Below, in pieces: positions 1-64,000 of a DNA stretch of 64,000 nt. Within the stretch, counting starts at the first letter, position 1. Each line of letters begins with the position of its first letter. The stretch is from Paraspadella gotoi (Eukaryota > Animalia > Chaetognatha). The translations under genes and the position numbers were made by a program. Where the stretch lies: contig CM119271.1 of assembly GCA_051294375.1 (NCBI GenBank), positions 9,501,308 through 9,565,307 on the forward strand, read 5' to 3'. The notes beneath the pieces were generated by a model that was given only the letters and a program-made list of their open reading frames with translations, searched no databases and was not told the DNA's origin.

Positions 1-210
1 TCGTTGGCAATGGCCGCGTGCAATTCCCCCAGTTGGCGAGAGCAGGTATCTAACGCCTCCTCATAGGCGACTCGACTCCGCTCCGCACTTGCCGCAATCG
101 ATTGAAAAGCTGCCACAATATCACGTGACGCAGCTCCCATGACACTCTCTCAATTGCAACCTCGCTCAATAGACTTCCAATATGGAATAGACGCCTTCAC
201 ATGGTTTTCA
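1..210 (-). CDS. Possible coding exon running off the window start
   Basis: Acceptor-like TTTTTCAG near 211 and a helical-looking frame MGAASRDIVAAFQSIAASAERSRVAYEEALDTCSRQLGELHAAIAN; no family recognised. Confidence 0.3.
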
Positions 211-2422
211 CTGAAAAACACTTTCGTGCAAAAGCGTCTATTTAGGGTCTGCAGCGTTTGTGATTGTGATTATATCTGTTTGTGGTTTTGAGTTTTTAAA
301 GCATGATTTATCTTGATTGAAAACTGGTAAGTTTTTTTTTGTTTTTTTTTTTTTTTTCTGAAAAGAAAACAGAGCAAACAAATAATTGCGGGAATGGTTG
401 CAAAAATATCTTATGTCAACAATAAACGAGAACAAATAAGGGGAAGATAAAAATGAAAAAGAAGAAGAGATCGGGAGACAAAGTCAAGCAACTCCGTCCA
501 CATGAGACGGCAACTCAATCACGGGACTTCGGGAAGCGAGCAGGTCCCCGTTCTCGCGCTGAAGGCAGACAGAAAGTCTCTCAAAAAAGTGAGTAAGTTG
601 GGAATGAAAAAGAAATTAAAGTAATTTTAGTCTTTTTCAATTTTTGTCAGTTGAATGTTTGAATTAATGAATGCTTATTTAATAGTTAATCCGTCAGAAA
701 CGTCTGAAACGGCCTCCAAAATATATCCCGCTTGTTGCTTTGGCTTAATACGACGAGAATAATAAACTCAAGTTGGGAAAGAAAATAGAACTACAATGAG
801 CTGTTTACTCTATACAGTTACTCTTTATTTATGAATTTCATTTTTTTTCTTCGTCTCGACGTAGATGGCCTGCCATTACATTCAGATAAACGTTAACAGC
901 CAGAATTAACCCAAAACCGCAAACGAGTGTCGCCCGAATTCGCCTCCTCCCTTTCGAAAATTAAATAATCATGATCGTCACAAATTTGAATTTCCTCGCA
1001 AAAACTTTAAATATTTCTCAGAACGACGACGACGACGACGACGAACCTAAAATTACCCAGAAACGGAGAAATCAAAAAGGCAAAAAAGAAAGAAAGATTT
1101 TCATGAAAGAATTCGCGATTGACTTGAGATCGACACCCACAGAAATAAAATTGGAAACCACTTTTCTTATGCATGCGTCAAGACGAAAGAAACTTCAGCT
1201 TTCTTTTTTTTTTATTTTCTTTTTTTTTTTAAGCCGGTGACATTTTGGGTTTTGTGTCTCGGGATTTTTCTGAAAAGAGAATCGGTAGTTGTCTTGAATC
1301 TTCGGAAACAACCTCAGGTTGTTTGAAATGTTGGACATATATTGTTGTATATATTTTAGGATGTTCGGTACAAGCCAGTGCAACGACTGATTTTTTGAAA
1401 GCTAAACGCGACGCGACATCCCAGAGTTTCATAAGAAACGACAGAATTTAAATTAATAAATCAAGAGATCAACTTCAAGTAGTATTAAACTTTCTTTTTC
1501 AACCACAGGTACATCATTAACGGATCCAAAGTTAAAATTCTGTCGAAATTTATCTCATTCTTCTTCTATGTACTGCTTTGAAATTCCAAAATTGCCTAAA
1601 TATGTCGTAAGACATAAATGGTTTTTTAGGCATACTTCTCACTTTGATCATACAAACACCTTGACCCCAAATTAAATTGGCCGCCATTCAATTTCTTAAC
1701 ACCGACGCAGCCAACTTTTTTTTATTAAAAAAAAAATTAAATCTGTTAATTGAAATCGTGAATTTTATTCTCTCACTCGCCCCAGTTCGTGAAATATTTC
1801 TGCTGTGAATGTTTCTCAACCAGGATTTCTCCTTTTTTTTTATTTCACGAAAACCCCAAACGAAAAACTTTCACTAAAACCGTTTCGTGACGAATGAGAA
1901 AGAATCTAGTGATACATAATTAAAGAGCATATCCGTTAACGTCAGCCATTTTTTTTTCGCCGACATTTGAGATTTACGAATTGATTTAAAACATCACGCA
2001 TAATTTAATGAACGTTTTTTTCAGTTTTCAGTTTTCCGAGAGAGAGAGACAGAGACAGAGACACGCGAGCGTACGTCATCAAAAATTGCCGCTTTGCGTT
2101 CACAATCGAAACTCGAAATCCGCCTCCTTTAAAATATATTTCTTAAAAAAATGTTTTAAATGCATTAAAATCAAAGTACTTTCTATTTATTCTAAGAATC
2201 AATTGACATGACTTTTACTCTTAAATTCTTCGGCCACAAGAACCCAATTTTCTGCAATCCCTGCAATTGTTTTTTGACCTCTTCCATCAGCCTGCCCTTT
2301 TTTTCCTCTGGCTTCCTCGTGTCCACTTCAATCTCTATATTCCACGAGAAAAGAAGGGTTTTCGGCTTTTTGCCTTTCTTTAAACTCACTCTCCTCTCTC
2401 TCTCTCTCCTCCTCTCCTCTCT

Positions 2423-2470
<48 letters not shown>

Positions 2471-2572
2471 CGCAAGAAAACGAGAAAAAGCAAAGGCGTC
2501 TCAACGTACAGCGACCTCGACGCTGCAGCGCCGCAGGAGCAGCAGCCGTGTCCACCTCAATCTCTCTCTCTC

Positions 2573-2613
<41 letters not shown>

Positions 2614-3425
2614 TCTCTCTCTCTCTTCTCTGCTCCTCTCTCCCTCGACCAAAAAGCAGAGAAAGAGAGAGCAGCCTCATTCGGAGCGAACTAGTGTCGG
2701 CCCTTTCGAACGGAACTAGTGTGGTTGAAGGGAAAACGCGGCCGGAAGGCAGCAGCGGCCCCGCAGGGAAACGGCAGGCCGGCGCGGCGGCGCTGAGTCG
2801 GAAATTTATTCCTCGCTTACCCAAATTTTCCCTCGAGCGTAACGAGATAATAAAGCTTTTCTCCGTTAGTTTTATACGATGTTAAAAGTAAACGAATCCA
2901 GACGCCGGCCAGAGAGACCTCCGCAGCCACGACAAAGAAAAGGGGAAGTGACGGTCGAAATAAAAAAAAAAGGAGGATGGCACTCGTCGCCCCTTAAAGT
3001 CGCCGGTTCGAATCCCACCTCGTCAGCTTTTTTTTATTTTATTTTTGAGGGTTAATGATTTTGGCCCAGATCATTTGGCGAATAATGCAGATTCCGATTC
3101 TGTGAATACGAATGCGCACGAGCTCTTGATTCATATTTATACAGATTTATATTAATACGCGCTTTTTTTTTATGTGCCTTCGCTTCATTGATAGCCAAGC
3201 ACTCGGGCAGTGAATAAATTAGACTGTGAGAGTTTTGATTGAAAACTTGTAGGGTCTTGCTATTAGATCTTGTAAGAGAAATACCTAGTGGTCTTAATGC
3301 ACCACAGCCTGTCGACAGACTAGATTGCTTATTTATTGTAGGCATACTGCAGTTCAGCACGGATGCCGCGTTTTTTGTCAAAATCTTCTTGCCCGATTGC
3401 AGCAAGCCGCTTTCCAAACAATTTT

Positions 3426-3467
<42 letters not shown>

Positions 3468-4477
3468 GATCTGTCGATCTTCTCGAGACGCACAGGTAAA
3501 AATTTGACAAGATTTGGCCGAGGTAAAAGTTGGCGATGTTTGTTTTGAGGTTGGCATTTGGAAATTAAAAATTTNNNNNNNNNNGAAAATGCATTGAATG
3601 TATAAAACAGTGGAAAGGAAGAAAGAAAGAGAAAAAGAAAGAAAGAGAAAATATATAAAACATAAAGAGGGCGAAGAGAGAAAGAAAGAGACAGAGAAAA
3701 AGAAAGAAAAAAAAACACCTTATTTTTGGTTGGTTTTTTTGTTGTTGCAAACTTGGAGTACTATTTTCTTCATTAAGTGAATTATAAATACCAGTTGCCC
3801 AGTTCCACTCCAACTCGGAACCACTCAAAATCAGTAAGTCAATCGCTGATTGATTGATTGATTGATTGATTTTTAGCCTCATACCTCTCGATTTCATCTT
3901 TTTGCAATTAACTTTTTAAAAAAAACCAATCATGATTGCCCGGTAGTAATTTAAACTTTATTTAAATTCTCTCGTACTGTTGATCCGGGCGACTCTCTCT
4001 CTCTCTCTCTCTCTCTCTCACTTCTCGCGAACTGATTCGCGCTGCTTCGAGAGTTTTGATTCGCGCGCGTTTTATGTGATGTTTTCATCGTTTGTTATCT
4101 GTTTCGATTTTTGCTGTTTCTTCTTCGTTTTGTTTTCCCCCGTTTCTTTTTTTTTCGACATGGCTGTTTTCTTTACGCTTAGAAGAAAATTTAATACTAA
4201 TACTACACATTTTTCCTGTTTAACTTTCAATGACACGCCATGTATCATATAACCTCAACTAAAGTCCAAAATATTCTTTATCGCTGGTAATTATTTTAAT
4301 CGGTTTTTAAGACTCCGAGCGCCCATTTCAACCGTCGTTGGCAGTCATTGCATTGCAGTCAATCATTTTATCGCGGAGCAGCGATGAATTTTTTTTTTTT
4401 AAATTTTGAGAATATCCTCCGTCTGAAAAATAAAAAGAAGAAAAAAAAACTTGTAGATTGCATGTTTGCTGATGAAT

Positions 4478-4536
<59 letters not shown>

Positions 4537-4985
4537 GCGTGATGAGTACGACCGGCGTTTCGGAAATTGAACCTCGTTTCAATCTCGTTCTCTTTCTGTC
4601 TTTTTTATCTTGCTCTCTCTCTGTCCCTCAATCTCTCTCTTTTTCTCTCTTTGTCTCTCTCTCTCTGTCTCTCTGATACAAAATATTTAAAAAAAAATAA
4701 ATAAAATTACGAAATTTTTTCCGTAAAAAAAAAAAGAATATGAAATATCGCGCATCTAAAAAAATCGGATTCTTCCGTCGGTTTTGGCGTCTCTTCATCT
4801 CTCGTGGCTCCTACGTCTCTCTCTCTCGGTCGCGGTATACGTCTCTCTCTATCTGTTTGTCTCTCCGTCTCTCTTTTACTCTTTTGTTACTTTGTCTCTC
4901 TCTCTCTATCTGTCAGTCTCTCCTTATTTCTGTTACTATTTTGTTACTTTGTCTCTCTTTCGTTATCTTACTTCCTGTCCCGCTG

Positions 4986-5020
<35 letters not shown>

Positions 5021-5737
5021 GGTAAGTGCCTCGGTTGTTTATATCCTCTTCGAGGGCGTGAGCCGCGCGGGGGTGAGGGCGGCCTTGCCTGCCTTTCGGG
5101 CTGCAGTCGACTGCGGGTCCATCAGATGATGTTCGGGCGAGAGGAGTTCTTTGTCTTCGAATGTGGGTTCGACGCGAATATGTAATGTCAAGTATGATGT
5201 TCACACCCGTAGGGCCACAATAATGTTATACTATTTGATCCTTTTCTACCGGTTTCAGGAATTTTCCGGTAGGGCCTGTTTTTTTTTGCGGTTTTGTTGT
5301 GGGTGGTTGCATTACTTCAAAGCTTATGTTCATCGTATTTCTATCTTTCGACTACGGGCATTTTGATTGTTTTGTCGTTGCTTGCTCTTTTTGCTTGCTT
5401 GATTTTCTCGGTTTTCTTTCCAAACCCATTTCAATTTGAAAGACTTTTTTTCCACGAAGCGTGAATCGCCTCTCCAATTTTTTTTATTCGCCTTGCGTGT
5501 GATTGCGTGGGTTCACGACGCGCCAGTTGCGTGCGAAAAAGAAATTAATGCGTTTATCGCCTTCTGAAAAAATGTGATTTATCAACCGAATGCTCTTTTG
5601 TTCGTAGGGATATCGTCGATTCAACTCAATTTGTTCGAATTGGATTGAAGTAATAGGGTCACTCCACTGTACATTGAGTAAAACTCGTTATTTAGAAAAT
5701 CTGGCAGAAACCGAGTCAGCTTAGTTCGGCACATCAT

Positions 5738-5768
<31 letters not shown>

Positions 5769-7029
5769 CCTCTTCTCTCTTCTCTTACTTAGAAAGAAAC
5801 GTTACCAGCTGAGTGAGAAGGGGAGAGAGAGAGATAAGAGAGAAAGCGAGAGACTAGATTGGTTTTCGGATCGTGATCGGTGCAAAATCCGATTTTGACC
5901 CGAGTCCGTTCACCCGATCGATTCGCCGAAACGAATTTCGATCAACGAAACCCGAGTAGCGTGGATTCGTTACGCGATTTGACTCTGAGAAATGTCGATC
6001 CGATACGGTTCGGCGAAGTTTGCCAGGCCGAGGATGAAAAAAAGAAAGAAAAAAAGAAGAAATAAAAATAAGAAATGCTTCTTCGTGGTCGTCGTCTTCG
6101 TCATCGTCTTTTTTTTTTCGATTGGGTAAATTACGCAGTAAGATTATGTTTTTTTTTCTAAAAATATTAACAGCTAAATTTTTAAGTTTTGTTACATGGT
6201 AGTAGTAAGTAGGATTTAAAAATATTACTTCCGGTCTCCATCTCAATCCTTTAATGTTTAAATTGAAGTTTTGTAGATTGTATATAAAAAATAAATGTGT
6301 TAAAATATCCTGACTTGGCTAAGATTTTTATTAAGATTCATCATTGCGTCTCGTTGCGTAATGAAACGAAGCCCAGAACTAAAACCCGGTTAGTAACGCG
6401 AATGACGAATTTGCAAATAAAACTCGGATGACGTAGAAAAGAGATAAATGTTGAAAACTTGTCAAGTTTCGTTTAACAGATTTTTCTCAGAAGTGTCATT
6501 TTTTTTAAAATCAACTCGACCGCTAATTTGTTATTTCATCTCATTTCATCTCATTTCATCTCAAACCGCTGATTTGTTAATTCATCTCATTCTGCTAAAA
6601 AAAATTCGTAGGATTTCATTAAATTGCGATTTTACTCTTTGCTATTTCTCGCAATCATGAAAACTAAATTACTCAAACAAAATGACGATAACATTTATTT
6701 ATTAGTTGCATTTTTTCCCCCTTAATTACTCAAAATCAACTCGGCTTCACGATAAAAATCCCAGAAACTATTTCAAAGTTTTGTTTTCACCGACCATCGC
6801 GTTCCAATCACGCGTGAATTTCACTGAGCGAAAAATCCGAAACTCGATATACAGATATACATATGCGTATTTTTACTCTGAGCATAAAACTTTTGGGATC
6901 TCAATATCGTATTTTCTTTTCTCCCGGGAAAAGAAGTACAGACGACGTTGAACCTAAAAACTTAAATAGTTAAAAAAGAAGAAAAACAAAACAAAAAAAC
7001 TTCACAATCTGGTGACGTAGATAAGAGAT

Positions 7030-7379
7030 TTTTTGTCCTTCTTTTTTTTTTTCTTCTTCTTGGAGGAATTTCTTTTCTGTGAAGTCCGTTGGGAGCGTAA
7101 CGCGCGCGACGTTCTGGCGATACTTCTCTTTGTTTCCTTCCTTTGTTTTTTTGTTATTGTTTCTTGGTCTATTTTTGTTTTTTTTTGTGTGTTTTCCTTT
7201 TTGTTTATTTTTCTTTTTCTTTCTTTCTTTCTTTCTTTTCTTTTTTTCTTTCTCTATTTCTTTCTTTCTTTCTTTTCTCTTTCTTTCTTTTCTCTTTCTT
7301 TCTTCCCTTCTTTCTAAGTTATTTCTTTTATTTATTTTATTCATTCATTCATTCATTCATTCATTTTTATTTCTCTATT

Positions 7380-7426
<47 letters not shown>

Positions 7427-7535
7427 TCTTTCTTTTTTCTTTTTCTTTCTCTATTTTTTTCTTTCTTTCTTTCTAAGTTATTTCTTTATTTATTTATTTT
7501 ATTCATTCATTCATTCATTCTTTTTTTTTTTTATC
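7030..7535. repeat. Pyrimidine-rich (TTTC)n/(ATTC)n low-complexity tract with an internal duplication
   Basis: TTTCTAAGTTATTTCTTT..ATTCATTCATTC occurs twice (~7311, ~7470). Confidence 0.85.
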
Positions 7536-8389
7536 AATTTCTTTTCCATCTCCTTTCCTTAACTTCATTTTTTACAACGCGCGCACTTTTTTCTACAAAA
7601 ACAAAAATATTAAAAAAAAAAAAATCCCCCAAAAAACTACTTGGTTTTTCTCTTTTCGCGATTTATTTATCGTCGGATATTTTTAGTTTTTATACTGCGG
7701 CGGCTGCCNNNNNNNNNNNNNNNNNNNNNNNNNAAAAGAGAGAGGATAATAAAAGATTACGGAAGGATGAGAATGTACGGTTTAATTTTTTTGATTGTTG
7801 TTATTGAGGCAAAAAAAAAAAAAAAAAACGAAAAAAAGAAAAAAAGATAATTATAAACGATCTTGAGTCAAAAAAGAAATAGCGCAACTGAGGAGGAAAA
7901 AAATGGTAAATCGAAAAATAAATTAAGTCTAAGAATTTCAGACGACTAATTCAAGTCGCTATTTATTTATAGGGAGGTAAATATTACGGCTTTTTTTCGC
8001 CTTCGAATTGCACACGAGTAAGTTACCGAGGCACTACCAACAGATTGCTCTTTTCATTTTTAATTTTGGTCTATGAAGCAAAATAATGAAAAGAAACAGA
8101 AAAAAAAACCGGAAACATTTCTAGAAATAGTACTAATATATTAATAATAATAACGTAATCGATGCGATATGATATAAGGAAATAATTAGCGGACCGTCGA
8201 TGCTATAAAACGCGATCGATCCCGGCTTAATCTTGTCGTCGTCGTTGTGGTTTGTTGTTGTTGTTGCAGTTGACAAGCGATCGGGTAAGAGTGTGAATCC
8301 GTGGAAGGTAAGGAAGGGGGGGGGGGGTGTATGTGAAGGAGACAGAGAGACTTTGCCCAGGAGGGAGGGCAAATCCATGATCCTCGGAG

Positions 8390-11300
8390 CAAACGTTAGT
8401 CTGTCTATGGACGCGCAACATCCGCAATCAGCCCGACCTTCCGACTCCATCTTCACCGGTCGGATTGGAGGGAATGCGCGTCGGCTTTGGCATGCCGGTT
8501 CCGATTGGTCGCAATCTCGAGTCTCATGTTGGTCGGAACGAGGCTTGAGCGTCGTCGGGCGTCGCCTCGATCGTACGGCGAATCTGCGGAGAAGGCAGGA
8601 GGAGGAAAATAAACAAAACATAAACCAGTGATGACTTTTTGTTAGCAAATAAATAAAAATTCTTTGGAAAGAGATCTTTTTAACAAGTTTTATTTTGGAA
8701 AAATTACAATATTACCCTTGACTTTGGCGTCGGTGTAGTCGGTTCCACGTTTGGCTCGTTGGTTGGGAAGCGACTTCAGCTGCAAACAATTAGGTTTATT
8801 GTTAAATTTTGTAATGCTTAAAAAATCTCAACTCACAAAAGAGCAAAATTGAAACTTACTTTTCTTGTCGTGTCTTCGACATTTCCTGCGAGGGGCGACA
8901 AAGCCTGAACGACAGAGAGAAGCCAAGAGCCTCTTTCCATTTCTCTGTTTGCGCGTAGAGCTGCCTCCGCGATGTCTGGTAGGAACGTTGCGGATTGTTA
9001 AAAAATATTTGCAGGAAGTAAAACTTAGCTAAATTTACGTTCAGAAATTACGTTTCATGTGTTACACGACAACGCGCTAGATTAGAATAAAAATTCGAAA
9101 TAAATTGTAAAACCGATTGACGAATTACATGCTAAAATCAATCGCTTTCAATTAAGATCTATGATATGAGTCCGTAAATAAGTATTGTTATATAGTATAT
9201 CTAATTATCTATATCAAAATCGAATCTCACTTCAAGAACTGATCCACTTATCGTTCCATCTCCCGCTGCACAGTGTTGAAGCTCTCGACGAAGCACTCGA
9301 AGGCGGGCGGTGAGTGATTCTTGGTGTCGTAGAGTCCGATTTGGAGGAGACACCTGTCGACGGGTATGAGAGGATTTAAGATGAAATTGGGATAAGGATC
9401 GGCTGATAATTAATCAACAAAAAAAAAATCTATTGAAGGATAAATAAAGTTTTGGCGCTTCATTCGTTTCATAATTTAAACTGCTCTTGACATCCGCTTT
9501 TACAAAAAGAATCTTTCAAAATCATATTAATCGCATATTACAGTAAAACGAGAGAACCAAATTTTCTTTTTGGGCCTGGGTTATTGAAAGAAGCGAAAAC
9601 TAAGCATGAAATTTAATTATTAATCATAAGTAGAATGCATCAAAACGAAATAAAAGAAATTTGCCTCACAATTAAACAACTCACGTTAGATGCAAATTCA
9701 CGGCGTTCGATCGCGGCCAGCGTCGCCGCGGCCAATCGTCGCGTCAGCCGCCCGGGCCACGGGCCGCATCCGCCTGCGCCTCCGCCGCTCGTTCGAACGA
9801 ATTCGCCCTGGCGTACTGCGCTGTTCGACGGCGTCGAGCGGCGTGCCGGCATCGCAGCGACGAAGGAGTGCCGATTGGAGAGTAGCGGTGCTGATGAGCG
9901 GCGGCTGAGTTGTGGGTGGCGGAAGATTCGAGTCGGGGGCGAAAGTCCTCTTCGTGAATGGATGAAGGTGAGGCGGCGGAAAATGGCGGGCGGGGCGGCG
10001 AAGTAGTGTAAGATGCTGAGGGTTGTTTCAATTTAAAATAATTGATACAATTGATAAAAATGTACATTGATACATAAACTTCATTTAATTTATCCAAAAA
10101 AAAATTTAGTTATAATATAATTTTATTATTGGCTCTCCGTAAATATTACAAATGAATTTCAAAAAGGAAATCCAATTGGCGTTTTATTCACAACGCGCTC
10201 ACAATCACCAATCGAAATTCTACACCGAATCATTGTCTAAGGGAACAACATCCAGGCGTAGTCATCCCAGTTCTAATTTACTAATCCTCTGTTTGATAGC
10301 TAGACCTCCAGTAACCGGCGCCAGTTAACGGACCTCACTGAGACTCACTCCAGGCTCCAGTGAGCTGCGCCTCCAGGCACTACAAGTCAACCCGCTGTTG
10401 ATAATACATTGTTTTTATTTAAACGAAAATATGCAATTCAATTAAAAGGTCAATTTTCTATTGATGTTCGAAAATATCCCCGCACAATACACTGCTCGCT
10501 GCGTGTGCTCCCACCTGTGCATAAGTAGTCTTGGAGGGTCCAGGTCGAGACTGAAGGAGAGAGTCGAGGAGCCGTTGCTTTCTTCACTGAGGCGGACGGC
10601 TTTCGGAGATGGCATCGCCTCGGGGTTAGCCGTTCCGGGGTGCAAGGTATTCCGAGGCAAGAAGGAGGGTTTTCCTGGAGGTAGGGTTCGTGAAGGAGAG
10701 GTAAGACGGGAAATGAATCAGGGATTAGATAAAATACAATTTATACAATTGAACAGTTTCTTAAAATATCGTATCGATCATCCAATAGGGGAGACATCTG
10801 CTCTTGGGAGTTAATAAACTAGATTAGTGAAGAAATAGTTAATCTTTTTTTTTCTTTTAAACGAAAAACAACGTTAATAAAAAGTTCAACAGATAATGCG
10901 TAAAAAACAAAAACATATAATATGAAAACAAGAACACAAAAACAAAAATATTAAAGCATAAGTGAAACGATGATGAGCAAAAACAAATAAACTAAACATT
11001 AGAAAAGTATTTAATGCATATATGTTTAAGGGCCAGAGGGACCACAATGTTTAATCTTTGTAGTGGAGCCTTTCAGGCTTAACGTACATTTTATTAAAGT
11101 GGAAAAAGATAAAATCAGGCGAGAGAAAATGATTTATGATTTAGAGTTTTAAGATCAGGTGGTTTTCACGAAGCTGATAAGCTTTTTGTCAAAGTAAAAC
11201 GAAGAAACGGAAATAAAATAAATAAATAATAAATTTCAAAAAAAAATATTATTAAACGTATTTTGTTGCCGAGAATGATGAACTTAAAGTAAATCATAGA

Positions 11301-11431
11301 AGAAAATGTTATCCGCAAAAAGAGATTTCCGCTCATCCGCGGGTGATTCGATTGCAGGTAATGTTTTTTAACCTGAAGATTTGTGAGGTGAGGGAGAATG
11401 TGAGACAAGAGAGAGACCAGAGAGTAGAGAG

Positions 11432-11489
<58 letters not shown>

Positions 11490-14400
11490 TTAAAAGTAAG
11501 CCATCATAATTGAGGGAAAGGACAGTGATTCAGAGGTGAAGAAGTTTTCAGTTTTAGGGGACCGAGTGAGTGAGATTGTGAAAAGAAAAGAAGAAAAATG
11601 AAATTCGAAGTGAAGGCCATGAATGAGAGGGATGAATTTTAAGGTCAAGGTAAGGTTAAATGTAATGTCCCACTAATTGTACGATCCAAGCCAAGGTAAT
11701 ATATATTTATATTATATATATATATATCTCTTCGATACACGAGACAGTCCGTCAAATTTAAACCGCGAAACCGTTCCCGACTTTTCAAATCCCAACCCTG
11801 CGGCGGCGGCAGCGGCTGAAGCGGCGGCGGCGGCTGAAGGCGGCGATGGCGGCCGAGTGGCAAGTGGCAGCAAAGAGATTGAGACCGGCGTCGGGTATTA
11901 CGGCTGCTGGGGCGTCGGCCGCGGCGGGTCGGCTGAGACGAAAGTCGGCGCGGCGTCGGCCTGGTGCTGAGAGTGATGGAGGTGAGGTCGTGGCGGCGTC
12001 GGCGAGCCGACTGCCGGCCGCGCCCGCCGCGGGAGAACGGCGCGTCTCGACAGTGACGACGCCGCCGCCGACGCCGCGGGGCTGCTGGCTGAGAGAGGAG
12101 GATGAGCGAAAGGGCGATGGAGTTGTTGCCTGTGGTGAGAGGAGGAGCTGTAAGTGTGGGCGCAGGCGGGCGATATGGTGCCGTTCGTCGTCACGCGTCA
12201 ACTTCCCGACCGATAGGGGGCGAAGACGTTCTCCACGGAGGATGACTTCGGCGCGCGCGGACGTATGACGCCGCGGTCTTCCGTGCAGGCGCCTGGCGCC
12301 ACTTGGGTGAGAGGAAGTGAAAAGAGGCGAGAGGTAAAGTTTTCTCGTTGTTTTCGGAATATGAAACGCGGCCGAGGGTAGGACTACCGGAACGGGGCAA
12401 TGTTGACGTTTCAGAAAGTTTCTTCTCGTGAAATTCGACGGTGGCTCCGTCTTACGTCTGCCGCTGAAATCGATCGAACAATCAATCACTTGAAAAAAAA
12501 TCAATCGATCAATAAAATTAAACAATCAAGTCTGTGCGCCATCAGTCAATCAATCTTTCGATCGACTTTTTAATCGAATATTTAAGACAACTAATTAAGG
12601 GGAACAAAAAAAACAATAAAATTGAAATAAAATATCCATCGAAATCAATTCAACCTTTATTTAAACCCTTGCCTATAGGCGGCGAAAAGACGTAGGCGAA
12701 TCTGCTGCGAACGCTGCGCGGCTGGGGGGCGGGCGGAGGGGCGGAATATTTTGATGGCGGAGAGTAGAGGGCTTTGGGGATGTTTGGGGAAGATGGCGAG
12801 AGTTTTCGGGGCGGCAGACTTCCTTAGATTTGGAAAAAAAAAAAAAAAAAGAATCGGTTCATTCAATGTGATGCGGTCGCAGTGACTTTATTTTTCACAA
12901 GTGTATTTTACTAATAATCACTGACATGACATGAATGAATTAAACTTTCTTAGCCTGTGGTATTTAGACACGCACCGCATCGGAAAATCCGTCTTTTGTT
13001 TCTTAATGTTATGGATTTCCCGAAGGCGGCGCTAGCAGTACACTTAAATTTGAGGGAATTTGTTTGTATCTTTCTTAACAATTACAGGCGAGTTTAATGA
13101 AAATTTTTAACGAAGTGGGGAAAGACTGGACGAGACAGAATACCGACCCACCGACCGAGTACTGCGCGGGATATGGTGGACTAAAATCCACCAACCATTC
13201 ATACAGCGGCCATGGTGCCAGAGGCAAGTCATCGTCCTCCCCAACCCAAAGGTCAGGGGTTCTAGCCCGGTGGGTCCGTCTGGCAGTTAAGAGGGACGGC
13301 GGCGCTTAACCCGCCTATAACATGGTGTTACAGCCTGAATCCGAAGCTCAGGGTCTGCTTATATTGAACGGTTCTGTCACTAACATACAACAATCAATTA
13401 CTGTCTCTTCGAGGAAACAAAAAAAAGGTTGAAAGCGTTTAGAGCGGTAGGTAAGTTAAACTTTACCCCGGTTCGCGCCTGGTAAAGCGATGACTTCCTC
13501 GTGTCCCGACCCTGCGTGTCCGAGCTCAAGTTGTCTGGAAAAACGTGTCGTTGCGCTCCACCTTTGATGATGATTAAACAAATTAAGCAATCGAACAATC
13601 ATTTATTCTATAACAATCAAACAGACAATCACTCACTCTTTTTATCAATTAACAATTCAATCTAATTAATGACCCAACAAGCATTCGATCAATGAAGAAA
13701 ATCAATGAAGCACTTAAATCATAGTGCCACTCAACAACCTTTAATTTAATCTTCTATCAATCTTAGATTAATGACATTAATAGTATCCGCCCCACTTAGC
13801 AATTATTTATCAAAGTAAACAGTTAGAACGCGCCAACGAAAAAAATGCTTAAAAAGAATAGGATTGAGCGCGACATCAATGATGACCAAATATTGAAGCG
13901 ATAGTAACATAAAGGATTGGTTTCGATGATAACAAATGATTGATGCCGAGGATAACGCAAATTGTTACGATGATAAACAATAATTGATGGTTAGCAGAAT
14001 AATTTGTGGTTCATTTCAAATTAGATTAAGTTCTTTCAATCTCATTTACATATTGTAGTAGTTTAGACGCATTTCTCATATCTTTGATAACCAGTTTTTC
14101 ATAGTAAGTCTTATTTACACGTTTGGCAAATAGTTTTGATGGGGTTTAATAGTGGAATTAGTTTTCCAATTATTATTCAAATATTTCATAGTAAGTATTG
14201 TTGCTTATAATAAATGGAAGTATTTTTCTTAGTTCTGCGGAAGACTGGCTCATGTTTGATAGAAGATTGTTATCGCAAAAAGCGCTAGCTAATGAATCAG
14301 TTAGGATTTCAGGGTCGGTTCTGAACCACTATGCCCTTTTCTACTTTACCAACTTACAATATAATAATCCATTATGTATCTTGTTGTAATAATAACAATA

Positions 14401-17400
14401 ATGGTTAAGTTAAAATACCAATAAATAACGGTATTGACCACTATTGCTTGCTCTTTATATTATTCATAAACATTATCAGTAGAAGACAGCAAAAAACAAT
14501 GCGAGATTTCTACCACTAACATAAGGTCAACAATAAATAATAATATTGATGCCCCCCGTTAGAGTGGTGCATCGCGGGATGTGGAAATTCAAAATTTCCA
14601 ACCAAGAATCTTGGCTGCCCCATTGTATTCAAGATTGATGGCGGTGATAACCAATGATCGATGTGATTGATAACGAAGAACGGGCGGAGGACAAACCGAA
14701 GGCTCCCAACTTGACGGCCGTTGTGAGAAAGCTGCGGGACGTTCATTGCGTTTAATGAACGGTCGCGGCTGAGACGGCGGCTGCCGTCGCCTGCAGCTGC
14801 GCCAAAGAAAGAGGGCGTGGTAGACGGGCGACGTTCCTGTTGCCCTTCAGTTTATTTGGAGTAAGATGGGAGGCGGGAGTTAAAGAGTGGGCGTTGAAGC
14901 TATATAATAATTATTATAATATAATTATTTAATAATTAAATATTTTTATAATTATATTCATACAAATTGTTTTAATTTATTTTAATTTCATCGTTTGAAT
15001 CCTGTTCAAAAATATTTATTTAAATTTTAATATAATAAAGTTTAATTTTCCCTAGTTCAAAAGGAGGGTCCGTAAAGAAAAGTAAGGCGTTAAATTTCGT
15101 ATTTGGGGACAATTTTTTCCAACTTTACCTTGCCCCCCATACTCCTGTAAGTCCACGGAAGACCGGGGGATGTTTCTCTCAAAATTTCGTTCAAAATTTC
15201 ATAACGCCGTTGTCCCACATGTCGGTGGGATTAGACTGCTGAAAATTAAATAAATATTGAAGAATTATTAATTGTTTAATCCGCTCGATGCTTTTGGTCT
15301 CAAGATTGGGGGAAAAAAAACGTTAGCCTTTTGTTCATCGGTCGGTCCTCCGCTCTCTGATGCCATAGCTTTAAAACTCAACGTTTGTTTAATTCATTCA
15401 ATAACTTTACAATCCGGCGCAAACACACTCGAGTACGAAGCAAGGCTTGACAAACATCAAATACCTGGGGCTGATTTGGTAATTTCGTTCTTTCTGAATT
15501 TCTGCACCAAAGTGTGAATCCTGGTCTTGCATTTTGCTCCAGGTTTCGGCTGTGCCCTTGAGCGCCCTCTGATGAAGCGACCTGGTAAACGAAAGAATCC
15601 AGAATGAAAAAAAAAACAAAACGACATCGACAGATTTCGCACTAAGACATGTTTCTCTCAACTCTCAACTACGAAAGCAGGTTTTCAGTGCATAAAATTA
15701 ATATTTTTCCTGTCATATATTGATTAATATTATCGTTTTCAATTCTGGTATAGTTTTCGCTACTCCCGGTAAACTGTTTTTTTTTTTATAAATCGATGTA
15801 CATATGCTAAGAAAATTAACCTATAAATTACCAGCAATCACAATATACTATTTTAAACCGACAGACTTTAACGAACAAAATTTAACTCGAACCGCGCGTG
15901 ACTCATCGAATCTCAGCCTCCGCAACAAAGAAGAGAAGTAAATTCCAGTTCAAACTAGGTTCGACGACGTCCGAAAAAAAAAAGAAAAAAAAGAAAAAAA
16001 GAAAGAAAGCGGGAGTCATGAAAATTGGGTTTGAAGCGAAACACGAATCCAGTTGGGTTCGGCTTTTTTTCTCTTCGAATTTTGACCCGAGAAATCATCC
16101 GCTAGAGTCTACCATCCAATTTAACCATCCACATCAGTCTTCACTATATTGCTCCGAAAAAAAAAACTCAATCAATTAGAACGATAAATTTAAGTGAGCT
16201 CGATTTTAAAAAAGCGTAGGAAAAAAAAGGAATTTAAAGACTAAAAAAACTTGAACAAGGGAACTTGTGTCATTGTCATTTTTCATTGTCACATTTCAGA
16301 AGAAAAAAAAAGATCAGGGACTTTGTATTATTCTATTGACTTCAAAGTATAAATAGGGTTGGATTATCCACACACAGAAGGTTCAGTTCCATCCCGAGAA
16401 GCAAAAACGCGAGAAAAGTAGCGGATGTGAACCAGAAAAACCTTTTTCCCTCCGACATTTTTTTTTTATTTTTTAGAAGAACAACATAAAAAAATTTAAT
16501 TTTCTTTGTAGCATTAACCTCATTAATAAGTTAAATTTTAAAAATTAATAGTTTTCAAACGTTTAAAAACTCCTCTCTAAATTAAATTTTTCCTGACAAA
16601 GATTTAAAAGAAATCAAGATTTTAAGAAACCTATAGAAATAAGAACACTATTCTAACACGTAATTTTAAATGATAATTATCATAATTATTATTGTTTTAT
16701 GATAATATATTTCACGCTAATGACACGCAAACAACTTTCCAACGCCACACAAACAACAAAATACTAATATATATCTTACATGTTCCAGGTCGGGCCTGTT
16801 CGTGCGCGCACCTGGATCGCCTGCAGATTGTCGCGCCAGAGATAAAGGAGATCGATTGTCTCTTCGTTTCCCCAGGCGGCGCAGCGCTGATCGTAGATGG
16901 AGGTGTAGTCGTTGCGTCCGTGAGAGGACGCGCCCAACTATAAGGGGAAAATATGGTAAAAACAAAAGGCCATCGAATGAGATTATAGTGATATGTTTTA
17001 TTGCAAAACTAGATGTATTAAAATTGTACCTAGTTTAAACCTGAATTTGTTTATGACTTCGTACCGAATGATAAAACATAACTTTTTTTGTTTGTTTACA
17101 CGAATGGCCTCTATGCAAAAGAATTGTTAGTACAAAATGCTTATGGTAAAAAGACAGGACTCTTTTTTTTTCAGCTCTGACATTTGTGATCGTCCTCCGT
17201 AGATATGACTAACGTCGGCTTCGTAGTAGATCTTTCTGACTTTTTGACTTTGTATTTTTTCTAAGTATAAAAAAACGGGACGATGATTCAGGACATGAGA
17301 GATATAAAGAGAACTGACCTTGGTAAGTCGTCTCTCTTAAAAAAATTATATTGCTTGCGGTAAAAAATGGTCGAGGTACTGTTCATATGAATACAGTTAC

Positions 17401-17686
17401 GTCATCGTTATCCTCTTTATCAAAAGGATTGTAATTTGGGATTTTTTTAAATGTTTAAAACGTTTTCATTCGTCTTGCTAAAAATGTTCGTTTTATAAAA
17501 GCGGTTTTGTTGTTCTTGTTGTTAAGGATTGTTTAATGTTTTCTACTTTCCTTTTATTCCTTTTAAAGTCTGCCACAGCCGCGCGTTTCTTCATAACCTC
17601 ACCTTTCCCTTACCCCGTCTTCTCCAACTTAACCTGCGGTGACTCGTCGACGTTGGTCCAGTCGAATTGAAAGGTGGGGGAGACAT
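8390..17686 (-). CDS. Myb/SANT-like (trihelix, Myb_DNA-bind_4-type) DNA-binding protein, spliced, copy 1
   Basis: ATG at 17686. Exons 16937-16780 and 15581-15465 encode WGNEETIDLLYLWRDNLQAIQ..WEH / ..ALKGHSR..CKTRIHTLVQKFRK. Further GC-rich exons lie near 14850-14700, 13560-13470, 12830-12680, 12470-11790, 10675-10515, 10015-9685, 9352-9230 (coiled-coil-like), 8975-8860, 8780-8717 and 8583-8400. Indel noise makes the 3' end approximate. Confidence 0.75.
13170..13410 (+). mobile_element. tRNA-derived SINE-like repeat, same family
   Basis: Collinear with 37514-37748 from ATATGGTGGACTAAAATCCACC to ATTACTGTCTCTTC. Confidence 0.75.
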
Positions 17687-18203
17687 CTTGGCCAGGATTC
17701 TGTGATGACGATCGTCGCTGGAGGGGGAAAAGAAAAAGGAACATATTGTTTGTAATAATGATTAATATATATTATCATTAATATATATTATCGTTTCAAT
17801 AATTCGATATATGTTCGTTCACGGAAAAAAATATTTAATGTAAAAAAAAAAAAAACTTTGTTATACTTTGTCGCGCTGATCCGGATACTTGTTTAACTTT
17901 TTTTTTTTATTTACCAAATATCGATTTTTTTTCGTTCAGCTCACGAGTATACAAATTACATATCGTATTATCTGCTCATTAAAACAAAAATATTACGTCC
18001 ATCTCATATAAACGGACTGAGGAGGGGCGGATATATATATTTAATATTTATATATAAACTGCAACAACTTTTCAAAAAAATTAATTTCGCGGTTAATGTT
18101 GAATTTTTTTTTCTTTCTAAAAAAAAAACCCACTAAACTGAAAAAAGAGACACGAGATTCCTTTGCGTGTTGGAGAGAAGAGAGAGAGAGAGAGAGAGAG
18201 AGC

Positions 18204-18238
<35 letters not shown>

Positions 18239-18524
18239 GAGAGAGAGAGAGTGAGAGAGACAGAGGGAGAGAGAGAGAGAGACACTACCCCCTCCGAAAT
18301 TTTCTTTTTTTTTTTTCCTTTCTTCTTCCCTTTCCTCCTTTATTCTCCAAAGTCAAACCCACGTGTTCGACCGCAACTAATGACGCAATGACTATGACCC
18401 ATCTTTGCTTATTTTTTAAGTGTGCGTGTGAGTGTGCGGGGAAATGTGGGAGGCAAAAAAATTCATAGTCGAAGAGATTTTGTTAAACGCGTCTTCCCGA
18501 TCTTTTCAATTCTCCGATTCGAGA

Positions 18525-18603
<79 letters not shown>

Positions 18604-19473
18604 AACAACTGCAATCGGACCGAGTCTCGCGCTGAACGTGAGAGGTTTAACCGCCCCCTTTCCTCTTCCCCGCACCCTTCCCCCCCCACCACGACCACTC
18701 CCTCTTCCGGTCGCAGCGACCACCGGCAGAAAATAATGGCCTATATTTGTCCACCGCTTTCTCACGACGATTTTTATGCTTCTTGTACATCTGCTCAATT
18801 TCATTCTCTTGTGGCGGTATATCTTCAACCGCCCACATCCATCCACGATCAGCCAAATCCCATTGGCTCAGAGGGGGAACAAACCATCCCTAAGGCTGCC
18901 TTTCATCACAGTCCTAACGATTCCCTCTGCGTTGGCAACGCGATGCCGTCCTAGGGTAAACCGCGCCAGTGACAGAGGCGCCACTGAGGGTCGGAAGCCC
19001 CTAAACCAACGTGAGATGCCCCATCCCAGTGGGCATCAACAAGCTGTTCTGGCTCTTGCCATAGTCCCTTGGTTCTCCCCCCCACTTATTTTTTCTCCTC
19101 GCAGAACGGAGTTTCGTTTTCCCTTATCTGTAACCAACTTTATCTCTCTTTTCGTTTACCCTCATCTCTCTGTTTCCTCCACCCATCACCACATTGGTGC
19201 TTTTTGTACAACATTCTACAATTCCCCCTTTCATCTTTCTGTTTTTAATTTTCCTCCCATCTGTATCTATCTTTTCGGCCCATCTCTATCTCCACCCCCA
19301 TCTCCAAACACCATCTCCAACTTCCTAAATCCATCTGTGCCCAATCCGTTTCACCGATAGCATTTAAAAAATTTTGTTTTGTAAAATTTTACTTTCTCCG
19401 ACTGGGAGTTTTGGCTCCTTTTTAGAAATAAATATTTTTTAAAAAATGTTTTATATAATTGCCCTAGTTTCTA

Positions 19474-19540
19474 ACCCCCCTAAACTAAACTACCCTAAAC
19501 CACCCTAAAACCGCTCACCGCCCTAAACCCTTCGCTAAAG
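19474..19540 (+). repeat. Degenerate telomere-like (CCCTAAA)n patch; mirrors at ~21695-21765 and ~23762-23805
   Basis: CCCTAAAC recurs several times among variant units. Confidence 0.55.
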
Positions 19541-20364
19541 TAAAAATCTGCTTTTTTTTTCGGGGAAACTCAATCCTACTAAAGGCCATCCTTATTCGCC
19601 TCTTGATTTCAACGCGACTTCGTTTCATTTTTCCGAATTTAAAAAAAAAGAAAGTCACACACAAAAAAATATCTGTCGCGGCATGTTTTTATCTTCTTTT
19701 TTTTTCTTTTATGAAAAACAATGTCAGTTTATTGTCTCTTTTAATCATTCTAAACAGGTTTTAATTCAGTCGATCGCGTAGTCCGTGTTTTTTTTCTTCG
19801 AGGATTTTCGAAATGTTTTTTTATTGTTTTTTTTTTCTCTCTCGCTAAAACCGGAGTTTTCGGACCGGGCGGTTTTTTTTTCGCGTTTTATTCCTTCTTC
19901 GTGGTTTTGTATTTTTTGTTTTCTTAAATCCGATCTGATTTGAATTAAGAATTTAAACAAAATAACCGAAGGTGATTAGGAATTTTTCTAAAGAACAGGT
20001 GTTTTTTTTTTGTTTTTTTTTTACTTCTTTTCCAAAAGTTTCTAACTCCGCAATAAAAACAATTAAACCTGAGGTTTAAGAAAAAAAAAAATTTAAACCG
20101 ATGAGGATGAACATCCGCGCTTTAGGCTGAAAAATAAAATCCTATAGAAGAGAATGAAAATTCTACGAAAAATCAGTTTGAACATAAAACATAAGCCGAC
20201 GATGACGAAAGACGAACGATGAAGACGACGTACGACGACGACGACGAGAAGGACGGCCATCCAAGTGTTCTTTTTTCTTTCTTTTTACTTCTTTTTCTTT
20301 CCGTCCACCAAATCCTGCGCTGGTAAGGCGGTTTTGTCCTTCCCCCAGATCTTCCGCAACGAGC

Positions 20365-20400
<36 letters not shown>

Positions 20401-22640
20401 GAGAGACGAGAGAGAGAAAAGAAAGAAAGAAGAGAAAGAAAGAAACAGAAAGAAAGAAAAAAGAAAGAAAGAAAGAAAGAAAGAAGAAAGGAAAGAAAAG
20501 AAAAGAAAGAAAGAAAGAAGAAAGAAAGAAGGAGAGGAGAGAATCGGGAGAGAGAGAGAGAAATATCAACCTACGTAGACAAAGAGAGTGGTTGCTCGCC
20601 GACGACACGCACGAACGACGACGAACGACGACGACGACGCTGACGAAAGCGAGTTTCGCCGAAAAACTAAAAAAAAACCCGAGGAGAACGAGGGAGAGCG
20701 GAGGTGAGTCGAGATCAAAACTGGATTCGATCCCGGACCTTCCCCACGCGGCGGCTGAGGGCGGCTGGGGGCTGTTGCAGCCGCCAAGCGTTCGACGAAG
20801 TCGGATTGGCCGCGTTGGTCCGGTCGGACCGACGACGTAGAAGCCGAAGAACCGCTGAGAACGCTGCCGCCGCCGCCGCGCGCGCTGACTCCGGAAATTG
20901 GGGAAGGACAAAACCGCCTTACTCAGCTCAGGATTTGGTGGACGGAAAGAAAGAAAGAAGTAAAAAGAAAGAAAAAAGAAAACTTGGATGTCGTCTTCGT
21001 CGTCGTCGTCGTCGTCGTCGTCGTCTTCGTCGTCGGCTTTATTTTTATTTCAAACTGATTTTTCGTAGAATTTTCATTCTCTTCTATAGGATTTTATTTT
21101 TCAAGCCTAAACGCGGATGTTCATCCCGTCATCGGTTTTAAATTTTTTTTTCTTCTTAACCTCAGGTTAATTTTTTTTATTTGCGGGTTAAACTTTTGAA
21201 AAAGAAGTAAAAAAAAAAAAAAACAAAAAAAAACACCTGTTCTTTCGAAAAATTCCTAATCACCTTCGTTATTTTGTTTAAATTCTTAATTCAAATCAGA
21301 TTCGGATTAAAAAACAAAAAATACAAAACCACGAAGAAGGAATAAAAACCGAAAAAAAAACCGCCCGGTCCGAAAACTCGGTTTTAGCGAGAGAGAAAAA
21401 AAAACAATAAAAAAACATTTCGAAAAATCCTCGAAGAAAAAAAACACGGACTACGCATCGAACTGAATTAAAACTGTTTAGAAATTAAAAGAGACAATAA
21501 ACTGACAGTTTTTCAACAAAAAGGAACAAAAAAAAGAAGATAAAAACCCGGACAGATATTTGTTTTGTGTGTGACTTTCTTTTTTTTAAATTTCGGAAAA
21601 ATGAACGAAGTCGCGTTGAATCAAGAGCGACATAGGATGCCTTTAGGTAGGATTGAGTTTCCCCGAAAAAAAGGGCAGATTTTTACTTTAGCCGACAGGG
21701 GTTAGGGGGGGTTGAGGGTTTAGGGTGGTTTAGGGGTAGTTTAGTATTAGGGGGGGGTTTAGAACTAGGGCAATTATATAAAACATTTTTTAAAAAAATA
21801 TTTATTTCTAAAAAGGAGCCAAAACTCCCAGTCGGAGAAAGTAAAATTTTACAAAACAAAATCTTTTAAATGCTATCGGTGAAACGGATTGGGGCAGAGA
21901 TGGATTTAGGAAGTTGGAGATGGTGTTTGGAGATGGTGGGTGGAGATAGAGATGGGCCGAAAAGATAGATACAGATGGGGGAGGAAAATTAAAAACAGAT
22001 AAGATGAAAGGGGGAATTGTAGAATGTTGTACAAAAAGCACCAATGTGGGTGATGGGTGGAGGAAACAGAGAGATGAGGGTAAACGAAAAGAGAGATAAA
22101 GTTGGTTACAGATAAGGGAAAACGAAATACCGTTCTGCGAGGAGAAAAAATATAGTGGGGGGGAGACCAAGGGACTATGGCAAGAGCCAGACAGCTTGTT
22201 GATGCCCACTGGGATGGGGCATCTCACTGTTGCGTTTAGGGGCTTCCGACCCTCAGTGGCGCCTCCTGTCACTGGCCGGTTTACCCTAGGACGGCTATCC
22301 GTTGCCAACGCAGAGGGAAAGTCGTTAGGACTGTGGATAAAGGCAGCCTTAGGGATGGTTTGTTCCCCCTCTGAGCCATGGGATTTGGCTGATCGTGGAT
22401 GGATGTGGGGCGGATGTGATATTACCGCCACAAGAGAAGAAATGATCGAGCAGATGTACAAGAAGCATAAAAATCGTCGTGAGAAAGCGGGGACAAATAT
22501 AGGCCATTATTTTCTGCCGGTGGTCGCTGCGACCGGAAGAGGGAGTGGTCGTGGTGGGGGGGGAAGGGTGGCGGGAAGAGGAAAGGGGGCGGTTTAAACC
22601 TCTCACGTTCAGCGGAGGACTCGGTCCGATTGCAGTTGTT

Positions 22641-22741
<101 letters not shown>

Positions 22742-24683
22742 CGGAGAATTGAAAAGATCGGGGAAGACGCGTTTAACAAAATCTCTTCGACTATTGAATT
22801 TTTTTGCCTCCCCAATTTCCCCCGCACATCACACGCACACTTAAAAAATAAGCAAAGATGGGTCATAGTCATCGGTCATAGTTGCGGTCGAACACGTGGG
22901 TTTGACTTTGGAGAATAAAGGAGGAAAGGGAAGAAGAAGTCTAACTGTAGGCTTAGTATTTCTCCTCTCTCTCTCTCCTCTCTCTCTTCTCTCTCTCTCT
23001 CTCTTCTCTTCTCATCTCTCTCTCCTCTCTCTCTCTCTCTCTTCTCTCTTTCTTCTTTCTCTTCTTCTCTTCTTCTTCCTGTTCTTCTTCTTCTTTCTTT
23101 CTTTCTTTCTTTCTTTTCTTTCTTTTCTTTCTTCTTCTGTCTCTTCTTTCTTTTCTTCCTCTCTCTTCTCTTTCTCTTTCTCTCTCTCTCTCTCCTCTCG
23201 TGCGGAAATTGGGGAAGGCACAAAACCGCCTTACTCAGCGCAGGATTTGGGTGACGGCAAAGAACATAGAAGAAGTAAAAAGAAAGAAAAAAGAACAAAC
23301 TTGGATGGCCGTCTTTACGCGTCGTCGTTCGTCGCTCTCGTTCGCTTTCGTCATCTCGGCTTATGTTTTTTTAACGATTTCTAATTTTATCTTTCTGGAA
23401 TTTTCCACTAAAGGAGTTCTTCTCGGTTATTTTATTTTCTATCAGGTAATTTTTATTTCGAGATTAAGTAAAAACAAAACCCGTCTTTGAATTCTATACC
23501 GTTGTATCTATTATCAATCGATTAGATCAAAACGAAAGGATAAACAAAAAAAACGCCCGGTCCGAAACCCTTAGCAGAGAAAAAATAAAAACATTGCTGG
23601 AAAAAACACGGATAGATGAACTGAATTAACGTTTTAATAAAAACAATAACTCGTTTATCAAAGAAAATACCCAGTTTGTGTGTGACCTTTTAAATTCGAA
23701 TGACGATCGTTATCAACCTAGAGCCTTTATAGATTAATTTCCAAGCGATTTTACTTACGACAGTTAGGGGAGGTTTAGAGGTTAGGGTATTTATTTGGGG
23801 TTAGAACTAGGCAATTATATAAAACATTTTTTAAAAAAATATTTATTTCTAAAAAGGAGCCAAAACTCCCAGTCGGAGAAAGTAAAAATTTTACAAAACA
23901 AAATTTTTTAAATGCTATCGGTGAAACGATTGGGGCAGAGATGGATTTAGGAAGTTGGAGATGGTGTTTGGAGATGTGGGGTGGAGATAGAGATGGGCCG
24001 AAAAGATAGATACAGATGGGGGAGGAAAATTAAAAACAGAAAGATGAAAGGGGGAATTGAAGAATGTTGTACAAAAAGCACCAATGTGAGGTGATGGGTG
24101 GAGGAAACAGAGAGATGAGGGTAAACGAAAAGAGAGATAAAGTGCGTTACAGATAAGGGAAAACAAATACCGTTCTGCGAGGAGAAAAATATAGTGGGGG
24201 GGAGAACCAAGGGGACTATGGCAAGAGCCAGACAGCTTGTGATGCCCACTGGGATGGGGCATCTCACCTGTTGCGTTTAGGGGCTTCCGACCCTCAGTGG
24301 CGCTCCTGTCACTGGCCGGTTTACCCTAGGACGGCATCCGTTGCCAACGCAGAGGGAAGTCGTTAGGACTGTGGATGAAAGGCAGCCTTAGGGATGGTTT
24401 GTTCCCCCTCTGAGCCAATGGGATTGGCTGATCGTGGATGGATGTGGGGCGGTGTGAATATACCGCCACAAGAGAATGAAATTGAGCAGATGTACAAGAA
24501 GCATAAAAATCGTTCGTGAGAAAGCGGGGACAAATATAGGCCATTATTTTCTGCCGGTGGTCGCTTGCGACCGGAAGAGGGAGTGGTCGTGGGGGGGGGG
24601 AAGGGTGGCGGGAAGAGGAAAGGGGGGGTTTAAACCTCTCACGTTCAGCGCGAGGACTCGGTCCGATTGCAGTTGTTTTGTTT

Positions 24684-24785
<102 letters not shown>

Positions 24786-25048
24786 GATCGGAGAATTGAA
24801 AAGATCGGGGAAGACGCGTTTAACAAAATCTCTTCGACTATGAATTTTTTTGCCTCCCACATTTCCCCCGCACACTCACACGCACCACTTTAAAAATAAG
24901 CAAAGATGGGTCATAGTCATTCGCGTCATAGTGCGGTCGAACCACGTGGGTTTGTACTTTGGAGAATAAAGGAGGAAAGAAGGAAGAAAGGGAAAAAAAA
25001 AAGAAAATTTCGGAGGGGGGTAGTGTCTCTCTCTCTCTCTCTCCCTCT

Positions 25049-25126
<78 letters not shown>

Positions 25127-25161
25127 TTCTCTCCAACACGCAAAGGAATCTCGTTGTCTCT

Positions 25162-25186
25162 NNNNNNNNNNNNNNNNNNNNNNNNN
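25162..25186. other. Assembly gap (25 N); others at 7709-7733 and 47383-47407 (25 N), 3575-3584 and 41441-41450 (10 N)
   Basis: Runs of N. Confidence 1.
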
Positions 25187-25645
25187 TTTTCAGTTTAGTG
25201 GTTTTTTTTTTTAGAAAGAAAAAAAAATTCAACGATAACCGCGAAATTAATTTTTTTGAAAAGTTTGTGCAGTTTATATATAAATATTAAATATATATAT
25301 CCGCCCCCTCCTCAGTGCGTTGATATGAGATGACGTAATATTTTTGTTTTAATAGCAGATAATACGATTATGTAATTTGTATACTCGTGAGCTGACGAAA
25401 AAAAAATCGATATTTGGTAAATAAAAAAAAAAGTTAAACAAGTATCCGGATCAGCGCGACAAAGTATAACAAAGTTTTGTTTTTTTTTTTACATTTAAAT
25501 ATTTTTTTCCGTGACGAACATATTATCGAATTATTTGAAACGATAATATATTTTAATGATAATATATATTAATCATTATTACAACAATATGTTCCCTTTT
25601 TCTTTTCCCCCTCCAGCGACATCGTCTCACAGAATCGTGGCCAAG

Positions 25646-34735
<9,090 letters not shown>

Positions 34736-35448
34736 CCTGATCTTTGGGCAAAGTCTCTCTGTCTCCTTCACATACACCCCCCCCCCTTTCCTTACCTCCA
34801 CGGATTCACACTCTTGACCCGATCGCTTAGTCAACTGCAACAACAACAACAACCACAACGACGACGACAAGATTAAGCCGGATCGATCCGGTTTTATAGA
34901 TTCGACGGCCGCTAATTATTTCCTTATATCGATATCGCATCGATTTACGTTATTATTATTATTAATATTATTAGTACTATTTCTAGAAATGTTTCCGGTT
35001 TTTTTTTCTTTTCTTTTCATTATTTTGCTTCATAGCCAAAATTAAAAATAAAATGAGCAATCTGTTGGTGAGTGCCTCGGTAACTTACCGTGTGAATTCG
35101 AAGGGAAAAAAAGCCGTGAAATATTTATTATTAAATAAATAGCGACTTGGAATTTATCGTCTTGAAATTCTTAGACTTAATTTATTTTTCATTAACCATT
35201 TTTTTTCCTCCTCATTGCGCTATTTCTTTTTTGACTCAAGATCGTTTATAATTTCTTTTTCTTTTTTTGTTTTTTTGTTTTTTTTTTTTGCTCAATACAC
35301 AACAACAAAAAAATTAAAACCGTACGATCTGATCCTTCCGTGATCTTTTATTTATGAGTAGAAATCGTTTCACCTTAGAATTATTTTCTTTTTTTTTTTT
35401 GCCCGTTTTATGTTTTATACACCGTCGCCCATAGTTTTTATTAGCTAG

Positions 35449-35522
<74 letters not shown>

Positions 35523-36886
35523 AATAGTTTATATCCTCTTCCACATTTTCTCCCTCCTCCCCCCCCCTCCACACCCCATTTTGTGCATTTTTTTTAATCC
35601 GCCGATTTTTCTGTTGTAGAGATTTTTCGGCACTACCCCCCCCCTCGATACCCCTGATTTATCACTACACTCCCCCCGACCCCTCTATGAAATTGGTACA
35701 ACCAATATATTTTTTTAATGAGTTCACACATTTTGACGAAAAAAAAAACACAAACTATTTGAAAAAGAAAAAAAATTAAAACACCAGTTTGGGTTCTTCT
35801 TCCCTCAACACGTGTTTTTTTTGTTTTTTTTTATCGCTCTACTTCTCTCGCCGATCTCTCTCGTTTTAAAAACGAAAACATAAACAAAAACAAAGGATTA
35901 AAAAAAAACAACGAAACGAAACGACGTGAAATCAGAATATTTAATCTCGGAAACTCTCGATAAATGCCTCATTAGCGTGTTCCATTTTGCGTAATTAAAA
36001 AAGAAATTGGTATTTTAGCGGAATGGCACGTGCTTATACGCCTCATTGCCTTCCTTTATTCCCTATTCCTTCGGATCAGTTTTTAATATTATTTTTTTTA
36101 TCACTAGTAGGGTGCCTCATATGTTTTATGAGATTACGATTTAACCAGTTTTTTTTTTAAAGTTTAATATAGTATTTCGCTTTCCAGTTTATGTATGTAG
36201 TTTAAAAATGAGATAATTTAGTTTGCGAGTTAATCAACTTTATTAGTTTGACTAGATTTATTTTTCAAATAAATTCATGTTTGTAAAAAGAAAAACCAAT
36301 TCTTAACAGTCGTTTGTAAAAGTCGATGACAGATATTTTTTTCTAACCGGAATTCCCCTTTTTCCCCCCATAAATTTCCCTCTTATTATGTTTATTATAA
36401 TTAGAAAAAGTTTTGCTTTGTTCCATACTACTCATCCATTTGTTTAAGCTATGTTTCACTCCAAAATGCCTTAAGCCTTCGCCAGACTATTTACAGATTC
36501 TTTTCTAGTAAATGTTGAACTCTTGAAAAATCCCCAGCGTTATTTTTTATTCAATTCAAAACAATAGTTAAAAATTTACATTGATTAATGAAATTAAATG
36601 CTAAAATTGAAATAATTTGTTAGTTAACAGTACGCAATAGATAGCTTTTTTTTTAAAACAAATGCGTGACTAGACAACCAGATTTATATGAAATGATTCT
36701 TCATTCCTCATTTTTTTAATTTATTTATTTTTTTTTTTGACGATAAGAAAACAATGGTCAAAAAATAGATAAAGAAATGAAATTAAATGGTGAAATTTAA
36801 GTGATCGTGGTTCATTCCCATTTTGAGTTTTTCTCAAACGGATGAATGAAATGACAGACAGATGCGTGAAATGAAAGTCAACATCT

Positions 36887-38399
36887 TCACTCTTCGTCTT
36901 CCTCTTCTTCCTCCTTCCACGAGACGCTCCAAGGCTTCGTCTCGTCCACGGGAACCAGCTGAAACAGCAGCGCCATCGTCTTCGGCTCCAGATCCACCGA
37001 CGCCGTCAGCGCGCGACCCCGCAGCTGCGACGCCGCGTTCCTGCTGGCGCCGCAGTCGAAGCGAATTCGGCGACGGGATTTTGCGCCGCGATTTTCGGCC
37101 GCTAACATTACTTTGTAGTCCGAGTTGTAGCTGGGAGAATTAGGGGGGAGAGAATAATAAGTTTTAACATTCGTTGAATCAGGTTGAGAATAGGGCAAGA
37201 TCATACCAAAATAAAATTGGTGCAACCAATATAAAAATTAACCATTCATTTAATAAATAAGCTATCTTGCCCCTGACTTTGGACAGGCTTTGGCGGTTTA
37301 AGGCCTCCATCACTCTTGCAGGGACCTGCTATGTCATTATCTTGTAAGCTTTCTATCAATACTCTCTCACGGTCGAGTAGTAACAAATTGTAACATATTG
37401 TAACAAAAGCAACCTGTTCGTACGCAATTTGGAATTGGGGATTAGAAATAAGACGCTGTACTACTTTTCTCATGCTTAAAACGAACCTTGCATAAATTGG
37501 CAGCTCACAAGTAATATGGTGGACTAAAATCCACCAACCATTTATCAGCGGTCATTGGTGCCGGAGGCAAGTCATTCGCCTCCCAACCCAAAGGTCCAGG
37601 GTTCTAGCCTGGTGGCCGCCTAGCAGTTAAGAGGGACGGGGCGCTACACCCGCCTGTAACATGGTGTTACAGCCTAATCCGAAACTCAGGGACTGCTTAT
37701 ATTGAACGGTTCTATCACTAACACATATCAACAATTACTGTCTCTTCAGTAAATGAATTTAGAAACTAAAGTAGATGCTCATCCCTGGTCTCGAACGCGG
37801 AACTTTAATACTCATAATCCGGCACCCACAAAAATATCATATTTCCTAAAAGCGCTCAATTAAGTCACCCCACTTGCATTCAAACCAGAACCAGTCTCGC
37901 TTCCAACTCGCGCTTAAAATTCACGCGCGAACGCCCAATTACGTTTCACTGTCTCACGTGTGAATGACGACGTCCTTTGCGATTCGACTCTTGGTCGTGA
38001 ATCCTCGTGAAGCGAAGACGGCGGTGATCGCGTGATCGACGAGAGGTGAGAAAGGGTAAGGGCCGCAGGGTCGGAGTGAGGGAGAGCCGTCCTCGGTCCA
38101 CACCTTGAAGGGAAGGGAGGAAGGAACGCGCATGCGTGATGTCGGTTTGAGAAACTATAGACGGGTCATCCTAGTTGAAGGTAGTGAAACTCGAGAGTCA
38201 TTTAAACTTTGGTCATTTTGTCGCGAGGAATGACAAATGACAAATTTCGATGCTTTCATGATTATATTCCCTAATGGACGAGAGTGGTTACTCGCCTGTT
38301 CATAGATTAAGTTGCACCTGTTAATAGTATTTACTTTACAAACTCGTATAACAGGTAAATCGAAGGCAATATTAACAAAAACGAGTTTCCAAGTTTCGC

Positions 38400-38487
<88 letters not shown>

Positions 38488-41258
38488 CCCCCCCTCTCTT
38501 TCACCTCCAACGAAAACGGCACGGCCTCGTCCAACAGCAACGCCTTGTTGAATCCCATCGCCGCCAGCGTCACCCAGAGGTCGTCGTCGGCGTCGCCGCC
38601 ATCTTCCTCCTCCGCCGCCGCAGCCGCCGCGTCCTCCGCTTCCATGCGGTGCAGCTGCGCGAAGCCGCGCCGCGTGATTTCTCCCGCGGCGTCGAGATGA
38701 ACGTTGTCCTCGACGACGCGCCACTCGGCGTCGGTGATGGATTCACCGGAGGTTCGGACGTTGAAGAGGGAAAACTCGGATCTGAGAAAAAGACGATTGA
38801 TTGATTGATTGATAGAATGATTGGATTGAGAGATTTTGATTGTCCGAGGGACTTATTTGATTTGTTGAATAAATAATTGATAAATTTATTTGGTTAATTT
38901 TATTGGTTAATTAATTGTATAGTGGAGTGTCAGTTCGATAGTTTAAAAAGATTGATTGATTTAAAAACGAATGATTGGTTGTTTTATTCATTGATTGGAT
39001 TAATAATTGATTAATGATCGTTCGGTTGATTCATGAACGATGGGTAGATTTCTTTCTTTCTTTCTTTTTTTCTTTTTTTTCTCTCTTCCCTCTGCCCATC
39101 CCTTCCCCCCGGTCAACCTAGACAGCGTCCCGTTCCCGTCCAAATCGCTGAGATGAAAGATGTCGTCGAGGGCGTCGACGAACGGTTTGGCGAGACTCAC
39201 GTTTCCGTCTCGATCTTGTCGGGTCAACTTGATGTCGGCCTTGGGCTGAGCCTTTCGGGCTTGGAGCCGACAGCCCGAGGTTGCTGAGAAGAAAAAGAAA
39301 CAAGAGGGGTGATTCGACGAATGATTAATAAATAAATAAAATCAAGCAATCATTCGGTCAATTAATCAATCAATAAATCAATCAATCAATCAATCCATTA
39401 ATTGCAATCTATATGAATCAATCTATTTCCGTCAATGAATTATCAATCATTCGATTAATCGACCAATCAAACTGACAAACAAACTCAATCAATAGATAAA
39501 TCTTAATTTTCACCAATCAAATAAATCAACTTAATCATCGATTTTAATCTTCATCGATCAATGAAATAATCAATGCATAAATCAATCACTCAATCCAACC
39601 ATCTCACCAAATCGAATCACTCGCCCTCATTTCACTTCCCACTCACCCGGAACGAGTCTGTAAAACCCCTGCGTCCAGATCGCATTTCGCGTGATATTTT
39701 CCCGTCGCGTCGCGATGCTCGGTGAAAGTCACGAGTTGATGCAGTTTCGTCGTCGTGCCGTCGTCGTCGTCGTTATCGTCGTCGTCGCCGCGTCGCATGA
39801 CGTAGACGACGACGTCGACGGGCGCCTTGGGGTCGGTGTCCATCAGCTCGTGGGAAGGGCCTTCCCAAAGCTGTAGAGAGAGCAAATTTAACCGTTGAAT
39901 GAGAAAGATTTTCTTTTTTTTATAAAGTTTTTCTTTTTAAATGTTTCGAGATCTGACGCTGGCCAAATCCGCGAGAGCTCAAGCAGAAGGGCACTTTTTG
40001 TACGACAGCGATCCATATTTGTTTCTTAGTCTCTCAGCTTTATTTTAAACATTCTTATTTCAAACGCTCTGAAGAAGGTTTAAAATTAAACCGAAACATT
40101 TTCGTCGTGTTTAGATGATTACTAAAATACGATTTGTATTTACTTCCCCAACAACTTTAATCTCATACCACAATCCTCAACCCAAACCCCAACCCCAACC
40201 CATAATCTCTAACCTCAACTGTTGACAATCTCAAAGACTTTAAATATACCGATGCGTAATATCATTAATCATTGTTCATTTTATTTGTATTTACTTCTAT
40301 TACAGTTTCCCTTTCAGCTCTGTGAGAATCCTGTGATCGTTATCATAGAAAGTACGTGTTCGAGTGTGAGATTTAATCTAGGTTGGCGTCTTCGTTCTCT
40401 TGTGTTATTCATATTCACAGATCCTACACAGTGGGCTGCATTGTGGTCGACCGTGCCGTCCCGTGTGGTTAACTGACATTGTGGTCTACGCGTTAGAGGG
40501 TCTCGTGCTTCTCAAGCCCGGCCGAAGCCCTCCGGCATCGCCCACAACAATCCCCCTCTAACAGTTGTGCACTCAACTCCTAATTTAATCTTTAATTAAA
40601 AAAAAAAAAACAACTCAATTTTAGAATTCATTGGGTAAAATGTTCATCCAAAACTTTTCCAATTTAACTTTTCATCTCCCACGACCCGATCCTGAACAAC
40701 TCCCTTCCAACCTGCACGGTGATCCAAACGTTGGAAGGATCCTCCAGTTTGAGGACGAAGTGATGCGAGGAGTGTCGCCCGTCCTCGTCGACAAAGACGA
40801 CGCCGCGAGACTTGGTCGACGCCCAATCCTTGAGACGTCGGGGCGCCGGCGCTTTGCGGTTTAAGGACGCCACGGCGGGTTTCATCTGGTGGAGGGAATG
40901 GAGGGAAAGGTTGCTGCAATCAATCAATCAATCAAGACATTTATCAATCAATCAATCAAGAAATTTATCAATCAATCAATCAATCAATAAAAAGGTTTAT
41001 CAATGAATAAATCAATCAATCAAGAAATCTATCAATCAATTAACCAATAACCGATCATTCTTTTAATCTTAAAATTAATCAATCGATCGTTTAACAAGTC
41101 AATCAATCAATCATTAATGAAAGTAATACAAATCGATCAATCAATTAATCATTCGGTCAATCAATAAATCAATAATTATTAAATCAATCATTCAATCAAT
41201 AAAAAACCCAACCAAGAATCAACCAAGCGATGAGAAAAACAAAAGCCAACAATCGATA

Positions 41259-41302
<44 letters not shown>

Positions 41303-44300
41303 CCTTGGATTTCTCCTCCTCTTCCTCCTTGGCCGTCGTCTTCGTCTTCGGACTCCTCGGCGTCGACGGCGAATCCGTCCTCTCCTCTCTCTCCCTCTCT
41401 CTCCTCTCCTTCCTCCTTTCCTCCCTCTCCCTACTCCTCTNNNNNNNNNNGGAAAAGAGAAGATAGAGATAGAGCTCGTGGTAGCAGAGATTATTCTCCA
41501 AGATCCCGCGACTCATCTGTTTCTTCCAACTCCAGTAGTCGTGACAACCGACGTGGTCGTGATAATCGTCGATCTTGGGGACGAAGTGGCTATAGAGATA
41601 GTAGTAGTTACGATAGCCGCGACAGTCGCAGCCGTGATAATTACGACCGCGACAGGAATCGCCGCTATAGCCGATTTGGCGATCGCGATCGCAATAGGCC
41701 TCGCGATAGCCGCCGTAGTGACCGACAGGATTATCGTAAAGGAAATCGCGATATTCGCAACAACGATCGCGATAGACGTAATCGTGACAGATACCGGGTA
41801 GCCAATACTTCGGATGAAGACAGTGGTGAAAACCAAAGTGAAGAAGAAGCTGTCAGGAAATTTCTGAGTGACCGGAGGAAAGCCAAAAAGGCAGCAAAGA
41901 AGAACCCTCCTCCATCCGAAACGTCATCAGAAAACTAAGGAGCGATCCTGCTATGGGTCAAGCAGAGGTCGAAGTTGATGAGACCCTAGACGTAAGACCT
42001 AAGTGGAAAGCAGAGTTCATGATAAGAGTCGATGGGAAAAAAGTCGCCACCTTAGGCGATACTGGGTGTACTAAAAGTTGCATTAGTGAAGAATTCTTAA
42101 GAGACAATCCTGCTATTAAAGATCGCAGCTTTCGCCCCTTTTCCTCTAAGGGCAAAGCCATTAATGGAACTCGTGTTCTTACAGTTGGTAAAGTTAATGT
42201 AAAGTTTAGAATAGACAATACTTACCTTAGAATGAACTGTAGAGTAGTTAAAGGCCTAGTCCAGCCAATTATCCTTGGCTGGGACTTTTTCTGTAAATAT
42301 TCAGCATCATTATGCCCTTCTGAAGGACGACTCAGGTTTCTCGGAAACCAGTCAGTCTCATTAATAGAGGATTCCCATCGCATTATTGGATGCTATTATC
42401 AAGTGCCGGAAGACACGTTATCCCGGCTCTTATCAAGATTCATCTGATGCCGAGCTCAAGCTCGACAGTGACCTGCTCCACGAGCAACAAAAACAATTGT
42501 CACTGACCCATTTATAAATCATGGAGGTCATGTGTGGGCTTGTAGAGCATGTGCGTATGTTGATGAGGGCAGATTCATGACTGAACTCATCAATTGTAGT
42601 CCAGTTAGCATGAAATTGGAGGCTGGACATATCCTTGGATACGCCGAGTTTACGGATGATGAGACGTTTGATAACTTTTCTGTGGAAACTGATATGCTTT
42701 GCTCTTACTCAAGTGGAGATTCCGCTTACGAATCTGGCGAAGAAGAGCAAACTGGAATCGAAAGTGACTTAGAAGAGGTTGAAGTGGATCCTCCTCAGGA
42801 TTCTGTTAAAGGAAAAGCAGAAGCTTCACCTAAAGCCTCACCCAAGGTGGAAGACAATATTCCACCAGGCGCTAAAAAGTTGTCTATAGAATATAAGGGC
42901 ATGGCTAAGGAGGCTCTCCCCTACAAAGACAAACTTAAACACCTCCTTGAAGTTAAGCATGAGAAGGCATTCTCTAAACATAATAGGGATTATGGAAGGA
43001 CAAACTTAATACAATACCGAGCCAATCTCAAAGATAGAGATGCTCCACCTATTGCCGTCGCCCCATTATCGCACAAGACCAGAGATGCGTGATGTGATTA
43101 TAACAAGCAAGCTTCGAGATGATGCTGATGGCTTATTAGTCATTCGCAGCCATATTCAGCTCCTATCTTTGCTGTAGAATGAAATCTGGTGGTTGGAGAT
43201 TCTCACCGATTTTAGAAGAGTAAGAAAGGTGCAACAAGGTGGTCTACCCCTTCCAAGGATGAAGATTCATTCAGCGCCTCGACAACCCTAAAATCTTCAC
43301 TCTCTCTGACTAACAAAAGGTTCTGCGCAGATTCCTATCACACCTGAGACCGCAAATTTTTTTGCTTTCTCAAGAATCAATGCATTTGGAATACCAAGTA
43401 GCACCAATGGGTGCCAAAAATCCCAAGCTGCCTTAGCTCACTCATGCAGCTCGTGCTGCGTGGGTTGCCCCCCAACATTATCAGCTATATGGATGAATTT
43501 TGGTTGCAGACAACAACATGGAGGATCACCTCAAACACCTGATCAGGTGCTGACGCCTTGGAAGGTGCTTGGCTCTAAGCTCAACCCTTCAAAGTGCAAA
43601 TTGCGCAGGATCTGTGGTATGTCTTGGACATAAACTCTCAAGAGGATTGCCCCGGATCCTGCCAATGTGAAAAAATCCGTTCATGGAAAGCTCCCGAAAA
43701 TGTCAAACGCCTCAAAACATTCCTTGCTAACGGATTATACCGCCATTAGTAAGAGCGATACAGCAAAATTGCTCTGCCACTTCTCGATCTCACCCATGAT
43801 GGGTGTGAATGGTCTTGGAAAGAGACATCAAAAGGCATTTGAACAACTCACGACTATATTTTGATCTCAGATCAAATCATGTCTTATCCCGATTTTGAAA
43901 AACCCTTTATTGTTAAAAGTGATGCCTCACTTCTGGCTGTTGGCTACGTTCTAACCCAGAAGATAAACGGCAAGGAAAAAGTCATTTCTTATGGTTCAAA
44001 GAAATTGTCAAAGCCTCAACAAAAATGGTCCACCTATGATCGCGAATTTTTTGCCCTTTTATGCGCAATTCGCGCTAATTCCCATTACTTGAGACATGCG
44101 CCATTTATTGCTATAACAGACCATAGGCCCTTACTTTCTTGGAAGAAAGTAGATCCCAAGAAGGACGCCACTGGAAGAAGGACCAGATGGGCTATTGAGC
44201 TTGATCAATACGAATTCGAGCTTTGACATAAACAAGGCAAAATACACTCTGACGCAGATGCGATGAGTAGGAGAGGTGAAGAAGATGAAGACCCTTGCGA

Positions 44301-47300
44301 AGAAGACGATTATGCCCTAGGTGAATATGACAACGAGTGGGCTCTTTTAGGCATTGATGCAATAGATGAATCCAATGCCGTCACGCTTAATGCCGAAAGC
44401 TCTCGCCTAAAGCAAAAGCAAGAAGCCGATTCTATCATATCTGAAGTTATGGAATTCGTCAAGATGAGAAGAAGACCACCAAAATCTTTTCCTGAAAAGT
44501 GGTTCTTAAAGAACTTCAACAGATTCATCATGCTTAAAGGCGCTTTGTACCGCAAAGGCTTCAATAAAGGAATCCATTCTCCTGTGCTGCAAGCTGTATT
44601 ACCCGACAGCCTTGTACAAGAAGTCCTTCAGGATTCTCATGGTTCAATGATGTCTGGACATCCAAGCAATGCCAAGATGCAAGATAAAATCAAACGATAT
44701 GCAATCTGGCCTACTATCGGCCGAGATGTTTCAGAATTTACCAAAACCTGTGCAGTTTGTGACAAATTACGTGAACCACAACCAAAGGTTAAAACGATGT
44801 TACAACCTATAATCGCCGAAAACGTGTTCGACCACGTGATCTGTGATTTGGTGCAACTGCCAGTTGCCCCTGGAAACTTCAAACATGTCCTAGTATTCAA
44901 AGATGTGTTTTCTGGATATATCAAATTATACAAACTCAAAAACAAAAACTCAATTGGGATTGCAAAAGCGTTCGAGAACCTAGTCTGCTTCGCAGGCCCG
45001 CCCAAACGCTTGACATCAGATAATGGTGGCGAGTTTGTCTCCGAGGTGATGGATGCTACTTGCAAGGTCCTCGGCACAAAGAAAAGGACAAGTGTCACAT
45101 ATCGACCACAATCTCAAGGCAATGTCGAGAGACAGAACCGAACTTCATTAAAAGACCTTACCAAACGGCTTCAGCAGTATGGTAAGTCTTGGACAGATCA
45201 TTTGCCTTATGTTGAATGGATATAATACACACCAATGCTAAAAAGAATGAACACCTTCTTCTCTTCTTTGGAAGACCACCTCCTTGCCACAATTATCTAT
45301 TGGTGGCGAAGTTAAAGTTAAACATAGAACTTTAATGATATTCAAAATATGCGAAAGAAGGGAACAAGTTAAGAGAAAGCTTCAAAAGAGAAGAAAAGAA
45401 GACAAAAAAGAAGAAGATATACAATAGGAGAAAGCTAAAGGCTCTCACCTTGAAGTTGGAGATAGAGTGTATGAACGTGTCCCAGACGAAAGGCGTAATA
45501 AGCTTGAGCCAAGATGGCGTGGCCCATTAATCGTCAAAGAAAGATGCACTAGTCCTAAAGGAAGCCCAGGAACCTCCTATGTTTGTGAAGATAACATTGG
45601 AAAGAAAGTGCGTAGAAATCGATGCAAGATAAAATCAAACGATATGCAATCTGGCCTACTATCGCCGAGATGTTTCAGAATTACCAAAACCTGTGCAGTT
45701 TGTGACAAATTACGTGAACCACAACCAAAGGTTAAAACGATGTTGCAACCTATAATCGCCGAAAACCGTGTTCGACCACGTGATCTGTTGATTTGGTGCA
45801 ACTGCCAGTGCCCCTGGAAACTTCAAACATGTCCTGTATTCAAAGATGTGTTTTCTGGATATATCAAATTATACAAACTCAAAAACAAAAACTCAATTGG
45901 GATTGCAAAAAGCGTTCGAGAACCTAGTCTGCTTCGCAGGCCCGCCCAAACGCTTGACATCAGATAATGGTGGCGAGTTTGTCTCCGAGGTGATGGATGC
46001 TACTTGCAAGGTCTCGGCACAAAGAAAAGGACAAGTGTCGCATATCGACCACAACTTCAAGGCAATGTCGAGGACAGAACCGAACTTCATAAAAGATCTT
46101 ACCAAACGTTCTTAACAGTATTGGTAAGTCTTGGAAGATCATTTGCCTTATGTTGAATGGACCTATAATACTACACCAATTGCAAAAAATGATATGAACA
46201 CCTTCTTACTCTTCTTTGGAAGACCACCTCCTTTTGCCACAATTATCTATTGGTGGCGAAGTATAAGTAAACATAGAACTTTAAATGAGTATGTCCAAAA
46301 AATATGCGAAGAAGGCAGAACAAGTTAAGGAAGAAGCATCGTCAAAAGAGAAGAAAAGAAGAAACAAAGAAGAAGAGTATCACAATAGAAAAGCTAAAGG
46401 CTCTCACCTTGAAGTTGGAGAAGAGTGGTATGAACGTAGTCCCAGACGAAAGGCGTAATAAACTGGAGCCAAGATGGCGTGGCCATTAATACGTTTAAAG
46501 AAAGATGCACTAATCCTCAGAGGAAGCCCAGGAACCTCCTATGTTTGTGAAGACTAATTGGAAAGAAAGTGCGTAGAAATCGGGACAAAATTAAAAATTT
46601 GTAATGCGAAATATAATGAGTTATGAAAGTCCCACTTCCAAAGGAAGAACCTAAATTCCCAGTCAGTTGGTTTTGTATTAATGCATCAAACAAGAGCTCA
46701 GATATCTTACCCAGCTGAGCCATCTGCTGAAGGTACAATCCACAGATGAGATGGTCTCAGCTTCAGAGTTCAACTTCAAGCTGCAACAGCGAGTTACGTT
46801 GGACTTCTGCCCGATAAGAAACCTGAACAAGATATCGGATCCCGTTCAGAAAGCCATCCTCCAGAGGATTCTATTATAATACTCTTGGAAGTATTATTAC
46901 TACCCCATGAAGACGGGAAAACGCCGAGCTTCGTTAGAAAACCCAAAGACGTAAGTAGCTCATGCTAAAAGACGCTTCTCTCTACACTACACAAAACTGA
47001 GAGTAGAGATCGCAAAACTAAAAGTACTACAGAAGCTAGCCAAATTATTCGTAACAGTATGACTAAGATTCGAAATGCTTCCGAAACATAATTCCTCGAT
47101 TCTCAGGAAACAATTACTATATATTCCTCTAGAAATCGAACAGGATCATTTGATGAAGTTTTTTCCCCTTCACTGAAAACGATCTGGTGAATGGAGGAGT
47201 TACCACTCCAGAAAACTATCTAACAGAAGTTACCCAATAAGAATGACTCAACCACCCCCTCACCCTTAGTACAAAGTATGTTACAAAGGAAACCTAAATC

Positions 47301-50300
47301 AGGTAGTTCCGAAAGCATTGCAACAAGACAAAGCGGATGAGATCAGATTTCAAACCTAAAAGGGCGGGCCAAAAAAAACTTTNNNNNNNNNNNNNNNNNN
47401 NNNNNNNGTTAACAATTAAAAATTGTTATGCGAAATATAATGAGTTTATGAAAGTACCCACTTCCAAAAGGAAGAACCTAAATTCCCAGTCAGTTGGTTT
47501 TGTATTAATGCATCAAACAAGAGCTCAGATATTCTTACACCAGCTGAGCCATCTGCTGAAGGTACAATCCAATGGCAGAGCTGAGATGCCCTTATAAGGA
47601 ATAGGCCTCTGTTCTGTCTCCGTCTCCCTTCGTTCTCGCTTTCTTCTCTCTCGTCTTCGAAATTCTCAGTCGCTCACGTACATTCCCGGATAAATAACAC
47701 TCTCTCAAAAATATTCTCTCCCTTTACTATTTTTTCTGTCTCTCTCCTCTCTCTCTCTTAGCATCTTGACGTTTAGACCATAAATTGAAATTAAGAAAGG
47801 CGTCGGGATTCTTGTTGTCGTTGTTGTGCGATGACTACAAAAAATGTGGGACTTTTAGAGAGGCCGTTGCCGCGCGTCGGGACAACAAGTAAGGAGCTGA
47901 TTGGGGCGGCCGCGTCTCTGGACGCGGACCGTCCGCCAATTCGGGAGACTTGGGGCGATTTTCTCGACCCCTCCACATGAGCAAAGATATAAAGCACAAC
48001 TCTAGCATCAGAGAGGAACCTTATAATAATTATTTTTAGTCTTCCAATTATTTTTGCCTATATAATTTTGTGAAGTGTCTTTTAACACTTGTAAAGGAAT
48101 AAACTATTTCATGCCTCCTATTTATGTTGAACCAAAACCTTTCTTATTATTATTCACAATTTAAACGAAAGATAAGTAAGGACGAGCAAGAGAGAAAGAA
48201 TTCGATTTAGCGAGCCAGTGGAGTCAGCCTAACCAAAGAAACCCTTTAAAGCAACTTTAGGCGACAGTTGTCCCCTTGCTGCAATTTGATGCTACAAATG
48301 GGGTGGCAGCGGTGGGATAACTGTTGCTGCAAGACGGTTGCTGCAAGCCTGACTCTAGGGCTCGTTGAACTCTCTCTCCGAAGCATTGTGAAGAAGACGG
48401 CGATTTTCAACGCGACGACGATCGAACAATTGGGGTTTGAAGCCCTGAACGACGACTTCTTACAAGTTTCAGCCGCCCTCACTCTTGCGGCGCAAATCGC
48501 CTTCGTCATCGCCGTTATTGTTTTCGCGCACCGACGTCATCGACGAACATGAACGGAACCGAAAACCACCAGGGCGGAAACTCCGTCGTCGACGGATTTC
48601 GCCGCCGCCCCGCACGCCTCCGACTCAATTGCCGCCAGCCACGCGGAGACGATGATGACTCTTCTGGACAAATGATGAGCAGATGATGCAGATGCAACAA
48701 CACAGGTGGCAGTTGCAGCTACGATGCAGGTATTTGTTAAGGAGGAGAACTCCCGCTCGCCTTCATATTCGTTCCGACGGTTCACCCTTTTTCGCTGCCC
48801 GAGCGAGGGGGCCCCCGTCCCAGGTTCGGTTCGACGGGTTTTTTCCGTCGTTCATTCCGCGTCGCCGGCGGCGGACCGTTCTGCCGCCCCGCGCCGTCAT
48901 TTCAGCGGTCAATGGCCCCAGCTCGGCCGATTGTTGGCCCGTTAAGCTCTCACTCCCTCTTTCCGCGTGCTTCCGGATCCGACGAATCCGGCTACGACGA
49001 GGCCGACGCCGTCGGCCACGACGAGATCGACGCGCCCACCACGACGCCCACGACGAGTACGGCCGCTACGACTACGACCACTTCCGTTCGTACACCCATG
49101 CGCGGCGGCAGCCGCCGCCGCAGCCGACGATGGATTGACGACGATGTGGAATCCGGTCGTCGTTTCCTGTGGGGAGTCTCTGGGGCGCTTCACATACGCA
49201 GCGCCGCTCCGACCAACTTTTTTCCAAAGTACGAGGATGGAGATTCCTTGAGGAGCTTCGCTTTCGCCGTTGAGGAGGAGGTGATGACGAAGTGAGATGC
49301 CGCGTAAGGTTTGGCGAGGAAAGTTTGTAGCGCTACTAAAAGGAGTTTCGCGCACCATGGGCTTACCAACTTCATTCAAGCTAGGAAGGCCGCAGGGATG
49401 GACGCCACGGTTACGAGAGCGTGCGCGACCACTCTTCGACAGGTGGAAACTTACTTGATGAAGCAGCTCGTCATGAGCTGGAAAGCGCGGTGAAGAAGAA
49501 GGAAGAAAACTATGCTTATTATGCCGCACGTTCTCCAAAACTTCTCGCCGTCCGCGCCTATGGACGTGAGTATTGATAAACTCACAAAATCGAAAACCAA
49601 GGTGCAGGAAGTCTTCATGAGGATTTGAGAGGACCTCTGGGACACAAAGTAAGGGAGATGTTGCCTGAGACTTTGGTCGCGACTATCTCGTTCGCGCGAT
49701 CGTATGAGGACCGCAAGGATACTCGAAGAATCCAAAGCCGTCGTCCACGCCATTGGCTCATCCGGAAGCAGCGCGCCAGCAGCGGCCGCCTCCAAGAGCG
49801 CTGCAGATCGTGTTGCATGCGGCGTCACCAGGGGCATAGAAAGGGATGATTGCTGGAAAATTCACCAAGAAGCGCCCCAAAAATGGAGGACCGCGCTTCA
49901 AGAGATCAACCGCCAACCAAGTAAGGACAGGAAGAAAACCTGGGGAAGGGGGGCAGAAAGAAGGGGACCACGCTCTCCCCCGCCACGTCTCAACCTTCAC
50001 CCTCGTCCCCCGGCCTCATCTTAAACTGAGGCATGGCCGAGCTCGACATCTCCGACGATTCCGACGGGAATGGATCTGCTTCAGGGAAATAGCTTACACA
50101 GTCTCAAGGTTAACCGGAAGTCCAGCGCGCGCCGAGTCATCTACCGTTCTCGCCGCGGCGCCACCGCTTCGCAGCGGGATCTACGAGCACCTGATGACAA
50201 CCGATTCCATTCCTAAGCAGACTGACGAGGACTCGACTCGACAGGGGAAGCGGCCGCCAATTTCCGTCGACGACGCCGTTTCATCGATAGGGAGCGCCCT

Positions 50301-53300
50301 TCAATATCGAGGACGACTATTTACCGGTTGAGATTTTAAATATCCCTGGACCATTTATTCCTGTACAAATTGGCGAATGAAATTTTAAGAGACCATGATC
50401 GATACTGGCAGCGGATCGCTAAATTTACTTTCTATGCACTATTACGGAACCAATTGCATTATTGAATATACCGTTGCGAAGCGAGCAGTATAAGGTCATG
50501 GGAATTGGTGGGGTGATTTAGGGCTGCTAGGCTCTGGTAATATTCGGTTGCAAAATAAATAACACCCCGAGGAGGCATTGTCTTTCACATATACAGGGAG
50601 AAAGGCATTTGTATTTGGGTTTAAAAGGGAATGCAAAGATTTTGACATTATTAGATTACTAAAAAATCAAACGGTACATGTAACGGCATATGGTTAAAAT
50701 TATCGGTGAGAAACGCGGAAAGGGGTAACCGAGTTCGAGTTGCCAGGTAACCACTAAACAAGACTGTATAATCTAAAATTGCATGAGACTGTCGTTATTC
50801 CCGCTATTCGCAAATTAATAACTTTCGTTGATGTCGCCGATGATTCGCCGCCGAGGAAACGCTCGAAATTAGATTGCCAATTCGAGTGTCGCCGCTATGG
50901 AATCATTATTCCGCGTTATGTTTTGTCTCGCCCAATGAAAACCATTCCTGTGTTAAAAAATTAAAAATTGGTTTTGTTCGCCGATGAAACTGTATACGAG
51001 GAAGTTACGAAATGCGGCGTTGGCCAAAACCTTGTATTGTTGCGAAGTGAATGATGATGATGATCCAAGCTGGTTGGATCGATATGAAGGCATTGATGTT
51101 GAAGGTGAAGAGTCGCCTGATGGCATCCTATTGTAATTGATTGATTGATTTTGTCTCATCTGGATGATGAAAAGAAAAATAAGTTTGAGCAGTATTAAGA
51201 CGAAAAATGATCGAGTATTAGCGCGGACAATGGACTTGGCCGCACGTCATGGTTGGATGTAAAAATTGCAATTGCAAAGAAGTGTGACAACGGTAATCGA
51301 TCGCCGCGTCAGTTCCGCTTTAGCCAGCAGAAGGCCTGCGGAAGAGAAGCGCGTGAGCTAAGAACATGGACTCATTCACGCGTTTGTAGTCAAATCTTGC
51401 TACAGAGGCTGGCCGGTATATGTAAGAAACGTGATGAAACATGGCGTCTGTTGCACGGGAATGCACGGCTTCGCCATTGATTACCGGAAACTAAATCCTG
51501 TCTACGGTTCCAGGACGGCCAATGCCTCCGAGAATGGGAGATGTGTTTGACAAATATTTCTGCATGCGTTGGTTTTTTCGAAAATTGATTTAAATTATGG
51601 GTTACATGAAGATTCCAATGTCAACCAGAGTCAGCTCCATTGACATGTTTTGAGATTCCAAAACGCCGGTCAGTACATGTGGACCGTTCTCCCTTCGGCT
51701 TCAAAAGTGGCCGGCCGTATTCACTGAGCTGATGAACTGCCATTGCAATGCGTCTTCAACCTTCTCCACCTGCTCGCCTACCTGACGACATCATTTGTCC
51801 GATCACGAATTCGACGAAACACGTGGTACATTTGGAAGAGGTCTTAACTAGGCTAGAAGTTGCTGCGATTGAAGCCAAGGCTCAAGGTTTAGTCCTGCAA
51901 AAATGAAAATTGAATTATTGGCGTCACGTGATAAACGAGAATGGCATCAAAACCGGATAACCATGAAAACTCAGAGTCTGTCGAAATGGCCAAGCCGGAC
52001 TACGGTAAAAGAGGTTCAGTCGTTCGTTGCTTTTGCAATTTTATCGTAGATTGTTCCGAATTTCTCTGGCATCGCAAAAACCCTCTATGAGCCTTTCCAA
52101 AAAGGACCGGAAGTTCCATTGGAGTGGACGCTTGTCAAAAAAGCATTCGAAGAGCTCAAGAATATAATTGTTCGGGCATCTCGTTCTGGCGTGCCCTGAT
52201 TTTTAATTAAAACTTTCCACCTCGCGACTGACTGGGAGTGCTCTGAAACTCCAGTTACAATCCTGTCTCACAGTCGACGATGCCACAGGTAAGTTAAGGC
52301 CCATCCTTTATGGAAGTAAGGTCCACCACCAGGACCTGATGTGTCGGCTACTACGAGGAAATCGCCTGATCCTCATATTCTAGAGGACGTTTCAAAGTCT
52401 CACACGGCTATGCTAGCGACACATAATTACTTTACTGGCTAAACGCGACTTTATTCTCTATTCAGACAACTTTGCTCTTTTCAAATCTTTGTCTAGTCGC
52501 CGCCGCAAGCGTTCGTCATAAGAACGCCTAGGTAGTTAGCCCAGTGGAGACTTCAAGTCAAGCACTTACCAGGTAAGCAAAAATATTGGGCCTGATTTGT
52601 TGCAGTCGGATTGACTTCGCGCAGAAAGAAACAATTTCCTGTGCCAGACAGGACTGGTCAGATTGTCGGAAGTGTCGCTCAGTAGTAATAGTTGCTCCTG
52701 TTGCAACACGCGCAATGACGCAGCTGCCCAGCTGCAAATCCACATCCGATACTGATCCTGCGATCGGGGGGACGCCTTGATCCAACAGGTCTGCTGAGAG
52801 GAAGTGGAGGCCGTTACAAGAGAGCGCATGGGGACTTTAAGTAAGCTCAAGGCTTGGATAGAGACCGGTTCAACGCCCCGACAGAAAAGAGGCGCGTAAG
52901 GGAAAAGTCCCGCCACTAAGGTCGTTACTCGCAAGTTTCGACCAATTCAAAGTAAAGTAATGACGTAATCGTTCGCAGTTTGGACGGGACAAGGACGGAC
53001 AAGGTAAGAATTTGGCCGTGGTACCTGAGAGTGCAGTTCCGGAATTACTGCGGCTTGCGCACGACAACCAAGTCATTCGGGGGCAGAATAAAACGGTTGA
53101 ATTTCTCCGACGTTCAGATATTACGTTTTCGCGTTGGCCGCCGTCGTCGAAAGGACTGATTCGTTCGTGCGGAATCTGTCAGAGGAAGAAAGCAAACAAA
53201 ACCGTTAAGCCCCGTTGCAACAGATTATTGCAGTTATTTCAATGAAAGAGTTGCATTTGATATTAAAGGCCCATTAAGAGAGACTAACATAAAAAATTCC

Positions 53301-56300
53301 GCTATTATTATTGATTATCACTGATTATTTCAGATCGATTGACTATTCTCGCTGGTTTAAAAGGAAGTTCACAGCAGAAGAAGTACTTACTGCATTGTAT
53401 GAGCATTATATTGATATTTCGGAGTTCCGTTCGCGTCATAGTGATGCGTCACCGACGTTTCACGGCGCCGCCGCGAAAGATTTCTATCATACTCCTCGGC
53501 ATCCACAAAGACGAAGACGGCTCCACTCCATCCAATGGGAGACGATTGGTTGAAAGAACATTCGCCTCCATTTCAGGTTTAGGTAACTGCCATGTTGAGG
53601 AACCGGAATGCTGATGGTGCACCGATTGGACGGCGCTGAATGGGATACACGCCTGAAGAAGGCACAATTGGCAGTTAACGCGGACGCCAAATCTTCACCT
53701 CTTTTTTCTCCTTTCAAAATTCTCACCGGAAGTGAAATGTTGTTCCGATGACGCTTTTTATCCGGTGGAAAAACGCGCGAGAAAAAACTATTGCAGCACC
53801 GTTAGAGGGTTGCAAGACAGGCAATCCGAGAATGTCCACGCCGTAATGGAACTATATATGGGTCATGAGCTGGCGATACAAAAAAGATATTATGATTCTT
53901 CTGTTCTAAAATTCCCTGAGTTTAATATTGGCTGACAAAGTTCTTTATCGAAAAGTTGCTGATAAGCCAGCCCATGAAGCTAAAGCATTGCTCTCCTAAA
54001 ATATTTTGATTCCACTTTTTGAAATTACTAAAAAATTGTCTGATGTTAAATTACGTCATTCGAGACGTAAATGTCCGGAAAGGAACGGGTACAACACGCA
54101 AATCATTTTTGCGCCCAGTCGTAGAGAAAGCCATCACCATGGAAACGGAATTCAACAAGAGGAACCGTTTCGACGACAAAGACCGGAAGGAATTCTGGAT
54201 CGGGACGACGACAGTTGTTGATCATCATTTGAGTGGGAGGCTAGCCCCCCGGGGGGGAAGGGGGTTTTCCGCTAAAAAGACGTTCTACTCGATCGAGGAA
54301 CTTGCCCTCGAAACTAACTGACTTTTATTTGGATGATTCAAGTCGAAGGTTTTGTAAATATGATTTAATATACGCATTAATATTATGACATTATAACAGT
54401 GTTTAATCAATCACAAATAATTTTCTACGTCTGTTTGTTCATTACTACATTTTATCATTTATTCATTATTTTCGTCTCTTGGATTAATACGATTAATTGT
54501 TAGCGCTACGTCTGAGTTCGCAACGAGCAACCAGGATCAGGTGGAACAAAAGAGGCATCGTCCGAGATCTTTCCGTTCCACCGAAGTAGTGGTTCAGCCG
54601 CCTTCGCTGAGTGTCTGGAAGGAGAATGAAAATTATGGTTAGTTCTCTGTCTGTGTAAATCCATTGGAATCAAAGGGATCGATCTACCAAGATGGTTCGG
54701 CTCAGTGGTTGTTTTACTTTTTTATTATTATTCGCTGATTTATTAAAGTCTCCAATTTAAGCTCAAATGTTGGAGTTGAGCGAAATCATTGGATGAGAGG
54801 AAAAAAAATGGAAGAATGATTGTAGTGAATGAATGGGTTCTGATCGATTTCTATCTACGACGAGCTTGAGTTTCTTCCACTTCTGTAGAAAGGAATAATT
54901 TTGCAATTCCTTCTGCTAAGTATTAGGCTCAGTATGTTCCGCGTATTATAGTTATATGTTCCTACGACATTGTTTTAACAAAATTGACACTGACCCATTA
55001 CCTTATGTTAATCCATGGAGTCCCCCTCCTCGAAAGTCGATGTCTTTCGACCCAAATCATACCACGTCGTCGTCATCATCATCATCATCAGCGTCATCCC
55101 GGGCGGCCGCCGGAGAAGATTGGGCCGAGCTGGCGCCCGGCAGAGGACGCCCCCCTCCGAACCAGATCGCTCTGATTGCGGAGAAGAGAAGCCCGAGGCG
55201 ATGATGATGGCCGGGGAGGAAATTTCCTGAGGAGATGACGCGCACGGGGAGAGAGCCGGAACAGGACTGCTCGATCCGGAGATTCCCGGCGCTGACGCCG
55301 ACCCGGAACGGGATTCTCTCCACGACTGGAGAGTCGGGTTTCCGGTCATTCTCTGATCCGGCCGGTGGGAGGATTTTGCCTGGTGATGACATCGTATCGA
55401 GACGATGCATCAAGAGGAGGATCGGGACGCCGCTCTTCGTCGGCGGATCCTCGCGCCGCTGCAACAGGAGAGGAGACCGCCCTGTCCGAGGGAATCCTTC
55501 GGACGTTGGCAAAACACTTGGCGATTTTGCAAGGGTGGAGAGGAGCCATGGCGAGTTCGGTTGAGCGGTGGGAAAAATGCCCCAGACCGAGGCCGCTTTT
55601 GACACAGATGAGTCCTTCCGGAAGTGTAGGGCCGCGGACTGGGAGAGGTAAGACGCAGTGGCACCAGCTGCGCCACGTTGAGACGCCCCCAGCCCGCGTT
55701 AAAATTCACTTCCGTGGAGAACCGGTGCCCGAGGCACCCGCCAGATAGCTGCACACGAGGCGTGCAGCTGTTGGGCCGTGATGACCTCGGAACAACGCGG
55801 CAGCGTTGAAGAACAAGTTTGGGCGAGCCTAAAATGAATAAGTAAAATTATAAACTAAAATTAATTACCATGATCAGTCAAAATCTGCAAATTAATATGC
55901 CCATAATATTGCCAAATAATATTGATTATTACGTTTTAAGTCCTTGTACGCCCTTTGTTATTTCATGTTGTTGAAATAAGTCCAGAGAACTTTATTTAGT
56001 TTTTCCGTTCTATCGCAGTCAGAATAGAACAACGTTTTTCGTGATTACACGATGGGAATTATTATTATGATTTTATTTCGAATACAATGTACATTTAGCC
56101 TTGTATACATTATGTAACGGAAACGAATTCTCGTCAATGATATAAGCAAATTAGGCAATCGACGAAATTCATTTCTGGCAGTGAGATGAATAAATGTTTC
56201 ATTCTTTTGAAATTATTGTTACAAATCATTGTTTAACAGTGTATTTCGTTGCGTCTCCCCTTTTCGTTTGTTATTCAACAACCGATCATAAGTCAAGGAA

Positions 56301-59300
56301 TTATTATTATTTTTTCTATATCCTTCCGGAACCAGTACACATTAATTTATCATAAATCAGGAATTGTGATTTATTTTTCTATATTCCTTCAGGAACCAGT
56401 AGAATTAATTTGATCATACAATATTTACTTTCTTTTTGAAAACTTCTCCGATGATTCAATTCTAAATACGGTTTCCCTAAACTTAGAGTTCGAGGGGCTC
56501 TAGTGGAAACAATGGTCATTTTGTTTACGTTCGAAAAAAAGGTACATTTTTCGAATGAAAATGGTTTATTGATTTACGATCATATTCCTATTATTCCGCA
56601 GTTTCCTTGTAATTACTGGTAACTCGTTCTTATGTGTTACAATGAACTTACTTGATTAAATCCATGATTACCCCAGTGAAGATGGGTAATATCAAAACGA
56701 TTGTCGGGGGAAGAGAATAGAATTAAACGTTTTCGAAAAAATTTAGCGGATGAAAACTATTTGCTCGGACGCGTTGGGAGTTTGCCACAGAAAGTGAAGA
56801 ATTATCGAGAGGTTTAGGGACCGGCGGTAAACGATTATACATTCTAGGCAAGGAAATCTGACTCGAAAGAAGCGCAGGCAGGCATTTATCACCACTAGTG
56901 TAACGGCCAGGCTCGGGTTGAACACGAGAAAGTACGAAGCGTAGACTAAAGTCATAACAAGCGCGGGATAGGGGAGACTAAGGAAGATGAGGACATTTCT
57001 TTTTCTTTGAGGTCGAGTTTAATAAGGATAGGCCTCTGTCTCGTATCTCCGTACCTTCCCCTCGTCTTTCTCGCCTTTCTTCTCTCTCGTCTTCGAAATT
57101 CTTCAGTCGCTCACGTACATCCCGGATTATAACCACTCTTCTCTAAAAATATCTCTCCCTTTTACTATTTTCTGTCTCTCTCTCTCTCTTCCTCTTAGCC
57201 ATCTGACGTTTAAGACCATAAAATTTGAAATTAAGAAATGGCGTCGGATCTTGTTGTCGTTGTTGTTGTCGATTGACGTACAAAAAATGTGGACTTTGAG
57301 AGAGGCGTTGGCCGCGCCAGTCGACAACATGTAAGGAGCTGATTGGGCGACGGCCCGTCTCTGACGCGACCGTCCGCCAATCCAGGGGAACTTGGGCGAT
57401 TCTCGACCCCCTCCACATTGAGCAAAGATATAAAAGCAACAACTCTGAAGCATCAGAGAGAACCTGTATAATAATTATTTTTTAGTCTCCATAATTTTTG
57501 CCTCCATAATAATTTTTGAAGTGTTCTTTAACACATGTAAAGAATAAAACTATTTACTGCCATCCTATTTTATGTTATTCTCTCTCTTACTCCTTTGCTA
57601 GCAAGTACTCCTAAAAACAAGGAGTAATGTGAATTTAGTTAAAATAGTTTTATAGATATTCCACAATCATAGACATAGTCTCAGTTTTTAGAATGAAACA
57701 AAGTAAACACGATCGTAGTATCAAATTTTAAGATTGGATCCAGTTACTACATTTACTACAGTTACTACAATTCAAGCTCAAAACCAAGCTAATTCGCGAA
57801 TCCTTTGACAACAACTACATTGGCCATGTAAGCAAAAGAAGAGAAGATAATTTCACCCATGTATGTATGATTGGTATGCATGACATTACTTTCCTCTCCC
57901 CCTTCTACTTCTCTTTGTTAAATTATGAGTTATTTGTAATTGAATATAGAATCATTTAAGTGAATTAGAATAAATAAAGTTCTATAAATTCTTCTTTTAG
58001 TTATTTCTTGTTTTGGCTTATAAACCAATGCTTTATAGCTTGTTAGGAATTTGCTGTTAGCGATTCTTTTAACAAAATCTTGAGCTACTCAATTTGACTA
58101 AATCAATTTTATATCTATTCTATCTAGTTACAGTAAGTGACTACAATATGGGCAAACGAAAGACAATTACGCAGTGTTTGTATTCACTAGCACCGAACAA
58201 TCGCGAAGAGACGATCCCGCCGGAAGATGATCTCCCGAGATTCCCGCTCGTTCTCCCTCCTCAGGACGATTTACCGAGATTCCCTCCCGTCCTGCCTCCT
58301 CAGATATCGAGTGAGACGAGCCACTCCGATTCGAACATTCCGACCGCTCTCCCATCTGCTCCCACACCTGTTCTTCCATCTGTACCAGATGTGGAAGTAA
58401 GAGAGATTAAACTGCCAGGAGATGTCAACCCAGACACTCTCTATGTGGACATTAAAGATATTCCACCATTCAAGAACAATGCTCCACCGTCAAAAACCAT
58501 AGACAAAGCGCGGTACCTGGAGTATGAGTTCGCCGAAAAGTTAAAGTATCTCAAACTTGAGGAAATGTCGGCGTCGAAAATTATTCATGTTCGCAACACC
58601 CGCGACGACAGAATGGCAGGTGCGCGCTTCGCCTCGCTCCTTGCCAAGTCTGATCGCGATATACTGGTTGGTTTTGACACAGAGGGCAGTTCTGCGACAG
58701 TGCAATTGTCAGCAAAGGTTGGAACTGATGAAGTAAACGTCGTGTATCAACTGAAATCGTCAGTTGCCGAATCGTGTCTTAGTGAGGGAGTCCCCGACAA
58801 TCTGTTCAACATTCTACTGCATGAGAGAATCATCTTTGCAGGCAAGAACGTCAGAGAAGATCTCCTAGAATTGTTTGAGACCTTGTCGATCTCACTCTTC
58901 AAAGCGATAAGGCTAAGATACCTTGAGGTAACGGACCTCTATGGATTTTGTCAGAGCCTTGCTCAAGGACCTCGGGAGGTACGCCGTTTCGTCCAGTCGG
59001 GTCAGTGGGTCCGCGAATTTCAAGTTTCGCTGGCATTCTTTTTCAACTTTGCATTTCGAGATCGATTCTTAGACAAGCGAAGTTTCCATCGAGACCATAC
59101 GTCGGATTTTGCTGAAGAAAGATCCCCGCTGTCCCCACAACATCTCATTTATGCAGCGTTGGATTCCCGCGCTTCGAGGGATGCGGTCGTGGCACTTCTT
59201 GGGATGCTTGGTCTCCGCCCTACTGCATTCGCAAGAGAAGTCGGCGACGACTCCTTTCCGATCAACAACCGTATTCTCGATATCGCTAAGGCCTTCGAGA

Positions 59301-61811
59301 ACGACAGCCCTCGAAACAAACGCGAAGAAACGGGCATTGCAGCGCTCAAACTGTGCCAGGTATTCTTCAAGACGCGGGTAGCCGACGCAGAAAAGGCAGA
59401 GATTGTGCGACGTCTTAGAAAACAGATCGCCGTGATAAAGCTAAAGGAAATACGAACGAAAACCAAAATCGACATCGTTTTCATTGAGGACGATCGCGTA
59501 GACCAGCTTGTCATCACACCTTTCCGCTCCGCGTCCACCATAGAGACAATAGAGGAACCATGCGAGTCCTCTCCGCCGGCCAAGGTCAGAAAGTTTTTAC
59601 CTTCAGCCCCTATAGATGCCTCTTCGGTGTCAACTCCAGAGACTTCGCAGGTCCCTCCTTCGGCCGAAGTGGAATGTGCAACAGATGCGACAATCGCCGG
59701 TCCCACCAAGACTAGACCTGGTGGTAAAAGTACATCGTCCCCGACCTTCGCGGTCTTGTCGCGCGCTACGCGTGAGGCAAAACCGCCCGAAGACTCTGCC
59801 ATTTCTTCTGCCAGAACGTTGACAACCTTGCAGATTGCGGATTTTCAGCGATATCTCAAAAAGAAACGAGAGTTGACGGTGACCAAAACGATAGAAGAAT
59901 GGGTCAAGATTCTTTCTTATATGCCTAAGAGAAAACAGAATAATCGAAGGAAAGCATATCTCCTTGCGCGTACTATGTTCGACTTCTTCCCAACACGTCG
60001 TCTTAACGATTTTGTTACTGCGGTTCTCAAGGAGAAGGCCTTGGGATCAAGTTGCCTTCATTCGCTCGTCCAACTAAAGTATTTTTCATGTTCCTCGCTA
60101 GTCCTATTGGATTACTTCCTCGATAGCGACAGCCGTACTCATACGTTGAAATCGGCTGCGCAAGAGTTCGACCAGGCAGAGATCTCGTCAATAGTTGGAT
60201 TTATTTCTCGCTTCTACAGAAGGAAAGACCTGATAGTGGAAAAACTGCGTTCAACTGGCTTTTACGCGAACATGCACGACATCGACGACTTCAAGGAAAG
60301 GTTTTCTAACTATCGCGTCGGTCGATTCATCAGAACATGTTCAGAGGTTGCCAAGTTACCGCTGTCTCGTCATTATCTCGACATAATCTGCAAGTCGCGC
60401 ACCGATATTCTGGTGGAAGCGTTTCTTCGTGGCGAGATCGAAGAGTTTGACATGTATTTTTCCTGCAGAGCTATTGCAGCCGGAGAGAACCGACTGTTTT
60501 TAACTAGTGTGATGCGCGTGGCTGAGTTCAACTCGCTGCTCGCTTCATTCCTCTTACGGCTTCGTGGAGATCCGGAAAGGTCCTTCCCTCCAGCAGAGCA
60601 CGACGACTTTTCGCCGTCATGCAGAGAACCTTATAATAAAGTTCTCCACGATTTACCCTCGTCATTGAGAGGAAATAGAACAGATGGCATAATAATTAAA
60701 GACATAAACGAGCTCGATAAATTCAAAAGAGCATTCTCCAAATCTGAAGATTACGCTATCGCGTATCATCGACCCTTGCCAGGATTGGAGAAAACAGAAA
60801 TTGATTTCCTATCAATTCTTTGCGACAGAGAAGTCTTTCACTTCGCCCCCGGCAAGAACCGAGCTGTCACCGAGGCTATGATTAGCACACTGAAGCCCTC
60901 GCAGTCCCGCCTCTTCACCTTCAAAAAGGTTCCTTTGTTCGACTTTTTCCGTCGCGAATTTTCGTGGGTCCCCTCTAATTGGGTCGACGCAGAAACCGTC
61001 TGCAAGGAGCGTGGCTGGGAGGCAACCATCAATTTAATTGCGAACAAAATCACGGGAGACGCCTATTGTCCGCGTGGACTCCACTTCCATGGAAGTTCGA
61101 GGCCATCTTCGAATGCCCTCTCCACCGCTCGATTACGACGCTGCTCGTATTCAAGTTTTGCGTTCGCTTCGCTCGTTAAGGACGCGTATTGGTCGGGTCG
61201 ACCAATTTAGAAAGGAGGAAGGATGTTGGAGACAAATTCGTGCGGACATCGAAGGACTCGAGATGAAGAACAATTTGCTACGAACAATTAAGGAACTGTT
61301 CTTCAATAAAAATATAAATAATGATTGCTTTTATTTACCTTATTTGTTATTGTTTACATTTCAGATAAGTGAGTATCGTGCTTTATATGTATAAATGATA
61401 ATGTCAGAATAGTAGAATACACCGTTCTTGGTCAGCGTCTCCCTGTCATATTGTGTGCTTCTCATTCTCATAGATCCATACGATAAGACTATTGCTCTCT
61501 GTCGACTGCGCCGCCCGCTCAGACTTAGTTTGGAGGACGACGTGGGAGACCCCGATGCGATCTCAATGCCACCTGACGTGAGCCACCTTCGCCGCTGGCG
61601 AATCCCATAAATCCGCTTCCAAAGGAGGAGAGGAGGAGGAGGAGGAGGAAGAGGAGGGAGAGTAGGAAGAAGAAGGGTAATATTAAGAACAGTAGGAGTA
61701 AATGAGAGGAAGAAAAAGAGGAAGAAGAAACAGGAAAAATACGAAGAGTAAGGGTAAAATGAAAGAGAGGGGAACGAGAGAAAAAAGAGAGAGAAAGAAA
61801 TGAAGGAGAGG

Positions 61812-61861
<50 letters not shown>

Positions 61862-63727
61862 AAAGAAAGAAAGAAAAAGAAAAAAGAAAAGAGACAGGGA
61901 AATAAACAATGATCATTTTAAAAAGAAAGAAAGAATAAAAGAAAAAAAGAAAAGAAAAGAAATGACAAACGATAAAAAAGCTAAAAACAAGCCTAGTTTG
62001 TTGCGTTTTGAAACGAAACGTAACAAAAACAACAACCCCCCCACCACCCCTACAACCCACCTCCCCGCTTCACCTATAATCCAACTTTCCATCCCGATTG
62101 GCGTCCGCCCCGGCGAACAACCTCTCCACTTTCAGCCTTCGTCATCTTCTCCCCTCGAGTCGTCAAGAGTTCTCGTCAACTCGTCCAGGGTGACGAGCCG
62201 TCCCGGTTGACGTCGACGCGTTGGAGGCGCGGAGGAGATCCTCTCTCGTTGGCGGGCGGTTCCTGGCGAGGATGTCGCAGACTTCCTTGAAGGTCATGGA
62301 GGAGCGGGCGCGTCAGAGGGCCAGTATCTTTGGATGTTGATTTGGAAATTGATATAAAGTATAAAACTAACTGACAAGTGGAGTATCGATTGAGAATTTG
62401 GAATGCGTTAATAAATCTCAATGATGAGCTAGGGTAGTCTTGTATACTGGACACTAATGATTAAGTCTGCCTCATTCCCAAGATTTGATTGAAAGATGTA
62501 TGAAATTGGTACAAACCCAAATATAAAATTATCCATTCATTTAATAAATAAGCTATCTTGCCCTGACTTTTGGACAGTGCTTTGGTGGTTTAATGGCCCT
62601 CCATCACTCTTACAAGATAATGACACAGCAGGTCCCTGCAAGCTTTCAATCAAGACTCTCTCACAGTCTCGTTATTCACTCCCAGAGTGCCTGGCTTCCT
62701 ATCAATGAAGTGGTATAATATTCAAAGAATGTTTCAATTGTATGAAAGATGTTATATTACAGTCATGTGCAAAAAAATCGCGCCACTTTATTTCAGACTT
62801 TAAAAATCACCCTATATACTTGATTTTTAAAAAAGATTTTAAATGTGAATTAAAATTTATAAAAAGATGATAAATTTGGCATAAACTTTATTTAAATCTG
62901 GCTATCCATTTAGGAGCAGTGATTTCTAGTACTTTACTGCAAAGCGAAACGTGAAAAAATCTGATAGATTTAAGGCTAATCTTTTTTTCTTTGATATTTT
63001 TTATTCTTTGTAGTATATAAAAAATTTAAAAAAAATTATATTAGACATCCGAAGGGATTGCTAGATTGCCCCAGATTCCTAAATAATAATCTTAAGGTTA
63101 TTGAAACATACGAGGAAAGACAGATCCACATCTGAAGCTTTTAAATAAGTCTATTTTCCCCATTTGGTTTTAAAACATTCAATTTTAAAAAATCATATCT
63201 CAAAAACCACATGACCAATTGTAATAAAATTTTGACACAGCGATTCCTTTTTTAAAAAGAATTATTTTTCTTACATAATTTTTAAAAATGTTTTTATAGA
63301 ACGTCTGGATTTTAAAGTCATAAATAACGTGAGTATACATATATCGTAACCTAACATATCTTGTCCAAATCGCTTGAACCAAAAATTCCTAAATCTATCG
63401 TCCTCAATCAAAATGAAACTGAGACACCGGGACCAACGAAGACGCTTCTTCTCATCCCAATCGTGCATCAACTCCATAACTCCTCTTTTGTTCCAATCTC
63501 CCTCACTTCTGTATCGTCCTGCTGCTGGGATTCCTCCCCGCCTGCTGCAGCACCAACATCAGCTCTTTGCTGTCCTGCAGCTCGTCGTCCAGGGACGCCG
63601 CGACGCCGAGGTAAGCGGCGCGCGATTCGCGAACGAACTCTGTCTCGCACGGCGCCGAGAGTGACGCCGAGGCGTCGGAGACTCGACGCGACGCCGCCGA
63701 ATCGGCGCGAGAGGCGCGGGACGTCAT
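36887..63727 (-). CDS. EFCAB7: EF-hand calcium-binding domain-containing protein 7 orthologue (spliced, >=9 exons)
   Basis: GT-AG bounded exons in collinear order: 63727-63507 (ESRAAYLGVAASLDDELQDSKELMLVLQQAGRNPSSRTIQK); 62327-62074 (YW..CDIL..VDVNRDG..RGEKMTKAE..ADANRDGKLDY, EF-hand pair, with indel errors); partial 41440-41304 (rest in N gap); 40885-40712 (KDWASTKSRGVVFVDEDG); 39870-39647; 39283-39118 (TSGCRL..DIFHLSDLDGNGTLS); 38781-38505 (RTSGE..DLWVTLAAMGFNKALLLDEAVPF); 38103-37958; 37130-36887 (stop). Motifs match recalled vertebrate EFCAB7 (RAAYL, AGRNPS, TGCRL, DLDGNG, DLWVTL..MGYNKAL). Intron phases are consistent at the junctions that could be read. Confidence 0.92.
37514..37748 (+). 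mobile_element. tRNA-derived SINE-like repeat
   Basis: 72-nt tRNA-like head at 37548-37619 (acceptor GCGGTCA/TGGCCGC, T-arm CCAGG-GTTCTAG-CCTGG, Gly-like TCGCCTCCCA with a broken anticodon stem); homologous to 13170-13410. Confidence 0.75.
40220..40549 (+). mobile_element. Solo-LTR-like element (330 bp) in an EFCAB7 intron
   Basis: Canonical TGTTG...CAACA ends; internal motifs shared with the LTR at 61224-61623; no clear target-site duplication. Confidence 0.6.
40918..41300. repeat. (ATCA)n degenerate microsatellite filling an EFCAB7 intron (also ~39340-39600)
   Basis: Runs of TCAATCAATCAA. Confidence 0.9.
41453..41938 (+). CDS. gag: Gag C-terminal part of element A, Arg/Ser/Asp-rich (partial, 5' end in gap)
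   Basis: Open frame missing from the ORF track because it has no start: KREDRDRARGSRDYSPRSRDSS..RDSRSRDNYDRDRNRR..KKNPPPSETSSEN*, directly before the protease frame. Confidence 0.7.
   Translation, partial: KREDRDRARGSRDYSPRSRDSSVSSNSSSRDNRRGRDNRRSWGRSGYRDSSSYDSRDSRSRDNYDRDRNRRYSRFGDRDRNRPRDSRRSDRQDYRKGNRDIRNNDRDRRNRDRYRVANTSDEDSGENQSEEEAVRKFLSDRRKAKKAAKKNPPPSETSSEN
41953..43092 (+). CDS. pol: Pol of element A: aspartic protease and linker (frameshifted pieces)
   Basis: DTG catalytic motif and IILGWDF motif (41953-42447); continuation 42532-43092 leads into the RT N-terminus. Confidence 0.85.
43861..45225 (+). CDS. pol: Pol of element A: RNase H and integrase
   Basis: RNase H (43861-44226); integrase HGSMMSGH..CAVC, VICDLV, TSDNGGEF, QSQGNVERQNR (44263-45225). 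Confidence 0.93.
44676..46580 (+). repeat. Tandem direct duplication (~945 bp unit) of the integrase region
   Basis: The sequence starting GATGCAAGATAAAATCAAACG at 44676 restarts at 45621; the second copy is more frameshifted. Confidence 0.9.
47594..48296 (+). repeat. 5' LTR of element B (appears 5'-truncated)
   Basis: Matches 57021-57576; has CCAAT, TATAAA (~47988) and AATAAA (~48098); ends ..GCTACA two bases before the PBS. Confidence 0.75.
48299..48318 (+). promoter_or_regulatory. Primer-binding site complementary to tRNA-Leu 3' end
   Basis: TGGGGTGGCAGCGGTGGGAT equals TGGTGGCAGCGGTGGGAT, the complement of tRNA-Leu ..ATCCCACCGCTGCCACCA, with two extra G. Confidence 0.8.
54956..55835 (+). 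pseudogene. Frameshifted accessory ORF in the post-integrase position of element B, function unknown
   Basis: GC-rich coding-like island between pol and the 3' UTR (MSFDPNHTTSSSS..GEDWAELAPGRGRPPPNQ..); no recognisable domain. Confidence 0.4.
57021..57576 (+). repeat. 3' LTR portion of element B (U5 missing; may begin upstream near 56717)
   Basis: Direct repeat of 47594-48128. Similarity stops about 28 nt after AATAAA. A purine tract GGGGGAAGAGAA at ~56706-56717 is a PPT candidate. Confidence 0.75.
58094..61210 (+). CDS. Retrotransposon-associated ORF3: DEDDy 3'-5' exonuclease (WRN-exo/MUT-7/EXD/RNase D-like) + helical region + probable degenerate second exonuclease-like domain
   Basis: Intronless 1038-codon ORF; first ATG at 58148. 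ExoI VGFDTE (D195, E197), ExoII GKNVREDL (D256), ExoIII SDF..SPLSPQHLIYAALDS (Y353, D357), numbered from 58094. A likely 1-nt frameshift near 61120 would give a C-terminus ..LHRSITTLLVFKFCVRFAR, stop at 61179. Confidence 0.85.
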   Translation: MTKSILYLFYLVTVSDYNMGKRKTITQCLYSLAPNNREETIPPEDDLPRFPLVLPPQDDLPRFPPVLPPQISSETSHSDSNIPTALPSAPTPVLPSVPDVEVREIKLPGDVNPDTLYVDIKDIPPFKNNAPPSKTIDKARYLEYEFAEKLKYLKLEEMSASKIIHVRNTRDDRMAGARFASLLAKSDRDILVGFDTEGSSATVQLSAKVGTDEVNVVYQLKSSVAESCLSEGVPDNLFNILLHERIIFAGKNVREDLLELFETLSISLFKAIRLRYLEVTDLYGFCQSLAQGPREVRRFVQSGQWVREFQVSLAFFFNFAFRDRFLDKRSFHRDHTSDFAEERSPLSPQHLIYAALDSRASRDAVVALLGMLGLRPTAFAREVGDDSFPINNRILDIAKAFENDSPRNKREETGIAALKLCQVFFKTRVADAEKAEIVRRLRKQIAVIKLKEIRTKTKIDIVFIEDDRVDQLVITPFRSASTIETIEEPCESSPPAKVRKFLPSAPIDASSVSTPETSQVPPSAEVECATDATIAGPTKTRPGGKSTSSPTFAVLSRATREAKPPEDSAISSARTLTTLQIADFQRYLKKKRELTVTKTIEEWVKILSYMPKRKQNNRRKAYLLARTMFDFFPTRRLNDFVTAVLKEKALGSSCLHSLVQLKYFSCSSLVLLDYFLDSDSRTHTLKSAAQEFDQAEISSIVGFISRFYRRKDLIVEKLRSTGFYANMHDIDDFKERFSNYRVGRFIRTCSEVAKLPLSRHYLDIICKSRTDILVEAFLRGEIEEFDMYFSCRAIAAGENRLFLTSVMRVAEFNSLLASFLLRLRGDPERSFPPAEHDDFSPSCREPYNKVLHDLPSSLRGNRTDGIIIKDINELDKFKRAFSKSEDYAIAYHRPLPGLEKTEIDFLSILCDREVFHFAPGKNRAVTEAMISTLKPSQSRLFTFKKVPLFDFFRREFSWVPSNWVDAETVCKERGWEATINLIANKITGDAYCPRGLHFHGSSRPSSNALSTARLRRCSYSSFAFASLVKDAYWSGRPI
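61209..61223 (+). promoter_or_regulatory. Polypurine tract (plus-strand primer)
   Basis: AGAAAGGAGGAAGGA directly abutting the LTR-initial TG. Confidence 0.75.
61224..61623 (+). mobile_element. 3' LTR (~400 bp) of the exonuclease-carrying retrotransposon
   Basis: Starts TGTTGGA immediately after a purine tract; ends TTCCAAA (TCCAACA expected, one base off); patchy similarity to the LTR-like element at 40220-40549. Confidence 0.7.
62498..62710 (+). repeat. Unclassified dispersed repeat; other copies at 37215-37375 (+), 3183-3277 (-), fragment ~35686-35710
   Basis: Shared blocks CATTCATTTAATAAATAAGCTATCTTGCCC, CCTCCATCACTCTT and TCTCACAGTCT among the copies. Confidence 0.75.
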
Positions 63728-64000
63728 GGAGTGGGCGTGGCGACCGACTTGCGGCTTTGGTGTGGCTTCGTTCGATTGATTGAGTTTTGTTTGTATTATT
63801 TACTTTTATTATTATTTAGACGGTTGAAACAATGATAGTTTGAAAAATCTCGTCATTATTATTTCAAATTAAATTTTACGCATATATACTTATTTGCGTT
63901 GTAAAACCATAATTTCGATCGAAATATTGTTTAGTTCAGCAATTTTTAAATATTTAGTTTAACACTTTTCGTTCCAGTAATATATTTCAAATTTACTGCC

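What the first reader, a model, noticed from the sequence alone, without database searches (positions are those of the whole stretch)
58094..61623. LTR retrotransposon carrying a ~1000-aa DEDDy 3'-5' exonuclease in the env/ORF3 slot
Seen: an intronless ORF with all five DEDDy residues (GFDTE, REDL, YAALD). It ends about 30 nt before a polypurine tract and a TGTTGG-starting LTR, and lies antisense inside a host intron. Known: this motif style belongs to the WRN-exo/MUT-7(Nibbler, EXD3)/EXD2/RNase D group, and MUT-7/Nibbler act in small-RNA 3' trimming and transposon silencing. DEDDy ORF3s have been reported in bdelloid rotifer LTR retrotransposons, so capture itself has precedent. Inference: this is element cargo, possibly a counter-defence factor against piRNA/siRNA pathways or a replication/proofreading aid. 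The size and domain layout look unusual.
Basis: partly seen in the sequence, partly recalled or inferred. Interest (0 to 1): 0.9.

Follow-up and report, generated by a model that had tools for sequence, protein, structure and literature searches.

The report
Retrotransposon carrying a double exonuclease gene
A long intron-free gene sits just before the end repeat of a jumping gene and likely belongs to it; its protein joins an intact-looking nucleic-acid-trimming enzyme to a predicted disabled second copy of the same fold, a layout shared with an unannotated protein family whose job, possibly blunting the host's small-RNA defence, is untested.

Summary
An intronless 1020-codon ORF (58148-61210) carries D177, E179, D238, Y335 and D339 and runs up to a polypurine tract and a multi-copy LTR. 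Contigs of 3 of 4 laid runs hold most of it nearly unchanged.

New here: the protein has two exonuclease folds. The N-terminal DEDDy domain looks active (profile hit WRN, E 2.7e-5). A linker and a helical domain lead to a second RNase D/WRN/Nibbler-type fold (homolog model pLDDT 92, Z 17-18). That fold lacks the catalytic acids but keeps a C-H-C-H set. There are 132 homolog clusters; none of the 19 looked up is named.

A gypsy-order pol lies upstream, separated by a nested second element. The pol-ORF3 link is inferred (about 0.8); no contig bridges it.

DEDDy ORF3s are known from rotifer elements (PMC5408684); this layout was not found in 7 literature searches. The scan noted other nuclease cargos (RRP6-like, TatD) on other DNA, but not this family by sequence. 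Function is untested. Verdict: new variant of a known kind, interest 0.62.

The parts
41451..41938 (+). Element A: R/S/D-rich tail of the probable gag; the 5' end is lost in the N gap at 41441-41450
   Evidence: the gag label is inferred from position
41872..42444 (+). Element A protease
   Evidence: Pfam Asp_protease_2 E 1.9e-5
43000..43720 (+). Element A reverse transcriptase region, broken into several frames
   Evidence: motifs read by eye across three frames; not scored by Pfam
43843..44223 (+). Element A RNase H
   Evidence: Pfam RT_RNaseH E 1.6e-28
44227..45622 (+). Element A integrase (zinc finger, core, C-terminal part)
   Evidence: Pfam Integrase_H2C2 5.9e-14, rve 6.8e-12, MLVIN_C 4e-4; PFV and Ty3 integrases are the best PDB hits
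45621..47382 (+). Tandem duplicate of the integrase (probably an assembly artefact) and the region after pol, up to the N gap
   Evidence: 92% repeat of 44676-45634; contigs of X1-X3 join 45622 directly to 47411
47592..57576 (+). Element B: a second, higher-copy LTR element with its own degraded gag-pol, nested between pol A and ORF3; LTRs at 47594-48128 and 57022-57576
   Evidence: 84% direct repeat; Integrase_H2C2 E 1e-4; summed depth about 200-1000 against a flank of 14-27 in X1-X3
57577..58147 (+). Spacer before ORF3, shared with sister copies; TATAAA at 57983 and 58019; acceptor-like CAG just before the ATG
   Evidence: the promoter and splice roles are inferred only
58148..61210 (+). ORF3, 1020 aa as written (P0001)
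58565..59227 (+). N-terminal DEDDy exonuclease domain (about aa 140-360) with D177, E179, D238, Y335, D339
   Evidence: profile hits WRN 2.7e-5, EXD2 0.006, Nibbler 0.022; conservation
59498..59815 (+). P/S/T-rich linker, variable in length across homologs
59816..60607 (+). All-helical domain (about aa 557-820), fold not assigned
   Evidence: model of homolog P0010, pLDDT above 90 over this part
60608..61176 (+). Second exonuclease fold without the catalytic acids; C825, H834, C974 plus a family-invariant His that lies past the frame break
61210..61223 (+). Polypurine tract
   Evidence: sequence
61224..61623 (+). 3' LTR of the ORF3-bearing element
   Evidence: loose ends at 61223/61224 and high depth
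62073..62330 (-). Host EF-hand gene exon upstream of the insertion; further exons at about 63500-63760 and 38500-41400. EFCAB7-like by recall, not by a call
   Evidence: translations; weak EF-hand_1 E 0.011 at 39003-39341

Best explanation
The ORF lies in the third-gene slot of an LTR element, likely the gypsy-type element whose pol lies upstream, and encodes a DEDDy domain with all five catalytic residues plus a helical domain and a predicted second, disabled exonuclease fold. Shown: ORF, motifs, PPT, multi-copy LTR, sister copies, homolog family. Predicted: the fold of the C-terminal module (modelled on a homolog) and a zinc site from the C-H-C-H set. Inferred mechanism: the N-terminal domain trims 3' ends, most likely of RNA. 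The helical-plus-dead-fold module holds the substrate or a host RNP, as the Nibbler N-terminal domain and the Maelstrom pseudo-nuclease do. The target I think most likely is host small-RNA (piRNA or siRNA) ends, which would weaken silencing of the element. Odds: cargo of an LTR element 0.9; of this pol 0.8; active-plus-dead layout 0.9; counter-silencing as the job about 0.35.
For: Cargo: the order PR-(RT)-RH-IN upstream on the same strand, then PPT and LTR. Joints of single contigs chain 57802-58008, 58047-59758, 59780-60147 and 60190-60514 at the same depth (97.7 in X1, 46.4 in X2), so diverged sister copies are collinear. Depth of the near-identical pol and of the ORF, relative to flank, is 1.4/1.5, 1.6/1.9, 2.6/2.9 and 0.6/0.3 in X1, X2, X3, X9 (r 0.99, n 4). 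10 of 13 listed in-frame differences between copies are synonymous. Protein: 132 clusters at E 0.001 or better. 12 of 132 hold both modules, always N before C; 9 of these are 1051-1385 aa. D-E-[D/E]-Y-D is present in 33 of 35 rows that cover all five sites. In the C module: Z 18.0 RNase D, 17.8 WRN, 17.3 Nibbler EXO, rmsd 2.7-3.2, 169-180 aligned. There the ExoI D site is D in 19 of 57, the ExoI E site is H in 34 of 57, the last D site is R in 24 and D in 3 of 52, while C, H, C, H hold in 58/58, 57/58, 54/55 and 52/52.
Against: No listed contig bridges pol A to ORF3. The sequence that follows element B's entry point on the left contig (46760-47382) does not reappear after B's 3' LTR, so a deletion or an assembly chimera across a 10-kb repeat lies between them. 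Contig depth is not a copy number and n is 4. The genomic context of the 132 homologs is unknown, and none carries an RT or integrase Pfam hit. The best profile hit is WRN, a DNA exonuclease by recall, and the other hits are weak (E 0.003-1). P0001 itself has no Pfam or NCBIfam hit. The N domain has no confident model (pLDDT 37). The catalytic-site mapping in the C module comes from the alignment, not from a superposition. The window's pol A is broken in several places. Nothing here tests substrate or function.
Confidence: 0.6

Rival explanations
1. Same cargo, different job: the enzyme works on the element's own intermediates, trimming the 3' end of its RNA, removing mismatched cDNA ends for reverse transcriptase, or cleaning cDNA ends before integration.
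For: Top profile and fold hits include WRN, RNase D and Pol I proofreading domains. PMC5408684 and PMC6431247 propose 3'-end processing for rotifer DEDDy ORFs; PMC9587614 proposes degradation of DNA intermediates for the KolobokD DEDDh.
Against: The enzyme is a separate ORF, not part of pol. A large dead second module is more than editing would need (inference). Most gypsy elements replicate without it (own knowledge).
Confidence: 0.3
2. ORF3 and its LTR belong to a different or non-autonomous LTR element; the upstream pol A was joined to them by recombination between two copies of element B or by the assembler.
For: B's two flanks are not contiguous in A; the assembly is error-rich, with N gaps and duplicated stretches; no bridging contig is listed.
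Against: Depth of the near-identical pol and of the ORF co-varies over 4 runs; both have a low-depth own form and higher-depth sister forms; strand and order fit one element.
Confidence: 0.2
3. The protein is a TREX1-like weapon that degrades the cDNA or RNA of competing elements or viruses, favouring the carrier or the host.
For: An active-looking DEDDy site; PMC6338049 argues for antiviral roles of accessory domains (one passage and search listing seen).
Against: No evidence on substrate; a self-sparing mechanism would be needed.
Confidence: 0.12
4. The ORF is a host retrogene or host gene family member that happens to lie before an LTR.
For: The ORF is intact over about 990 codons while the nearby pols are broken; the context of the homologs is unknown.
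Against: It abuts a PPT and LTR exactly; sister copies share spacer, ORF patches and 3' end; none of 36 members listed from 19 clusters has a name or an NCBI/UniRef source.
Confidence: 0.07

Closest known systems
DEDDy ORF3 of bdelloid rotifer Juno and Vesta LTR retrotransposons and Athena/Terminon elements (PMC5408684; parts 1-3 and 5 of 5 read)
   Same: DEDDy-type exonuclease in the ORF3 slot behind a PR-RT-RH-IN pol, catalytic residues intact, function unknown. The DEED variant of that paper occurs in 9 of 35 homologs here, and the paper notes a Cys-His-Cys motif in Vesta2 and Vesta5.
   Different: P0001 has DEDD. The text read describes no 1000-aa protein, helical domain or second dead exonuclease fold. 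Sequence homology could not be tested: the rotifer sequences and the figures were not available.
MUT-7 / Nibbler / EXD3 (PMC11347159; passages)
   Same: DEDDy exonuclease group (profile E 0.022; fold Z 17.3). A helical domain directly before an EXO fold mirrors the NTD-EXO order.
   Different: Here the EXO behind the helical domain is dead and the active EXO comes first; there is no MUT7-C hit; the gene is intronless and element-borne; kinship of the helical domain to the HEAT-like NTD is untested.
WRN exonuclease and EXD2
   Same: Best profile hits of the N domain (E 2.7e-5 and 0.006).
   Different: No helicase; tandem second fold; mobile context.
Pseudo-nucleases of small-RNA and mRNA pathways: Maelstrom (PMC4408791; passages), EXD1, Egalitarian
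   Same: DEDD fold without catalytic acids; Maelstrom has a structural zinc and binds ssRNA; EXD1 and Egalitarian appear among the fold hits (Z 15.4 and 13.1).
   Different: The ligand set is C-H-C-H, not ECHC; the dead fold is fused to an active-looking copy in one chain.
KolobokD DNA transposons with a DEDDh exonuclease (PMC9587614; passages)
   Same: A transposon-encoded DEDD accessory nuclease.
   Different: DNA transposon, DEDDh subfamily.

Membership tests
Ty3/gypsy LTR retrotransposon | pol order PR-RT-RH-IN | tested here: met
   PR, RH and IN by Pfam in this order; RT only by eye, in broken frames
Ty3/gypsy LTR retrotransposon | PPT followed by a TG-starting, dispersed LTR | tested here: met
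Ty3/gypsy LTR retrotransposon | Paired LTRs, PBS and target-site duplication | tested here: inconclusive
   no 5' LTR in the window; the 5' end falls in an N gap; no whole genome is held
Ty3/gypsy LTR retrotransposon | ORF3 and pol on one element | tested here: inconclusive
   order and depth co-variation for; nested element, non-matching flanks and no listed bridging contig against
DEDDy 3'-5' exonucleases (N domain) | ExoI DxE, ExoII D, ExoIII YxxxD | tested here: met
   D177, E179, D238, Y335, D339; 33 of 35 fully covered rows are D-E-[D/E]-Y-D
DEDDy 3'-5' exonucleases (N domain) | RNase D/WRN-like fold | tested here: inconclusive
   profile hit WRN 2.7e-5; weak DNA_pol_A_exo1 hits below cut-off in 2 of 133 proteins scanned; no confident model of this domain
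DEDDy 3'-5' exonucleases (N domain) | Metal-dependent 3'-5' activity | not testable with these tools
   needs an assay
DEDDy 3'-5' exonucleases (C domain) | RNase D/WRN-like fold | tested here: met
   Z 17-18, rmsd 2.7-3.4, 160-181 aligned, on the model of homolog P0010
DEDDy 3'-5' exonucleases (C domain) | Catalytic DEDD-y residues | tested here: not met
   acids are not conserved at the ExoI and ExoIII sites by alignment
MUT-7/Nibbler/EXD3 | N-terminal domain followed by an active EXO | tested here: not met
   the active EXO is N-terminal; the helical domain precedes the dead fold
MUT-7/Nibbler/EXD3 | Helical domain homologous to the HEAT-like NTD | tested here: inconclusive
   fold lists are filled by the exonuclease domain; the domain was not folded alone
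MUT-7/Nibbler/EXD3 | MUT7-C domain (absent in Nibbler) | tested here: not met
   no Pfam hit in P0001 or in 133 homologs
Rotifer Juno/Vesta DEDDy ORF3 | Sequence homology or common clade | not testable with these tools
Rotifer Juno/Vesta DEDDy ORF3 | DEED motif | tested here: not met
   P0001 is DEDD; 9 of 35 homologs are DEED
Rotifer Juno/Vesta DEDDy ORF3 | dUTPase between PR and RT in the carrier | tested here: inconclusive
   a 206-aa frame lies there (42472-43089) without a Pfam hit at E 0.1
Maelstrom | ECHC zinc site on a dead DEDD fold | tested here: inconclusive
   the conserved set is C-H-C-H; geometry not measured; MAEL is not among the listed fold hits

The most novel reading that the evidence does not exclude
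A large, old and unannotated clade of animal gypsy elements encodes a dedicated anti-silencing enzyme: an active DEDDy trimmer tethered to a Nibbler-like helical-plus-dead-nuclease module that mimics the host's piRNA trimming machinery and over-trims or destroys small RNAs. It would be an enzymatic, retrotransposon-encoded suppressor of the piRNA pathway.
Probability: 0.25. Interest if true: 0.9.

Novelty: new variant of a known kind. Interest (0 to 1): 0.62.

Why it matters
Why LTR elements carry nucleases in the env slot has been open since the rotifer report, which lists 3'-end processing and silencing as untested guesses (PMC5408684). This family gives more than 100 diverse sequences with a conserved catalytic set and a separable dead module, so the question becomes directly testable by protein assays. 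If the target is small RNA, it would be a rare case of an animal retrotransposon fighting silencing with an enzyme. An active-plus-dead tandem DEDD layout is also of interest to nuclease biologists, whatever its job.

Tried and rejected
No whole genome is held, so copies could not be counted or dated by LTR pairs. Pfam, NCBIfam and PDB sequence searches with P0001 alone found nothing significant. The single-sequence fold was unusable (pLDDT 37). One alignment of all 133 sequences misplaced the fragments and was dropped; module-wise alignments A2-A4 were used instead. The profile of the C module found nothing in PDB sequences (best E 0.24), and the N and C profiles do not match each other (probability 0.5%). 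Word-based homolog searches: one timed out, two found none; the 'longer' search covered only 1478-4220 aa, so fused forms are not excluded. Context of homologs: viral contigs gave 18 pattern matches and no relative; a motif scan of metagenome contigs gave 16 loci, none with a match beyond the motif itself. The protein atlas did not complete. Complex prediction of the N module with the C module: no answer, score 0.00, alignment not used. No RNA holder is listed. Run X9 covers the ORF only patchily, which is not used as evidence of absence. The Nibbler NTD and MAEL were not among the listed fold hits, which does not exclude them. The tree of 46 N domains is a quick tree without cellular outgroups, so it says nothing on the donor. 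The host gene name could not be tested: two tries failed on reading frame. Figures and alignments of PMC5408684 were not visible and its supplement (a primer table) was not opened; they may bear on how close the rotifer ORF3s are.
Full report
Observation. The window holds a stop-free frame 58073-61210 with ATG at 58148, giving 1020 aa. The best of 200 shuffles gave 209 aa. The motifs GFDTE, REDL and YAALD supply D177, E179, D238, Y335 and D339. Contigs of runs X1, X2 and X3 cover 58018 to about 60850 in one piece with 4 substitutions and no gaps. A purine tract (61210-61223) is followed by TGTTGGAG. Contigs with unlike upstream sequence stop at 61223/61224 in X2, X7 and X9, and summed depth over the LTR is 505-827 in X1 against about 26 in the flank. 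The LTR is therefore dispersed. After about codon 992 the window's frame leaves the family pattern; another frame holds the family's last motif, and contigs show gaps there. The window's copy is broken or mis-assembled at its very end.

Genomic anatomy. Upstream on the same strand lie a probable gag tail, protease, a broken RT region, RNase H and integrase. This is gypsy order; I call it element A. Its 5' end is lost in an N gap and no second LTR copy is in the window. The stretch 45621-46595 repeats the integrase and is skipped by contigs of three runs, which join 45622 to 47411 across the second N gap. Between pol A and the ORF sits a complete second LTR element, B (LTRs 47594-48128 and 57022-57576), at much higher depth. 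B's entry point in A is visible, but the A sequence that should follow it (46760-47382) does not reappear after B. A deletion or an assembly chimera lies there. Minus-strand exons of an EF-hand gene flank the whole; the name EFCAB7 is recalled.

Is the ORF cargo of element A? For: strand and order; PPT and LTR directly behind it; diverged sister contigs collinear through spacer and ORF; near-identical pol and ORF depths relative to flank of 1.4/1.5, 1.6/1.9, 2.6/2.9 and 0.6/0.3 in four runs. The pol values are partly differences of table cells, and the tool warns that depth is not copy number. Of the 13 listed in-frame differences between copies, 10 are synonymous; 83 rows of that table were not shown, so this is a small sample. 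Against: no listed contig bridges pol and ORF, and B's flanks disagree. I put LTR-element cargo at 0.9 and linkage to this pol at 0.8.

The protein family. P0001 has no Pfam, NCBIfam or PDB sequence hit. A full phmmer scan gave 132 clusters at E 0.001 or better, 19-40% identical. By module profiles built largely from these hits, 49 hold only the N module, 71 only the C module and 12 both, always in the order N then C; 9 of the 12 are 1051-1385 aa. Single-module hits are probably often fragments of short contigs (inference). Nineteen clusters were looked up: all 36 listed members come from ENA or Logan assemblies and none is named. Pfam on all 132 plus one member gave two sub-threshold DNA_pol_A_exo1 hits and no RT or integrase. 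Their genomic context could not be fetched.

Domain layout. The N-module profile hits WRN exonuclease (E 2.7e-5), EXD2 (0.006), Nibbler (0.022) and NrnC (0.11). Of 35 rows covering all five sites, 24 are DEDYD, 9 DEEYD and 2 other. The C module was folded on homolog P0010 with 73 sequences (pLDDT 91.9, pTM 0.84): about 260 residues of helices, then an alpha/beta domain. That domain matches RNase D (Z 18.0, rmsd 2.8, 169 aligned), WRN (17.8, 2.7, 174) and Nibbler EXO (17.3, 3.2, 180), tied within 1 Z. Its catalytic sites are not conserved, while Cys, His, Cys and His are nearly invariant (58/58, 57/58, 54/55, 52/52). I read it as a pseudo-nuclease with a likely zinc site. The helical domain was not searched alone and has no assigned fold.

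How it most likely works. Shown: position, motifs, conservation. Predicted: the second fold. Inferred: the N domain is an active 3'-5' exonuclease, and the helical-plus-dead module binds RNA or a host complex and aims it. Precedents are the Nibbler NTD, a HEAT-like RNA-binding scaffold before its EXO (PMC11347159, passages), and Maelstrom, a zinc-bearing dead DEDD fold that binds ssRNA (PMC4408791, passages). My single best guess for the target is host small RNA (about 0.35). Processing of the element's own RNA or cDNA is close behind (about 0.3). No result here separates them.

Comparison with what is known. Rotifer Juno and Vesta elements carry DEDDy ORF3s with a DEED motif and unknown function (PMC5408684, parts 1-3 and 5 of 5 read); later papers cite this case (PMC6431247 and PMC6338049, passages). 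KolobokD DNA transposons carry a DEDDh enzyme (PMC9587614, passages). Seven full-text searches listed no paper whose title, abstract start or read passages describe a tandem active-plus-dead exonuclease ORF3; subscription journals and Repbase were not searched. Homology to the rotifer ORFs is untested and not excluded. It is not a MUT-7/Nibbler member by domain order, though its C module is laid out like one. Earlier scan notes, unchecked here, report RRP6-like, TatD and dead-DEDDh cargos in other genomes; look-ups by sequence found nothing for ORF3 or the integrase.

Verdict. A real feature and a new variant of a known kind: nuclease cargo in the ORF3 slot, with an apparently undescribed double-exonuclease layout and a large unannotated family. 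Interest 0.62. The boldest reading, an enzymatic suppressor of piRNA silencing, has probability about 0.25 and would deserve 0.9.

Noticed in passing
P0013 (565 aa; cluster of 3): A short family variant in which the active DEDDy domain is joined almost directly to the dead exonuclease fold, without linker or helical domain. It suggests the two folds are the core unit.
   Followed up: partly
window 60829-61252: The 3' end of ORF3 is covered by one near-identical contig whose depth equals the sum of the window's form and diverged sister forms (X1: 141.3 against 40.7+97.7; X2: 104.4 against 33.8+46.4+24). Sister ORF3s may be mosaics that share a homogenised 3' end.
   Followed up: partly
window 57956-58071, 58110-58147, 61345-61380: A non-coding block with TATAAA is conserved in sister copies upstream of ORF3. 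An acceptor-like site precedes the ATG, and a donor-like GTGAGT lies in the LTR. ORF3 may be expressed from an internal promoter or a spliced message.
   Followed up: no
window 47592-57576: Element B has LTRs without TG...CA ends as assembled, and a 2.7-kb region after pol with a GC-rich, stop-poor stretch (about 55000-55850) that has no Pfam hit in four frames: a possible accessory or antisense ORF.
   Followed up: partly
window 42472-43089: A 206-aa frame between protease and RT of element A, where rotifer elements carry a dUTPase; no Pfam hit.
   Followed up: partly
window 62480-62760 and 37211-37374: A very high-copy short repeat (summed depth above 80,000 in X1-X3), probably a SINE or MITE.
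   Followed up: no
window 7748-35352: Large nested inverted duplications at 90-93% identity (for example 10538-19498 against 23782-32736): probably haplotypes or mis-assembly, possibly a real palindrome.
   Followed up: no
window 38500-41400, 62073-62330, 63500-63760 (minus strand): Host EF-hand gene, EFCAB7-like by recall, with frame errors in its exons; this shows that the assembly is noisy.
   Followed up: partly
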